A stretch of 53,032 bases of DNA from an uncultured Candidatus Bathyarchaeia archaeon (GTDB taxonomy: Archaea; Thermoproteota; Bathyarchaeia; 40CM-2-53-6; JALHTG01). Shown here piece after piece: positions 1 through 53,032 of this stretch (within the stretch, counting starts at the first letter, position 1; the number at the start of each line of letters is the position of its first letter). Below the pieces are notes generated by a model. The model worked only from the letters and a program-made list of their open reading frames with translations. It ran no database searches and was not told where the DNA came from. Position numbers and translations under genes: made by a program. The stretch lies in assembly GCA_964653695.1 (NCBI GenBank), contig CAZZFQ010000003.1, positions 1-53,032 on the forward strand, read 5' to 3'.

Positions 1-82
1 AACCCAGCTTCTCCACCAGATCCGCTGTCCGGAACGGCTTCAACTTGAATTTCCTGACCGCTTCGATGAAAGGTCGCATCAT
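1..82 (-). CDS. 5' end of an unknown minus-strand ORF running off the window start
   Basis: Reverse strand reads ATG ATG CGA... = MMRPFIEAVRKFKLKPFRTADLVEKLG, open to position 1. A plus-strand frame is also open here, so coding status is uncertain. Confidence 0.2.
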   Translation of the reverse strand, partial: MMRPFIEAVRKFKLKPFRTADLVEKLG

Positions 83-86
83 GGCC

Positions 87-105
87 GTCACATGATAGAT
101 GTGAC
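87..105. repeat. Perfect inverted repeat GTCACAT-gatag-ATGTGAC; candidate left-end hairpin of the IS
   Basis: Read directly: 7-bp arms and a 5-nt loop, 28 nt upstream of the tnpB ATG. IS200/IS605 ends are defined by subterminal hairpins rather than terminal inverted repeats. Confidence 0.3.
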
Positions 106-132
106 ATTACCGGCCTTATAAACCTATGAACA

Positions 133-1434
133 ATGGGTTCTGACAACTCTTCGGGCGATTGTTCTGTTCGCTCTCGGCGCTTCGTACATTCACTCACCTC
201 TCATGTTTTAAGCCGAGATCAACCAATCTCACTTGTGGACTTGACTGCGATTAAGGCTGTGGCCTTCCAGTACGAGCCCGACGAAGTTGTGAAGCCGCTT
301 CTTGAGACCTTTCGCATGATGGTCAACCACGCCCTATGGATAGGTTTGCGCGGAGGGATTCGCGGGCGCTTCAAGCTCATCAGGGCCGTGTACGAGGAGT
401 TCAAGCGGTATGGCCTGCATACCCACTACACGCTCAGCGCCTGCGAAGTGGCATCGGCCATATTGAAAAATCACAGGAGGAACCATCGGGCACCCACGGC
501 CAATAGAGTCTTCCTGAAACTTGACAATCAAACCTACCAGCTACGAGGCAGAACCCTCCGCATACCCAGGAAGCCGAGACAGTTCCTGACGTTGAAGCTC
601 AGGGTTGGCGGATACCAGCGTCGCTTCCTAGAGGACTCATCCTTAGCACATGGATCGATCACGTTGACAGAGAGCAAGGTGATTGTGGCCTTCAGGAACC
701 AGCAACCAGCAGCGAGACGGTACGATTCTGTTGTGGCCTACGATACGAACGAGCTCAGCCTAGACGGCGCATTCTCGAATGGAATCGAAATCAAACCAAT
801 CCATATCGACCTGAGGCAGATCGCGAGAATACGGTCATTCCACTTCGACAGGCGTAGACTCCTGCAAAGCCGCCTAGCCCACTGCCGAAGAAAGTTGAGG
901 ACGAAGCTAGCCAGCGACCGGGAGCGCGAACGCAGACGTGTCGATGCGGTTCTGCATCAGGTAGCAAAGAAACAGGTTCACTTGGCGAAAGAAAAGAACG
1001 GAAAGATTGTTCTGGAGGACTTGAAGGGGGTTAGGCGAAGCGCAAACAGGCGCAGGAGGAAGAGAAACCCGTACAACGGCAGATTTCAGCCAGTCTCAGT
1101 TCACTCAAAATCGCTGAAGCGACGGCTAAACAGTTGGCCTTTCCGCCGTCTGCACCGATTCATAGAATACAAAGCCAAATGGGAAGCCATACCGCTCTGC
1201 TATGTCCCTGCGAAGGATACGAGTCGAACCTGCCCGATATGTGGGTGCCTCCAAAATGGGCATCAAGGAGAGCAGGACCCGAAGACGCGGCAGGTATTCC
1301 AATGCCCCAGATGCGGCTGGAACTGCGATAGACATCTGAACGCCGCACTGAATCTGCTGAAGACACAGGATGAAGGGAGATGGTTCTCCCCAGATCGCCT
1401 CCCCGATGAGGTCATGACCATGAAGCGAGCTTAA
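133..1434 (+). CDS. tnpB: TnpB (IS605 OrfB) RNA-guided endonuclease-like transposon protein
   Basis: 433 aa. RuvC-I 'VVAYDTNE', RuvC-II 'IVLEDLKG', zinc finger 'CPICG...CPRCG', RuvC-III 'CDRHLNAALNL'. Confidence 0.9.
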   Translation: MGSDNSSGDCSVRSRRFVHSLTSHVLSRDQPISLVDLTAIKAVAFQYEPDEVVKPLLETFRMMVNHALWIGLRGGIRGRFKLIRAVYEEFKRYGLHTHYTLSACEVASAILKNHRRNHRAPTANRVFLKLDNQTYQLRGRTLRIPRKPRQFLTLKLRVGGYQRRFLEDSSLAHGSITLTESKVIVAFRNQQPAARRYDSVVAYDTNELSLDGAFSNGIEIKPIHIDLRQIARIRSFHFDRRRLLQSRLAHCRRKLRTKLASDRERERRRVDAVLHQVAKKQVHLAKEKNGKIVLEDLKGVRRSANRRRRKRNPYNGRFQPVSVHSKSLKRRLNSWPFRRLHRFIEYKAKWEAIPLCYVPAKDTSRTCPICGCLQNGHQGEQDPKTRQVFQCPRCGWNCDRHLNAALNLLKTQDEGRWFSPDRLPDEVMTMKRA

Positions 1435-1553
1435 GGGAAGGAAGATAACTCATCACCCGAAGAGTTATCAGAACCGTCGCGAGTCTTCGTTGGCAAGTAG
1501 AAGTCGGACTGGCTTCTTTTTCGAGCCGACTCCTGAAAGACTGAGTTCGATAG
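1300..1553 (+). ncRNA. Candidate omega-RNA (reRNA) scaffold overlapping the tnpB 3' end and right end; extent not determined
   Basis: By analogy with characterised TnpB systems. Perfect 8-bp hairpin GATAACTC/GAGTTATC (1444-1469) and 6-bp AGTCGG/CCGACT (1502-1531) lie just after the stop. Confidence 0.25.
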
Positions 1554-1790
1554 TGGTCCGCGTATGATCTTTCCGAGAAGATATCTTGGATATGGAAAGC
1601 CGTTCTTCGCCGGGCTGAGATGCTAGATCCGACCCGCATAAAGGTCAGCCACGTCGGCTCAGGATCCTGTTCGTGCATACAAGCTGCTGACTTCGTAGCC
1701 GGACCGGCTCGTCGCAAGTAGGAATGGGAAAATAGTAGATACTACGACATAGTTGCGCATAAGGTGAGATACTTCATAATGCCTTGGTAG
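1554..1790 (+). pseudogene. DUF3800-like C-terminal fragment interrupted by an in-frame TAG at 1719
   Basis: My translation is ...RIKVSHVGSGSCSCIQAADFVAGPARRK*EWENSRYYDIVAHKVRYF. The '(I/L)QAADFVAG' and 'YY..I' pattern matches my recollection of DUF3800 C-termini. No N-terminal part is present. Confidence 0.35.
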
Positions 1791-1917
1791 GACGGCAACC
1801 CCTGTCCTACTCGCTCCATGCCCAAATCCATGGGCCTAGATAAAGAGCAGAACACCATCGAGTGTTAGGTGAGTCGACCAACCCAGGAAAGCTCCAGCCA
1901 TACCCATCTGGCTCTCC

Positions 1918-2112
1918 TCAACTGAAGTGGCAGAGCCTATATGTGCAGTTTGTCTTCGTGAGTCCTCTACTCTTCAATCGGTCTAGTTTCCGCTTCAGTT
2001 CGTTGAAGAAGAGTGGAAGGCTTCGCACAGAGGAAAGGCAGAAGGAAATTGCGCTGCGGGTTTCATCCTGACGCGTTGAGGCATCTGTTTGAGGCGGAGT
2101 GCGCTCACGCAT
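1918..2112 (-). pseudogene. Remnant of a minimal nucleotidyltransferase gene (C-terminal end only)
   Basis: Ends '...PLFFNELKRKLDRLKSRGLTKTNCTYRL', matching the C-terminus of the intact NTase at 3773-4207 ('PPFLSELKRKLDRLKSRGLTKTNCTYRL'). No GS/DxD catalytic part lies upstream. Confidence 0.4.
1934..2002. repeat. 69-nt repeat, copy A (68/69 identical to 3798-3866)
   Basis: Direct comparison of agcctata[t/c]gtgcagtttgtcttcgtgagtcctctactcttcaatcggtctagtttccgcttcagttcg. Flanks diverge on both sides. Confidence 0.9.
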
Positions 2113-2346
2113 GAATCAATGCCATCATAAGCTAGCTTTAGATGGGACACGATGAAGGCGTGGGATATGTCTACAACCATCAATATAGTTGCATCCGGAA
2201 GACTTTGTGGAAGCGTGTAGAAAGGCGAAACATGCCTGAGAATAACGACACCTGAAAACTGGGCCGATCAGCAGCGAAAGATGAAGGACCTAGAACGGAG
2301 GCTCTTACGCTTGGAAGCTGCCTACTGACAATAGGAGTCAATAAGC

Positions 2347-2730
2347 TTACGTGCTTCTCAGGTTCCACGAACCCTTACATGTCATTCTGTCACTCGTAGA
2401 GGTGTGAAGCAGCGGATGTCTTACGAGTTTGACTCTTTTTCGGTAGAAGTCTGCCTTCTCGGGCGGTTGCACATGAACTTGGAATGGCTCTCTTATTCCC
2501 GCCTTCCAGAGTTCAAGCTGCATCCTAGCTGGTTCGAAGTTGGTAACTACTAGAACGTCTATGTCGCTTGAATAGTTGTGTCTGTTCTCCGCTACAGAAC
2601 CGAATAGATATGTTTCAGCGTTGGGATCTAGTTTGAGGGCCGTCTCTCTGATGGTTTGGAGATGTTTTGCAAGGTTTTTGAAGACTTCACGCCTTCTTAT
2701 AGCGGCCTTCACTATGATCTCATGTGACAT
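2347..2730 (-). CDS. Minimal nucleotidyltransferase (MNT, NTP_transf_2-like), partner of the upstream HEPN gene
   Basis: 'LFGSVAENRHNYSSDIDVLVV' is the G-S...D-x-D polymerase-beta-type NTase motif. It overlaps the HEPN gene by 11 nt. Confidence 0.8.
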   Translation of the reverse strand: MSHEIIVKAAIRRREVFKNLAKHLQTIRETALKLDPNAETYLFGSVAENRHNYSSDIDVLVVTNFEPARMQLELWKAGIREPFQVHVQPPEKADFYRKRVKLVRHPLLHTSTSDRMTCKGSWNLRST

Positions 2731-3139
2731 TTTCCATCACTTCCTTGACAACCTTCATTAGTCTTTCAGCCTCGTCTCTCTTGATCTCTCTTGGCAGGTA
2801 CCTAGAAGTTATGTAAGCATCTTCCAACATTCCTAGTTCGAGGAGATAACTGTTCAGCATGCTCTTCATAGATGCCTTCTTCTCTTCTGGTGCGAGATCT
2901 GAGAGTATCTCCAAGAGGGTTCTGACACTGTGAGTTCTCGGAAAGTCGGCGCCGGCTGTTAGCATTTTCGATTTGAGGAACAGCTGTAGAGCTTGTTCGA
3001 GGCTGAATGCGGCGAGGCCGTAAAGACCTCTGGCTATCTGGTATTCAGCAGTTTCCAGGAACTGCTTTGACCTTCCGAGCAGGTGCTCTTCTTCTTCTTT
3101 TCGAGTCACAACCAGCCCCTTTCCGTTTTCATTTGTCAT
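2720..3139 (-). CDS. HEPN domain protein
   Basis: 139 aa and helical. Has 'AFSLEQALQLFLKS' and '...YITSRYLPRE' (R-Y-P type HEPN signature). Coupled to the downstream NTase. Confidence 0.75.
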   Translation of the reverse strand: MTNENGKGLVVTRKEEEEHLLGRSKQFLETAEYQIARGLYGLAAFSLEQALQLFLKSKMLTAGADFPRTHSVRTLLEILSDLAPEEKKASMKSMLNSYLLELGMLEDAYITSRYLPREIKRDEAERLMKVVKEVMENVT

Positions 3140-3368
3140 GAACCTTTACGGCATGAAGGCCACTCGTTTTGAGCGCTTCCTAAAGGTTTTGTGGTAATGT
3201 TCGAGGCTCTGTTGACTTAAGCCGTTTATTGTAGCTCGTTGATAGTGTTTTCTCTATGCTTGCACCGCTACGAATCGACGAGGGTTCTTCTCATATCATG
3301 CTGAGAAGCCTATTCTGCAACGCTTGAGAAGGAGAGAGTATCCCTAGAACGACCTAGCAAGGGGTTTC

Positions 3369-3395
3369 GCAACTCTCTTAAGCTAAGAGAGTCGC
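3369..3395. repeat. Intergenic hairpin (9-bp perfect stem ACTCTCTTA/TAAGAGAGT, 3-nt loop, extendable to 12 bp with one mismatch)
   Basis: Read directly. It lies between the two HEPN/NTase operons. Function unknown. Confidence 0.5.
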
Positions 3396-3772
3396 AAAGC
3401 CATGACAGAAGTTCAATGGAAGCCTGGAAGACACGAAAATGGAATTCTAAGGCTTATCTTGACAACACCGTAAACCTCATCCAAATCTATGAGCACAACG
3501 ATAGTTGCTCTAGTGTCAGGGTCCCATAGTTTGCGGCTACATGAGGCTTTGATTGCAATAAGCTTTGAAGCCTTCTAGGTCGTTGAATCTTGAGCACTTT
3601 GCCTTCGGCTCGGAAATGTCGGTAGATTCTGTGAGACTGTTAGGCTTTGTCTGCGTGGCAGCTTGGCGCCCTATGGATCGAAAGATGACTTTCCAACAAG
3701 TCGCAGTGAAACGCTTCAGCTCGACCTTGTACCTGAACAGCGCATTACCTCGGTATCCTGCTAGCTACAAAT

Positions 3773-4207
3773 CTAAAAGTAGCCTTGTCTATCCTTCAGC
3801 CTATACGTGCAGTTTGTCTTCGTGAGTCCTCTACTCTTCAATCGGTCTAGTTTCCGCTTCAGTTCGCTGAGGAAAGGCGGATTGCTGGCGATCGGAACGC
3901 CTTCTTCCACCGCCTCGATGGCTTTGATATCAAGTCGGTCGAGCATGTAAGTGAATTCTTGCGGTGTATAGCCAATCACCTCAAAGTTGAAACCGCTATC
4001 GAGAGGCGGGGCCAGCTCTTCCAAGCGTTCTAGGAAGGATTTCTTGAAATCCGCTATCACGATCAAATCTACGTCACTCCACGGCATGTCCTCTCCAACC
4101 GCCGTTGACCCACACAGTATGATGGTGGGCTGATCGTACAGGCGCGCAAGTCGATTGCAGTAGCCATGCAGTTCGTTTTGAAGGTCGGGAGATTGGAGCT
4201 TTGTCAT
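3773..4207 (-). CDS. Minimal nucleotidyltransferase (MNT)
   Basis: 'LCGSTAVGEDMPWSDVDLIVI' (GS...DxD). 4-nt ATGA overlap with the upstream HEPN gene. Confidence 0.8.
   Translation of the reverse strand: MTKLQSPDLQNELHGYCNRLARLYDQPTIILCGSTAVGEDMPWSDVDLIVIADFKKSFLERLEELAPPLDSGFNFEVIGYTPQEFTYMLDRLDIKAIEAVEEGVPIASNPPFLSELKRKLDRLKSRGLTKTNCTYRLKDRQGYF
3798..3866. repeat. 69-nt repeat, copy B (inside the 3' end of NTase 3773-4207)
   Basis: 68/69 identical to 1934-2002. Confidence 0.9.
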
Positions 4208-4602
4208 TGAAGCTGCCTCTCGACGTACTGGATGATCTTGGCTGCGTGATCCAATGTTCTACGGCTAACAATCTCATCATAGCTCTCGTGTGGGGTCCCA
4301 GATGGAATAGCGTTCGGGTATCTGGCAGGAACATAATGTCGGTCAAGCTCCGAGGCTAGCAGAAGCAGCTCTCCCAGATTCTCATGCTTCGCTTCCGCAT
4401 ATCGCGCGAGGAGCTCATGTACGGATTGACCAAAAGGTGACTCTCCAATCACATAGAGAAGCGCCTTCGCAGCCTTCTCGCCTGCTTGTTGGCAGATGAA
4501 GGCACAGGAGTTGTACCTTCGTGACTTGTGAAGTATTTGGGCAGTTTCGAGGTCCCATTGTGCCTCCGAAAGCCAACGCCTCGCTTCTTCACCCCTCCGC
4601 AA
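4204..4602 (-). CDS. HEPN domain protein
   Basis: 132 aa with a TTG start. Has 'FICQQAGEKAAKALL' and 'DRHYVPARYPN' (HEPN R-Y-P signature). Confidence 0.75.
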   Translation of the reverse strand: MRRGEEARRWLSEAQWDLETAQILHKSRRYNSCAFICQQAGEKAAKALLYVIGESPFGQSVHELLARYAEAKHENLGELLLLASELDRHYVPARYPNAIPSGTPHESYDEIVSRRTLDHAAKIIQYVERQLQ

Positions 4603-5047
4603 CCTTCAGAACCTCCCAGACTCCGCATTCCCTAAAGCATAGGAAGACTGAGCAAAATAAACTCGCTTGTATCAAAGAGGCCATCGGGCGCCATCACGGC
4701 TCCGAAGCCCACCAACCCTTCGAGTTCAATTTCGAGTAGTGTTTAACACTGCCAATTGGGCCCCATAGCTCATAATTCGGGTATCGCGCTCTTTCTTAGG
4801 TTCAGTTCTCCTCAAAGCCAGTTCCTGAACGTGCCGTCAGACCCAGAAGGTAGGTTCTGAGGAAGAGTCTGTAGGCGCTACGGCAGATGTCACAGACTTA
4901 TTATCCTTCTTAGCACAGATCTCGCAGGAGATATTGGATTTGAATCCGACCGCGTCGCATATCCCCTTCAACAAAAGAAGGGGCATAAGATAAACCGTGA
5001 TCTAGTTGTTGATCGATCAGTAGTGCGATGGCGAAAGTGACTTTCGG

Positions 5048-6928
5048 ATGCTGATCGGCTTGGGATCATTGGTCTCGAATGGAATGTTCAGGGGATTGTC
5101 GAAACTCTGCAGGAGATTTCTTGTTTCGCTTTTCCTTGCAGTTCTGATAGTCGCGGCCTTGGGGCGGCTCCTCTCCATTGAATACCCTTCAAGCCGGTAC
5201 GACGCAGAACCCGATGATGCCAATGAGCTTGTCGGAATCGCTCAAGATATAACCATCAAGGTCAGCCTTTCAGCTACGCCACAGCTGCCTCTTCCCCACA
5301 TTGCCATTCTGCTTCCTCCAAACGGTAAAATTACTGACGTACAGTTCTCGGCAACCGCTTGGAGCGTCTATGGATACACGCTTGTCGAATCGTTTTTCAG
5401 GTGCTACAAACTGGCTTTCTTTCGCTTCTCGAAACTGGCCGATTATGTTTATGGACCTCATGATGTTACCTTCGTCGTTTCCCCTGTTGAACCGATGATG
5501 CGGCATGTGGAGTGGGATGAGGTTGCCAGCCCACTAATGTCGTATCTAAAATCTAAGGACTACTGGTTCAACAATGCTTTCTGCCGTTTTATCTCTTCAG
5601 GTAAGATGGGTGAATGGAAAGCCTACCCAACTTTTAGCGTCGAAAGGCGCTCAGCCTTCACCCTTCCGATCTACGTGCCAAAGATCAAGTATCTTGCAAT
5701 CGTTCCCGAAGCTTGGGCATCAGTCGTTCAACCTCTACTGTCATGGAAAAGGGAGAAAGGCCTTCCAGCAACGTACTACACCCTAGAATGGATCGACTCC
5801 TCCTACGCAGGATCAAATTTAGAGGGAAGAATAGGGGAGTTCCTAAAGGACGCCTTCAATGCCTGGCAGATAGACTATGTTCTGCTTGCTGGAGGGGCCA
5901 GCAAAATTCCGCCGGGCAACTACGAGTGCTTAGACGGGGACGAGGATGCGTTCCCAGATCTGGCCGTTGGTCGGCTACCCGCTGACAGCGTTGAGGATTT
6001 GGCGATCATGGTAAACAAAATTGTGAAGTATGAGCAGCAAACAATCGTGAGCGCCGAATGCAACAATCTCCTTGGAATCCTTGGCGAAAACGAACCCAGA
6101 CTCACACTCCCCTCAAGCCTTCATCCAACTTGGCTTGTATGCGGTCGAAACTTGACTTCTCCAAGCCAGATCAATAATTGCATTCAAGCTGGTGTAGGAC
6201 TAGTGTTTGAGAACACGCATGGGAATCCAAGCACGTGGTCACTAGGTTCGGAGCTTGAAAACTACCGTTCTGATCACGCGCTATTGTTACGCAACACTCT
6301 ACTACCAGCCATACTGGCTGGTGGATGTAACACGTCCGATTACCGATGGCCAAATTGCATAGGGACAGCCTTCCTCAAGAATCCTAGCGGAGGCGGGATA
6401 GCATACTTGGGATGGTTTGGATTAGGCGGCTTTGCTCCCTCTGGACTTGGCTGCAATTCTCTATCAACGCTCTTCAACATATCGAACTGGAAGCCTGCAC
6501 TATCGATAGTGCAAGGCTGCGTTTTCACCTACCCCCATAATTTCTATGGTTCCCTCTTTCTCCATGGCGAAGAGAGGCAGACAAAAGAGATTCTACTAGG
6601 TGATCCAGAAATGTCAGTGTGGACCACATCACCCAAAGATTTGACATTATCCATGAAAGATGGAACTGTTCCAAGCGGCAGCTTCATCACTGTCCGGGTC
6701 ACAGATAAGAACACGCAGCTCCCCACGATAGGAATAACCGCCAGAGTTCTTGGAGGAGACTTCCTTGAGATGACGAGTGATGACCAAGGTCAAATAGCCT
6801 TCAAGGCTCCGACGACCCCGGGCGAGTTCACGTATAACTTGTACGCGTTGTATAGAAACAAACCGAATCATTTCACCATCACCATCAAGGTTCTCAGCGC
6901 AACCACTGGCTTTGATCTCGTTAAGTAG
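5048..6928 (+). CDS. Secreted or membrane-anchored peptidase C25 (gingipain-like) family cysteine protease
   Basis: N-terminal hydrophobic segment 'FLVSLFLAVLIVAAL'. Also 'YVLLAGGASKIPPG', candidate catalytic His in 'FENTHGNPSTWSLG' and Cys in 'LPAILAGGCNTSDY'. The order and spacing resemble the gingipain His/Cys dyad. Confidence 0.6.
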   Translation: MLIGLGSLVSNGMFRGLSKLCRRFLVSLFLAVLIVAALGRLLSIEYPSSRYDAEPDDANELVGIAQDITIKVSLSATPQLPLPHIAILLPPNGKITDVQFSATAWSVYGYTLVESFFRCYKLAFFRFSKLADYVYGPHDVTFVVSPVEPMMRHVEWDEVASPLMSYLKSKDYWFNNAFCRFISSGKMGEWKAYPTFSVERRSAFTLPIYVPKIKYLAIVPEAWASVVQPLLSWKREKGLPATYYTLEWIDSSYAGSNLEGRIGEFLKDAFNAWQIDYVLLAGGASKIPPGNYECLDGDEDAFPDLAVGRLPADSVEDLAIMVNKIVKYEQQTIVSAECNNLLGILGENEPRLTLPSSLHPTWLVCGRNLTSPSQINNCIQAGVGLVFENTHGNPSTWSLGSELENYRSDHALLLRNTLLPAILAGGCNTSDYRWPNCIGTAFLKNPSGGGIAYLGWFGLGGFAPSGLGCNSLSTLFNISNWKPALSIVQGCVFTYPHNFYGSLFLHGEERQTKEILLGDPEMSVWTTSPKDLTLSMKDGTVPSGSFITVRVTDKNTQLPTIGITARVLGGDFLEMTSDDQGQIAFKAPTTPGEFTYNLYALYRNKPNHFTITIKVLSATTGFDLVK

Positions 6929-7271
6929 AAGCGGCGATATCTCTGTTACGCGCCCTCAGCAAAGGTAGTATTGAGCCACTCCTCCCTCTAGAGAGTGCCA
7001 TGAGCACCGGTCGAGAATGTGAAACATCTCGTGGGGCAAGACTCACAAGCGGCATAGTTCGCAACTTGAGTCAATGGCACAGCTCGTCTCACAGCAGTCA
7101 ACTTCTCCGGTCCACACTGCTAGTGGAGAAGCAAAAATCACCAGAACCTTTCCAGCATCCACAAATCGATATTTGAGAAGCCGGCCGTAGCAACCAATGA
7201 CTGAGCGACCATGAAGAGCCCAGTTATGAGTGCCGATGTCTGATTCTCTGAGCTTTCAGCTGAAGAGGACG

Positions 7272-7676
7272 CTAGATCAGCATAAGGGAGTCGGTTTTCT
7301 TAAGCCTTCCCGTTACTGTGTCCGGCATCAGGTTAAGAAGCTCTAATGTCGTCAAGCCAACTATCGCCAACTCACTCAACTGTTTTGACCTCAACATTTT
7401 CTTGACCTCGTCCGGTATCTTTAGGACAAGTAAATGCGCATAGGGTAGTTCTTCCTCTTCTACTATCAGTCTGTTGATGACCGCCAACTCCCCCTCCATC
7501 TTATGTCCAGAGGCGGTTGTAAGCGCGAGTGTTCGTTTGACGTAGGTTACACCAATCTTGTCAGCCACATCCTTGTCAACTATGGTCACTGATGCTCCAG
7601 TGTCGACAAGCGCAGTGTCCTCCATACGCTCCGTCGAACCCTGGAGCTTCAGTCTCGCCCTGACAATAGTCAACAA
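7272..7676 (-). CDS. Single-domain retropepsin-like (clan AA) aspartic protease
   Basis: 134 aa with 'ALVDTGASVTIV', the canonical D-T-G-A active-site motif. Confidence 0.7.
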   Translation of the reverse strand: MLTIVRARLKLQGSTERMEDTALVDTGASVTIVDKDVADKIGVTYVKRTLALTTASGHKMEGELAVINRLIVEEEELPYAHLLVLKIPDEVKKMLRSKQLSELAIVGLTTLELLNLMPDTVTGRLKKTDSLMLI

Positions 7677-7906
7677 TAACCCATCCTAAGCTCTCTGTCT
7701 TGAACGTTGCTCCAATTAAGATATTGTGATCTCAGCTGTTCTCTGAGATACAGTGGGGAGCTCTTGGCTATGAAGAGGTTTGCGAGCGTACTGATTAGGC
7801 GATCTCTCTGGCGTAGCCAATCAACCTCCGAGCACACCTTATGATTGAACATGATCATTGGATTTGTGCAGCAGACGCCACCTGCAACCTTTAGCACGCT
7901 TTCCAA
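7670..7906 (-). CDS. Hypothetical small protein, possibly co-translated with the protease
   Basis: 78-aa ORF overlapping the downstream protease start by 7 nt. No recognisable motif. Confidence 0.3.
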   Translation of the reverse strand: MESVLKVAGGVCCTNPMIMFNHKVCSEVDWLRQRDRLISTLANLFIAKSSPLYLREQLRSQYLNWSNVQDRELRMGYC

Positions 7907-7945
7907 TGAATGAATGAGAATCTTGACCCAGATAAGCTTCTTTCG

Positions 7946-9670
7946 TTATGTTCCGCTTGCTACGACTGTGATCTCGTCAGATTGCTGTATTCCATCATTG
8001 TTTGTGTCGGTCCACTTGCAGATGTAGTATCCTTCAGTGTAGCTTGCAAGGTTCGGATAGACGATATCTGCGAAGTAGACGCCGCCCGCATATGTGCCCG
8101 TATGCGCGATCCCCCACATCGAGAAGACCGTCCTAGACCCGTCCTTGTAGATCTGCAACACGAAGTAGTCTGCCTTGTTGTAGTCGTATGTTGATTTTGC
8201 AACTGAGTAGACCGGTGTTGACCCAGTCATGAACCTGTAATGGGTGGCGTCCATTGAGAAGGTTATCAATGCGTATCCCAGTCCTTCATAGTAGTTGACA
8301 ATCTTGCTAGCTACATAGCCCCCGAAGAGGACAACGTTGCCAGTGAACAACGGCGCCCCCGTAACCTGGTTAACCTTGCTCGAATCGGTTTGAATAATTA
8401 TGTTCTGTGGCGGGTTGCTGCATTTGCCATATATGAAACCAAGCGCAGAATCATCATACATATTGCCCGTCCGAACGAAGTAGACGGCTCGTGAGGCAGC
8501 ACCCAATATGCTTCCAGCGACTTCACTCAGTGTAGGAGCAATGGCGACACGGATCTTGACAACCCTGCCAGGAGACGTATTCGTTCCGAAGTATGCGAAC
8601 CCATTGGCCACATCAATGACAGCCGAGTAGAGGTACGCGTCCGCCGAAAGCAAGGTCAACGCTTCCACACGTGTAAAGTCTGAGAACTTGACCTTGGCAA
8701 CCCTGCCTGGATCTGTCCAAGTTCCGAAGTACGCAAAGCCATTAACAGCATCAAAGACGGCTGAGCGGGGAAAGCTCTCGCCTGAGTCTAGGGTTAGCAC
8801 TTGAATTCGCATGAAGTCTACAAGCCGAATCTTAACGATCCTGCCTGGCGACGTGTCTGCTGCAAAATATGCGAAACCGTTGACGGCGTCTATGACGGCG
8901 GAGGAGGGATTGTTTTCGCCCGGGTCTAGCACTAGGGCCCCGTAACGGGTGAAATCTGATAGTCTGACCTTCACAATCCTGCCTGGCGATGTCTGTGTTC
9001 CAAAGTATGCGAAACCACCGGCAGGATCAATGACGGCTGACCTGAGAAGATTCTCACCTGAAAGCAGAGTCAATGTTCCCGCATGGGAGAAGTCTGAAAG
9101 CCTTACCTTCACAATCTTGCCTGGCGATGTTTCCGTTCCGAAATATGCAAAGCCACCGGCAGTGTCAATGACAGCTGCATGAACGTTGTTTTCGCCTGAA
9201 CCGAGATTCAGTGTTCCAGCGATGGTGAAGTTGGAGAGCCTCACCCTAATGATCTTGCCTGGTAACGTGTGTGTTCCGAAGTATGCGAAACCTCCAGTGG
9301 GATCAATGACGGCGCAAGGAAGATAGTTTTGGCCTGAGCTCAGAGTCAGTGTTCCGGCATGGGTAAAGTTGGAAAGTCGGACCCTAATGATCCTGCCCGG
9401 CGATGTCCACGTGCCGAAGTATGCAAAGCCACCCGCAGGATCAATGACAGCTGACTGGAGATAACTCTCATCTGAAAGCAAGCTTAAAGCTCCTAGACGA
9501 CTCAACGCGTATGCCGCTGGAACTGCTGTCAGCTGAAACATCAAAGCACACACAGAAATCGAAATGAGACAAAGCGCTTTGATCTTCCATAAGCTTAGAG
9601 AATACTTTTTGTTTCTTCGGATGTCTGAAAGACTCATCTTACGATCTACCTTATGATGCAAACCAACCAA
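7946..9670 (-). CDS. Secreted protein: signal/TM, seven 46-aa beta-propeller-type repeats, C-terminal shared ~190-aa module
   Basis: N-terminal 'ALCLISISVCALMFQL'. Seven repeats 'AVIDPAGGFAYFGTxTSPGRIVKVRLSDF...'. The C-terminal domain from 'AVYFVRTGNMYDDSALGF' to 'YYICKWTDTNNDGIQQSDEITVVASGT' is shared with three neighbouring proteins. Confidence 0.85.
   Translation of the reverse strand: MVGLHHKVDRKMSLSDIRRNKKYSLSLWKIKALCLISISVCALMFQLTAVPAAYALSRLGALSLLSDESYLQSAVIDPAGGFAYFGTWTSPGRIIRVRLSNFTHAGTLTLSSGQNYLPCAVIDPTGGFAYFGTHTLPGKIIRVRLSNFTIAGTLNLGSGENNVHAAVIDTAGGFAYFGTETSPGKIVKVRLSDFSHAGTLTLLSGENLLRSAVIDPAGGFAYFGTQTSPGRIVKVRLSDFTRYGALVLDPGENNPSSAVIDAVNGFAYFAADTSPGRIVKIRLVDFMRIQVLTLDSGESFPRSAVFDAVNGFAYFGTWTDPGRVAKVKFSDFTRVEALTLLSADAYLYSAVIDVANGFAYFGTNTSPGRVVKIRVAIAPTLSEVAGSILGAASRAVYFVRTGNMYDDSALGFIYGKCSNPPQNIIIQTDSSKVNQVTGAPLFTGNVVLFGGYVASKIVNYYEGLGYALITFSMDATHYRFMTGSTPVYSVAKSTYDYNKADYFVLQIYKDGSRTVFSMWGIAHTGTYAGGVYFADIVYPNLASYTEGYYICKWTDTNNDGIQQSDEITVVASGT
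8546..9454 (-). repeat. Seven tandem coding repeats of ~138 nt (46 aa)
   Basis: Counted manually in the translation. The antisense ORF 8949-9182 also shows an internal duplication ('LTFTILPGDV.VPKYAKPPA'), which confirms nucleotide-level periodicity. Confidence 0.85.
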
Positions 9671-10031
9671 AGGCCGCGAATCGTTACTTAAGACTTGTCA
9701 AGGATCCAGTTAGCACCACCATCGCATTAGCTACCTATTCACTACACACGCATCGGCCTCGCGTGTTCTTCTCGTCCGTGTCACCGGTATGGAATAGAGA
9801 CTAGTACGGATACTACGAAAGTGATATCAAAGAAAGCTATCTCACTGTGCCTTCTCGCTCCAACATCTGGACATGCCTTCCTCTGCTGCTAGACCGTCAG
9901 AAAATCCCATTCCGCCTCGTACAACCTGAATTGGTTGGATTGACTCTCGGCCCTAAGCTCTCCTGTGTTTAGATCCTAATCGGATAATTCTTTCTTGAAC
10001 TGGATGTGACGTAAATACGGAATATCTAGTT

Positions 10032-11603
10032 TCATATCTGGCCGAAGAAAGCCTTGATTGCTTGGCGTGTTGCCTCACCGTACGGTTGCAGAGTGAACGA
10101 GGCGAAGTCGTCGTCCCAAGAGAATCCAACACCTCTAGGAGCGGCTTTGAGATAAGCATCAAAAGCAATCTGTGCGTTCCTCAATTCATTCTGTCTAACA
10201 TAATCAGGAAGGGATGTCCCGGGGACAAACTCGCACATCCAGTATTCACCGACCATCCACGGAACATGCTTTCCCTTAGCTAGGGTAGCGAACTTCTGGT
10301 AACTGTCAGAGAAGATATGTCTAATATTCTCTTCAGAGAGATTTTCGCTAAAGCCTACGTCACACCCAACTATATCAACATCCTTGAAGTATGCGTCTAC
10401 TGCCTCGGCACTCAATGTCCAGATCGAATCGCTTATCTGGAGGATGATTCTACCGGAGAAAACTTGACGAATCGTGGAGGCTGCCAATGGCATGAAGTCG
10501 ATGAGATTCTTGTTAATGTCATCGCTGCTCCACCCTTGATTTGCAAAGAGCATCTCCACTTCGCTCACCCCGAAATAATCAACTCCCATGCCTTGAAGGG
10601 TTTGTGCGTTTGTCCTCACAAAGTCCAGAAAAGCTGTCTTGAATACCGAGTAGGATGGAAGTTGAGGGATGTCTTTGCCTGGAGAAGCAGTGGGGGTAAC
10701 CCAAACAGCCAATCCGGCCCTTTTCACGTTACTGATGCACTCATAGAGATAGTTGAGGTTGATTGCTGCGTATATGTTGCCTTGCAGCTGCCCAGTTAGG
10801 AAAAGCTGAACAGTGTTGAATCCAGTCGCCTTCATCTTCGCCAAATACTCATCTGTAAACATTGGTCTAAGCTGCTGGTTGTAGATCCACGGACCCAGAT
10901 GGAGCGCCTTTACGGTTGCTCGTGTGCTTTCCCCGCTTGCAACAACAGTGATCTCATTCGACTGCTGTATTCCATCATTATTCAAGTCGGTCCATTTACA
11001 GATCAGGTAGCCTTGCGTGTAGGCTGACAGATTCGGGCAGATTACGTCGCAGAAGTAGACTCCTCCAGCATAGGTCCCTGTCTGCGCTATGCCCCAAACG
11101 GAGAAAATGGTCCTCGATCCATTCATGTAGATTTGTATCACGAAGTAGTCAACCCTATTGTAGTCATACGTGGATCTCAAAACAGAGTAAGCGATTGCCG
11201 CACCTCTCATAAACTTGAAGCGGTTCACATCCATAGAGAAGGTAATAGGAGCGCATCCGAGTCCTTCATAGTAGTCCTCAACCTTATTGGCCATGCAACC
11301 ACCGAAGAGAACCATACTTCCAGCGAACTCCGGAGCACCCGTGCTCTGGGTAACCTTGGATGAATCGGCTTGAGTCACAATATTCTGGGGGCTACTGCAT
11401 TTAGCGTATACGAATCCAAGCGCCGAATCGTCATAGATGTTGCCGGTTCGAACGAAGTGGATAGTTCCAGCAGGGGCACTCAGTATGGTTGTTGAGAGTT
11501 GATTTAGAGCAGGTCCAGTAGCAGTCAGGTCTCGGCTTACAAACGGCGTGACGCCCAAGACAATCACAGTTACGCAGACTAGTGCTCTCAAAAGACTGCT
11601 CAC
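10032..11603 (-). CDS. Secreted protein: N-terminal shared ~190-aa module + C-terminal TIM-barrel glycoside-hydrolase-like domain (GH5-like, tentative)
   Basis: Signal 'LVCVTVIVLGV'. Module from 'TIHFVRTGNIYDDSALGF' to 'LICKWTDLNNDGIQQSNEITVVASGE'. The C-terminal part has 'GFNTVQLF', 'VWVTPT' and 'MVGEYWM'. The glycosidase assignment is weak. Confidence 0.8.
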   Translation of the reverse strand: MSSLLRALVCVTVIVLGVTPFVSRDLTATGPALNQLSTTILSAPAGTIHFVRTGNIYDDSALGFVYAKCSSPQNIVTQADSSKVTQSTGAPEFAGSMVLFGGCMANKVEDYYEGLGCAPITFSMDVNRFKFMRGAAIAYSVLRSTYDYNRVDYFVIQIYMNGSRTIFSVWGIAQTGTYAGGVYFCDVICPNLSAYTQGYLICKWTDLNNDGIQQSNEITVVASGESTRATVKALHLGPWIYNQQLRPMFTDEYLAKMKATGFNTVQLFLTGQLQGNIYAAINLNYLYECISNVKRAGLAVWVTPTASPGKDIPQLPSYSVFKTAFLDFVRTNAQTLQGMGVDYFGVSEVEMLFANQGWSSDDINKNLIDFMPLAASTIRQVFSGRIILQISDSIWTLSAEAVDAYFKDVDIVGCDVGFSENLSEENIRHIFSDSYQKFATLAKGKHVPWMVGEYWMCEFVPGTSLPDYVRQNELRNAQIAFDAYLKAAPRGVGFSWDDDFASFTLQPYGEATRQAIKAFFGQI

Positions 11604-11821
11604 TTTCCCGGGACCACAAGAAGACAGCTTCCTTCCTCCTTTATGGCTACAGAATTTCTCTAACCTCTAAGGCACCTTGCCGTCACCAATAGTTATGCTT
11701 TTCTTCGCGCAGATGGGGCGGCGGCAAGACGTAACCTCTTCTATTTCTGTACCAGGGCCCGTTATAGCCGGCCATAACTGCCGCGCCAGTTCCTTGCAAT
11801 ATTCCTTCGGTTGGCACGGTT

Positions 11822-11829
11822 TTTATATA
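11822..11829 (+). promoter_or_regulatory. TATA-box-like element TTTATATA in the divergent intergenic region
   Basis: Read directly. It lies ~130 nt upstream of the annotated TTG start at 11957, so the link to that gene is uncertain. Confidence 0.25.
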
Positions 11830-11956
11830 CGTGTTTTCGGCAAGTGAATGAGCTTCAGGCTCACCGAGCCTGCTTCAGTGTAAGAGGGTTTGGATGGGTA
11901 TGAACATAACCGAGCAGAATCATGGACGTCTTCGTCAGGAGGCTTGACAAGAAATT

Positions 11957-13549
11957 TTGAATAGTGTCACATTCCGCTTCAGGAAGACAGGCAGCAGAGT
12001 TCTGAGCTTGATCTTTTTCGCTGCAATGGTGGCCTTGTCATTCTCTTCTTCCCGCCTTATTCCGTACGCGTCAGGCGTTTCTCAATTCAACCCTAACCCT
12101 CCTGCTAGTCCGGTCCGTCTGATCTTTATTCACCATTCCACGGGTGAGAACTGGCTGGCTGATGACAACGGCGGACTGGGCATAGCCTTGCGAAATAACA
12201 ACTACTACGTTAGCGACACCAACTATGGCTGGGGGCCAGACAGCATAGGCGATACCACAGACATCGGTCACTGGTGGCTTTGGTTCCGTGGACCCAAAAG
12301 TACCAGCTATCTGAATGCGCTCTACACAGAGAACGGGCAGTACTGTTCCTATTCACGTCTATCCGCCAATCCCGGCGGTGAGAACCTTATTGTAATGTTT
12401 AAATCGTGTTTTCCAAACTCTGCGCTGGACGGTGACCCGAACGCCCCCATACCGCCGATAGGGAGCAACCCTCTGCGCGGAGAGAGCTGCAGCTCGTCAT
12501 ATCATACGATAGCCAATGCCAAGGGCGTCTACATCGATCTTCTAGAGTATTTCCGAACAAGACAGGACAAATTGTTCATCGTCATAACTGCCCCACCTCA
12601 GACTGATCCAACTTTCGCGAGCAACGCCCGCGCCTTCAATATGTGGCTGGTAAGCGACTGGCTCATGAACTACGCCTACAAGAATGTGTTCGTGTTTGAC
12701 TTCTACAATGTGCTCACGACCAATGGCGGCAATCCAAACACCAACGATTTGAATCAAGCAACTGGTAATCATCATCGTTGGTGGAATAACGCCATACAAC
12801 ACAAGACCGACGGTGACGACGACAGCAATCCCAATATCCTAGAATATCCAAGCGCAAGCGACGACGACCATCCAAGCAAGGCCGGCAACCTAAAAGCCAC
12901 AGGCGAATTCCTGCCACTGCTGAACATCGCATACAACCGCTGGAAAGAGGTTAGCACAATCGGACTCAACCAAGTATCTAGCGCGATACTGAATGCTCCT
13001 GCGAGAACCGTCTATTATGTTCGGACAGGCAATATGTATGATGATTCTGCGCTTGGATTCGTATACGCCAAATCCAGTAATCCTCAGAACATGATCATTC
13101 AGACTGACGCAAGCAAGGTCAACCAGGTTACAGGTGCACCGCTCTTCACTGGCAACGTTGTTCTCTTCGGTGGCTACGGAGCCAGCAAGGTTGTCAACTA
13201 CTATGAGAGGACAATGGGATATGTTCGCATCTCCTTCTCATATAATGCAACCCACTACAGGTTCATGAAAGGTTCAACAGTCGTCTATTCTGTTTCGATG
13301 CCTACCTACAACTCCAGCAAGGCCGACTATTTCCTGCTACAGATCTTCATGGACGGGTCTAGGACGGTCTTCTCGATGTGGGGGATCGCGCACACAGGCA
13401 CATATGCAAGCGGAGTATATTTTGCGGACGTAGTCTATCCCAGCTTGGCGTCCTACACGCAGGGCTACTACATCTGCAAGTGGACCGACCTAAACAACGA
13501 CGGCATACAACAATCGAATGAAATAACCGCCGTCGCAAGCGGAACATAG
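11957..13549 (+). CDS. Secreted protein: SGNH-like hydrolase domain (tentative) + C-terminal shared ~190-aa module
   Basis: Signal 'VLSLIFFAAMVALSF'. 'LIFIHHSTGENW', 'KSCFPNS' and 'DDDHPSKAGN' resemble SGNH blocks I/III/V. The C-terminal module is ~80% identical by eye to that of 7946-9670. Confidence 0.8.
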   Translation: MNSVTFRFRKTGSRVLSLIFFAAMVALSFSSSRLIPYASGVSQFNPNPPASPVRLIFIHHSTGENWLADDNGGLGIALRNNNYYVSDTNYGWGPDSIGDTTDIGHWWLWFRGPKSTSYLNALYTENGQYCSYSRLSANPGGENLIVMFKSCFPNSALDGDPNAPIPPIGSNPLRGESCSSSYHTIANAKGVYIDLLEYFRTRQDKLFIVITAPPQTDPTFASNARAFNMWLVSDWLMNYAYKNVFVFDFYNVLTTNGGNPNTNDLNQATGNHHRWWNNAIQHKTDGDDDSNPNILEYPSASDDDHPSKAGNLKATGEFLPLLNIAYNRWKEVSTIGLNQVSSAILNAPARTVYYVRTGNMYDDSALGFVYAKSSNPQNMIIQTDASKVNQVTGAPLFTGNVVLFGGYGASKVVNYYERTMGYVRISFSYNATHYRFMKGSTVVYSVSMPTYNSSKADYFLLQIFMDGSRTVFSMWGIAHTGTYASGVYFADVVYPSLASYTQGYYICKWTDLNNDGIQQSNEITAVASGT

Positions 13550-13599
13550 CATGACCGTATGAGAAGGCTGTCAATAGGCGGCGCTTCTCACAGGATGGG

Positions 13600-13619
13600 C
13601 TTACGCCTTCTTGCGTAAG
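13600..13619 (+). terminator. Hairpin CTTACGC-cttctt-GCGTAAG ~50 nt after the stop
   Basis: 7-bp perfect stem read directly. No clear oligo-T follows, so terminator function is uncertain. Confidence 0.25.
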
Positions 13620-14224
13620 GCACCTCATATTGTCTCAGTGACGTTTGACTGCCTAGGCAGGGCCCCTCCCTATGTCATGGTGAATTACGCTTGCGTCCAA
13701 TGAAGAGAAGATCCTGGTAGATCCACTCTTGGCACAGTTCGAGGAAGAAGCGATGGCCGAGGCGCTCTCAGGACCATACGAGCCTGTTCAAATCGCCAAA
13801 TCCGAAATCTTGCGCAGATGCTTATGACAATAGCGCGGAGCCACCTCTGACGGTCGTATGCTTCAATAATGCGAAGAAGGAGGAGGAAACAGCCTGGCGT
13901 GCCTTCACAACGTAAAGCAGCGCTAACTCAATCGAGATGGGAATGATGGAGGAAATATCTATCCATATGCACCGACCATGGCTTGACTTGGACTCGAACA
14001 ACAGCAAATTGGGCTTCAGTGAAAATCAAGTTCATCGCAGAAGCGTTGTATCACTTGCACGAATTGCTCGGGCCATTTGCCACGATTCAGAACTCAGCTC
14101 TGTCACGTAGTTTGATTCACGCCAAGATGGATCGCCATGTGCTACGAGCACTCACTGTCGTGTCTGGGCAGAGGGCTACACTTATAGAAGTGAGGGAAAC
14201 AGAAGTTACATAGAGAGCCTATCG

Positions 14225-14443
14225 ATGCCAGACCTCAAGATTCAGCACGAGTACAAAGAGCTCGCGGAAGAGTATGCTGGACTTGTGAAGGCGCATTTCA
14301 ATGGCCGTCTAAGGTCGATCTGCTTCTTCGGGTCCGCCGCATTGGGGAATAGATTCCTAGAAGCCGAATGGCATGCTCACCAATCCTCGAGCTGTCTGCA
14401 AACCACTAAGTTCATCCACTGCATACCTCTCAAGCTCTCATAG
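14225..14443 (+). pseudogene. Truncated nucleotidyltransferase N-terminal fragment
   Basis: 'RSICFFGSAALGN' gives the hG[GS] motif, but no D-x-D follows and the ORF ends after 72 aa. Confidence 0.45.
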
Positions 14444-14490
14444 TCATTCTATTCAGCGACAGGCGTGGAGGATGTCCCTGCAGTAGGTCT

Positions 14491-14922
14491 TTGATGAAAA
14501 AGTTTATCAAACCGTCCAGAGGTTCAAGAACCGAGTGTCATTATGCAATGGATGTCATTATCCGAGGCATGAGGACTCGCATCTACCGCGAGTTCAAGGC
14601 TCAAGCCAACAAAATGGGTCTAAGGCTGAGCGATGCCCTACAGAAGGCGATTGAGAGATGGTTGCTGGAGAACTCTCAATCAAGCCTTGTTATGAACGAT
14701 CCAAACCAGTTGGCCTTTGCCAAACTGGCGAGTCAGATAGAGTCAAAGTATCGCGGCAAATACGTGGCTATGTGCGGTGGCAAACTATACGTAGCTGAGA
14801 CACTTGAAGACCTTGCACGCCAGCTCAAGGAAGCAGGCATCGCAAGAGCAGTCGTATCTCATGTTGGCGCTGATGAGTCAGGGGAAGGCGGCGAGTGGTT
14901 TTGGGGATCTATAGAACGCTAA
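14491..14922 (+). CDS. Ribbon-helix-helix (FitA/VapB-like) + DUF5678-like small protein; true start probably ATG 14548
   Basis: 'MDVIIRGMRTRIYREFKAQANKMGLRLSDALQKAIERWL' fits an RHH antitoxin-like N-terminus. 'KYRGKYVAMCGGKLYVAETLEDLARQLKEAG' resembles DUF5678 as I recall it. Confidence 0.6.
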   Translation: MMKKFIKPSRGSRTECHYAMDVIIRGMRTRIYREFKAQANKMGLRLSDALQKAIERWLLENSQSSLVMNDPNQLAFAKLASQIESKYRGKYVAMCGGKLYVAETLEDLARQLKEAGIARAVVSHVGADESGEGGEWFWGSIER

Positions 14923-14963
14923 ACTGCCACAGTTACGATATTGAAGCCAAGCCGGAGAGACCT

Positions 14964-15317
14964 ATGATACATGTATCAATAACCGGGCCTGCCACAGGCA
15001 GAGAGATGAAATTCACGGCAGCCGCGGACACAGGTTTCTCAGGGTACCTCCTGGTCCCCATGGAAACATATCTGGAGTATTCTGAGTTGGAGCTGCCCGT
15101 AAGGGATTTCCTTACATACAGGACCATCGTTGGGCCGATTGTGCTTCGAAGGGCCAGAGTCACAGCGGCGATCCTCGGAGACAGATTCGAAACCTTCATA
15201 GAAACCCCGCTCATTGGAATGGGTAGGTTCCTTCTTGGACGTCGTATTCTCAACGCTCTTCGGCTTGCGTTGCTCGGTCCGGAGAAGAGATCCTGCCTCC
15301 TAGAAGAGCAGGGATAA
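14964..15317 (+). CDS. Clan AA aspartic protease, DTGF (AF_0612-like) family
   Basis: 'KFTAAADTGFSGYLLVP' (D-T-G-F). ~117 aa from ATG 14964, which has GGAGAG 6 nt upstream. The ORF-track start 14895 overlaps the previous gene. Confidence 0.7.
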   Translation: MIHVSITGPATGREMKFTAAADTGFSGYLLVPMETYLEYSELELPVRDFLTYRTIVGPIVLRRARVTAAILGDRFETFIETPLIGMGRFLLGRRILNALRLALLGPEKRSCLLEEQG

Positions 15318-15437
15318 CCATACCAACAGAAGTGATAACTGCAACAGCCCCAGCTACTTAGCCGCATCATAAAGCCCTAAGACACACGCTTGGGCCCTTT
15401 GGTCAGATTCACTCATCTGGACTAGGTAGGTGAGGCG

Positions 15438-15444
15438 TTAAATA
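15438..15444 (+). promoter_or_regulatory. TATA-like box TTAAATA centred 26 nt upstream of ATG 15467 (suggests a leaderless or near-leaderless transcript)
   Basis: Position read directly. The spacing matches the usual archaeal TATA-to-TSS distance. Confidence 0.4.
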
Positions 15445-15466
15445 GAACAATCACTGATATCAAGAA

Positions 15467-17146
15467 ATGGGGAAAAATTTGGAAAGAGGAACAGCGAAAG
15501 GAGTTCTCCTATGTGTCTTTCTGCTTGTGCTGGTCTTTTCATCGACGGAGAGCCGCAGTGCTGAAGCCTATGTAGGAGCTGGCTGGACTAAGCATGCTAG
15601 CTACGTTCTGAACGTGGGAGCGCCCGGTGCATGGGACGACTATGGAGTCACCCATCCTTGTGTGATCAAGGATGGTGACACCTACAAGATGTGGTATAGT
15701 GGTCTTGATGGGACAGGTAAGCGAAAGATAGGCTACGCGACATCGACCGACGGTATTAGTTGGACTAAGTATGTCGCCAACCCGGTTCTGACCGTGGGAG
15801 CGGCCGGTGCGTGGGACGATGACCAAGTTGGCGCCCCATCAGTTATCAAGGATGGCTCAACTTACCGAATGTGGTACACAGGTAATGATGGGAGCACCTA
15901 CAGAGTAGGGTATGCAACTTCAGCTAACGGTATCGCATGGACCAAGTATTGGGGGAATCCAGTCGTATCCCTTGGGGCCGGACCTACAGATCCTGACCGT
16001 GTCGGCGTTATGTCTCCAAACGTCATCAAGGAGGAGTCTGGCTTCGTTATGTGGTACTCAGGTTACGACGGCTCGAAGATCTACATCTGCATGGCGTATT
16101 CTGGCGACGGAGCAAGGTGGTCGAAATATGACGGAACATTGGGAGGAGTCACGGATAAAGTACTTGACGTGGGAGCGGCGGGTGCCTGGGATGATACATG
16201 GGTTACCGATTGTGCAGTGCTGAGGTCGGGAGATGTCTACTTCATGTACTACATGGGCTATGACGGAGCCACAGGCTTTGCGATAGGTTTGGCTTACTCA
16301 ACAACAGGCAAGACCTGGACCAAATACGGTGGTAACCCTCTTGTAAACAAAGGTGCCGCGGGTACTTGGGATGACGTCGCTCTGCGTGGGCCATGTGTCA
16401 TTCAAGACCGCCTAGATTTCAAGATGTGGTACACTGGGACAGACACCACTTCAGACGCTACACGACGGATAGGATACGCTACGAACCTTATGCGCATGGG
16501 TGGAGCGATGGGTTTGATCGATGGCCCTGAGAACACTGTATACTACATCTACCCGGATTATCAAGGTACGAAGCCTACCGGGACCGCGTACGCCTCGCTC
16601 AGCGACTGGACCTCTCTAGGAATGGTAATAGGTATGAGCAGCAACAACCAATACGTCACCACGGATACACACACGTCTGTTGTAGGTGCTGATGGTGGGC
16701 TTGTCGTTTCAGCGACATATTCCGCAGTGATATGTGGTGGAAGGGGCGTGAGTGGCCCGACGAGGTACTATGAGATTGTTGCTGCGACGTCGCCTGCGTA
16801 CTTCCAACTCGTCGGAACCACATACTACTTCTATTCTCGCTCGACAGGAACGTCGGTCGCCGGGACCGCGATGAGCGGATCGGTAGTATCGACCAACCAA
16901 GACATGTTCATCATAATGGCGTTCAAGCACTGGAATGGTAGGAACGTAATAATCCTCTACGGCTATGGTTGGAAGGGAAGCTACGCAGCCGCACTGTGGT
17001 TCAAGTATGGAACTGGAGCATGGGCCTTCGGTAGGGCGGGTATACCTACACGCGAGAACGCCTACTACATCTTCAAGTGGACCGACGCCAACGGAGACGG
17101 CTTCGTAGACCTCTCAGAGATCAGCTTCGTCGCCGCAGGCAGCTAG
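15467..17146 (+). CDS. Secreted protein: five-bladed beta-propeller glycosidase-like domain + diverged copy of the shared C-terminal module
   Basis: Signal 'VLLCVFLLVLVF'. Five repeats 'GAAGAWDD..V..P.VIKDG.TY.MWY.G.DG....IGYATS.DGI.WTKY..NPV'. The C-terminus 'YYIFKWTDANGDGFVDLSEISFVAAGS' aligns with the module of the three neighbours. Confidence 0.85.
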   Translation: MGKNLERGTAKGVLLCVFLLVLVFSSTESRSAEAYVGAGWTKHASYVLNVGAPGAWDDYGVTHPCVIKDGDTYKMWYSGLDGTGKRKIGYATSTDGISWTKYVANPVLTVGAAGAWDDDQVGAPSVIKDGSTYRMWYTGNDGSTYRVGYATSANGIAWTKYWGNPVVSLGAGPTDPDRVGVMSPNVIKEESGFVMWYSGYDGSKIYICMAYSGDGARWSKYDGTLGGVTDKVLDVGAAGAWDDTWVTDCAVLRSGDVYFMYYMGYDGATGFAIGLAYSTTGKTWTKYGGNPLVNKGAAGTWDDVALRGPCVIQDRLDFKMWYTGTDTTSDATRRIGYATNLMRMGGAMGLIDGPENTVYYIYPDYQGTKPTGTAYASLSDWTSLGMVIGMSSNNQYVTTDTHTSVVGADGGLVVSATYSAVICGGRGVSGPTRYYEIVAATSPAYFQLVGTTYYFYSRSTGTSVAGTAMSGSVVSTNQDMFIIMAFKHWNGRNVIILYGYGWKGSYAAALWFKYGTGAWAFGRAGIPTRENAYYIFKWTDANGDGFVDLSEISFVAAGS

Positions 17147-17175
17147 CCGAAACCCTTCCTTCTCTGAACCTCCCC

Positions 17176-17190
17176 TTTTTTGTATCTTTT
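17176..17190 (+). terminator. Oligo-T tract (T6...T4) 30 nt after the stop
   Basis: 'ccccttttttgtatctttt' read directly. Archaeal termination commonly uses T-runs. Confidence 0.35.
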
Positions 17191-17278
17191 CCCAGAGAGC
17201 ATATTTGGTGAACCATGGCTCTGATGCAGCGTCGTGTTCAAGGGAGCTTGTGCAAGGGGGAAGCATATCTTTGGCTCT

Positions 17279-18220
17279 CTAGCTTTTTCGCTCGATCTTC
17301 TTCTCGCATTCGCGTCTCAGCCTGAGATATTCTTTTTCGTCTATTTTCCCTTCTGCTCTAAGTTGTTCCAGTTCAACCAGCTTTCTCGTAGCTATCACAT
17401 CCTCCTTCGTCAGCTCCAACTCCTCAAAACGCATGATCCTTCTCGACTTTCTTCTCAGCATCACGTAGCCAATCGTTAATGCTGAGGCTACAGAGATCAA
17501 CCAGAGAAGAGGAGCAAAGGTTTGCTTCGCAACTATGACAAGAGTGGCTGAAGCGGAGCGAGATCTTCCTCCTCCCGATCCTAGTATCAATAATGTATAG
17601 TTGCCTGTCGGAGTATCTGGTGAGGAGACGAGTGTCAAGATCAATGAAGCGTTAGGCTGGACGAAATCGGAGCTGAAGTGCCACCTGATTCCTTGTGGAA
17701 GAGCGGAACCAAGTGTCAAGTAGACGGTTTCGTTGAATATCCCAGTTCCAATAACGTTCATGTTGTATGTGGCGTTTTCGCCTTGTTCCATCACTTTGAC
17801 GCTTTCAGTGATCGTGATCATGAAGTCTCTCCTGGCAATCAAGAAGGATGTTGCGTATCGCCCATCAATATATCCTTCCTTGCTCGCTGTGATATACACG
17901 GTGTATGTTCCTACTGGAATACGGGGGTTGAGGGCGAATGTATCGGAAAAGCTACCATTGGGGGCCGACAGCGCTCTTGCTATGTGGATCGTGCTTCCCA
18001 GAGGATCTACCACTTGGATAGAGACGACTGCTTCAGAAATAGTATTTCCTTTCATGTCAATTACTCTGCCTGAGATCATTACGCTCTCTGAGACCTCGAT
18101 CGAGACCTGAATGAATAACTGAGCGGACTCCTGCTGAACGGAACAGGCTGCGGAGGAGAAGATAGACAGAACTAGAAGCCAAGTCAATATCGCCTCTGCC
18201 TTCATTTGAAATAGCCTCAA
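17279..18220 (-). CDS. Membrane protein: signal peptide, Ig-like/carboxypeptidase-regulatory-like ectodomains, one TM, cytoplasmic SHOCT-like tail
   Basis: 'ILTWLLVLSIFSSAA', TM 'LLWLISVASALTIGYVML', C-terminal 'LVELEQLRAEGKIDEKEYLRLRRECEKKI' (SHOCT-like). Confidence 0.7.
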   Translation of the reverse strand: MRLFQMKAEAILTWLLVLSIFSSAACSVQQESAQLFIQVSIEVSESVMISGRVIDMKGNTISEAVVSIQVVDPLGSTIHIARALSAPNGSFSDTFALNPRIPVGTYTVYITASKEGYIDGRYATSFLIARRDFMITITESVKVMEQGENATYNMNVIGTGIFNETVYLTLGSALPQGIRWHFSSDFVQPNASLILTLVSSPDTPTGNYTLLILGSGGGRSRSASATLVIVAKQTFAPLLWLISVASALTIGYVMLRRKSRRIMRFEELELTKEDVIATRKLVELEQLRAEGKIDEKEYLRLRRECEKKIERKS

Positions 18221-18460
18221 CCTGTCTCGTTCACTTCGGAAGTACGCGAGGAATCACTAAAAGAGTTGTGTTGTCGTCCGATTCACCTAACAACTATCTC
18301 TTTCGACTCCGATTGCCAAGTCTGATGCATCCAAGTTGAGCTTCCTCAGTATCGCGCGGGACAAGGGCTTTGCCCTATGAACGCACGTGGTCTTCCAGGC
18401 ATGCAAACGGCTATCTTTTGGCCCTTAATGTTCTTCGAGATGCGGATCTGTCTTGTCTGG

Positions 18461-19237
18461 CTAACATACCGTCTGGATTTCCTTGGAGATCTCAATCAGT
18501 CTTTTGACGAATAGGTGTCCTGGCTGCGATGCTGTCTGAATCCCATGTCCTCCAGCCGAGTGTATGTCACAGAAACAAGGTATGATCCCAAAGATGGGTA
18601 GGTTGAACTCTCTTTCGAGGCGCAGCTTCAGTGTTTGCGTAGCTTCAAGTGAATAGGACTCCATGCCAATCATTCTGTTTACAATTAGCCCTGTCTTCTT
18701 TCCCAGAACCTGATACAGTCCTCTTATCATCCTCTTTGTCCCCTCCGTGTCGAAATCGTCGGCTTTGGTTACCACAACGTTAAGGTCTGATACAGCCAGG
18801 GCGTTGGCTGCTGAGAATTGCATCCCTGGGCTTGTGTCAAATATCAAGTAGTCCATTGCTAGGTCTTTGAGGACCTTATCTTTGGCTGAGAGGGTTCGGT
18901 GGAGAGATTTCGTTTCCCATTTCCTGTCCTTCGCCATCATTTCACGTATCGCATCAGTTGAAGGGTCTGCGAAGCCGGCGAGGAGTTTGCCGCTTGTCGA
19001 AAACTCGTTTGAGAGATCAAGGAGTATTTGTTCGATCTCATACTTTCCTTCAAGGTAGTCACCTACCCAATGCTTCGGACTCGTTTTGAAGATTATGTGT
19101 TGACTTGGGGCCCTGAAATCATAGTCTAAGATGCAGACATTCGATCCGCCGCGTGCGAAGATAAGCGCCAAGTTGGCTGATATCGAGGTCTTTCCCGTGC
19201 CGCCCTTGTAGCTGTGAAACGCTAGGACTTTCGCCAC
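18461..19237 (-). CDS. MinD/ParA-family P-loop ATPase
   Basis: Deviant Walker A 'SYKGGTGKTSISANLA' and Walker B-like 'DYLIFDTSPG'. Confidence 0.85.
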   Translation of the reverse strand: MAKVLAFHSYKGGTGKTSISANLALIFARGGSNVCILDYDFRAPSQHIIFKTSPKHWVGDYLEGKYEIEQILLDLSNEFSTSGKLLAGFADPSTDAIREMMAKDRKWETKSLHRTLSAKDKVLKDLAMDYLIFDTSPGMQFSAANALAVSDLNVVVTKADDFDTEGTKRMIRGLYQVLGKKTGLIVNRMIGMESYSLEATQTLKLRLEREFNLPIFGIIPCFCDIHSAGGHGIQTASQPGHLFVKRLIEISKEIQTVC

Positions 19238-19249
19238 GGTCTCATTCTC

Positions 19250-19645
19250 CTACTTTTCTACGGAGAAAACAGCGTTTCGTGAGACTCTTCTCTTCTTCAC
19301 GTATCCCATCTCCACAAGCTGATTTAGATAGTCACTTTCTGCTGCTCGAACGCGACCGGTTTCGGATGCAACTCTGCTTGCAGTTCCCTCGCCTAACTTC
19401 ACAATGGCCATCGCGGTCTTCCTCAAGTGGTCTGGAAGTAAGAGTAGTGTGTTGACATCCAGCTGCCCATACTTCGCCGAGGTCTGCCCCGCATCACGTA
19501 GGCGGCTACTCCTAAAGGCCTCAGCCAGATAGGCCAAGGTTCGGTTAAGGCTTTCCAAGTTTCGGTTTAAGGACCTCAATTCGTCATGGATTTGAGTGGT
19601 AGTCTTTGCTGAGCCACGGGTTCTCGACAATTGAATGACTCTCAA
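19250..19645 (-). CDS. Winged-helix DNA-binding protein (MarR/ArsR-like) with N-terminal coiled coil
   Basis: 'KLGEGTASRVASETGRVRAAESDYLNQLVEMGYVKKRR' fits HTH + wing. 12 nt upstream of the MinD/ParA gene. TTG start. Confidence 0.6.
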   Translation of the reverse strand: MRVIQLSRTRGSAKTTTQIHDELRSLNRNLESLNRTLAYLAEAFRSSRLRDAGQTSAKYGQLDVNTLLLLPDHLRKTAMAIVKLGEGTASRVASETGRVRAAESDYLNQLVEMGYVKKRRVSRNAVFSVEK

Positions 19646-19753
19646 AGTAGATTCCTGAGAACCCTATATAAATTCCGAGGCTCTACCGATTAACTGGTTG
19701 TCTTCATGAGATTAAACACTGGAGGATGAGCATGGGAGTGGATCGATATAGAC

Positions 19754-20731
19754 CTATGGTTCGCCGAATATGCTCTCCGGGAAGAGGTACCACTCTACTT
19801 CTTCAGCTGACTGCAACATACCCAGGCGTGCATAATCCTTCACAACTACCACACCTATTGCGGCTTGTGTGAAGCCAATGGACTCGTATTGGGTTAAGTC
19901 TCGAGTTTTTGCTGCCATATAGATACCACAGCCTCTCAGATCTCTCAGCGATTCAAAGATTTCTCGAATCATACCGCATGGCTCGCTTAGAAGTACAAAT
20001 CGCTTCGACCCTAGGCTGGAAGTGACGTGACGGGTAACTGCGACATGGCCCACAATGCTCTCATTCTCCTCAGCTAGAAAGATCGATTTGAGATCGGAAT
20101 TGCTGTATGTCAAGTACCGCCACTTGTATTCCGCCGTGTTAAGGAGAGGCACACCCATTTTCTTCCTGTTTGACAGGTTCAGGAAGGCGATGACTTTGTC
20201 GAGATCTTTCTCTGAGCATCTTCTGACTCCCGGCTCATCAGAACGCCCAGTCTTTCGTTCTTGTTCCGCTGTCTTCAACGAGTCTACGCTAGGACTAGTC
20301 ACCAATCGCAGCGTCAGGAATTCATCAACGGTTGACCAGCCAAGCTGTGTACACATCCTGTGCGCCAAGTTGTCCTTGCCCTCATAGACCATAAGCAGAG
20401 CCTTCCTATCTTCTGCGAAGCTCATGAACCTCATGAGAAGCGTTCTCCCTATCCCCTTTCCTCTCACCTCAGGTGAGACGCAAAAGTCATCGCCAATCAC
20501 GGAAGGAACCTTCTGCCCTTTGAAGAATAGATCTCTTGGGGTCCCTATGAGATACCCCTTGACCTCACCGTTGTCCTCAGCGATTATGACGCCTTCTGGA
20601 TCGAAGTAAGGGTTCTTAAGATAGCGCCACATCCAAGAACGCTCAGTCCTAATGATTCCTTGCGGGAAGCACTTGTTGAACAGATCCACAAGTCCAGCTT
20701 CGTCTCCGCTCAAGTACGTTCGAATTCTCAT
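19754..20731 (-). CDS. GNAT-family N-acetyltransferase (two-lobed, 325 aa)
   Basis: Acetyl-CoA motif 'VSPEVRGKGIGRTLL'. 4-nt overlap with the upstream deacetylase gene. Confidence 0.75.
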   Translation of the reverse strand: MRIRTYLSGDEAGLVDLFNKCFPQGIIRTERSWMWRYLKNPYFDPEGVIIAEDNGEVKGYLIGTPRDLFFKGQKVPSVIGDDFCVSPEVRGKGIGRTLLMRFMSFAEDRKALLMVYEGKDNLAHRMCTQLGWSTVDEFLTLRLVTSPSVDSLKTAEQERKTGRSDEPGVRRCSEKDLDKVIAFLNLSNRKKMGVPLLNTAEYKWRYLTYSNSDLKSIFLAEENESIVGHVAVTRHVTSSLGSKRFVLLSEPCGMIREIFESLRDLRGCGIYMAAKTRDLTQYESIGFTQAAIGVVVVKDYARLGMLQSAEEVEWYLFPESIFGEP

Positions 20732-21501
20732 TCATCCCACCGATCTGAACCTGAGAGAACGAATCTGAGGAGCTCAATGTAAGCGTCTTGCTTGGCACAA
20801 AAGAACGCTTCCATGAATTTCATACCAGGATCGCCGAAGGTCAAGGCACGATAACGGTTCAGGCTCACAACTGCACCGAGATAGTTTCTCACCGCTAACT
20901 GTGTCTCAAACCTTCTGATCGCGGCGAGTTTGAGATGCATCTCTTGTGTTATGTCGACGAGGGTGTTTGGCAGGAGCGGAGAGTAAACCTCGTACGCACA
21001 ACAGGTGAACTGTTGCTCGAACCCAGCTGCCGCTTTGGCCAAAATCTTATTCGTCTCCATGTGGTCTCTGTGATATATGCCATCCAACACAAAGGGAAGG
21101 TACACGAGATCTGGCTTAACCTCATTGAGGATGCTCCTCACCTCAGTCACAGTCTTACTGGTCGCCTCAAGCTCCTGATCCTTGTGCCGGAGAAAGATCT
21201 GCCTCTTGACACCTATGAGCTCACCAGCTGCCCTCGCTTCGCTTTCCCTCTCAGAGACGAGTTGCCTGTTTGAGCCAGAAACCCTGCCGCCCTTTCCTCC
21301 ATCTGTCAAATAGACGGATGTGATCTCGTGGCCGTGACTTCGATGCTTTATGAGAGTTCCGCCGCATGCAAAAAGATCGTCGTCCGGATGTGGTGAGAGA
21401 ACAAGGATGCTATTCCCGCTGGGGGTCTCAACCAGAACAGGCCTTTCCGCCAACAGTCTCTTCAGGATTCTGGAATAGCACGGTAGGGCTTGATCTTGCA
21501 T
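20728..21501 (-). CDS. PIG-L/LmbE-family N-acetylglucosaminyl deacetylase
   Basis: 'ILVLSPHPDDDLFACGGTLIKH' is the family's PHPDD(E/D) zinc-site motif. 'HRDH' occurs later. Confidence 0.8.
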   Translation of the reverse strand: MQDQALPCYSRILKRLLAERPVLVETPSGNSILVLSPHPDDDLFACGGTLIKHRSHGHEITSVYLTDGGKGGRVSGSNRQLVSERESEARAAGELIGVKRQIFLRHKDQELEATSKTVTEVRSILNEVKPDLVYLPFVLDGIYHRDHMETNKILAKAAAGFEQQFTCCAYEVYSPLLPNTLVDITQEMHLKLAAIRRFETQLAVRNYLGAVVSLNRYRALTFGDPGMKFMEAFFCAKQDAYIELLRFVLSGSDRWDE

Positions 21502-21599
21502 ATTCGAATCAACAACGACTTATCCTTAAATGCCGATTGGTCAAGGACCTACGGCAGGTATATCCTGTGTTATTTGTGAGGCCTTTACTCTGCCCTCAT

Positions 21600-22913
21600 C
21601 TACATTTCTCGGTACTCGGGAGCCGTCCAAGCGTCGGACTCCACTGTCTCTCCTGATCCTAGAATCCTCCTTTGAGTCTCAGTCATCTGCTTGTGGTACC
21701 TTCTGTAGAGCGGTGTTCCGTAAACGGGCAGCCAGTCTTTAAGTGAAATCGCGCAGTTTGAGTGGTTCGCTTTGATCCATTCAACCAGGGATTCTGTTGC
21801 TCTCCTATCTTCCTCCTTTTCGTCGGGCAGGTTCTTCATGAGCGAGTATTTTGCCGCTATTCCTTTGCGGTTCAGATTCTCCACCGCTCTCTTAATATCG
21901 CTGATGCTCTGAGGTTTTCCGATCAACTTTAGAATCCTCTCGGACCCGCTCTCCACACCCACATATACCTTGATCAGTCTTGTCGCTATTTCCTCAAACC
22001 AACTTGAGAGAATGTGGGGAACCGTCACATCCATGTAGAACTTGATGTTCAGCCCCTCTCTATCCAAGGCTCGGTAGAGCTCCAGTATTCTCTCTGGCTG
22101 TTGGAGTGGACTATCGTCTATAAGACGAATATATTCGACTCCGAACCGGCTGTGGAGATATTCTATTTGGCAGAGAACCTCTTCGGATGACTGGCCGACC
22201 CATTTTCTTTCAATTGAGTTGATGCAGAACTCGCATCCGGACATGCATCCAGTTGAAGTGTAAAGGTTGAAGGTCCTCACCGGTCTTCCCCTGTAGATGT
22301 CCTCATCATGAACATACTTCTCTACATTGATCAGATCATAGTCGGGGACAGGTAGGCATGTAGGAAAGCCTCTAGGTCCAGTCGTAACAACATCACCCTT
22401 CGATGTCAAGTATGATATGCCAAGAATATTCGAGGGTTTCCTCCTGCCCTCTATCGCTTCACATATGTCGAGAATCGTCTCGAATCCATGTCCATGACAT
22501 AGAATTTGGAAACCTGCCTTTCCCAACAATCGGTCCCTTATGTTCTCTGGTGGCAGATGTGACACGAAGGCGCCTCCTAGAACCCATGGCCCGGAATACT
22601 CGAAATAATTCGAGAAAGGAAGAAACGATTCAACCAGAGAAAGCTGAGGGGCCATCGAACATGAGAAACCGATGAAAAGCGGTTGCTTGGATACTGCCTC
22701 ACGGATTCTCTGAAGGAAACCTTCTCCTCCTTCACAAAGTCTCTCGTCCACGATCGTTGGATTATAGCCTGACTTTGCAAGAGCCGTCGCCAAGAACCAC
22801 ACCGAATAGGGAGGGATCGGCCTCATTCGATCTCCGTCAGGATATACCAGTACAACCTCCCTTGAGTCCTTGTTCAGGCCCCATTCGGGCGAAACATCAC
22901 ACATAACCCACAC
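21600..22913 (-). CDS. B12-binding-domain radical SAM enzyme (class B)
   Basis: 'TSTGCMSGCEFC' = CxxxCxxC. The N-terminal ~200 aa has a Rossmann-like B12-domain pattern ('VVLVYPD', 'LFIGFSC'). Confidence 0.75.
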   Translation of the reverse strand: MWVMCDVSPEWGLNKDSREVVLVYPDGDRMRPIPPYSVWFLATALAKSGYNPTIVDERLCEGGEGFLQRIREAVSKQPLFIGFSCSMAPQLSLVESFLPFSNYFEYSGPWVLGGAFVSHLPPENIRDRLLGKAGFQILCHGHGFETILDICEAIEGRRKPSNILGISYLTSKGDVVTTGPRGFPTCLPVPDYDLINVEKYVHDEDIYRGRPVRTFNLYTSTGCMSGCEFCINSIERKWVGQSSEEVLCQIEYLHSRFGVEYIRLIDDSPLQQPERILELYRALDREGLNIKFYMDVTVPHILSSWFEEIATRLIKVYVGVESGSERILKLIGKPQSISDIKRAVENLNRKGIAAKYSLMKNLPDEKEEDRRATESLVEWIKANHSNCAISLKDWLPVYGTPLYRRYHKQMTETQRRILGSGETVESDAWTAPEYREM

Positions 22914-23186
22914 GGCCTTTATCTTGAGAGGAGGAAGTGACGAAAGGACCTGCCCTAAGACAAGTTAGCTCTCCCCACGTCATGTCGGGCCCCTTACCTT
23001 GTTTTGGTTGGTCAGGCATTGTCTGGCCGTTTTCTTTAAGCTTTCGAGTATATGGTCCTTAGTTCTGTCTTCGACGTGCTTAAGTCTTGGTTGCTTTCGA
23101 TCCAGCACTTCTCATGACACAGCGCGATTCTACCTGTTGTCAACATGTAACACATTCGGCTCAATGGATGTCTCTCCGAAAAAGCC

Positions 23187-23199
23187 TAATAAATAAATA
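23187..23199 (+). promoter_or_regulatory. A/T-rich TATA-like element TAATAAATAAATA ~35-40 nt upstream of ATG 23231
   Basis: Read directly. Confidence 0.3.
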
Positions 23200-23230
23200 G
23201 GCATCTTGCATCTGTCGTGAAGAGAGTCCC

Positions 23231-25921
23231 ATGAGTACAGGGCTCCGGGCTTGCAAACAGGATGCCTTAGCTGTACTTCTGTTATTCCTGTTGCTGGAGT
23301 CCCTGTTCACGGTTGAATCCCAATCGACGAAGGCTGCCTCAGCATCGCTGATTTCGCCTTCGAACGGCTGGGGTATCTTTGCTGGGACGGTTGGCGACGT
23401 AGAGGTAGTGATCGACTGTCCCGGGATAGCTGTGAGAATAGAGATCCCTCGCGAGTTCATGAAGGGGCGCAGAGAAAATGACACATCTTTTCTCTCATCT
23501 GACATATCGAATGACTATTATTACTACTCTCTTATTGACCAGTCCCTTCACTATTCCTACTCTCGTGATGCGCCAGGATACAAACCTGACTTTCCGCCTT
23601 ATGATCCAAACGCGCCCTTTATGGCTGAGATATGGAGTCGCGACTGGACCGGGTTCGTTGGGTTCAAGCCGCCCAAGCACGTGTGGATGAGGAACCTTGT
23701 GGCTCCAACTGTGGCAGGCAAGTATGAGTTTCTCATGTACGTTGCAGACAAGACCTACGAAGAAGCACCTCTGTTCCCAATCAATCCTACGCGAATTCTC
23801 CCAATCATGGTAAGCAAAGCGCCCTTCCCCGCATCTGTCAGCGGATTCATCGTCGATCCCTTGATTCAACCTCCAACCTCAATAAAGGCAAGGGGGATAG
23901 TCTACGCGCTCGACAAAGCTGGAGAAATCATAGCAAGATGCTTCGTCGACAATAACACAGGTTTCTTCAACATAACTGGACTCAGCGAAGGCGAGTGCAT
24001 CTTAGAGGCCTCGGCTGGCTACTGGGGAGAGACGGGCTATTCCTATGTGCCCACCCGATACCAAGAGTCCATTCGCCTCTTCAGAAACAGCAAGGTCACC
24101 TTGAACATAATGTTGAAGAGAGGATGCATGATAAAGGGAAAAATCAAGTACACCAAGCCAGATGGCTCCCCCATCTCATCTCTGAGTCACCCTGCTTTCG
24201 CAGGGATGTCTCATCCCTGGAGCAGCGGCCTAGAACGAATCGCTTCTCTGAACTACACAGTTCAAGCTCTCACAGACAGAGGAGAGGTAGTCGCATCCTG
24301 CACTGCGCAATCAACCGGCTTTAGTGAGGATCTCTTTGTCTTGACGAACAGGGCTGAGATAAGGCATGTCGCGTATCCTGCAGTGGGCACTGCATACTCC
24401 GGTTTCTTACCGGGTAAGTACGTTCTGAAGGCCTGGGTGTTCGGATATGTCCAGAAGACGTCACTTGTCCTTACAGTCACATCGTTCTCCACGGAGAACG
24501 TTGAGATACGACTAGTCACTGGAGGCACAGTCATAGGAACAATAGGCTTTTGTGACCCGAGAAGCCTCAAACCTGAAACACCCCGTATGGCGGAAAAGCT
24601 GAACTTCGGAACCTCGTCTGGAACCCTCTACGGCGGAAATGTCCTAGTTTCCGCCTACGACTCAAACGGGCAACTGGCAGCGCTAAGTCTGATCCGCGGG
24701 GCAATGCCTAATGGCACGACAGCTTACGCAGACCGCTCCTCAATCCGGTTCTGCTTGCTCGGATTCAGCGAATCACTCAACCGGACGTTCTCGGGCGTCT
24801 GGCAAAGGAGAGACTGCGGCATTCCATCTGGAACATACAGCATCAAGGTTCAGGTGAGAGGATACCTTCAAGCGGGCAGTTCCATAGCAACTGTATTCGA
24901 AGGATTGAACAGCACGGCCCATGTAGCGTTGACAAGGCAAGGTGCCATAAGTACTGTGGTGACGTCGTCGATCCCTCTGACTGAAGGATCTCAGAACGAA
25001 GTTCCTTGGGCCTTCCAGAGTCTAACTCCTCGCCCTCACCTCAGAGTATATGTATACGGATATGACGGCTCTGAGGCTGGATACGTCGAAACCAGAATTG
25101 GCCCAGGAAGCCCAACAACGCGTACCCCCTCCTTGAACTTCACTGGAAGGAACTGCACAATACCAGAAATCGTCTTCCAAGGATACCTGCCAAGCTCGGT
25201 CACCGGAGGAACCTATGCTCTAAAGGTATTCACGTTCGGCTACATTCAGGGGAGAGACGCCAAGGTTACAATTTCTGATTCAACAGCCATACAGACTATG
25301 CTCCAAGTCCACCCAGGTGTCAATGTCAGTGGAACGGTATGGATTATGGCCGGCGGTTACCTTGCATCCGTTACTGAGGAAACGCAGGCGAGAGTCGAAG
25401 CGTATGGCTCCCGTGGAACCTTTGCAGCTGTAAACTTCTCATATCCTCACTCTGGAGCAGGCAGCTTCAACTTCACTCTGATAGGATTCCGAGGAGTGGG
25501 GCACTTCTTCTACGTCACTCCCAACGGTGATAGAATCAAAGACTATGGGCTGCCGCGAGGAACCTACACGTTCAAAGTGCACGACTTCGGTAGCGAATGG
25601 AGATACCACGTACGGCGTCAGCCCACACTAGATATTCTAACGTCACAATCAACCATGTATCTCATCGCCAATAGAATGAACAAGATCTCTGGGAAAGTCC
25701 TAGGAATGGTGCCTGAGGGGGCCTCGATTCCGCTTTCATGGGTGGCAGTCGCTGCTGGAAACGAATCCACCTTCTCGATCGATGGGAGATACACCCTGCA
25801 TGTTGAAGAGGGAACCTACGTGATCTCGTTTAAGCTGGCCGGGTACCTAGGCAGGCTGGTCAATTGTACGATAACGGGCAACCGGCAGATCGAGCTTGAC
25901 GTGACGCTCGATCCTTCTTAG
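23231..25921 (+). CDS. Large secreted surface protein with repeated carboxypeptidase-regulatory-like beta-sandwich segments; candidate S-layer/surface glycoprotein
   Basis: Signal 'ALAVLLLFLLLESLF'. Recurring 'G.Y.L.V...GY' beta-sandwich pattern. About 14 N-x-S/T sequons by manual count. Immediately followed by the rml-like genes. Confidence 0.75.
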   Translation: MSTGLRACKQDALAVLLLFLLLESLFTVESQSTKAASASLISPSNGWGIFAGTVGDVEVVIDCPGIAVRIEIPREFMKGRRENDTSFLSSDISNDYYYYSLIDQSLHYSYSRDAPGYKPDFPPYDPNAPFMAEIWSRDWTGFVGFKPPKHVWMRNLVAPTVAGKYEFLMYVADKTYEEAPLFPINPTRILPIMVSKAPFPASVSGFIVDPLIQPPTSIKARGIVYALDKAGEIIARCFVDNNTGFFNITGLSEGECILEASAGYWGETGYSYVPTRYQESIRLFRNSKVTLNIMLKRGCMIKGKIKYTKPDGSPISSLSHPAFAGMSHPWSSGLERIASLNYTVQALTDRGEVVASCTAQSTGFSEDLFVLTNRAEIRHVAYPAVGTAYSGFLPGKYVLKAWVFGYVQKTSLVLTVTSFSTENVEIRLVTGGTVIGTIGFCDPRSLKPETPRMAEKLNFGTSSGTLYGGNVLVSAYDSNGQLAALSLIRGAMPNGTTAYADRSSIRFCLLGFSESLNRTFSGVWQRRDCGIPSGTYSIKVQVRGYLQAGSSIATVFEGLNSTAHVALTRQGAISTVVTSSIPLTEGSQNEVPWAFQSLTPRPHLRVYVYGYDGSEAGYVETRIGPGSPTTRTPSLNFTGRNCTIPEIVFQGYLPSSVTGGTYALKVFTFGYIQGRDAKVTISDSTAIQTMLQVHPGVNVSGTVWIMAGGYLASVTEETQARVEAYGSRGTFAAVNFSYPHSGAGSFNFTLIGFRGVGHFFYVTPNGDRIKDYGLPRGTYTFKVHDFGSEWRYHVRRQPTLDILTSQSTMYLIANRMNKISGKVLGMVPEGASIPLSWVAVAAGNESTFSIDGRYTLHVEEGTYVISFKLAGYLGRLVNCTITGNRQIELDVTLDPS

Positions 25922-26097
25922 CCCCATAAAGCCCGAGCAGATTGAGAGGGCTCACATCAACCCCGCGAGGAGCACCAAAAAGCAAAAGGCCAACCGCCAG
26001 CCCAACGAGGCCTCTATCCATAGGTCAATCCCATCCTAGCAAGCATAATAAAGGGCTCGCCATTCAACACAGGTCAAAAGGCGAGGTGACAGGTTCA

Positions 26098-26634
26098 GTG
26101 AGCGCAAGGAGTCTAGATCTTAAAGGAGTAGGAACATGCGACTTGAGGATCACGCCCGACGAAAGAGGGTTCTTCGCAGAAGGTTTGAGGCAAGACTGGA
26201 AGGAATTCTTAAATGGTCAATGGATCGCTCAGGCCAATCTCTCTTACAGTTACCCGAATGTGGTTAGGGCATGGCATAGACACCTAAGAGGCCAAGTAGA
26301 CTATTTCTTGGTCTTGGAAGGCTCGATGAAGATCTGCGCTTATGATGACGATGTGAAATCAGCGACAAGAGGTCACCTAGTTGAGATTGTGGCAAGTGCG
26401 AATAGGCCTCAGGTTGTCCGGATACCGGGCGAGTACTGGCACGGAACCAAGACAGTCGGCTGCAAACCTTCTCTAACGGTCTATTTCGTCACAAGGCTCT
26501 ACGAATACGAGAACCCTGACGAAGATCGGAGGCCGTGGAACGATACGACAATAGTGCCGACTACGGTAAACGGTAGAGCGGATGACCCTCGCGTCGGAAA
26601 ACCTTGGGACTGGTTCTATCCAGTTCACAAGTAG
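26098..26634 (+). CDS. rmlC: dTDP-4-dehydrorhamnose 3,5-epimerase-like cupin (RmlC family)
   Basis: 'DERGFFAE', 'VRAWHRH', 'DYFLVLEGSMKICAYD', 'IPGEYWHG'. GTG 26098 is preceded by GAGGTGA. The ORF-track start 25942 adds a basic low-complexity extension that I consider non-coding. Confidence 0.65.
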   Translation: MSARSLDLKGVGTCDLRITPDERGFFAEGLRQDWKEFLNGQWIAQANLSYSYPNVVRAWHRHLRGQVDYFLVLEGSMKICAYDDDVKSATRGHLVEIVASANRPQVVRIPGEYWHGTKTVGCKPSLTVYFVTRLYEYENPDEDRRPWNDTTIVPTTVNGRADDPRVGKPWDWFYPVHK

Positions 26635-27663
26635 GTGGTTATCTTGAAGGTGCTTGTCACCGGAGGAGCGGGATACATAGGCTCAACCTTGATCCCTGTA
26701 TTGCTTGACAAGGGGTACAAGGTCGTGTGCCTCGACAGACTGTTCTTCGGAAAAGAATCTCTAGCCGAAGCATCAGAAAACTCAAACTTCGAGCTGCAAA
26801 AGGACGATGTCAGGTGGTTCGACCCGAGAATTTTGAAGGACGTGGACACTGTCGTCGACCTTGCGGCGCTATCCAATGACCCAAGTGGGGAACTTGATCC
26901 GGCAAAGACGCTCGACATAAACTATCTCGGAAGGGTCAGGGTCGCCAGATTGAGTAAGGAGTATGGCGTCAGACGGTACATCTTGGCATCTTCCTGTAGC
27001 GTCTATGGTTTTCAGACGGAGATGCTTACTGAAGAATCCGCAGTAAACCCACTAACAACTTACGCGAAGGCCAACGTCATGGCTGAAAAAGACATCCTCC
27101 CTCTCGGAGATTCAGAATTCACAGTCACGGCGGTGAGGCTGGCAACCGTGTACGGCCTCTCGAGGAGAATGAGGTTCGACCTAGCAGTGAATGGCATAGT
27201 TCTTGGACTATACAAGACGGGAAAGATACAGGTGATGAGAGACGGAAGTCAGTGGAGGCCTTTCATTCACGTCAAAGACGTAGCGGTAGCCCTCACAAAA
27301 TTTGTCGAGAACTCACCTGACGAAGTAAACCGTCAGGTCTTCAACACAGGATCAGACGATCAGAACTACCAGATATACCCACTCGCCGAACTAATCGGAA
27401 GAGCTGTCAGAGCGCCTTTTAAGATCGAATGGTACGGAACCCCAGACAAAAGATCGTATAGAGTCAGTTTCAGAAAGATTAAGGAGAAGTTGAACTTCAC
27501 GCCGAGACTTACGCCGAGTGAGGCGGCAGAGGAAATCTACAACGCTTTGAAAGATGGTGGAATAACAGATTCCATGAGGGCAAGAACCGTAGACTGGTAC
27601 AAACATCTTCTGGACGCGGAAGCTACAGTGAGAGAGGTTATGTTCAGAAACACAGTGCTGTGA
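26635..27663 (+). CDS. NAD-dependent epimerase/dehydratase (extended SDR); start probably TTG 26644
   Basis: 'VLVTGGAGYIGS', 'ILASSCSVYG'. Atypical 'YAKAN' sits where YxxxK is expected. Confidence 0.8.
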   Translation: MVILKVLVTGGAGYIGSTLIPVLLDKGYKVVCLDRLFFGKESLAEASENSNFELQKDDVRWFDPRILKDVDTVVDLAALSNDPSGELDPAKTLDINYLGRVRVARLSKEYGVRRYILASSCSVYGFQTEMLTEESAVNPLTTYAKANVMAEKDILPLGDSEFTVTAVRLATVYGLSRRMRFDLAVNGIVLGLYKTGKIQVMRDGSQWRPFIHVKDVAVALTKFVENSPDEVNRQVFNTGSDDQNYQIYPLAELIGRAVRAPFKIEWYGTPDKRSYRVSFRKIKEKLNFTPRLTPSEAAEEIYNALKDGGITDSMRARTVDWYKHLLDAEATVREVMFRNTVL

Positions 27664-27675
27664 GGTCATAGTTGT

Positions 27676-28596
27676 ATGAGGGTGCTGGTCGTAGGAGGAG
27701 GAGGACAGCTAGGAACAAAGATAATAGAGGGAGGAAAAGGCCGCTTCGAGCTGTACGCCACCTACCAAACCAGAAAACCACCACTTGACAGTCCAGCCAT
27801 CTTTCAAGTCGACAAGACAAGCAGGGAGGGCCTGCTGACAGTCTTCAGGAAAGCAAAACCTGACGTTGCTGTTGATACAGCGGCACTTCACGATGTGGAT
27901 TACTGCGAAACTCACAAGGATGAAGCGTGGGAGGTGAATGTCCGAGGCACAAGGAATGTGGCGGAAGCATGCCAGAACCACGGCGCGAAGATGATTTTCA
28001 TATCAACCGACTATGTTTTCAACGGAAAGAAGGGAACCTACGTTGAAGATGACCAGCCAAATCCCATAAACTACTACGGACTGAGCAAACTGGAAGCGGA
28101 GAAGGCGGTGGCCAAAGTCTGCCGCAGTCACGTGATAGCAAGGCCATCCGTGATATACAGCTATGCATCCTCCAGTCAACGCGCTTCGTCCTCTGGGAAG
28201 CCACTCAACTTCGCAATGTGGCTGACGCAGAAACTGGCGTGCAACGAATCAGTGAAAGTCGTAATGGACCAGTACAGTTCTCCCACGCTTGCTGACAACT
28301 TGGCGGAAGCGGTATTGAGATTGGCTGAAAGCGATAGGACAGGAATATTTCATACAGCTGGCGGTACAAGGTTAAGTAGATTTGAGTTCGCATTGGAAAT
28401 TGCGCGAAAATTGGGATTCGACGAGAAGCTAGTCACACCCATAGAGACTAGTCAGCTGAAGCAGGTGGCGAAGAGACCGATGGACAGCTCGCTTAACGCT
28501 GGGAAAGTGAAAAAGCAGCTCGGCATAGAAATGTGGAAGATCGAAGATGCCTTGGAGTGGTTCAGGGAGCAGTTTCTGAAAGGTGCTCATGGATGA
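27676..28596 (+). CDS. rmlD: dTDP-4-dehydrorhamnose reductase (RmlD family)
   Basis: 'MRVLVVGGGGQLG', 'STDYVFNG', 'NYYGLSKLEAE' (YxxxK). ~300 aa, typical for RmlD. Confidence 0.75.
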   Translation: MRVLVVGGGGQLGTKIIEGGKGRFELYATYQTRKPPLDSPAIFQVDKTSREGLLTVFRKAKPDVAVDTAALHDVDYCETHKDEAWEVNVRGTRNVAEACQNHGAKMIFISTDYVFNGKKGTYVEDDQPNPINYYGLSKLEAEKAVAKVCRSHVIARPSVIYSYASSSQRASSSGKPLNFAMWLTQKLACNESVKVVMDQYSSPTLADNLAEAVLRLAESDRTGIFHTAGGTRLSRFEFALEIARKLGFDEKLVTPIETSQLKQVAKRPMDSSLNAGKVKKQLGIEMWKIEDALEWFREQFLKGAHG

Positions 28597-29663
28597 AAGG
28601 CTTACTTCTTGCTGGCGGGCACGGCACTAGGCTACGACCCTTAACCTTCACTGGCAACAAACATATGCTACCGATAGGAAACAAGCCGATGATCCTGTAT
28701 GGCCTTGAAGACTTGATCAAGGCGGGCATAAATGAGATAGGCGTCGTATTGGGCCCGATCAACGAGGATATTAAGGGCTTTCTGGGAGACGGCGCGAGAT
28801 TCGGTGTGAATATCACATACATCGATCAACCTGAACCCAAGGGCCTGGCACACGCCATAGCCATGTCTGAAGGCTTTCTTCGAGACGAACCTTTTGCAAT
28901 GTACCTTGGAGATAACCTGCTTAAGCAGGGAGCAGAGCCTCTGGTAAAGACCTTCGAGAGAGGCGAGGCTGATTGTATCATCGCGGTCACCCAGGTCAAA
29001 GATCCCAGCAGATATGGCATCGTAGTTTTCAACCAGGAAAAAAAGATTGAAACACTTGTGGAGAAACCGAAGCAATCAATAAGCAACTGGGCGCTGATAG
29101 GAGTCTACGTCTTCAATAGCAAGATATTCGAAGCGATCAAGAGGATCAAACCGTCTTGGCGAGGGGAGCTTGAGATAACGGACGCGATACAGGTCCTATT
29201 GAAGAGCGGAGGAAGAATTGATGTGCAATTCGCTCAAGGATGGTGGAAGGATACCGGTAGACCTGAAGACCTTCTTGAGGCTAATCAGTTGGTACTGCAA
29301 GAGCTTCAGCCTCTCAATGAGGGAGCAATTGAGGAAGGTGCAATGTTGACCGGAATTGTTAGGATCGGTAAGCACACAAAGATCAATAAGAGAACAACGA
29401 TAAGGGGTCCAGTGGTCATAGGCGAGCACTGTCAAATTGGTCCGAACACGTATGTTGGCTCATATACCTCAATAGGTAATGGCTCTACGATTAGAAATGC
29501 CGAGCTTGAGAATTCAATATTGATGGAAGGCGCGCACATAGACTGCGGGAAACGGATAGTAGACAGTTTGATAGGGAGGAACGTGACGGTGATATGTGCA
29601 GAGAACAGTGTGCCCCGAGGTGTCAAGCTTGTTCTTGGGGACATGGCTCACGTGCAAGTATGA
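28593..29663 (+). CDS. rmlA: Glucose-1-phosphate thymidylyltransferase, long form (nucleotidyltransferase + left-handed beta-helix)
   Basis: 'MKGLLLAGGHGTRLRPLT'. The C-terminal hexapeptide-like region is 'IGPNTYVGSYTSIGNGSTIRN'. ATGA overlap with rmlD. The ORF-track start 28533 is internal to rmlD. Confidence 0.8.
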   Translation: MKGLLLAGGHGTRLRPLTFTGNKHMLPIGNKPMILYGLEDLIKAGINEIGVVLGPINEDIKGFLGDGARFGVNITYIDQPEPKGLAHAIAMSEGFLRDEPFAMYLGDNLLKQGAEPLVKTFERGEADCIIAVTQVKDPSRYGIVVFNQEKKIETLVEKPKQSISNWALIGVYVFNSKIFEAIKRIKPSWRGELEITDAIQVLLKSGGRIDVQFAQGWWKDTGRPEDLLEANQLVLQELQPLNEGAIEEGAMLTGIVRIGKHTKINKRTTIRGPVVIGEHCQIGPNTYVGSYTSIGNGSTIRNAELENSILMEGAHIDCGKRIVDSLIGRNVTVICAENSVPRGVKLVLGDMAHVQV

Positions 29664-29728
29664 GAGTGAGTCAACACACATCATGCAGCAAATTATATTG
29701 TTCACCTAGAGCAGCGGTCCCTTGCTTC

Positions 29729-30796
29729 CTAAGTGATTTCTGCATTCTCAAGGAACCGGCGGAGTTGACTATGCTCAAAAAGAATGTCGAGTATGCGTCT
29801 CAAACGTTGGTGCTGAGCTGGCTGATGCCTACAGAGTCGTGGATACATTCTGGCTAGTACCTCACCTTCACCCACCGTTCTGTTTGCCTGAATCCAGACT
29901 CGTCGAGTGTAGGTGTCTCTGAAATTCAGTACATTCCACAGCATCGCGTTTACTACCGCAACGCTCTTCTTCGGTTCAAGTATCGCAAAGCCACCAGCTG
30001 CCAAGAAGCTAAACAGCAAACACCGTCCGAGAGCCCACCCAAGTGAAGGCCCACAATTCTTGAGTATCGACCTTAGAAAGTTCCTGTGGCAGTAGTACAG
30101 CTTCCTCTCATCTATAGTCTTGCTGTGAGCAGTGCCTGAGAAGTAATGGGCTACTCTTGCCTCGGGAGCGAACCTCACCTTATAGCCAAGGAGTCTGAGC
30201 CTCCACGAAAAGTCCGCATCCTCGACGTACATAAAGAACTTGCCGTCAAAGCGCCCCATCTTCTGAAACATCTTCCGGTTTATCAGTGCAGCGCCACCGC
30301 AAAAGGCAAAGGGTTCAAAGTCAGAATCGTATTGGCCTCGGTCCTGCACTTCTTTGCCGATATCAACGAATCCCCTCCAAAACGGAATTCCCATTCCGCC
30401 AACGGAATCCAAGTGTGAATGGTCGTCCATGGAAACCATCTTACAAGCAACAGCAATGGTTTTGGGATCTCTAGTTGCGACATCCACTAGCCGGCTGATC
30501 CATTGATTGTCTAAGACCTCCGTATCGGTATTTAGTAGCACGACAAAGTCGGCCTCAACTTTGTCTATGGCTCTGTTGTAAGCCTCTGGAAAGCCTAAAT
30601 TTCTCTCATAAGCGATGATCTTGACCGATGGAAAGCTTCCTCTAACATACTCAATCGACCCGTCTTGACTTCCATTATCGACCAAATAGACCTCTAGATT
30701 AGGGTAGTCGCTCTTGGCTACGCTCGAGAAGCAACGGAGAAGCCATATTCGCCCATTGTGGTTGATTACAATGACTGCGACCTTTGGCTTTTTCAA
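29729..30796 (-). CDS. Family 2 glycosyltransferase (rhamnosyltransferase-like)
   Basis: 'VAVIVINHNG', 'YLVDNGSQDGS', 'VLLNTDTEV', 'FCGGAALI..KMF'. Confidence 0.8.
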   Translation of the reverse strand: MKKPKVAVIVINHNGRIWLLRCFSSVAKSDYPNLEVYLVDNGSQDGSIEYVRGSFPSVKIIAYERNLGFPEAYNRAIDKVEADFVVLLNTDTEVLDNQWISRLVDVATRDPKTIAVACKMVSMDDHSHLDSVGGMGIPFWRGFVDIGKEVQDRGQYDSDFEPFAFCGGAALINRKMFQKMGRFDGKFFMYVEDADFSWRLRLLGYKVRFAPEARVAHYFSGTAHSKTIDERKLYYCHRNFLRSILKNCGPSLGWALGRCLLFSFLAAGGFAILEPKKSVAVVNAMLWNVLNFRDTYTRRVWIQANRTVGEGEVLARMYPRLCRHQPAQHQRLRRILDILFEHSQLRRFLENAEIT

Positions 30797-31158
30797 TTGA
30801 ACCGATCTCTGACCATTTCATATGTTGACTAGGCAGAGATGTGAGGCCTTTTCAGCGAAGTTTGCGCAACCTGCGTCGCGTTTACAAGAACTGAAGACGC
30901 GCATTATTAAACTATCGGGAAAGTTTATTGGAAACAAGTGGACGACACAGAAGGTGTCTCGTGAAATGATCACGACAAGCAGAACGCCAGAATTGTGGTA
31001 GAAGGAAACGTTAAGAGGAATCTCTGTGGAGACATGAGATCTACGACCCGAATATTGGAAGGTAGCTCGTGTGAAGAGAGTTTATCAGAAACCTTACCTG
31101 CAAGGAATCTGAACCCAGGTAGGTTCAAATCAGAGATTCAGTTAGATGTGAGAACTGC

Positions 31159-31914
31159 ATGTTTGAATATCGGGACATGATCTGGATCCTCGTCAAGAAA
31201 GACTTCAAGATCAGATACAGAAACTCAGCTCTGGGATTCGTGTGGTCTCTGCTTAACCCGCTCTCAACTATGGTGATACTCACAGTAGTCTTCTCACTTC
31301 TACTCAGGTCAGACATCAAGAATTTTCCCATATTCCTCTTGGCAGCGCTTCTACCCTGGCGCTTCTTCCAAATAGGCACGATGCAGGCCACAGGAAGCAT
31401 TGTCGGCAATCCTTCCCTCATCAAGAAGATATACCTTCCTAGGCACATACTCGTTCTAGCGAACAATTTGGCAAGTTTTGTCTCTTTCCTTATGGAGTTC
31501 GCTTCTCTTGTGCCGATCATGATTGTTCTTGGAATGAACGTAACTCCCTATGCTCTTCTCCTCCCATTGGTCATGATCATCGAATTCATAATGGTCCTAG
31601 GAATATCCCTAAGTCTCGCAGCGCTCAATGTGTTCTACCGAGACTTCTACCAGATATGGGAGATAGTGCTCCAGCTGGGCTTCTTCCTCTCCCCGGTCTT
31701 CTATGATCCAAACATAATCCCGGAACGATATCGATTCTACTATTCTCTCAATCCCGTGACCAGAATAGTCGACTCCACAAGAAAGATTCTCTTCTACGAT
31801 GTTCCGCCGACGGCTTTCGATCTCGCTGTCCCGCTTCTCATCGGCCTCATGCTCTTTGCGATTGGATGCATCATATTTCGCAGACTGGAGCCGAAGTTCG
31901 CTGAGGTAGCCTAG
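31159..31914 (+). CDS. ABC-2 type polysaccharide exporter permease (Wzm/TagG-like)
   Basis: 'KDFKIRYRNSALGFVWSLLNP' plus six hydrophobic segments. Confidence 0.8.
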   Translation: MFEYRDMIWILVKKDFKIRYRNSALGFVWSLLNPLSTMVILTVVFSLLLRSDIKNFPIFLLAALLPWRFFQIGTMQATGSIVGNPSLIKKIYLPRHILVLANNLASFVSFLMEFASLVPIMIVLGMNVTPYALLLPLVMIIEFIMVLGISLSLAALNVFYRDFYQIWEIVLQLGFFLSPVFYDPNIIPERYRFYYSLNPVTRIVDSTRKILFYDVPPTAFDLAVPLLIGLMLFAIGCIIFRRLEPKFAEVA

Positions 31915-31916
31915 CG

Positions 31917-32705
31917 TTGAGCGTTATAGAAGTGGAAGATGTTTGGAAGAGATTCCTAATTCCTCACGAAAGAAGAACCACAGTGCTAGAAACCATAGCC
32001 GGTGCCTTGGCCCTCTTCGGCGGGAGAAGATCGACATTCGAAGAGTTTTGGGCATTGAGAAACATCACTTTCAATGTGACTAAAGGAAGATCGATAGGCA
32101 TCATAGGTGAAAATGGTAGCGGAAAAACAACCCTTCTTCGTCTGATAGCTCGAGTCATGACGCCAGACCAAGGAAGAATAGCCGTCACAGGGAGAATTGC
32201 GCCGATGCTAGAGCTAGGCTTAGGATTTCACCCAGAACTCACGGTCAAAGAGAACGTCGTCGTCTTCGGAGCCATCATGGGGCTACAGAGAGAGAAGCTA
32301 AGAAAGCAGATAGGATCAATCATCAAGTTCTCAGAACTGAAGAGGTTCGAAGACGCCCCATTGAAAACATTGTCATCCGGCATGCAGATGAGGCTCGCAT
32401 TCTCAGTCGCAGTCGAAACCGATGCAGACATAATCCTTGTAGACGAAGCCTTAGCAGTAGGTGACATGGAATTTCGAAGGAAATGCTTGAGCAAATTCAA
32501 AGAGTTCAAAAACGAAGGAAGAACGATAGCCCTAGTCTCTCATGACTTGAACCTAGTCACTGAATTCTGCGAAGACGCGCTCCTCCTCTCTCAGGGGGAA
32601 CTCGTGGCCAAGGGAAACGCAAGCCATGTTGTTCAAGAATACATAAACGAGACCGAGTCTCAATCAGCCTCCGCTCCAACCGTCAATCAGGTGATCGACA
32701 GCTGA
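31917..32705 (+). CDS. ABC transporter ATP-binding protein (Wzt/TagH-like, no C-terminal glycan-binding domain)
   Basis: Walker A 'GENGSGKTT', signature 'LSSGMQMRL', Walker B 'IILVDEAL'. TTG start. Confidence 0.85.
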   Translation: MSVIEVEDVWKRFLIPHERRTTVLETIAGALALFGGRRSTFEEFWALRNITFNVTKGRSIGIIGENGSGKTTLLRLIARVMTPDQGRIAVTGRIAPMLELGLGFHPELTVKENVVVFGAIMGLQREKLRKQIGSIIKFSELKRFEDAPLKTLSSGMQMRLAFSVAVETDADIILVDEALAVGDMEFRRKCLSKFKEFKNEGRTIALVSHDLNLVTEFCEDALLLSQGELVAKGNASHVVQEYINETESQSASAPTVNQVIDS

Positions 32706-32754
32706 GATAGTTCTATTTCCGTTCCCTTTGATATGGCAACTCTTACCTACATCT

Positions 32755-33945
32755 ATGATGAGGCTCTCTGAGCCTGTTGACGGTGAAGACGCTTTGAGGG
32801 TATGCTTGGTCAACTCCTTCTTCCCTCCGTGGAGGGGCGGCGCAGAAACCTACACCTATAATCTGGCAAGACAACTCTCATTACGAGGACACGATATCGA
32901 AGTCGTCTGTGCCTCCCCCCCTCGTAAACCGGGAAGCTACAACATTGGACGGATCAAACTAACTTGCCTAGCTGTGACCACTTGGCTCTACGGTACACCT
33001 ATTGTGGCGGGTCTTCCGCTAGAAGTTCTTCGAACCGAGGCTGACCTCATTCACGCAGGTTTCCCCAGCCCTTACAACGCTTTCTCTGCGTCTCTGGCCT
33101 ATACTCTCAAAGGAACTCCCCTCATTTTAACATGGCACAATGATCTGCCACCAGCCACAACCGCTGCAAAAGTGCTGGTACACATGCATGACAAACTTGT
33201 CTTGCCAACCTACATTCGAGCCTTCAAGAGGATAATCTCAACCTCTAGAAAATACGCCAAATCATCCCGAATCCTCAAGAAATACATAAAGAAGGTCAGA
33301 ATTGTTCCGAATGGGGTTGACTGCGAGGTGTTCCGTCCAGACATCGACCCAAGTTGGATAAGGAAAAAGCTGAACCTGCGCGATGATAAGACTATCCTCT
33401 TTGTCGGAGCCTTGTCCAAGTGGCATAGCTATAAGGGCCTGGACGTTCTCATCAATGCATTCGCACTAGCCAACAAGTTGTGCAGAGACATCGTCCTAAT
33501 AGTCATAGGCGACGGAAGCCTCAAGCCTATCTATCAGAGGCTGGCCTCAGAACTAAACCTAGCAGAGAAGGTTGTGTTCGTAGGAAACATATCGGACCAA
33601 GATCTTCCATTGTACTACGCCGCATCCGATCTACTCGTTCTCCCCAGCAAAGACAGATCTGAGGGCTTCGGCCTCACAATCCTAGAGGCAAATGCATGTG
33701 GAAAACCTGCCATCGGCTCAAACGTAGGAGGAATACCTGACGCGATCCATGACGAATCTAACGGTCTACTGGTTCCTCCAAACAATCCCGAAGCCCTCTC
33801 CTCTGCCATAATACGTCTTGTTGAGAACGACTCTGTTAGGAGTGAATTGGGAAGAAACGGTCGGACTTTCGCTGAAGCACACAGTTGGTCAAGAGTCGCA
33901 GAGGCAACAGAAAGGATCTATGATGAGGTTGCGAGACAACGCTAA
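32755..33945 (+). CDS. Family 4 (GT-B) glycosyltransferase
   Basis: EX7E motif 'EGFGLTILEANACGKP'. 'GGAETY' near the N-terminus. Start taken at ATGATG 32755 (ORF-track start is 32728). Confidence 0.8.
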   Translation: MMRLSEPVDGEDALRVCLVNSFFPPWRGGAETYTYNLARQLSLRGHDIEVVCASPPRKPGSYNIGRIKLTCLAVTTWLYGTPIVAGLPLEVLRTEADLIHAGFPSPYNAFSASLAYTLKGTPLILTWHNDLPPATTAAKVLVHMHDKLVLPTYIRAFKRIISTSRKYAKSSRILKKYIKKVRIVPNGVDCEVFRPDIDPSWIRKKLNLRDDKTILFVGALSKWHSYKGLDVLINAFALANKLCRDIVLIVIGDGSLKPIYQRLASELNLAEKVVFVGNISDQDLPLYYAASDLLVLPSKDRSEGFGLTILEANACGKPAIGSNVGGIPDAIHDESNGLLVPPNNPEALSSAIIRLVENDSVRSELGRNGRTFAEAHSWSRVAEATERIYDEVARQR

Positions 33946-34045
33946 GCTCGGCACACGTCTTATCTGCATTAGATGATTCAAGCGGCTTGGCGGCAGTTCG
34001 AGAAACCATTCGATCAGCAGAGATGATTACATAGGTTGAGGCTCC

Positions 34046-34738
34046 TCAACACAGCTGAGTGGGATCTGTCAAGAAGCGAAAATCTCTATGGTTCCTCAGC
34101 AAGAGATCCTTCAGTCTCAACTCCTTGGAGAATTGGCTATGAGATTCCTTGAGCTGTACCTCCAGAACCGTTCCGTAGTTGGGATTTTTCACAAGTCTAC
34201 GTCCTTTCAATTCATAGTAGGCCGCCCCCTTTCTTCTGCGCCAGAGTTCGTACTCAGATGTACATTCTTTCGATATCAGGTTCCCAGTCGCAAGAAGTTC
34301 ATCACCCGGGTTGATAAGTACATGTCCATAGTTTGGAGGAACAATCACTTTGTCACCAACATGCCCTTCAATTAGGCTTACGTCGATAATCCTATCATGC
34401 TCGGCTCTCTGAATGAGAACGTGTATGGTCCCTTGTAAGACCTCGTAGATCTCCGCATATGTCACACCTCCAGGTCCCATGGAATGGTTGTGGCCATAGG
34501 TCTTGGGGCATTCCTGACCCAATCCTACAGGGGGGATCAAGGTGACATCATATCTCAATTCAATTAATGATGAGTCGTAGCTCGGCCGATCGAACGGTAT
34601 ATCCCTATGCACGTAGTAGACAGGTTGAGACGGGTTCGCCAACACAGCAAACCTCCCGTCGTAAAGAACGTCTCGCATCTCACCTAACCTCCGCACCTGA
34701 GAAGGTACTCCTTCAACCTCCTTAATCGACCATTTCAA
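34046..34738 (-). CDS. Cupin-type glucose-6-phosphate isomerase (archaeal cPGI-like)
   Basis: 'TYGHNHS', 'AEIYEVLQG', 'VIVPPNYGHVLINPGDE' and 'VKNPNY' parallel the Pyrococcus PGI motifs TKGHFH / AEVYVALKG / VYVPPYWAHRTVNIGDE / VDNPRW as I recall them. Confidence 0.65.
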   Translation of the reverse strand: MKWSIKEVEGVPSQVRRLGEMRDVLYDGRFAVLANPSQPVYYVHRDIPFDRPSYDSSLIELRYDVTLIPPVGLGQECPKTYGHNHSMGPGGVTYAEIYEVLQGTIHVLIQRAEHDRIIDVSLIEGHVGDKVIVPPNYGHVLINPGDELLATGNLISKECTSEYELWRRRKGAAYYELKGRRLVKNPNYGTVLEVQLKESHSQFSKELRLKDLLLRNHRDFRFLTDPTQLC

Positions 34739-35013
34739 CCGTCCGCACCTGCTGTCAGTTTCTCTCTTCTTCGCCTCATCTACTTTGGTATCTCATGGAG
34801 CTTATCTATCATATCTGCAATGGGAAGGTTGCCCTCAACGTCTAGAAAGAGTTTTCCCTCCATCGCCTATATATCCAACAGCTGCGGATCGCTGGATGTT
34901 AACTGTGATGTATTTCAAAGAGAAGGGAAAATCTTGAGGAAATCTGGAGACCTCGCCCAAGAGGATCTTGCTAATCTGTATGCACAGCTCGTGTGACGGA
35001 TGGGAGAGATTCA

Positions 35014-35712
35014 ATGCGAGTAGTGTGCATAATACCGGCTTTCAATGAGGAGACCACAATAGGTCGAATAGTTTCAGAAGCCTTCAAACACTGCGACATG
35101 GTTCTTGTTGTCGATGACGATAGTCAGGACCACACAGTCGAGCTTTCTCGTAAAGCCGGCGCCACAGTAATCAGACATGTGTTACGTCTGGGGACAGGAG
35201 GCGCCCTTTCAACAGGTTTCAGGGCGGCTCTTAAAGCAGATTTCGAGGCTTTTGTAACCATGGACGGCGATGGTCAGCACAACCCAAACGAAATACCCGT
35301 TGTTCTAGACCCAATATTGAAACATGAAGCAGACATTGTCATTGGCTCTAGGCTCCTGAAACAATCAGAATCTATGCCACTTTTCAAGAGGATTGCGAAC
35401 AGGATTCTCTCGATCGTCACATCCTTCGCCTCAGGAACAAAGATCACCGATTCGCAGTCAGGCTTCAGAGTCTATCGGAGAAAGGTTTTGGAATACGCCA
35501 TACACGGAGCGTGGGATTATCGTTGGGCATCTGAAATTTTGGTGCAGGCCGCGAAAGCAGACTTTCGGATCAAGGAGGCTCCAATAACGGCAATATATCT
35601 TCCCAAACGGCAGAGAGGCGCAGGCGTAAAGGACGGACTCAAAATCCTGCATTCGATGATAAAGCGCCCTGAGAACCCACAAGCTTCTTGCAAAGCAAAA
35701 CCTAAAGCCTGA
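35014..35712 (+). CDS. Family 2 glycosyltransferase, dolichyl-phosphate sugar synthase-like
   Basis: 'VVCIIPAFNEE', 'VLVVDDDSQDHT', 'MDGDGQH', 'DSQSGFR'. Confidence 0.8.
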   Translation: MRVVCIIPAFNEETTIGRIVSEAFKHCDMVLVVDDDSQDHTVELSRKAGATVIRHVLRLGTGGALSTGFRAALKADFEAFVTMDGDGQHNPNEIPVVLDPILKHEADIVIGSRLLKQSESMPLFKRIANRILSIVTSFASGTKITDSQSGFRVYRRKVLEYAIHGAWDYRWASEILVQAAKADFRIKEAPITAIYLPKRQRGAGVKDGLKILHSMIKRPENPQASCKAKPKA

Positions 35713-35744
35713 GTTCCAGATGCAACAAAGGTGGTGAGGACGGG

Positions 35745-36113
35745 TTGGAGCTGTACGCGATCGCCGCAACAGGTCTTGGTGCAGTTATGCTTCTGCTCAC
35801 AGTTCGAGAACTCGTACGGAGAAAGAAAGGCCTTCTCCAATACTCACTGTGGGCGATGCTGTGGCTTGCTGTGATCCTTGTAGGAACTGTTCCTCAGTTC
35901 TACTTTGCCCTTCTTTTCGCGACACAGGCACTTGGAATGTATACGCCGATTCACTTTGTTACCACCTTCTCAATCCTCATCATCTTCGCAACAATGTACC
36001 TCCTCGTGAAACGAGTCGCAGAACTCAACGAAAGGGTGAACAGAGTGGTTCAATATATGGCCGTCAACAACGTCGACGACAACATCTCAGATTCAAGGCG
36101 ACGAAAGGAATGA
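35745..36113 (+). CDS. Small membrane protein, DUF2304-like
   Basis: 122 aa with 3-4 hydrophobic helices, directly after the GT2, an arrangement I recall for DUF2304. TTG start. Confidence 0.45.
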   Translation: MELYAIAATGLGAVMLLLTVRELVRRKKGLLQYSLWAMLWLAVILVGTVPQFYFALLFATQALGMYTPIHFVTTFSILIIFATMYLLVKRVAELNERVNRVVQYMAVNNVDDNISDSRRRKE

Positions 36114-36217
36114 TAACCAGGCCCAGCTTTTTCGAGGCAAACTAAACAACTGGACCTGTGCAATCAGACGGCCTGACAAGGTATACATCGAGTTTCAACT
36201 AGCCTAGTCGCTGTGTC

Positions 36218-38206
36218 CTAGGCGAGCGCATAGAGTGCCCTACAGATCTGTTCTAATGCCAAGAAGGCAACCAGCAAGAAAGATGTCTCGCCCCATCCTT
36301 GTTCGAAGGGAAAAAGAAACTCAAATAATGCGAACAAGCCAAAACTTAGAAGGAGGACAAAAGACGGGATAGCTGAGAAAGCTAGTAGAACCCCTAATAT
36401 TACGAATACAGCGAACTGAAGTCCGGTGGATAACACGCGCTTCTTTTCACTGAAAGCTCCGAGCTTCTCCTTGGATCCGACATATCTGAGCATAGCGATC
36501 AAGCCGAATGCTGCAAGAATCTCGAAGGGAACCATGTACAGAAAACGCCACCACTCATCGTACTGAACCATGAGGATCCCGAAGGAGCACGAAACCGACC
36601 AAGCTCTAAGAAGGCGTGTCTCATTAGTGCGCGAGGAGTCAAGCCTAACGGAACCGATGAGTGCCAGTGCGTAAACTATTGGTATTGCGTAGTGTTCTCT
36701 TCCGAAATAGTTGTAGATTCGTTCGGGATTTAGGAGAAAGGAGACGAAGTTCATCGGTGTAGCCTGAGAAAGGAACAAGCCTATCATATGCAGTGCAAGT
36801 TCTAGGCTTGCAATCATCCCTCCTCCGATCAGATATATGAAGAAAAGAGCTGGAACAAGCACGGCGAGGCTGCCGAGGAATACCAGCACGGAGAAGAAAA
36901 TGTGGCCTGCGCCAAAGAATCGCCTCTCGATTAGACTCAGCAGCAAGTAGACCACGAGAACAAGCATCATGAAAAGCCAAGTGAAATAGTGCATCCCGAG
37001 TGTAAGACCTGACAGAACAATTGATAGAAGCGCCAAGGGAACCGATCGCTGCGAAATGCTCTTCAGAAACACGTGTAGAAAGACCATCATGAGCGGGATT
37101 CCAAGCCAGTTGGCAACTATGAAAATATCGACTCCAACAGTGACGTGTGGTAATACTGCCGCAAATACGGCTGCCAATGCAGCAACTTGCCTCTTTCCTG
37201 CAACAAACTTGGTAAAGGAATATGTCGCAATGGTAAGGACCGAGGCCAGCACGATAGGGACCAGTCGAATCAAAAGTGATGGCTCCAGCCCAAAAATCTT
37301 CTCAATTACATGAAGCGCAAGGAAGAAGAACGGTCGCTCAGTCGAGAAGGCAATCTGAAAACCAGTTGAGTCCATGCGACCGAGCACGTAAGCGTAGTAT
37401 CTAGCGTCTTGACCAAGAGGGTATCCGCGAGACCACTGGTAACTTGAAATCAACACTCCTACTAGAACAGCGAATCCAGTCAAGAGTCGCCAGTCAAAAG
37501 AAGAATTTCCTCTTTCTTTGTCAAGTGTTTCACCGAGTCCAAGGCTATCGTTTACCGTTCGGCGATTGGTGATCTTGACAACCGCTGGGAGCCACAGCCA
37601 CTCCGTTACTAACAATACGAAGAGAAGGGTGGTCAAAGGCAGCAATAGTTCAAGCAATCTCTCATAGAACAGCAAGGAATCAAATCGGGGATAACCTGTG
37701 GATGGGATTGTATAAGACCACACAGTTGCTATCGACCAAATCTGCAACGGAATCACACCAGTAAAGAAGGATTTCACAAGAAGTCTTGCCGCCTCTAAGG
37801 AAGGAACTGAAAACAATTCTACTGAGTTCCTCACAGACATGACCGTCGAGGCAACCACAGCCGAAGGCATTAATATTGACCCAATCCAGCTGAGAGTTAG
37901 CGACGGTCCAAATCTAGGTAGAAATGTTGGTAGAACTTGAAGGATCGACCCAGCCAACGCAAGAGCACCAAGATACACTATCCGTTTTGTCCCGGACTTT
38001 GCTGCAAGGAGACAGATCCAAGCAAACACGTTCCCTGAAATCACCCATGTCACCCAATCCAAATAGGGCGACATCAGAACCAAGTATGGTAGCCTAAGCG
38101 ATCGGGCGAGCAAGGGCAAGGAAAGAAAAATGCTCAAACTAGCAAAATAAGAGAAGGCCAACACTAACGACGATTTCTTTGATCTTGCTTCACGAACTCT
38201 CATCAA
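36218..38206 (-). CDS. 662-aa polytopic membrane protein; possible GT-C-type glycosyltransferase or glycan polymerase
   Basis: At least 12 hydrophobic segments. No AglB WWDYG motif seen. The functional guess rests on context only. Confidence 0.6.
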   Translation of the reverse strand: MMRVREARSKKSSLVLAFSYFASLSIFLSLPLLARSLRLPYLVLMSPYLDWVTWVISGNVFAWICLLAAKSGTKRIVYLGALALAGSILQVLPTFLPRFGPSLTLSWIGSILMPSAVVASTVMSVRNSVELFSVPSLEAARLLVKSFFTGVIPLQIWSIATVWSYTIPSTGYPRFDSLLFYERLLELLLPLTTLLFVLLVTEWLWLPAVVKITNRRTVNDSLGLGETLDKERGNSSFDWRLLTGFAVLVGVLISSYQWSRGYPLGQDARYYAYVLGRMDSTGFQIAFSTERPFFFLALHVIEKIFGLEPSLLIRLVPIVLASVLTIATYSFTKFVAGKRQVAALAAVFAAVLPHVTVGVDIFIVANWLGIPLMMVFLHVFLKSISQRSVPLALLSIVLSGLTLGMHYFTWLFMMLVLVVYLLLSLIERRFFGAGHIFFSVLVFLGSLAVLVPALFFIYLIGGGMIASLELALHMIGLFLSQATPMNFVSFLLNPERIYNYFGREHYAIPIVYALALIGSVRLDSSRTNETRLLRAWSVSCSFGILMVQYDEWWRFLYMVPFEILAAFGLIAMLRYVGSKEKLGAFSEKKRVLSTGLQFAVFVILGVLLAFSAIPSFVLLLSFGLFALFEFLFPFEQGWGETSFLLVAFLALEQICRALYALA

Positions 38207-38554
38207 TCAGAGAAGTCCCTCCCGTACATCATGGCCCCTTGCTAGCCTGTCTGCTTTTCCTCTGCGGCAATAAATCTTCTCACTCCGATTTTGATATCGC
38301 ATGATAGCTCGTGTCCTTATCCTTGCCGAAAGAGAACAGAGCAGGAATAATGCAACTATTGGCCCGCTTTCCCGGCCCATTGGATGAGCCCTGAAGCATC
38401 TGCTGACGATATATCGGGTGAGGTCAAGGAGGCTTACTCTCGTTATGCCTCGTTGGTGGCTAGCGTAGGACTTAACAACTAGACCATACGTCTTCTAGAT
38501 CTTCAGTCTCAGGCGCGGGAGAGCGTCATGAACGCTTGGAGATAGCTAGAGTTG

Positions 38555-39115
38555 ATGGAGATCATGAGCTGGGGCCTTCTCGGCGTCTTCATATCATCCT
38601 TTCTGCTGTACCTCATTCCATTCATCGGGCCTTCAACCATGATCTACTCAGGTGCTCTCGCAGCCATATCCCATTACGACCCGCCAGCCCTGATTGGCGT
38701 AGCTGTTGCTGCCGGATCATCTGTCGCAAAGGCGATCCATTACTATGTGAGCTACTTCGCAGGTAGGGCTCTCAGCGAAGAAAGCGTCAATAGGCTACAG
38801 GGATACTGTGAGAGATTGGGCCGATGGAAGTCTGTAGCAACATTCGTCTCATCTGCAACTCCTATACCAGACGAGCCGGTGCTTGTGTCTCTGGCCTTAG
38901 TCAAGTACAGCCCCATAAGATTCCTTCTAGTCTTCTTTCTCGGAAAACTAGTCATAACCATCCCGGGAGCATACATGGGAAGATCAACCAGACATCTTCT
39001 CCGCGGACTGATAGGCGAAGTTCCAATGGCTATTGCCTCAATAGTATTCACAGTGATCGTAACAGTAGTCTTATTGAAAGTCGATCTAAAGAAGCTGTGG
39101 AGAAGACATACTTAA
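38555..39115 (+). CDS. DedA/VTT-domain-like membrane protein
   Basis: 'LLYLIPFIGPSTMIYSGALA', 'YYVSYFAGRAL', several TM helices. Confidence 0.45.
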   Translation: MEIMSWGLLGVFISSFLLYLIPFIGPSTMIYSGALAAISHYDPPALIGVAVAAGSSVAKAIHYYVSYFAGRALSEESVNRLQGYCERLGRWKSVATFVSSATPIPDEPVLVSLALVKYSPIRFLLVFFLGKLVITIPGAYMGRSTRHLLRGLIGEVPMAIASIVFTVIVTVVLLKVDLKKLWRRHT

Positions 39116-39248
39116 GGCCATGAACAAGCAAAGAGCCTTGCTAAAGAACACTATACACGGTACACCAAAGGTCTTAGCAACTCCTTCCAGTCGCGTAGCT
39201 GTCAGCTAAAGTGTTCCTACGCTGCGCAAGGGGCAAATCTAAAACATC

Positions 39249-39266
39249 TTCGTATGCGTATACGAA
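39249..39266. promoter_or_regulatory. Inverted repeat TTCGTAT-gcgt-ATACGAA between a TATA-like 'ATCTAAAA' (39236-39243) and the aor SD/ATG
   Basis: Read directly. The position is typical for an archaeal repressor operator. Confidence 0.3.
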
Positions 39267-39287
39267 CCGAGGGAAGAGGCTGAGGTT

Positions 39288-41111
39288 ATGAAAGGATGGA
39301 ATGGAAAGATCCTCAGGTTTGACCTGTCTAAAGGAAAATCCCGCTCTCAAGAATTCGATTCAGACTTCGCCATGAAATTTATCGGAGGAAGGGGATTCGC
39401 AGCGAAGATACTGTGGGACGAAACGAAACCAAGGATCGACCCGTTCTCCCCTGAGAACCTGCTGATAATGGCGACGGGGCCATTAACAGGGCTTCCGTTG
39501 CCCAGCAGCGGCAAGATTGTGGTTGCGGCCAAGAGTCCTTTGACTGGAGGCTACGGCGACGGAAATCTTGGATCTTGGGCCGCTGTCAATCTTAGGAAAG
39601 CTGGCTATGATGCCTTGATCATCGCCGGAGCAGCACGCAAGCCTAGCTACATTGTCATAACCGACAGCCATGCTGAAATCAAAGGCGCAGAGGACTACTG
39701 GGGATTAGGATCATTCGAAACTGAGAGGAAACTACAAGAAAAGCATGGCAAGACTGTCGGCATACTGACCATTGGGCCAGCAGGCGAGAACCTTGTCAGA
39801 TATGCAACCGTGGTCTCTCAAGAGGGAAGGTCTGGCGGAAGACCCGGAATCGGTGCAGTCATGGGGTCCAAGAAACTCAAAGCGGTTGTGGTTGAAGGAC
39901 AAAAGGAGATTCCTCTCGCTGATGAGAAGAAGCTGAAAGAAGTTGGAGCCGAAGGATACAAGGCCATACTATCCAAACCCGACTACAAGTCTTGGAAACG
40001 ACAAGGAACCATGTCGACGGTAGAGTGGAGTCAAGCCAACAGCGTCCTGCCCACCTTCAACTTCAAAGAATGCGTCTTCGAAGAGGCGGCTGGCATCAGC
40101 GGAGAATTCATGGAGACGCTCAAGGTTGCGCAAAGAGGTTGCCCGCAATGCAACATGACCTGCGGCAACGTAATAGAGGACATCGAAGGCAAGCAAGCAG
40201 AGCTCGACTACGAAAACGTGGTCATGCTAGGCTCGAACATAGGCATTGGAAACCTGAAACAAGTCGCCTACTTGAACCGAATGGCAGACGACTACGGCAT
40301 AGATACAATATCTCTCGGCAACACTGTAGGATTCGCAATCGAAGCCTCAGAGAAGAAACTTCTGCCAGAGAAGCTCGAATGGGGCAACTTCGATCAAGCA
40401 AAGAGGCTGACGGAAGATATAGTCCGCGGAGAAGGCCTCGGAAAACTACTGGCCATGGGAACTCGAGCCGCAGCCGAGAAGATTGGCGGGGGAAGCACAA
40501 AATGGGCAATGAACATCAAGGGACTTGAGATATCTGCCTACAACTGCCACTCTGCGCCAGGTATGGCGCTGGCGTTCGGCACCTCCTCCATCGGCGCCCA
40601 TCATAAGGAGGCATGGGTCATATCGTGGGAGATGAACTTCGGCCGCGAATCGTATGGAATGGAAAAAGTCGAGAAAGTCATAGAGTTCCAGAGAATCCGA
40701 GGAGGAGCCTTCGAAAGCCTGGTCACCTGCAGATTTCCATGGATCGAACTAGGCTTCGAACTAGAATGGTACCCCAAGTTCCTTGAAGCATCAACGGGCC
40801 TAAAGATCAGTGTAGACGACATCTACACAGTCGGGGACAGAATCTACTCTCTCATAAGAGCCTTCTGGGTGAGAGAGTACGGCTCAAAATGGAGTCGGTC
40901 GATGGATTACCCTCCGGCCAGATGGTTTGAGGAAGCTCCGAAAAAGGGCGCCCAGAGCGGGGTGACGCTTGATCCCCAAGGATATAATCGCCTCTTGGAT
41001 GAGTACTACAAGAGGCGCGGCTGGGATCGCAACGGCGTACCAGAAAGAACAATTCTTCAGAAGCTCGGACTTGGAGATGTTGCACAAGCCTTGGGAAAAA
41101 CTAGCAGTTAA
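39288..41111 (+). CDS. aor: Tungsten-containing aldehyde:ferredoxin oxidoreductase (AOR family)
   Basis: 607 aa. N-terminus 'MKGWNGKILRFDLSKGK', 'GGRGFAAKILWDE', 'GPAGENLVRYA'. Confidence 0.9.
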   Translation: MKGWNGKILRFDLSKGKSRSQEFDSDFAMKFIGGRGFAAKILWDETKPRIDPFSPENLLIMATGPLTGLPLPSSGKIVVAAKSPLTGGYGDGNLGSWAAVNLRKAGYDALIIAGAARKPSYIVITDSHAEIKGAEDYWGLGSFETERKLQEKHGKTVGILTIGPAGENLVRYATVVSQEGRSGGRPGIGAVMGSKKLKAVVVEGQKEIPLADEKKLKEVGAEGYKAILSKPDYKSWKRQGTMSTVEWSQANSVLPTFNFKECVFEEAAGISGEFMETLKVAQRGCPQCNMTCGNVIEDIEGKQAELDYENVVMLGSNIGIGNLKQVAYLNRMADDYGIDTISLGNTVGFAIEASEKKLLPEKLEWGNFDQAKRLTEDIVRGEGLGKLLAMGTRAAAEKIGGGSTKWAMNIKGLEISAYNCHSAPGMALAFGTSSIGAHHKEAWVISWEMNFGRESYGMEKVEKVIEFQRIRGGAFESLVTCRFPWIELGFELEWYPKFLEASTGLKISVDDIYTVGDRIYSLIRAFWVREYGSKWSRSMDYPPARWFEEAPKKGAQSGVTLDPQGYNRLLDEYYKRRGWDRNGVPERTILQKLGLGDVAQALGKTSS

Positions 41112-41198
41112 CAGGTCGAGGCACAGTTATCACACACACAAGAAGCAATACAGTCTATGCTGGGCTCGACATTCGAAGTCCAAACCTACATCTCTAAC

Positions 41199-41852
41199 CT
41201 AGACGAGTTCCCTATGATATCGAACATAGAGGCTCGCCAGCGGATTATGTCCTGTTACTCGGTCCTTGACAATCAATGTTGTGACGGGAACCTTCGAGGC
41301 CATTGTGAATAGCATATCGTGGCCGACACACAGCCCAACGATGATATTGAATCTTGTTCCAGCTCTATTCAGGACCTCTGCTTGAATCACTGGGTTACAT
41401 GCCGCCTCAAATCTCTCGGGATCAGAGATCTTATGCTCCTTTGACACGCCGAGCCTGGCCTTGTCAACTGCGCCGCATTTGCAGCAGACAGAGTGAATTA
41501 CTGGCCCGTGGCTTTCCAAGATCTCGACTGCCCTCTTGGCTTCGTCACTCAGGCCAACGCAGAAGGCCATCCCGACATCTTTCGCCCTGATCCTTTTCGC
41601 GAACTCTGCTATCTCTCTGATTCTAGGTCTCACGGCCATGTTCACGCCTCGAACACGCTCGTAGGCCTCTTTCTCACCTATGGTGGCCGCAAGATAGAGC
41701 TCTCTCAGATCACTCCTGTCGTATCGACGTACGGCTTCTTGAACTATGTCTGTGGCGCTTTTCATCGGACAGAAAAGTGGTAAAGCATCTTCAGCGAACC
41801 CTTCAGTTCGACAGAACTTGTTATCACACTTCGCACATTGCGATTGAATCAT
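41199..41852 (-). CDS. Cys-rich metal-binding protein, DUF1847-like
   Basis: N-terminal 'CAKCDNKFCRTEG...CP' and further conserved Cys ('FCVGLS', 'VCCKCG', 'LCVGHD'). Family assignment is from memory. Confidence 0.45.
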   Translation of the reverse strand: MIQSQCAKCDNKFCRTEGFAEDALPLFCPMKSATDIVQEAVRRYDRSDLRELYLAATIGEKEAYERVRGVNMAVRPRIREIAEFAKRIRAKDVGMAFCVGLSDEAKRAVEILESHGPVIHSVCCKCGAVDKARLGVSKEHKISDPERFEAACNPVIQAEVLNRAGTRFNIIVGLCVGHDMLFTMASKVPVTTLIVKDRVTGHNPLASLYVRYHRELV

Positions 41853-42057
41853 AGCTAATCGCCTATGCTAGGATATTTCAGGCAAACTAAATATGTTTCC
41901 AGCACACGGTGCAGATCGAGATGCCTTGTTGCCGCGTGTCAAATAGCATCCGGTAGAATCAGTGATTGTGAAAGCCCTCACAGGTCCAAGATATCTATAC
42001 GCCATAACTAGAGAATGCCGAGGAGCCTGTGGTAGGGCTGCAGTTTCACTTGAATAC

Positions 42058-44929
<2,872 letters not shown>

Positions 44930-44980
44930 CCATGTGAGCTCATTGTCTCCGGTCGAAATTTCCCTCTGGATGAACGGCCT

Positions 44981-45112
44981 CTAACCCCCAGTCGCAACGT
45001 TGTAACCTGTGCAGCAGGTGCAGAGCGTGCTTTCGCCGCAGTAGGGGCAGCAGCAGTTGCATGCCTCTATTGGATTTCCGCACCTTTCACAGATTATTCC
45101 TGACAAGTCCAT
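44981..45112 (-). CDS. 43-aa cysteine-rich mini-protein (11 Cys; two CxxCG knuckles), below the ORF-track cutoff
   Basis: My translation is MDLSGIICERCGNPIEACNCCCPYCGESTLCTCCTGYNVATGG*. The TAG stop at 44981-44983 is in frame with OFOR-alpha. The region is GCA/TGC-biased, so chance cannot be excluded. Confidence 0.4.
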   Translation of the reverse strand: MDLSGIICERCGNPIEACNCCCPYCGESTLCTCCTGYNVATGG

Positions 45113-45185
45113 CACAGCATAATGGACTCATCAGAAGGGCATTAAGCTTTCCTCAACAAGACGAGCAGAGAAACAGTGAAGGTCC

Positions 45186-45314
45186 TCAATCCTCTGCCAC
45201 AAGCAGCATAGGCTTGTTGCAGCAAACCAAAGTGCCTCCGCCCACCTTGACAACGGTCACTTCATTGCCACAAACCGAACACCTATACCTCTCTCCAAGG
45301 CGCTTTACTCCCAT
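45186..45314 (-). CDS. Desulforedoxin-like small FeS4 protein (42 aa), below the ORF-track cutoff
   Basis: My translation is MGVKRLGERYRCSVCGNEVTVVKVGGGTLVCCNKPMLLVAED*. It matches the Dx signature Y-x-C-x-x-C-G...GGGTLVCC...M. AGGTGG lies 7 nt upstream of the ATG. Confidence 0.75.
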   Translation of the reverse strand: MGVKRLGERYRCSVCGNEVTVVKVGGGTLVCCNKPMLLVAED

Positions 45315-45523
45315 TTCCGTCCCACCTTTATCCAAAGCGATTCATGTCTCAGACGCATTTCCTAATGGCGTTTCAGGCCTAAATGCCCCCGATTATCCGA
45401 AATAGCACCATGTAAGATTCGAAATGGCTGAAGATGTGGGCTGACTTTATGCAGAATCGTGGAAAAGGCTTAAGAACACACCGAATCCACCTAGTACCTT
45501 CTACAAGGCTTGGAGGAAAGTTA

Positions 45524-45991
45524 ATGGTAAAGAAATGTCTCAGATGCAATGCCGACAATGACGATAATGCCATCTTCTGCTCTAGCTGTGGCACAAGGCT
45601 CAGTGGGGTAAGGCCGGGCATTCTGGGAGCCAGACCTGTGACTGCAGAGTTGGCTGCGAGAGCAAGCATCGGATTCGTCATGACGATTATCGGCGGCTTT
45701 CTGATAGTCCTTGGCTCGTTGGGACTTTCGTACATATCTGCCTACATTTGGGGTACATCAGTTCCGCCGTGGTTTGCCGGTATGCCCGTATGGGCTGCGC
45801 TGGGTGTAGGCGTGATTTTCGGACTGTTTGTCATTCTGAGTTCGGTACTCATTTACCAACCTGGATTCGAGAGTATGGGCGGCATACTTGCAATAGTGTT
45901 CTCGGTCTTGAGCATCGTCGTTCTTGGGGGATTCATGTTCGGCACAGTCCTTGGTCTGCTCGGCGGATTGATGGCTATCCTGAAGAAGTAG
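45524..45991 (+). CDS. Zinc-ribbon + 4-TM membrane protein (paralog 1)
   Basis: 'MVKKCLRCNADNDDNAIFCSSCG', four hydrophobic helices, C-terminal 'GGFMFGTVLGLLGGLMAILKK'. GGAGG upstream of ATG 45524. Confidence 0.75.
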   Translation: MVKKCLRCNADNDDNAIFCSSCGTRLSGVRPGILGARPVTAELAARASIGFVMTIIGGFLIVLGSLGLSYISAYIWGTSVPPWFAGMPVWAALGVGVIFGLFVILSSVLIYQPGFESMGGILAIVFSVLSIVVLGGFMFGTVLGLLGGLMAILKK

Positions 45992-46391
45992 AGATACACC
46001 CGTTTTCAAAAGAATTCTTTTTTCACTTGTGCATCGTCAAGCGGATAGCATAAGGTAGGGCCGATTATTGGTGAGTGCAGTCTCTTGTCTGGCGTTCTCG
46101 GGGGTGGAACTGTCCCCTCGATCTCCACTCTTGGCACTCTAGTCATGAAGGCCATGCAGTTTTCTAGCCAAGACCTGATCTCTTTCGGTCACACTATCTA
46201 CATGGGCGTCAATTCTGGGACCGAATCAGTATTGAATGGAACCATGATACTTCATCAACGCAAAGAGGCAAGCAGTCTTCTAGTCTGAGGGGGAATTCAG
46301 GAAATAGGGTTGGCAAAACCGGTTTAGAGTGTAGACTTTATCCTGGAAATAGCCCTGTCCAGAAGGTCTGATAGCTAGGTGAAAAAAGTGC

Positions 46392-46850
46392 TTAGGTTGT
46401 TGCTACTCCAGTCGGTGTTAGTACAGTTCTCGATGCAACTGGGCCATATCTGAGTATAACTTCGCCGAGCTTGGTGTATGCCAGCATGTAGAAGATCCCT
46501 GGCACAATAAGGCCAACAAGTAGACCCAAGATTCCCATGATGAGGCAAGGGGTTTTCGCTGCCTCGTATAGGCCGTCGTCGATTCTCTTCACGGTTGTTA
46601 AGTATGCGCCGATGAAGATGAGGATTATTACGATTGCAAAGATTCCGGCCCCCATCATGATTGGAAGTATCCATTCCAAAGAGATCACCATGCCTGTCCA
46701 AAGAGCAATGTATGAAAGGATATGGGGTGAGTCGGCAATCAAGAGTAGGGATATCGCAAGAAGAGGCAGAACAGTGAATAGGAAGAAGAAGATCGATCCT
46801 ATGACCGCATACTCGTGTGCTGCCCAAACCTCAGGTGGTCTTAAAGACAT
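46392..46850 (-). CDS. Four-TM membrane protein, unknown function
   Basis: 152 aa, hydrophobic throughout. GGTGA lies 4 nt upstream of the ATG. The overlapping 46375-46827 frame is less protein-like. Confidence 0.6.
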   Translation of the reverse strand: MSLRPPEVWAAHEYAVIGSIFFFLFTVLPLLAISLLLIADSPHILSYIALWTGMVISLEWILPIMMGAGIFAIVIILIFIGAYLTTVKRIDDGLYEAAKTPCLIMGILGLLVGLIVPGIFYMLAYTKLGEVILRYGPVASRTVLTPTGVATT

Positions 46851-46989
46851 AGGTTCACCACGTAAGCTCAGTTAGCTAACTGTCCCACTTCTGCGCATAT
46901 AAATAGCATATGCAACTATGAGCTTAGGCGTGGTCTAGTCTAGTGCGCTCAGTTGCGAAATCGGCTCAAAGCCATGAGTTCAGCTTACC

Positions 46990-47223
46990 TTAGCGATACT
47001 TGAGGCATTTGGTGCACCACCAGCGTTGATACGTGGGCACCCAGACCAGCGATTCTCCGCAATACCTGCAGAGTTTCGGCGGTTGGGGTAGAGGAGTCCA
47101 ATAGTGGTAGGAGGTGTACATCTGGTAGTAAGGAACCTGTGTGTAGTGCGGGTAAGATGTCTCTGCAACCCAAACCCAACCATAGGTCAGGTCGTAAACC
47201 CAAGGCATACAGACACCGTCCAC
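46990..47223 (-). CDS. Small aromatic-rich protein with C-terminal zinc ribbon
   Basis: 'CRYCGESLVWVPTYQRWWCTKCLKY' resembles the C-terminal knuckle 'LYCPYCRRY' of 49130-49903. Confidence 0.45.
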   Translation of the reverse strand: MDGVCMPWVYDLTYGWVWVAETSYPHYTQVPYYQMYTSYHYWTPLPQPPKLCRYCGESLVWVPTYQRWWCTKCLKYR

Positions 47224-47265
47224 ATGCTAGCCTTGTCAGACAAGATAAGAATTTCGTAGGCTCCT

Positions 47266-47781
47266 CTATCTTCTGAAAAGGCCGATGAACGCGCCGACTA
47301 ATCCAAGAAGGAAGCCCACTATGAAGCCTCCTCCTACTAAGAGGCTCAAAAGGCTGAGAACGATGATGGCAGCGCAGCCGTAGACCTCCCTTCTGGCTAG
47401 GATAAGGAAGGAACTTACAAACATGCCTAATCCGATTAGCACTCCGACGAAATCTGCCTGAATGTTTGAGAAGGTCAGGGGGATCATCCATACAGGGATC
47501 GGCACGGCGACTCCTACTAAGCCAGCTAGCAAGGCGTTCACCGTTACCAACATCGTCGCGACTAGACACAGAACGAAGCTCACCTTAGGTCGAGCAGGCC
47601 CTCGAATCCTGAGAACGCCCACAGGGGCTCTTATGGCGCCTGACCCTGGAGGGATATCTACAGCAATAGGGCTCGGCTGAGGTCTTTCCACTGCAACCTC
47701 GACAAGCGGCAATCCGCATGCCGCGCATGTCTCAGCCAGATCGCTGTTGTCATATCCACATTCAAGGCATCTCTTGACCAT
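47266..47781 (-). CDS. Zinc-ribbon + multi-TM membrane protein (paralog 2)
   Basis: 'MVKRCLECGYDNSDLAETCAACG'. C-terminal 'GGGFIVGFLLGLVGAFIGLFRR'. Confidence 0.75.
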   Translation of the reverse strand: MVKRCLECGYDNSDLAETCAACGLPLVEVAVERPQPSPIAVDIPPGSGAIRAPVGVLRIRGPARPKVSFVLCLVATMLVTVNALLAGLVGVAVPIPVWMIPLTFSNIQADFVGVLIGLGMFVSSFLILARREVYGCAAIIVLSLLSLLVGGGFIVGFLLGLVGAFIGLFRR

Positions 47782-47935
47782 TACCTTTCGCCAAAGATTA
47801 AGGTATGAACGTCACCTATATTTAATGTAGTTTCGCGGATGTATTCCACAGCCGCAGGTACAATCACTCTCCCAGCAACGTGCATTGTCTCTGCTAGCTC
47901 TGAAACATCGAAAAGAGGGAGGAAAGTAGCTCTGG

Positions 47936-48481
47936 CTACTTTCTCATTATTGCTAGGAATGCCCCTATGATTCCTAAGGTGAATCCAGCTAGGAACCCGC
48001 CCCCTATGGCTATGCTAACGATAGCGCATAGGAAGCCTATGATGCCGCCAAATGTCCCATAGCCATGATACATCAGGAATCCGGCAAGGAACAGCGAGAA
48101 CGAGAGTATGACAGCTATGATGGTCGCGACTTTCATCGCGTCAATCCAGGCCAGTCCTGGAAGCACAAGCTTGACAAGGTAAACGGCCAGATCGGACGAC
48201 GGCGGATATACCCACCCTGCTATCACGCCCACCATGACCAATATCCCCGCAGCGAGAGTGATCAACGTGCCCCAGATCGGCCTCGGTGGTGGAGGTAGCG
48301 GAAGAACCGCTGGTAGTGGAGGGGCCATGAACGGAGGGGGCGCACGTGGAGGTGGTACAGGCCTCGCAACCGGGAGAACCGTGGGAACTGGTGGTGGAAC
48401 TGCTATTTGGACTCCGCAACTTGAGCAGTAGATGGCGTCATCCCTGTTGTCAGCTCCGCATTCCGGGCATTTCTTAACCAA
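47936..48481 (-). CDS. Zinc-ribbon + Pro-rich linker + multi-TM membrane protein (paralog 3)
   Basis: '(M)VKKCPECGADNRDDAIYCSSCG', 'PPPVPTVLPVARPVPPPRAPPP', C-terminal 'GGGFLAGFTLGIIGAFLAIMRK'. Start set at TTG 48481 because AGGAGGAAAATTG-TTG-GTT-AAG-AAA-TGC aligns with paralog 1's GGAGGAAAGTTA-ATG-GTA-AAG-AAA-TGT. Confidence 0.7.
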   Translation of the reverse strand: MVKKCPECGADNRDDAIYCSSCGVQIAVPPPVPTVLPVARPVPPPRAPPPFMAPPLPAVLPLPPPPRPIWGTLITLAAGILVMVGVIAGWVYPPSSDLAVYLVKLVLPGLAWIDAMKVATIIAVILSFSLFLAGFLMYHGYGTFGGIIGFLCAIVSIAIGGGFLAGFTLGIIGAFLAIMRK

Positions 48482-48742
48482 CAATTTTCCTCCTGTGACT
48501 TCACCGTTGAGCTCTATGTTATCTCCAAGGTCGGCACTTAAGCCTTTCCGAGAATCCATAGAGAAGAGATCACTATTTTCTTCTAGCGCGTCATTCAGGA
48601 GTAATTTCGAGAGAACTCGATTATGCACCCACAATTGTCGCTCGCTGCGTGCTCAACATCTCCACCTTATTGATTCTACTACTGGGTATCGAACGGACAG
48701 TCTACAAAGGTTAAATAGCGTCATCCATTCTGCAAACTCTCA

Positions 48743-48849
48743 GCCCCGGTGGCTCAGCCTGGTAGAATAGAGAATACCAAAAGCGCCGCCTTGGTAACCT
48801 TACAACAATGAGGCGAAGGTCGCGGGTTCAATTCCCGCCCGGGGCTCCA
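48743..48849 (+). tRNA. tRNA-Thr (anticodon GGT) with two intron-like insertions and a genomically encoded CCA
   Basis: - Acceptor GCCCCGG/CCGGGGC (7/7).
- D-stem GCTC / GA^GC, split by 16 nt (48767-48782).
- Anticodon arm CCGCC-TTGGTAA...GGCGA, split by ~14 nt (48798-48811).
- Variable loop AGGTC.
- T-arm GCGGG-TTCAATT-CCCGC.
- Discriminator T, then CCA. Confidence 0.75.
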
Positions 48850-48885
48850 TAGTTCTGGCGCCTGGCGCCGCTAGCCTACATCCCT

Positions 48886-49101
48886 CTACCTTCTCTTCAG
48901 AATCAATTGCAGCACAGCAAAGGCCAAGAAGGCGATTCCAGCGTAGACGAGACTGCGCGTCAGAAACCATACAACTGCTGCCGCAGCCATTGGTAATATC
49001 AACTGCACTACTGCTTTCAGCAGAAGTATTATGATTAGACCCACGATAATCAGCGCCATGAAGATTGTGAGCTCAGAGAATGATGGGAGAGCCATCTCCA
49101 C
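48886..49101 (-). CDS. 71-aa two-TM membrane protein
   Basis: Two long hydrophobic helices. Immediately downstream of 49130-49903 on the same strand. Confidence 0.5.
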   Translation of the reverse strand: MEMALPSFSELTIFMALIIVGLIIILLLKAVVQLILPMAAAAVVWFLTRSLVYAGIAFLAFAVLQLILKRR

Positions 49102-49129
49102 GACCTATCTCCCAGCCGAGCGTTTCGAA

Positions 49130-49903
49130 TCACTTGTGAACATGTGGTTGGTATCTTCTACAGTATGGGCAGTAGAGGATGTTCGGATCGGTGGTTAACT
49201 GGAGTTGCTGTCCGCAGAAACCACAGTTCTCGTGGATGAAGATTCCATGCCAAGATCGGCCGGCGTGAAGGGTTCCAGGATGGGAGTAGTCCTCTTGGGC
49301 CCCTTCTGCCATGATTGCGGCTAATTCTGGACTAGGCTGGGTCACTGTCGGAGCATAAGGTTGAGCAGCGACAAACCAGGCGAGGCCACAGGCTGGGCAC
49401 AGATTGATGTCAGGACTGGCAGTTGCAACCAGGGCCCCACCGCATCGGTGACATTGAAGACGCATACCGGTCAGCCGCCTCACCTGTTGAAGTAGGTTCC
49501 TATTGGCCTCAGCCAGCTCTGCCGTCCTACTTGTTTCCATTCTTCGGGCCTGTTCACTGGCCTCAACACGCGTTGCCAAAGCCTTGACCTCTGCGGAGGC
49601 CTTCTGCAGCTGTTCCTCTAAGGCTCTATTTCGCAACGTGAGCTGCCTTTCCATCTCTGCTCTACGGGTTTCCTCCTCAGCCTTGAGCCTCTCTGTTAGG
49701 ACCCTCGTCTCTTCCGCGCTCTTGCGGAGACGTTCTTCCAAAGCTTCGCTTCGCTGGGATAGATCACCAACGGTTCGATGAAGATCATCATAGCGCTTAG
49801 CAAGCTCTGCTGATGCCGGCGAGGATACTAACTGGATTCCACAACTTGAGCAGTATATCGCGTCATCATTGTTGCATGCACAGCATTCTGGACAAACTAT
49901 CAT
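49130..49903 (-). CDS. Triple zinc-ribbon coiled-coil protein (paralog 4 N-terminus)
   Basis: 'MIVCPECCACNNDDAIYCSSCG'. ~110-aa charged heptad-like region. 'CHRCG...CPACG' and 'CGFCG...CPYC'. Confidence 0.75.
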   Translation of the reverse strand: MIVCPECCACNNDDAIYCSSCGIQLVSSPASAELAKRYDDLHRTVGDLSQRSEALEERLRKSAEETRVLTERLKAEEETRRAEMERQLTLRNRALEEQLQKASAEVKALATRVEASEQARRMETSRTAELAEANRNLLQQVRRLTGMRLQCHRCGGALVATASPDINLCPACGLAWFVAAQPYAPTVTQPSPELAAIMAEGAQEDYSHPGTLHAGRSWHGIFIHENCGFCGQQLQLTTDPNILYCPYCRRYQPHVHK

Positions 49904-50358
49904 ACTTGGGCATCCCCCAAGAAACGTTCAATCTTCAGCACGCTGTTCTTAGCAAGCTAGACTTAAGCCTTTTCGGATAAGGCTATGAAGACCATGATTG
50001 AATGGGAACTGTCGCCCAATTACTCTTCTTTATCAGTCTGATTTTTGGGTAGAGGCCTCTTCCTCTCTTGAAATATCTAGAAAAAGCTAGATGTGCGCCA
50101 TTCACCAAGCAAGCCGTGGGATGCAGCTCAATATCTGATTCGTGCATTAACGATTGCCGGAAGAACAAGCGAGAAACTTCAAGGCCCTGTAACGGCTCGC
50201 CGAAGTATGTGTGTGGAATTGGGCCTAGGCTGAATGGTCCCGGCGGGTCGATCGAGTATTCTCTTCTTGAAAGAACTTGGGGAGGGAAGAACCCTGACGC
50301 GGCCCATTGTCGACAAGTATTCTCTGCTTAGTCTACCCGTACTTGCTCTCTGTTCGTG

Positions 50359-51783
50359 CTATACTATGGGGATGAACGAGGTTGATTCTAACCCTTTTTC
50401 AACATCAACAGTCACAGCGTAGAGAGAAGTCCTGGGCTTCACCCCATACATGAGCACACTTCCGTCTCTGTCGAACAGGCGAAGATGAGTCGCCGCAACA
50501 TTGGTAACGGTTCTTGCAATGTTCTCTAGTCCAGGTTTCGCCAGTACTACAGCAAGCTCTCTGTGGCGAATTACATTCGTTGACAACTCACTAAGCACCT
50601 TGTCCGCATGCCCGAGTCCAAATATGTCGACGAAATGATCCAAGGCGACCCACCAGATCACGGGCTTTCCTGTTTGTTCCCTTAGCTTGTCTCCGACCTG
50701 CAAGTATTCCCTCACGTTATCTTCGGGCTTCTCGCTGTTCAAAGTGGCTAGGTATGGCTTTTCCTGTTCTATGCCCACTCGCAGTTTCTCTACAGATCTA
50801 CCGTATTCAGCGTTTTCTCCTGCAATAGCTCTCCATCTTCCATAGGTGCGTGCCGGGTCTGCCCCCAAGGACTGTATTCCAACAAGTGGTGACCTATTGT
50901 TAAGAAAATTCCCAACTATCGGATATGATATAGCACCGAAAACTGACAATGGGATCGCTTCGCCGACTTCGAGAAGCACCATGGTTCCTCTCGGGTATCC
51001 TCCTCCCATTATTCTGTCCAGCGATGCGTTCCCAGTTGAGAAATAGTTGTCAGAATCTGGAGTCCGTTTCATTTTTTCCATCCGGGCCAATGCCTCATGA
51101 GTGAACGGTGGAATTAGTGTGAAGCCACCTTCCAATGTAAATGGATGAGAGGGTGAGTCTATTCTAGTTCCTCGGAGTTTGGCGATCTCAAGTTCTCGCA
51201 GGGTTCTTCCCTGATATACGAGCCTTCTAAGGATGAATACACCGTCTGCTATGAAATCCTCAGCAGATTCACCTATTTTCGATCCATCTGACGCTATCTC
51301 CTTTGTGACCAGAGTGGTGCATCCATAGCTCGGAATGAGCTTGGTGAGGACTGTGTGGGTAAAGATGCGAGACTCGCGTCCGTCAGTGAAGGTCTGGGAT
51401 AGTGCCGTAACTGAGTCAATTACAAGCCTCTTCACCCCCTCATCCTTGATTGTCGTCATTATGGCATCCATCATTGCCGGTACTCCCTCGCTCTTCATAG
51501 AAGGAAAAGTGAGGATCTTGATCATTCCTCTCTTTTCGAGATCGGAAAAATGCGGCCCGAAATGATGTGAGAGGTGGGTCGTCAGGGTCTCTTTCGACTC
51601 AAGTAGAGACACGTACAAGCCCTTCTCATTGTAGACGTGTGCTCCCTTTTCCAAGAATCGGCAGGACATGGAAGTCTTCCCCGTGCCTGGGGCTCCTGCC
51701 AATAGGAGTAGGATGCCCTTCGGAAGCCCCCCTTCGATAAGGGGGTCCAGTCCGTTAATCCCCGTCGGAACTCTTTCCAACAT
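50359..51783 (-). CDS. KaiC/RecA-superfamily ATPase, two-domain, second P-loop degenerate
   Basis: Domain 1 'GGLPKGILLLLAGAPGTGKTS'. Domain 2 'GGGYPRGTMVLLEVGEAIPLS' lacks GxxGxGK[ST]. Confidence 0.85.
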   Translation of the reverse strand: MLERVPTGINGLDPLIEGGLPKGILLLLAGAPGTGKTSMSCRFLEKGAHVYNEKGLYVSLLESKETLTTHLSHHFGPHFSDLEKRGMIKILTFPSMKSEGVPAMMDAIMTTIKDEGVKRLVIDSVTALSQTFTDGRESRIFTHTVLTKLIPSYGCTTLVTKEIASDGSKIGESAEDFIADGVFILRRLVYQGRTLRELEIAKLRGTRIDSPSHPFTLEGGFTLIPPFTHEALARMEKMKRTPDSDNYFSTGNASLDRIMGGGYPRGTMVLLEVGEAIPLSVFGAISYPIVGNFLNNRSPLVGIQSLGADPARTYGRWRAIAGENAEYGRSVEKLRVGIEQEKPYLATLNSEKPEDNVREYLQVGDKLREQTGKPVIWWVALDHFVDIFGLGHADKVLSELSTNVIRHRELAVVLAKPGLENIARTVTNVAATHLRLFDRDGSVLMYGVKPRTSLYAVTVDVEKGLESTSFIPIV

Positions 51784-51930
51784 GGTTTTCCCCTAGGAGG
51801 ATTGGCTCTGGATATGTGCCTTTGCCTTTAAGATTTGTTTGCCCTGAAAAATATGACATGTAGGAATGTGTACAGCCCTCCAGGGAGAGGTCAGTCGTGT
51901 CTCAGTCAGAGCGTTGATAACTGGCTTGAC

Positions 51931-53032
51931 CTACCGTATGCTAGACCTATCAAGGTTCACATAGTGCACTGAGCAGGAGATGCAGGGATCATAGGCTCTG
52001 ACTAACATCTCGCATCTGAGCGTTGCCTCTTCGTCAGTTAGGTCAGCGATAGCTGGCACAAGTTGTCGAAGGTCGTTCTCTATATTTCTGGCATTGTGAG
52101 CCGTAGGTGTGACTATGTCCGCCTTCTTGACGCCTCCGTCATCTCCGATTTCATAGCCATGATAAAGGATGCCTCGAGGAGCCTCTGTGACGGCGAAGCC
52201 GGTCCCTGACCTAACCTCATATGATCTGTCCTCCTCTCTGAGCGGAATCCTGTCAATTATCTTTATGCAATCATCGACTGCATTGATGACCTCCAGAGCC
52301 CTAGCCATATGTGACATAAACGGGTTGAAGTTCGGCACCTCGAACCCGATTTCCTTGGCCAACTTCCTCGCATCGTCTGACAGTCTATCAAAGTTCAAGT
52401 TCACCCTTGCCAAAGGGCCAACCAGGAACGAGCCTCTTCCAACTACTTGCGAATGCTTCGCCCAGGAGTAATCTACCTGCGACTCCTTGATGTATTCGCG
52501 ATACTCGTTCTCCTCGATTCTCATGCCTTCAGTCGATACGAGTGAGCCTTCGTTAATCGCGAACTCTTCGGACGTGGAGAGCGCCACGTGCTCTGACTTT
52601 CTTGTGAACTTGGGTATCTTCAACGAGGAGAAGAACTCAACAGTATCGTAGGCATCTTGCTTCGCATCGGCCAATTTCTTGCGCATCGACTCCATGTCTT
52701 CCTTGTCAGGAATCTTTGTGAACCCATTTACCATGGCTGATGTAGGATGGATGGCTCTAGCACCCACAAGCTCGATGAGGTCGTTCCCCAGCTTCTTCAG
52801 CTTCAGGGCTCGCTTGACAGTTGCAAGATGTTCCTTCGCCATTGAGAAGATGCTTTCGTAGCCGAGGTAGTCAGGTGCCGCCAGAAAGTATAGGTTGAGT
52901 ATGTGGCTTTGAATGTGGCATCCATAATTCATAAGTCTTCTGAGATCCCTTGTCTGTTCGCTCACATCTATGCCCAACGCGTTCTCGATTGCACGAAGGG
53001 CGGTGATTTGGTGGGGTACTGGGCATATGCCA
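51931..53032 (-). CDS. [NiFe]-hydrogenase large subunit (probably group 3), N-terminus truncated by the window end
   Basis: C-terminal 'DPCISCSVH' plus a short tail. The frame stays open to 53032 and reads '...GICPVPHQITALRAIENALGI', part of the N-terminal RxCGxC motif. Confidence 0.9.
   Translation of the reverse strand, partial: GICPVPHQITALRAIENALGIDVSEQTRDLRRLMNYGCHIQSHILNLYFLAAPDYLGYESIFSMAKEHLATVKRALKLKKLGNDLIELVGARAIHPTSAMVNGFTKIPDKEDMESMRKKLADAKQDAYDTVEFFSSLKIPKFTRKSEHVALSTSEEFAINEGSLVSTEGMRIEENEYREYIKESQVDYSWAKHSQVVGRGSFLVGPLARVNLNFDRLSDDARKLAKEIGFEVPNFNPFMSHMARALEVINAVDDCIKIIDRIPLREEDRSYEVRSGTGFAVTEAPRGILYHGYEIGDDGGVKKADIVTPTAHNARNIENDLRQLVPAIADLTDEEATLRCEMLVRAYDPCISCSVHYVNLDRSSIR

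Follow-up and report, generated by a model that had tools for sequence, protein, structure and literature searches.

In Gram-positive bacteria, secreted enzymes are tethered by SLH (PF00395) and CWB2 (PF04122) modules, which are terminal, non-catalytic and common to many unrelated secreted enzymes of one organism. Their genes are often clustered and lie close to the genes for the wall polymer that is bound. Pseudomurein-binding repeats (PMBR) do the same in Methanobacteriales, where this archaeal envelope-binding module occurs in surface proteins as well as in the prophage lysins PeiW and PeiP, which are cysteine peptidases. Bathyarchaeia rank with the most abundant archaea of anoxic sediments and are thought to live off detrital protein and polysaccharide that they break down outside the cell. 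To our knowledge, the host examined here is an archaeon without peptidoglycan or a classical secondary wall polymer, and pseudomurein is not known from Bathyarchaeia.

Four module copies in neighbouring genes

The DNA analyzed is a stretch of 53,032 nt (the window) from an uncultured Candidatus Bathyarchaeia archaeon (GCA_964653695.1 CAZZFQ010000003.1:1-53032). A six-frame HMM scan of the window identified exactly four copies of a module of ~188-211 aa, each located in a separate open reading frame. Gene A (7946..9670, minus strand, 574 aa) encodes a signal peptide, seven YWTD-like β-propeller repeats and a C-terminal module that forms the protein's end (aa 387-574; 7949..8512, minus strand). 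In gene B (10032..11603, minus strand, 523 aa) the module is in the N-terminal position, between a signal peptide and a ~300-aa domain (aa 39-225; 10929..11489, minus strand). Gene C (11957..13549, plus strand, 530 aa) combines a signal peptide and a ~300-aa head with a C-terminal module (aa 343-530; 12983..13546, plus strand), and gene D (15467..17146, plus strand, 559 aa) has a signal peptide, a GH130-like five-bladed propeller and a C-terminal copy of the diverged 'PDYxG' subtype (aa 349-559; 16511..17143, plus strand).

Copies A, B and C share 64-80% amino-acid identity and 70-78% nucleotide identity (A versus B, BLASTP 3e-97), and the gene A module matches the HMM at 1e-68 to 1e-88. Copy D is 29% identical to copy A over 185 columns (BLASTP 3e-11) and was recovered by the family HMMs at 1e-61 to 1e-64. 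A preliminary description of this DNA had proposed one module shared by four neighbouring secreted proteins; the scan and the BLASTP results bear this out, and the coordinates given there differ from the boundaries set here by no more than about 20 nt.

The partner domains were earlier regarded as unrelated, and indeed the non-module parts of A-D show no mutual similarity (every pairwise BLASTP E > 1). The seven ~46-aa YWTD-like repeats of head A, with matches to LRP2 and LRP6 propellers down to 2e-8 over aa ~50-385, agree with the 7-blade propeller assigned before. Head D, also read as a propeller, matched Pfam Glyco_hydro_130 at 7.5e-15 and the NCBIfam model of beta-1,2-mannobiose phosphorylase at 1.2e-13, the latter under that model's cut-off. 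For the C-terminal part of gene B no match was found in Pfam, NCBIfam or the PDB, and for the gene C head none in any library searched. The labels 'TIM-barrel' for B and 'SGNH-like' for C, gained no library support and are plausible from motif reading only; the ~300-aa domain of B is possibly a clan GH-A-like barrel.

Read directly, each N-terminus of proteins A-D has the n-h-c pattern of a signal peptide, and none of the four proteins has a C-terminal hydrophobic anchor, which in A, C and D is explained by the module itself ending the protein. A PGF-CTERM/archaeosortase or sortase-type tripartite signal is absent, and the chains stop 1-2 residues past the module's last strand ('...VASGT' and stop). 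The picture of four exported proteins with no other anchor thus holds.

Predicted fold and conserved residues

The module is matched by no family of Pfam, NCBIfam or PHROGs and by no PDB sequence. Isolated modules reached sub-threshold Pfam scores only (DUF7151, 0.14; EF-hand_6, 0.016; FG-GAP_3, 0.087), and in a Pfam scan of 79 family members no family covers the module region. Judged by sequence, the module represents a family of extracellular domains that had not been annotated before, in agreement with the initial failure to recognize a named one. Proteins that carry it are annotated only as 'hypothetical'. Membership of the SLH, CWB2, dockerin, PPC or known CBM families was rejected, with no Pfam match in the modules or in the four window proteins; within the 25 commonest families of the 79 members, a single CBM96 in a partner region is the one representative of these groups. 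The models of the methanococcal S-layer protein gave no match either, PF05124 at E ≤ 10 (Pfam) and TIGR01564 at E ≤ 1 (NCBIfam). While the S-layer hint of the preliminary description found no backing in these models, a local β-strand-GGP-xxN-helix motif did survive: hhalign aligned the module profile with six real PF05124 sequences over 25 columns only, at 61% probability.

Independently made AlphaFold2 models of copy A (pLDDT 91.2, pTM 0.87) and copy D (pLDDT 90.8, pTM 0.89) have their secondary-structure elements in the same order and predict one compact α/β fold, with an EF-hand-type loop on the last β-hairpin. For both confident models the nearest solved structure was only E. coli BcsB (Foldseek E-values of 1e-4 and 4e-3, probability 0.96-1.0), with an rmsd of 5-9 Å, 9-13% identity and TM-scores of 0.43-0.50. 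The next neighbours of both models were the non-catalytic N-domains of GH67 and GH115, and those of GH84 and GH20 were matched by the first model only. The modeled fold thus appears to have its neighbours among polysaccharide-handling proteins, and as weak structural analogues (TM ≤ 0.5) these are compatible with oligomerisation and with glycan handling alike.

BcsB is a glucan-guiding, self-polymerising periplasmic protein of which the crown α/β domains polymerise by strand complementation (PMC8892547). A module that self-assembles by β-sheet complementation, as the flavodoxin-like domains of BcsB do, or that plugs into a scaffold in a dockerin-like manner could build multi-enzyme complexes at the surface. 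Apart from the BcsB crown being the top structural match, the single dockerin-like calcium loop and the occurrence of tandem two-module proteins argue for such a docking function, as does the slightly higher similarity of in-genome copies to each other than to orthologues (in the window, A-C module identity is 79%, against 73% for A and its own orthologue). We nevertheless consider it improbable, since the TM-scores are just 0.43-0.50, the loci examined contain no candidate scaffold or cohesin-like partner, and no Pfam dockerin match to the module was obtained.

The terminal 'W.D.N.DG.....E' stretch of the module, overlooked in the preliminary description, is by pattern a canonical EF-hand-type calcium loop of 12 residues (D-x-[DNS]-x-[DN]-G-x-x-x-x-x-E), a pattern followed by the module family. 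The loop reads DTNNDGIQQSDE in copy A (7973..8008, minus strand) and DLNNDGIQQSNE in both copy B (10953..10988, minus strand) and copy C (13487..13522, plus strand). Copy D has the fully canonical DANGDGFVDLSE, with V at position 8 (17084..17119, plus strand); this loop gave weak Pfam matches to EF-hand_6 (0.016) and EF-hand_5 (0.048) which, like the FG-GAP_3 match of copy D, were all under threshold. Over 137 modules, position 1 is D in 98%, position 3 N, D or S in 93%, position 5 D or N in 99%, position 6 G in 71% and position 12 E in 99%. The loop is presumably a structural calcium site, and the module may be calcium dependent.

Across the same 137 modules a small set of acidic and aromatic residues is invariant: D20, YYE74-76, D115, W167, D169 and E180, numbered from the first residue of the module in copy A. 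The presence of invariant D20, E76, D115 and D124 within an α/β fold, together with the existence of stand-alone modules, might indicate that the module itself is a small enzyme, e.g., a hydrolase that modifies glycans or the envelope by means of the invariant Asp and Glu residues and adds a second activity to its partner. This is highly unlikely: an invariant Ser, Cys or His is absent from the module, no likeness to catalytic families was detected in Pfam, NCBIfam or the PDB, and it would be unusual for one enzyme to be joined to more than 50 unrelated heads. The module is acidic and rich in aromatic residues (median pI 4.6, 7.4% Tyr, 2.1% Trp). Between orthologues it is better conserved than the catalytic heads, with identities for module versus head of 73 versus 55% for A, 80 versus 68% for D and 70 versus 54% for B.

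Family distribution and partner domains

An exhaustive search with the module profile returned 976 representative proteins at E ≤ 1e-3, 681 at ≤ 1e-10 and 202 at ≤ 1e-30. Of the 164 module copies in 159 retrieved proteins, 151 (92%) have their end no more than 12 residues from the C-terminus, and C-terminal copies close with a conserved G-x followed by the stop. Five of the 159 proteins have two modules in tandem, and some family members consist of a signal peptide and a module, with nothing else. N-terminal copies beyond gene B are found in its orthologue P0021, which has the same architecture and 70% identity, and in P0066; internal copies also occur. Signal-like N-termini are present in 95 of the 159 proteins, many of the others being fragments, and a hydrophobic 19-mer outside the N-terminus was found in 2.

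The extreme C-terminal position and the conserved G-x ending are what one would expect of a sorting, export or pro-domain that is recognized by a secretion machinery and is removed or serves secretion only, comparable to the T9SS C-terminal domain or the PPC pre-peptidase domain. With conserved N-terminal copies (B and P0021), internal and tandem copies, and no conserved neighbouring machinery in the loci examined, a sorting function is very improbable; moreover, a domain of 190 aa with a calcium-type site and conservation above that of the heads is large for a signal.

The attachment of a portable module to unrelated heads, noted earlier for the window, applies to the family as a whole: 79 members scanned contain 56 partner Pfam families. 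Peptidases (C1, S8, M6, C14 and C25) are present in 12 of these 79 proteins, and further partners include GH130, DUF3131, PL14, beta-helix/NosD, FG-GAP, Kelch, PQQ, a carrageenase-like propeller and CBM96. Peptidases and glycan-active families are equally common as partners. All matches that come with an organism name (4 genomes and 3 proteins) belong to Bathyarchaeota; no taxonomy is attached to the 976 representatives.

The glycan-active partners (GH130, DUF3131, PL14, the carrageenase-like propeller and CBM96) bring up the possibility that the module is a substrate-targeting carbohydrate-binding module, holding the enzyme on plant or algal polysaccharide or other detritus and not on the cell. 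Bathyarchaeia are known degraders of detritus, the fold neighbours all handle polysaccharide, and the aromatic-rich, acidic module with its calcium-type loop resembles many CBMs in these respects. On the other hand, peptidases or non-enzymatic propellers and beta-helices are at least as numerous among the partners, and no Pfam CBM model matches the module. CBMs for common polymers are widely spread across lineages, whereas this module was seen in one archaeal class only. Substrate targeting is also hard to square with a provirus-like peptidase-module fusion that lacks a signal peptide (see below), and we regard it as rather unlikely. If the module does bind substrate, it would represent a new CBM family.

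Genomic neighbourhood, proposed role and comparison with known modules

The module genes of the window neighbour a surface-glycan locus (25942..35712, no strand assigned) that according to Pfam matches comprises RmlC/B/D/A-like, GT2, ABC-2 permease and ATPase, GT4 and GT2 genes, with a glucose-6-phosphate isomerase gene inside (34046-34738). This dTDP-rhamnose, glycosyltransferase and ABC-2 exporter locus is a candidate source of the ligand, by association only. Module genes are clustered, with four in the window, four in locus L014, three each in L012 and L013 and two in L015. A giant multidomain GT4/GT2 protein is encoded no more than a few kb from module genes in L007, L012 and L013, while rml-like genes (dTDP-sugar isomerase and epimerase) adjoin them in L007 only. 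The glycan-locus association comes for the most part from related, syntenic genomes and so counts as roughly one or two independent observations.

In L016 and L019, which are two variants of one tailed-provirus-like element whose viral nature is suggested by weak-to-moderate PHROG matches, a Peptidase_C39_2-module fusion without signal peptide is encoded; its gene follows tail-fibre genes directly and precedes an integrase. Lysins that carry a cell-wall-binding domain are organised in this way, and in this element's copy of the module the terminal loop is missing. A scan of IMG/VR with a few short peptide patterns found no module-encoding locus.

The reading we prefer, to which we give a little less than an even chance, is that the module is non-catalytic and putatively binding, is probably stabilised by calcium, and keeps secreted enzymes attached to the cell envelope. 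The targeting or surface-attachment role suggested in the preliminary description is plausible given the circumstantial evidence: the C-terminal position of 92% of the copies, the peptidase partners, the restriction of named matches to Bathyarchaeota, the conservation above that of the heads, the glycan locus and the provirus fusion. Export without a further anchor, the conserved loop and invariant residues, the higher identity of A and C in the window than of A and its orthologue, and fold neighbours that handle polysaccharide count in favour of this reading too. Both the binding itself and the ligand are inferred. The ligand would belong to the envelope of the producing cell and be either a glycoprotein of the S-layer or a surface glycan that contains rhamnose; through the module, Sec-exported enzymes that have no membrane anchor would stay tethered to the cell that produced them. 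For stand-alone modules, an anchoring role is not an obvious fit.

The module marks about a thousand diverse secreted-protein clusters, and with its profile HMM the surface proteins and exoenzymes encoded in any Bathyarchaeia genome can be listed. As a small, confidently modeled domain it is suited to expression and to tests of calcium and envelope or glycan binding. Should it bind cells, it could serve as a lineage-specific affinity probe for imaging or enriching uncultured Bathyarchaeia.

Several described systems resemble the module in part. EF-hand, dockerin, FG-GAP and galactose-binding-protein loops have the same 12-residue pattern, and the ligand positions are 93-99% conserved in the module. 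However, EF-hand domains are helix-loop-helix structures, whereas the loop of the module is predicted to lie between two β-strands, and EF-hand domains and dockerins have paired loops where the module has a single one. With S_layer_C of Methanococcales the module has a local motif in common, a hydrophobic β-strand followed by GG(P), xxN and a helix ('VLFGGPLVN' in the module, 'LILVGGPVAN' in S_layer_C), but the alignment does not extend past it, and the resemblance holds as a local motif only. BcsB (9FMT, 7L2Z, 6YG8) has an α/β module with added β-strands that is the nearest solved neighbour of the modeled fold, at low TM-scores, but it lacks the terminal EF-hand-type hairpin, is membrane-anchored unlike the module proteins, and its Pfam model (PF03170) does not match the module.

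Among archaeal systems, a C-terminal domain that putatively binds pseudomurein is noted to be shared with surface proteins other than those of the S-layer (bioRxiv 10.1101/2024.05.28.596244). PMBR is unrelated to the module in sequence and size, but the sharing of a module between host and virus, as in PeiW and PeiP, is paralleled by the C39-like peptidase-module fusion of L016. The SLH and CWB2 modules consist of three short repeats, whereas the module is a single ~190-aa α/β domain without sequence match to them; the likeness is that of a terminal, putatively non-catalytic module present on many unrelated secreted enzymes. A tethering module would thus be a functional analogue of SLH and CWB2 and not a homologue. 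It is possible, though we hold this broader view with clear reserve, that Bathyarchaeia have a calcium-dependent envelope anchoring of their own, in which a new-fold domain tethers most of their exported repertoire, including peptidases, glycan-active enzymes and adhesin-like propellers, to a lineage-specific, rhamnose-containing surface glycan or to an S-layer glycoprotein and was co-opted by their viruses for the targeting of lytic or tail proteins, as an independent counterpart of the SLH/SCWP and CWB2/PSII systems.

The four module copies and their heads

Gene A (7946-9670, minus strand) encodes 574 amino acids with the module at residues 387-574 (7949-8512), and gene B (10032-11603, minus strand) encodes 523 amino acids with the module at residues 39-225 (10929-11489). 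On the plus strand, gene C (11957-13549) encodes 530 amino acids and gene D (15467-17146) 559, the modules occupying residues 343-530 (12983-13546) and 349-559 (16511-17143), respectively. A six-frame HMM scan of the window found these four copies and no others. An n-h-c signal peptide is readable at the N-terminus of all four proteins. A 160-residue ORF antisense to gene B (10317-10799, plus strand) is most likely spurious.

All four copies align significantly, as the preliminary description had supposed, and BLASTP (3e-11 to 3e-97) and HMM scores (1e-61 or better) rule out chance similarity. Copies A, B and C share 64-80% identity at the protein level and 70-78% at the DNA level. Their third-codon identity is only 51-61%, which excludes recent duplication or an assembly artefact and identifies them as old paralogues under purifying selection. 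Copy D is 29% identical to copy A (BLASTP 3e-11), matches the family HMMs at 1e-61 to 1e-64 and is, judged by its sequence, a diverged subtype.

The partners had been described as unrelated, and pairwise comparison of the four non-module parts (heads) indeed gave no similarity (every E > 1). The propeller proposed for the head of A was borne out by seven YWTD-like repeats, with matches to LRP2 and LRP6 down to 2e-8, and the head of D is GH130-like according to Pfam. For the heads of B and C there was no match in Pfam, NCBIfam or PDB sequences, so the labels 'TIM-barrel' and 'SGNH' are still motif-level guesses.

Comparison with orthologues showed that the module sequence is under stronger constraint than the catalytic heads. 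Identities of module versus head were 73% versus 55% for A and 80% versus 68% for D against their orthologues in L012, a locus syntenic with the window, and 70% versus 54% for B against its orthologue P0021. Within the window genome, the modules of A and C are more alike (79%) than the module of A and that of its own orthologue (73%), which hints at homogenisation or shared constraint.

Family size, lineage and architecture

For the module, Pfam searches with the full proteins, the isolated modules and 79 relatives gave only sub-threshold matches, located on the terminal loop. Neither NCBIfam, PHROGs nor PDB sequence profiles matched the module, in line with the earlier impression that it is not a named family, and viral predicted structures gave no module match (best E 0.13). 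The literature searched on Bathyarchaeia S-layers and cell surfaces, on extracellular enzymes that carry a domain at the C-terminus and on the envelopes of enrichment cultures does not describe it. To the libraries and the literature covered here the domain is new, and it has no close solved structure.

A word-indexed protein search found 15-20 relatives, none of them named. The size of the family became visible only because an exhaustive profile search of 1.84 billion representatives was used, which returned 976 proteins at E<=1e-3, 681 at <=1e-10 and 202 at <=1e-30. Organism-named matches were from Bathyarchaeota/Bathyarchaeia without exception: four GTDB genomes, including the 2.17-Mb chromosome OY970072.1, as well as MEM2094437.1 and OGD54034.1. 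All these proteins are annotated as 'hypothetical protein'.

The module is a real, large and so far unannotated extracellular domain family with an extreme C-terminal bias and very diverse partners. In 159 retrieved proteins we counted 164 copies, and in 151 of these no more than 12 residues separate the end of the module from the C-terminus. N-terminal copies in P0021 and in a second family protein, P0066, depart from this pattern, as do the tandem copies of five proteins. These conserved N-terminal and tandem copies speak against a C-terminal sorting or pro-domain, which we regard as very unlikely. Several family members consist of a signal peptide and the module, nothing else. A signal-like N-terminus was present in 95 of the 159 proteins, many of the remainder being contig-end fragments, and only two contain a hydrophobic segment other than the N-terminal one.

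A Pfam scan of 79 members gave 56 partner families, none common to all, which bears out the idea of one portable module on unrelated partners. They include beta-helix/NosD, peptidases C1, S8, M6, C14 and C25, FG-GAP, DUF3131, GH130, PL14, propellers of the PQQ, Kelch, PD40 and BNR types, Nitroreductase and CBM96. Peptidases, found in 12 of these proteins, are no rarer than clear glycan-active enzymes. A carbohydrate-binding module directed at environmental substrates is a conceivable role for the domain, if an unlikely one. In many members a recurrent Ig-like spacer of about 90 residues ('FDFSLSNNGGISV...GGGLTRTTSFTLTV'), which has no Pfam name, lies directly upstream of the module (P0017, P0019, P0025, P0026, P0030 and P0056).

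Predicted fold and conserved residues

AlphaFold2 models were obtained from a 15-sequence alignment headed by copy A (pLDDT 91.2, pTM 0.87) and from a second, independent alignment of 18 sequences with copy D at its head (pLDDT 90.8, pTM 0.89). Both show the same order of elements, i.e., beta-alpha-beta-beta-alpha-beta, a four-strand meander, a long helix and a final beta-hairpin. We are confident in this compact alpha/beta model and its conserved EF-hand-type loop.

In Foldseek searches against the PDB, E. coli BcsB ranked first with both models (E 1e-4 and 4e-3, probability 0.96-1.0), yet the TM score was only 0.43-0.50 and the rmsd 5-9 Å. In the periplasmic part of BcsB, carbohydrate-binding jellyrolls alternate with alpha/beta modules of flavodoxin-like type, which assemble into polymers through strand complementation (PMC8892547). 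The modelled resemblance is a lead, not a family assignment, and would be compatible with glycan handling or with self-association; a self-association or docking domain seems to us rather improbable. The next matches with both models were the non-catalytic N-terminal domains of GH67 and GH115, whereas N-terminal domains of GH84 and GH20 were matched by the copy A-headed model only.

Over 137 modules, numbered from the start of the module in copy A, D20, G134 and W167 are invariant (100%), followed by D115, G139 and E180 (99%), G65 and D169 (98%), E76 (95%), Y74 and Y163 (94%) and Y75 and T140 (93%). Modules are acidic, with a median pI of 4.6, and their content of aromatic residues is high (Tyr 7.4%, Trp 2.1%). 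That these conserved positions mark a small enzyme is hardly to be expected. The loop of the last hairpin follows an EF-hand pattern in the same set, with D at position 1 (98%), N/D/S at 3 (93%), D/N at 5 (99%), G at 6 (71%) and E at 12 (99%). It reads DTNNDGIQQSDE in copy A, DLNNDGIQQSNE in copies B and C and DANGDGFVDLSE in copy D. In EF-hand domains the loop lies between helices, whereas here it is modelled between strands, and it is therefore predicted to be a structural site resembling an EF-hand, not a true EF-hand domain.

A faint likeness to methanococcal S-layer proteins had also been proposed. We retrieved and aligned six genuine S_layer_C (PF05124) sequences and compared them with the module by profile (hhalign). 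Only 25 columns aligned, with 61% probability, covering a 'hydrophobic strand-GGP-xxN-helix' motif. The likeness thus holds as a local sequence motif and does not extend beyond it, and homology to the methanococcal S-layer is not established.

Genomic setting and possible role

By gene content, the module region looks like a variable island. At its edge lies a TnpB/Cas12f1-like gene (133-1434, plus strand; TNB domain 1.8e-18), followed by two adjacent pairs of small genes read as nucleotidyltransferase/HEPN toxin-antitoxin-like (2347-3139 and 3773-4602, minus strand); both Pfam families are on record beside a module gene in syntenic L007. The syntenic loci L012 and L013 likewise contain IS110 and TnpB-like genes. 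A Peptidase_C25 (gingipain-family) protein (5048-6928, plus strand; 1.5e-33) has an N-terminal membrane segment and no module; C25 and the module are combined in one family member elsewhere. A small retropepsin-like gene (7272-7676, minus strand; gag-asp_proteas 8.6e-9, Asp_protease_2 1e-7) adjoins the module genes, and Asp_protease_2 genes recur next to module genes in L007 and L014. A DTG-motif ORF (14895-15317, plus strand), recognised by reading and without a Pfam match, is paired with an overlapping upstream ORF (14491-14922). Two surface-type proteins also lack the module: one of 313 residues (17279-18220, minus strand) with MG2/CarboxypepD_reg-like domains, a C-terminal TM helix and a charged coiled tail, and one of 896 residues (23231-25921, plus strand) ending in CarboxypepD_reg. 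Next to module genes in L012, L013 and L014 there are similarly sized proteins that seem to be conserved counterparts of these two.

Clustering of module genes is common: L014 has four in 19 kb, L012 and L013 three each plus fragments, and L015 two adjacent ones. Decayed, frameshifted copies occur in L010, L011 and L012. Frameshifted or truncated fragments (L010 9595-9911, L011 2332-2648, L012 3471-5904 and L007 2994-3239) adjoin intact or truncated module genes, indicating ongoing gain and decay of copies. In L009 (2454-8356), module gene P0001 directly follows a tyrosine integrase near a protein-primed family-B DNA polymerase (DNA_pol_B_2), which suggests an integrated mobile element; the same contig encodes another module protein, of 1420 residues.

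P0168, a fusion of Peptidase_C39_2 and the module without signal peptide and without the terminal loop, closes a block of same-strand genes in L016 (1-12923). This block contains tape-measure-like (phrog_1686, 6.8e-5) and tail-fibre-like (phrog_11338, 3.4e-7) genes, and an integrase (phrog_1, 3.6e-12) lies on the far side of P0168. The block appears tailed-provirus-like, as a single example with modest viral matches. L019, from the same sample, is 85-91% identical in nucleotides; its tail-fibre segment is swapped and the P0168 homologue is kept at 88-90%. Apart from the source contig, a metagenome scan with P0168 found a single variant, 88% identical. Scans of IMG/VR with a few short peptide patterns (A2, A6 and P0168) found no true module, the sole match being a 31-residue loop-like stretch in L017 (HMM E 0.002). 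By analogy, the setting of P0168, in this one example, would be that of a lysin or tail enzyme equipped with a domain for binding the host envelope.

Downstream of the island, Pfam identifies a surface-glycan locus (25942-35712) with dTDP-rhamnose genes, i.e., RmlC-like (25942-26634), RmlB-like (26635-27663), RmlD (27676-28596) and RmlA (28533-29663), and several glycosyltransferases, GT2 (29729-30796, minus strand), GT4 (32728-33945) and a second GT2 (34993-35712). Its ABC-2 exporter is a Wzm/Wzt-like pair of permease (31159-31914) and ABC ATPase (31917-32705). In L007, L012 and L013 a giant multidomain GT4/GT2 protein is encoded within a few kb of module genes, accompanied by rml-like genes in L007 alone, and L001 has three GT4 genes 6-10 kb from its module gene. 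Most of these loci are related to one another by synteny, so the association amounts to roughly one or two independent cases.

We tentatively favour, with somewhat less than even confidence, a non-catalytic binding domain on Sec-exported enzymes that otherwise have no anchor. The module would hold such enzymes on the producer's envelope, via an S-layer glycoprotein or a rhamnose-containing glycan. Bathyarchaeia are an ecologically dominant, uncultured class of archaea, and a targeting module common to many exoproteins is of a familiar kind. If the envelope-binding reading is true, the module would parallel SLH, CWB2 and pseudomurein-binding repeats in function.

Follow-up and report, generated by a model that had tools for sequence, protein, structure and literature searches.

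The window analysed here is a stretch of 53,032 nucleotides from an uncultured Candidatus Bathyarchaeia archaeon (contig CAZZFQ010000003.1 of assembly GCA_964653695.1), and the locus considered lies on its minus strand. A cysteine-rich mini-ORF is followed there by the genes for the alpha and beta subunits of a 2-oxoacid:ferredoxin oxidoreductase (OFOR), and the positions of these features and of the related loci are compiled in Table 1. The mini-ORF is translated as MDLSGIICERCGNPIEACNCCCPYCGESTLCTCCTGYNVATGG, with its last sense codon at 44984-44986 and the TAG (44983-44981) directly behind it. A sequence-only reading of this DNA had counted 11 cysteines in the mini-ORF; our recount gives 10, eight of which are invariant in the family described below, and the two CxxCG knuckles named in that reading are both present (CERCG and CPYCG). 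It was also right that the TAG is in frame with the alpha gene and that the 17 codons past it, RPFIQREISTGDNELTW, include no ATG, GTG or TTG. The conserved Trp of alpha is encoded at 44932-44930, and the first classical start, TTG 44929-44927, is the very next codon. The 3' end of alpha overlaps the GTG start of beta by 11 nt (43013-43023), with GGAGG 9 nt upstream of this GTG, as is typical of a coupled subunit pair. ATG, GTG and TTG together account for 6.6% of the alpha codons, and a run of 17 codons without any of them has p = 0.32; with the factor of 1/3 for the matching frame, the chance is about 0.10. Since this value is not small, the oddity of the locus rests on homology and not on statistics.

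Table 1. Positions of the features at the locus in the window and of related loci in other genomes
Feature	Position or locus	Strand	Remarks
Conserved AAAGCTTAAT block, candidate archaeal BRE/TATA element	45141..45150	-	About 30 nt upstream of the mini-ORF start
Cys-rich mini-ORF, 43 aa	44984..45112	-	From ORF and translation; start ATG 45112, alternative GTG 45115
Mini-ORF stop TAG	44981..44983	-	Its G is the first base of the SD-like GAGG 44981-44978
Spacer	44960..44980	-	SD-like GAGG 44981-44978 and GAGGG 44966-44962; candidate near-cognate start ATC 44971-44969
ATT-TCG	44954..44959	-	TCG at the ancestral TTG start position of alpha; ATT 44959-44957 is the other near-cognate candidate
OFOR-alpha body (gamma-alpha fusion)	43013..44953	-	From the codon after TCG to the stop 43013-43015
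OFOR beta subunit	42058..43023	-	Pfam TPP_enzyme_C and PFO_beta_C; GTG start
Sister genus, ACG in frame with the mini-ORF	L019, L020, L026, L027, L029, L031		
Sister genus, start-less and out of frame with the mini-ORF (frame 2)	L030 (ACG), L025 (ATT)		
NifU-Cys8 fusion	L252:4001-4357; also L251, L253, L254		Proteins P0147, P0292-P0295

The alpha chain of the window carries the Pfam domains POR (gamma), POR_N and PFOR_II in one chain, and a TPP-binding beta gene is adjacent to it. The chain matches the S. tokodaii OFOR alpha 5B48_A over the full length (E = 6e-165), and 5B46_A is also a full-length match. By these similarities it is classified as the alpha subunit of a two-subunit (Sulfolobus-type) OFOR. 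The system resembles StOFOR1/2 of S. tokodaii (PDB 5B46-5B48) in the same gamma-alpha fusion, the end-to-end alignment, the overlap of the beta gene with the end of alpha and the lack of a ferredoxin-like delta subunit. Unlike in StOFOR, alpha of the window is preceded by a small Cys-rich gene, as it is in many Bathyarchaeia, ammonia oxidisers and Methanoperedens, and the window alpha lacks a classical start. A profile search of the PDB sequences found no Cys-rich mini-protein chain in the solved StOFOR structures. Both solved S. tokodaii alphas start 4-5 residues before the conserved Trp, which agrees with the earlier statement that Sulfolobus-type alphas begin a few residues before it, and nearly all of the 120 database homologues start 4-9 residues before it. 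In the AlphaFold model, the first strand (beta-1) of the window alpha is ELTWLIGGP, so that TTG 44929 falls in the middle of the strand, as the sequence-only reading had placed it.

The mini-ORF itself is a widespread conserved gene, a point that was missed earlier. Its family has the pattern C-x2-C-x6-C-x-C-x-C-P-Y-C-G-E-x3-C-x-C...TGG (here referred to as Cys8), and 15 positions are invariant in the alignment of 81 sequences, namely C8, C11, C18, C20, C22, P23, Y24, C25, G26, E27, C31, C33, T41, G42 and G43. The dN/dS of the window mini-ORF against its relatives is only 0-0.02, and nine synonymous changes stand against one non-synonymous change in the comparison with locus L034. Judged by these substitutions, the mini-ORF is shown to be a genuine, separate and strongly constrained protein gene of about 40 aa. 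At least 584 relatives were found in the one-genome-per-species contigs, belonging to Bathyarchaeia, Methanoperedens, Freyarchaeota, Methanocellales and Nitrososphaeraceae. The family is present in 78 of the 401 genomes sampled across the phylum, including most of the sampled Nitrosopumilaceae. In three samples of loci, the mini-ORF stands directly upstream of OFOR-alpha in 31 of 33, 74 of 80 and 4 of 4 cases, respectively; in the second of these, which is the diverse one, the Trp motif of alpha lies 26-115 nt downstream of the mini-ORF in the 74 loci, and the spacing between the two genes ranges from about 2 to 90 nt. The OFOR that follows is the gamma-alpha-fused type and not the four-subunit type, and a small number of orthologous alphas are without a mini-ORF.

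All called copies of the mini-protein are annotated as "hypothetical protein". No Pfam family matched the window mini-protein, and this includes the rubredoxin and desulforedoxin profiles; Zn_ribbon_3 gave weak matches in 12 of the 81 members, with the best E of 4e-4. The AlphaFold model of the mini-protein has low confidence (pLDDT 66), and Foldseek against the PDB returned nothing with E < 1, the top non-significant matches being ZZ, B-box, RING and LIM fingers. Moreover, a profile search of the PDB sequences with the Cys8 family found no relative, a word-index search of 5.8 billion proteins found no match for the mini-protein, and our literature search for a described small OFOR partner gave nothing relevant. 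Small C(P)XCG zinc-finger proteins have reportedly been described for Haloferax volcanii. The mini-protein shares with such archaeal zinc fingers the CxxCG/CPxCG knuckles, the size range of about 40-60 aa and the frequent lack of annotation, but it differs in the eight invariant Cys with a CxCxC core, in the invariant TGG near or at the C-terminus and in the fixed synteny with OFOR. The delta subunit (PorD/KorD, 2x[4Fe-4S] ferredoxin-like) of the four-subunit OFORs is likewise small, Cys-rich and located in the OFOR operon. However, the mini-protein is about half its size, with a Cys spacing that resembles binuclear zinc or rubredoxin-type sites, and neither the window mini-protein nor any of the 81 members has a Fer4 match or a CxxCxxCxxxCP motif. 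By analogy with this subunit, the mini-protein could fill a missing electron-transfer role.

We also compared the region upstream of the mini-ORF in five loci of related genomes (75-97%). The AAAGCTTAAT block is almost the sole conserved block in the otherwise variable spacer between a desulforedoxin-like gene and the mini-ORF, which suggests a candidate promoter inside this spacer. The mini-ORF is not preceded by an SD-like motif, and this suggests that it may be a leaderless or near-leaderless first cistron. The desulforedoxin-like gene is an ORF on the minus strand (45186-45335, 42-49 aa) with a desulforedoxin-type N-terminal domain (PF06397, Desulfoferrod_N, E = 7e-16) and with AGGTGG 7 nt before its ATG 45314. 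It was considered as a general partner of the mini-ORF and rejected, since the two genes are linked in only 4 of 82 loci, namely in the window clade and one other locus.

The start of alpha can be traced in the close relatives. In those with TTG (75-90% identity), alpha starts 8 or 7 codons past the TAG, with GGAGGG before the start, and its N-terminus reads MTSENEFTW, MTRENELTW or MATERELTW. At the aligned position, loci L002, L034/L201 and L203-L205 read ATC-TTG and L003 reads GGC-TTG, while the window, L200, L001 and L202 all read ATT-TCG. This alignment shows the ancestral start of alpha to be TTG, and one T-to-C change in the window lineage removed it. The window alpha and that of L001, both with TCG, differ by 49 synonymous and 18 non-synonymous changes (dN/dS 0.106), a ratio that shows alpha to be still under purifying selection after the loss of its start. 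Because alpha is under purifying selection and the classical start is lost, it probably initiates at a near-cognate AUH codon, ATT 44959 or ATC 44971. The former lies 2-3 nt downstream of GAGG(G) and 21 nt downstream of the mini-ORF stop, and the latter 6 nt downstream of GAGG and 9 nt downstream of the stop. Both SD-like spacings fall in the range of 2 to 9 nt used by known genes in the window. ATC 44971 is not kept as a start-like codon in L002 or L003. An ATT/ATC start was one of the options of the sequence-only reading, and with the orthologous TTG now TCG it becomes the best remaining explanation of the missing classical start, the two codons being candidates that we infer from their context.

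Near-cognate starts are known in prokaryotes, such as the AUU of E. coli infC. The window case shares with them a functional gene without ATG, GTG or TTG and an AUH codon beside an SD-like motif; unlike the infC-type AUU, it is a recent lineage-specific loss of TTG and not a conserved regulatory device. We found no RNA structure that couples the two cistrons, as shuffled sequences fold at least as stably (z = +1.0), and no Rfam family in 44700-45500. According to experiments in H. volcanii and E. coli (PMC10666635), reinitiation after termination functions over stop-to-start distances of up to about 10 nt and has nearly disappeared at about 20 nt. Coupling could therefore help initiation at ATC (9 nt) and hardly at ATT (21 nt). 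AUU-type codons have about 0.3% of the ATG efficiency in E. coli, a value that is cited in PMC10666635, and expression of alpha could thus be very low.

The same gene family offers a precedent in a sister genus, where alignment indicates near-cognate alpha starts in eight species. The start position of alpha is ATG or TTG in six species of this genus, ACG in seven and ATT in one, and the mini-ORF ends in GGRGGC TAA 3-8 nt before it. Two of the start-less species (L030 and L025) have alpha in another frame than the mini-ORF, so that read-through is excluded for them. The ACG is retained between species whose synonymous sites are saturated, and the 11 codons behind the start show 6 synonymous changes in 8 sites against 4 non-synonymous changes in 25 sites. 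Such coding constraint indicates that the stretch is translated, and the sister genus is a candidate for conserved initiation at ACG in archaea. We also considered the C-terminal Gly-Gly codons of the mini-ORF as the SD of alpha; this fits the sister genus only, and the distance is too long in most loci.

Taken together, we consider it probable that the locus holds two separate cistrons with an ordinary stop, a coincidental frame match, a lost TTG and a near-cognate start of alpha. The mini-ORF gene and OFOR-alpha belong to one operon, the former with a normal TAG stop and the latter beginning 9-24 nt later. The T-to-C change turned the TTG start of alpha into TCG in the window lineage, and alpha, as a gene still in use and under selection, would then most likely initiate at a near-cognate AUH codon. 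ATT 44959 adjoins the old start; the alternative would be ATC 44971, with GAGG 6 nt before it and the mini-ORF stop only 9 nt away, where termination-reinitiation could help.

The explanation that the TAG is read through or recoded (by pyrrolysine, a suppressor tRNA or a programmed event), giving alpha a Cys-rich N-terminal extension, was raised in the sequence-only reading and is highly improbable by now. It draws on the in-frame TAG of the window and of its close relatives L001-L003 and L034, where the frame survives a 3-nt indel in L003, and on the order-level sample, in which the frames are skewed (19/5/7) but the loci are not independent. However, alpha has a TTG start and an SD of its own in relatives that share this in-frame TAG. 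TAG is in fact the commonest stop in this genome, ending 299 of the 619 ORFs of at least 300 codons, against 234 for TGA and 86 for TAA. PylS (TIGR02367) had no match in the window genome, which is 88% complete, with the M. acetivorans control positive, and for PylD (TIGR03911) the best score in this genome, 19 bits, was below the cut-off of 150. In the whole genome, ARAGORN detected no tRNA whose anticodon is CUA, but this is weak evidence because the tRNA set is clearly incomplete, with only 13 tRNAs found and 3,700 N in the assembly. Most of these 13 tRNA genes have introns. The locus shares with the pyrrolysine UAG recoding of methylamine methyltransferase genes the archaeal setting and an in-frame TAG that separates two coding stretches; unlike those systems, the genome is without PylS and PylD, TAG is its preferred stop, and the TAG is not conserved among orthologues. 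Among 74 diverse loci, the mini-ORF stop is TAA in 42, TAG in 17 and TGA in 15, and its frames with respect to alpha are distributed as 24/21/29 (p = 0.52). This supports the other option of that reading, namely a coincidental match of the frames. Moreover, at least two in-frame stops occur in 11 of the 25 loci where the frames match. None of the 165 matches of the family profile in 1.84 billion protein representatives is a fusion of the mini module to an alpha of about 640 aa. Within the window clade, no part of the locus alignment is less conserved than the spacer, which also carries the 3-nt indel of L003. As a peptide it would read RPFIQREI, RLFVRREI or RPPWGEG and is not conserved, and its differences among the window, L001 and L202 would be non-synonymous. 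The TAG is therefore an ordinary stop. A seeming fusion of the mini-ORF to alpha in L246 (G001:C60:5600-8100, minus strand) was rejected as a deletion, which joins the first half of the mini-ORF (MCPNCEYPIDGCECACPYCS) to about residue 30 of alpha with loss of the W..GGxQGxGVD motif. Since the GGxQGxG motif is removed, it is probably a pseudogene copy; genome G001 has a second alpha besides it. Equally improbable is that the locus reflects a mistake in sequencing or assembly or a gene that died recently, with the TCG or TAG as an artefact or alpha as a pseudogene. The window does come from a single MAG of 88% completeness, and the loss of a start looks like a defect. However, the contigs L001, L200 and L202, which come from three other samples, carry the identical TAG and ATT-TCG, and because these independent assemblies share them, a sequencing error is rejected. 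The alpha frame is intact over 639 codons, and the low dN/dS given above applies to the time after the TCG carriers diverged (dS 0.12). The two genes were separate ancestrally, and the earlier suggestion of a fusion split by a recent nonsense mutation or a sequencing error is refuted.

That alpha starts at TTG 44929, giving an enzyme without the first half of strand beta-1 and its conserved Trp that works fully or less well, is unlikely, though clearly less so than the two explanations above. This TTG is the sole classical start codon, and gene callers chose it in a 97% identical relative (P0001). However, it lies in mid-strand in the AlphaFold model, no SD is found within 5-10 nt of it, and its position is CTG in the congener L034, where it is a plain Leu codon; for these reasons it is disfavoured. 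The Trp and 4-9 residues ahead of it are part of the protein in the solved homologues and in nearly all of the 120 relatives. A weak point on the same side comes from the nine codons that separate TCG from the Trp: a GAC/GAT difference among them within the TCG lineage is synonymous, yet L202 has two amino-acid changes there. Where other database entries begin at this position, a canonical start exists further upstream, and they are thus gene-caller choices. With regard to the mini-ORF, it might merely be a regulatory upstream ORF, for instance one that senses cysteine or Fe-S supply, with a peptide without its own function. The density of Cys, the position as first cistron and the short distance to alpha would suit such a role, but we regard it as very unlikely, because the eight Cys, PY, GE and TGG never vary, nor does their spacing, across phyla whose synonymous sites are saturated. 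The variable spacing to alpha (about 2 to 90 nt), the fusion of the same module to a NifU domain and the stand-alone paralogues, both described below, also speak against it.

In one clade of Nitrososphaerales, the gene 4 nt upstream of OFOR alpha and beta codes for a protein that joins a NifU domain (PF01106) to the Cys8 module as its C-terminal half (38 residues). The fusion is limited to five 90%-identity clusters. It links the family with the Nfu/NifU C-terminal-domain Fe-S carriers, while the window mini-protein has no NifU domain, and by analogy it hints at Fe-S delivery or repair. The family also has stand-alone paralogues, which are second and third copies in the genome with no OFOR gene after them; they occur at L259-L264 in the Nitrosopumilaceae genomes G323, G329, G305, G399 and G194, with the sequence C..CHN.LPHCHC.CPYCG.RD.CECALFDAATGG. 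What connects the mini-protein with OFOR is synteny together with a single domain fusion. In an AlphaFold model of a forced fusion of the mini-protein to alpha, the mini part reached a pLDDT of 51-71 with no gain in confidence, which gives no evidence for docking on alpha alone. The reading of the C-terminal diglycine as a ubiquitin-like or ThiS-like tail is weakened, because some family members continue past TGG.

The mini-protein is most likely a metal-binding accessory component of OFOR, and we infer that it would act with OFOR as a small subunit or as an Fe-S/metal-related accessory factor. A more far-reaching proposal, which we put forward only tentatively, is that the Cys8 mini-protein is an unrecognised third component of the archaeal two-subunit OFORs, either a metal/Fe-S subunit or an Nfu-linked maturation or repair adaptor, and that alpha is translated right behind it, so that several Bathyarchaeial lineages tolerate ACG, AUU or AUC starts. 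If this is true, Bathyarchaeia that are abundant in sediment, marine ammonia oxidisers and Methanoperedens would all have a third OFOR component. OFOR is central to the carbon metabolism of Bathyarchaeia and of the aerobic ammonia-oxidising archaea. A conserved Cys-rich partner that is fused to an Fe-S carrier domain in one clade is a testable lead on the maturation, protection or electron-acceptor wiring of the single-cluster two-subunit OFORs, and the lasting value of the locus lies in this conserved and uncharacterised Cys8 gene that accompanies them.

The classical start of alpha has been lost twice independently, by TTG becoming TCG in the window lineage and by ATG becoming ACG or ATT in the sister genus, and both losses are natural test cases for near-cognate initiation in archaea. 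For annotation, the locus matters in that gene callers shorten OFOR-alpha by 10-14 residues in the window lineage and usually miss the mini-gene. Database alphas beginning with "MxGGPQG" were considered as more start-less cases and rejected, as all four that we checked have canonical starts upstream.
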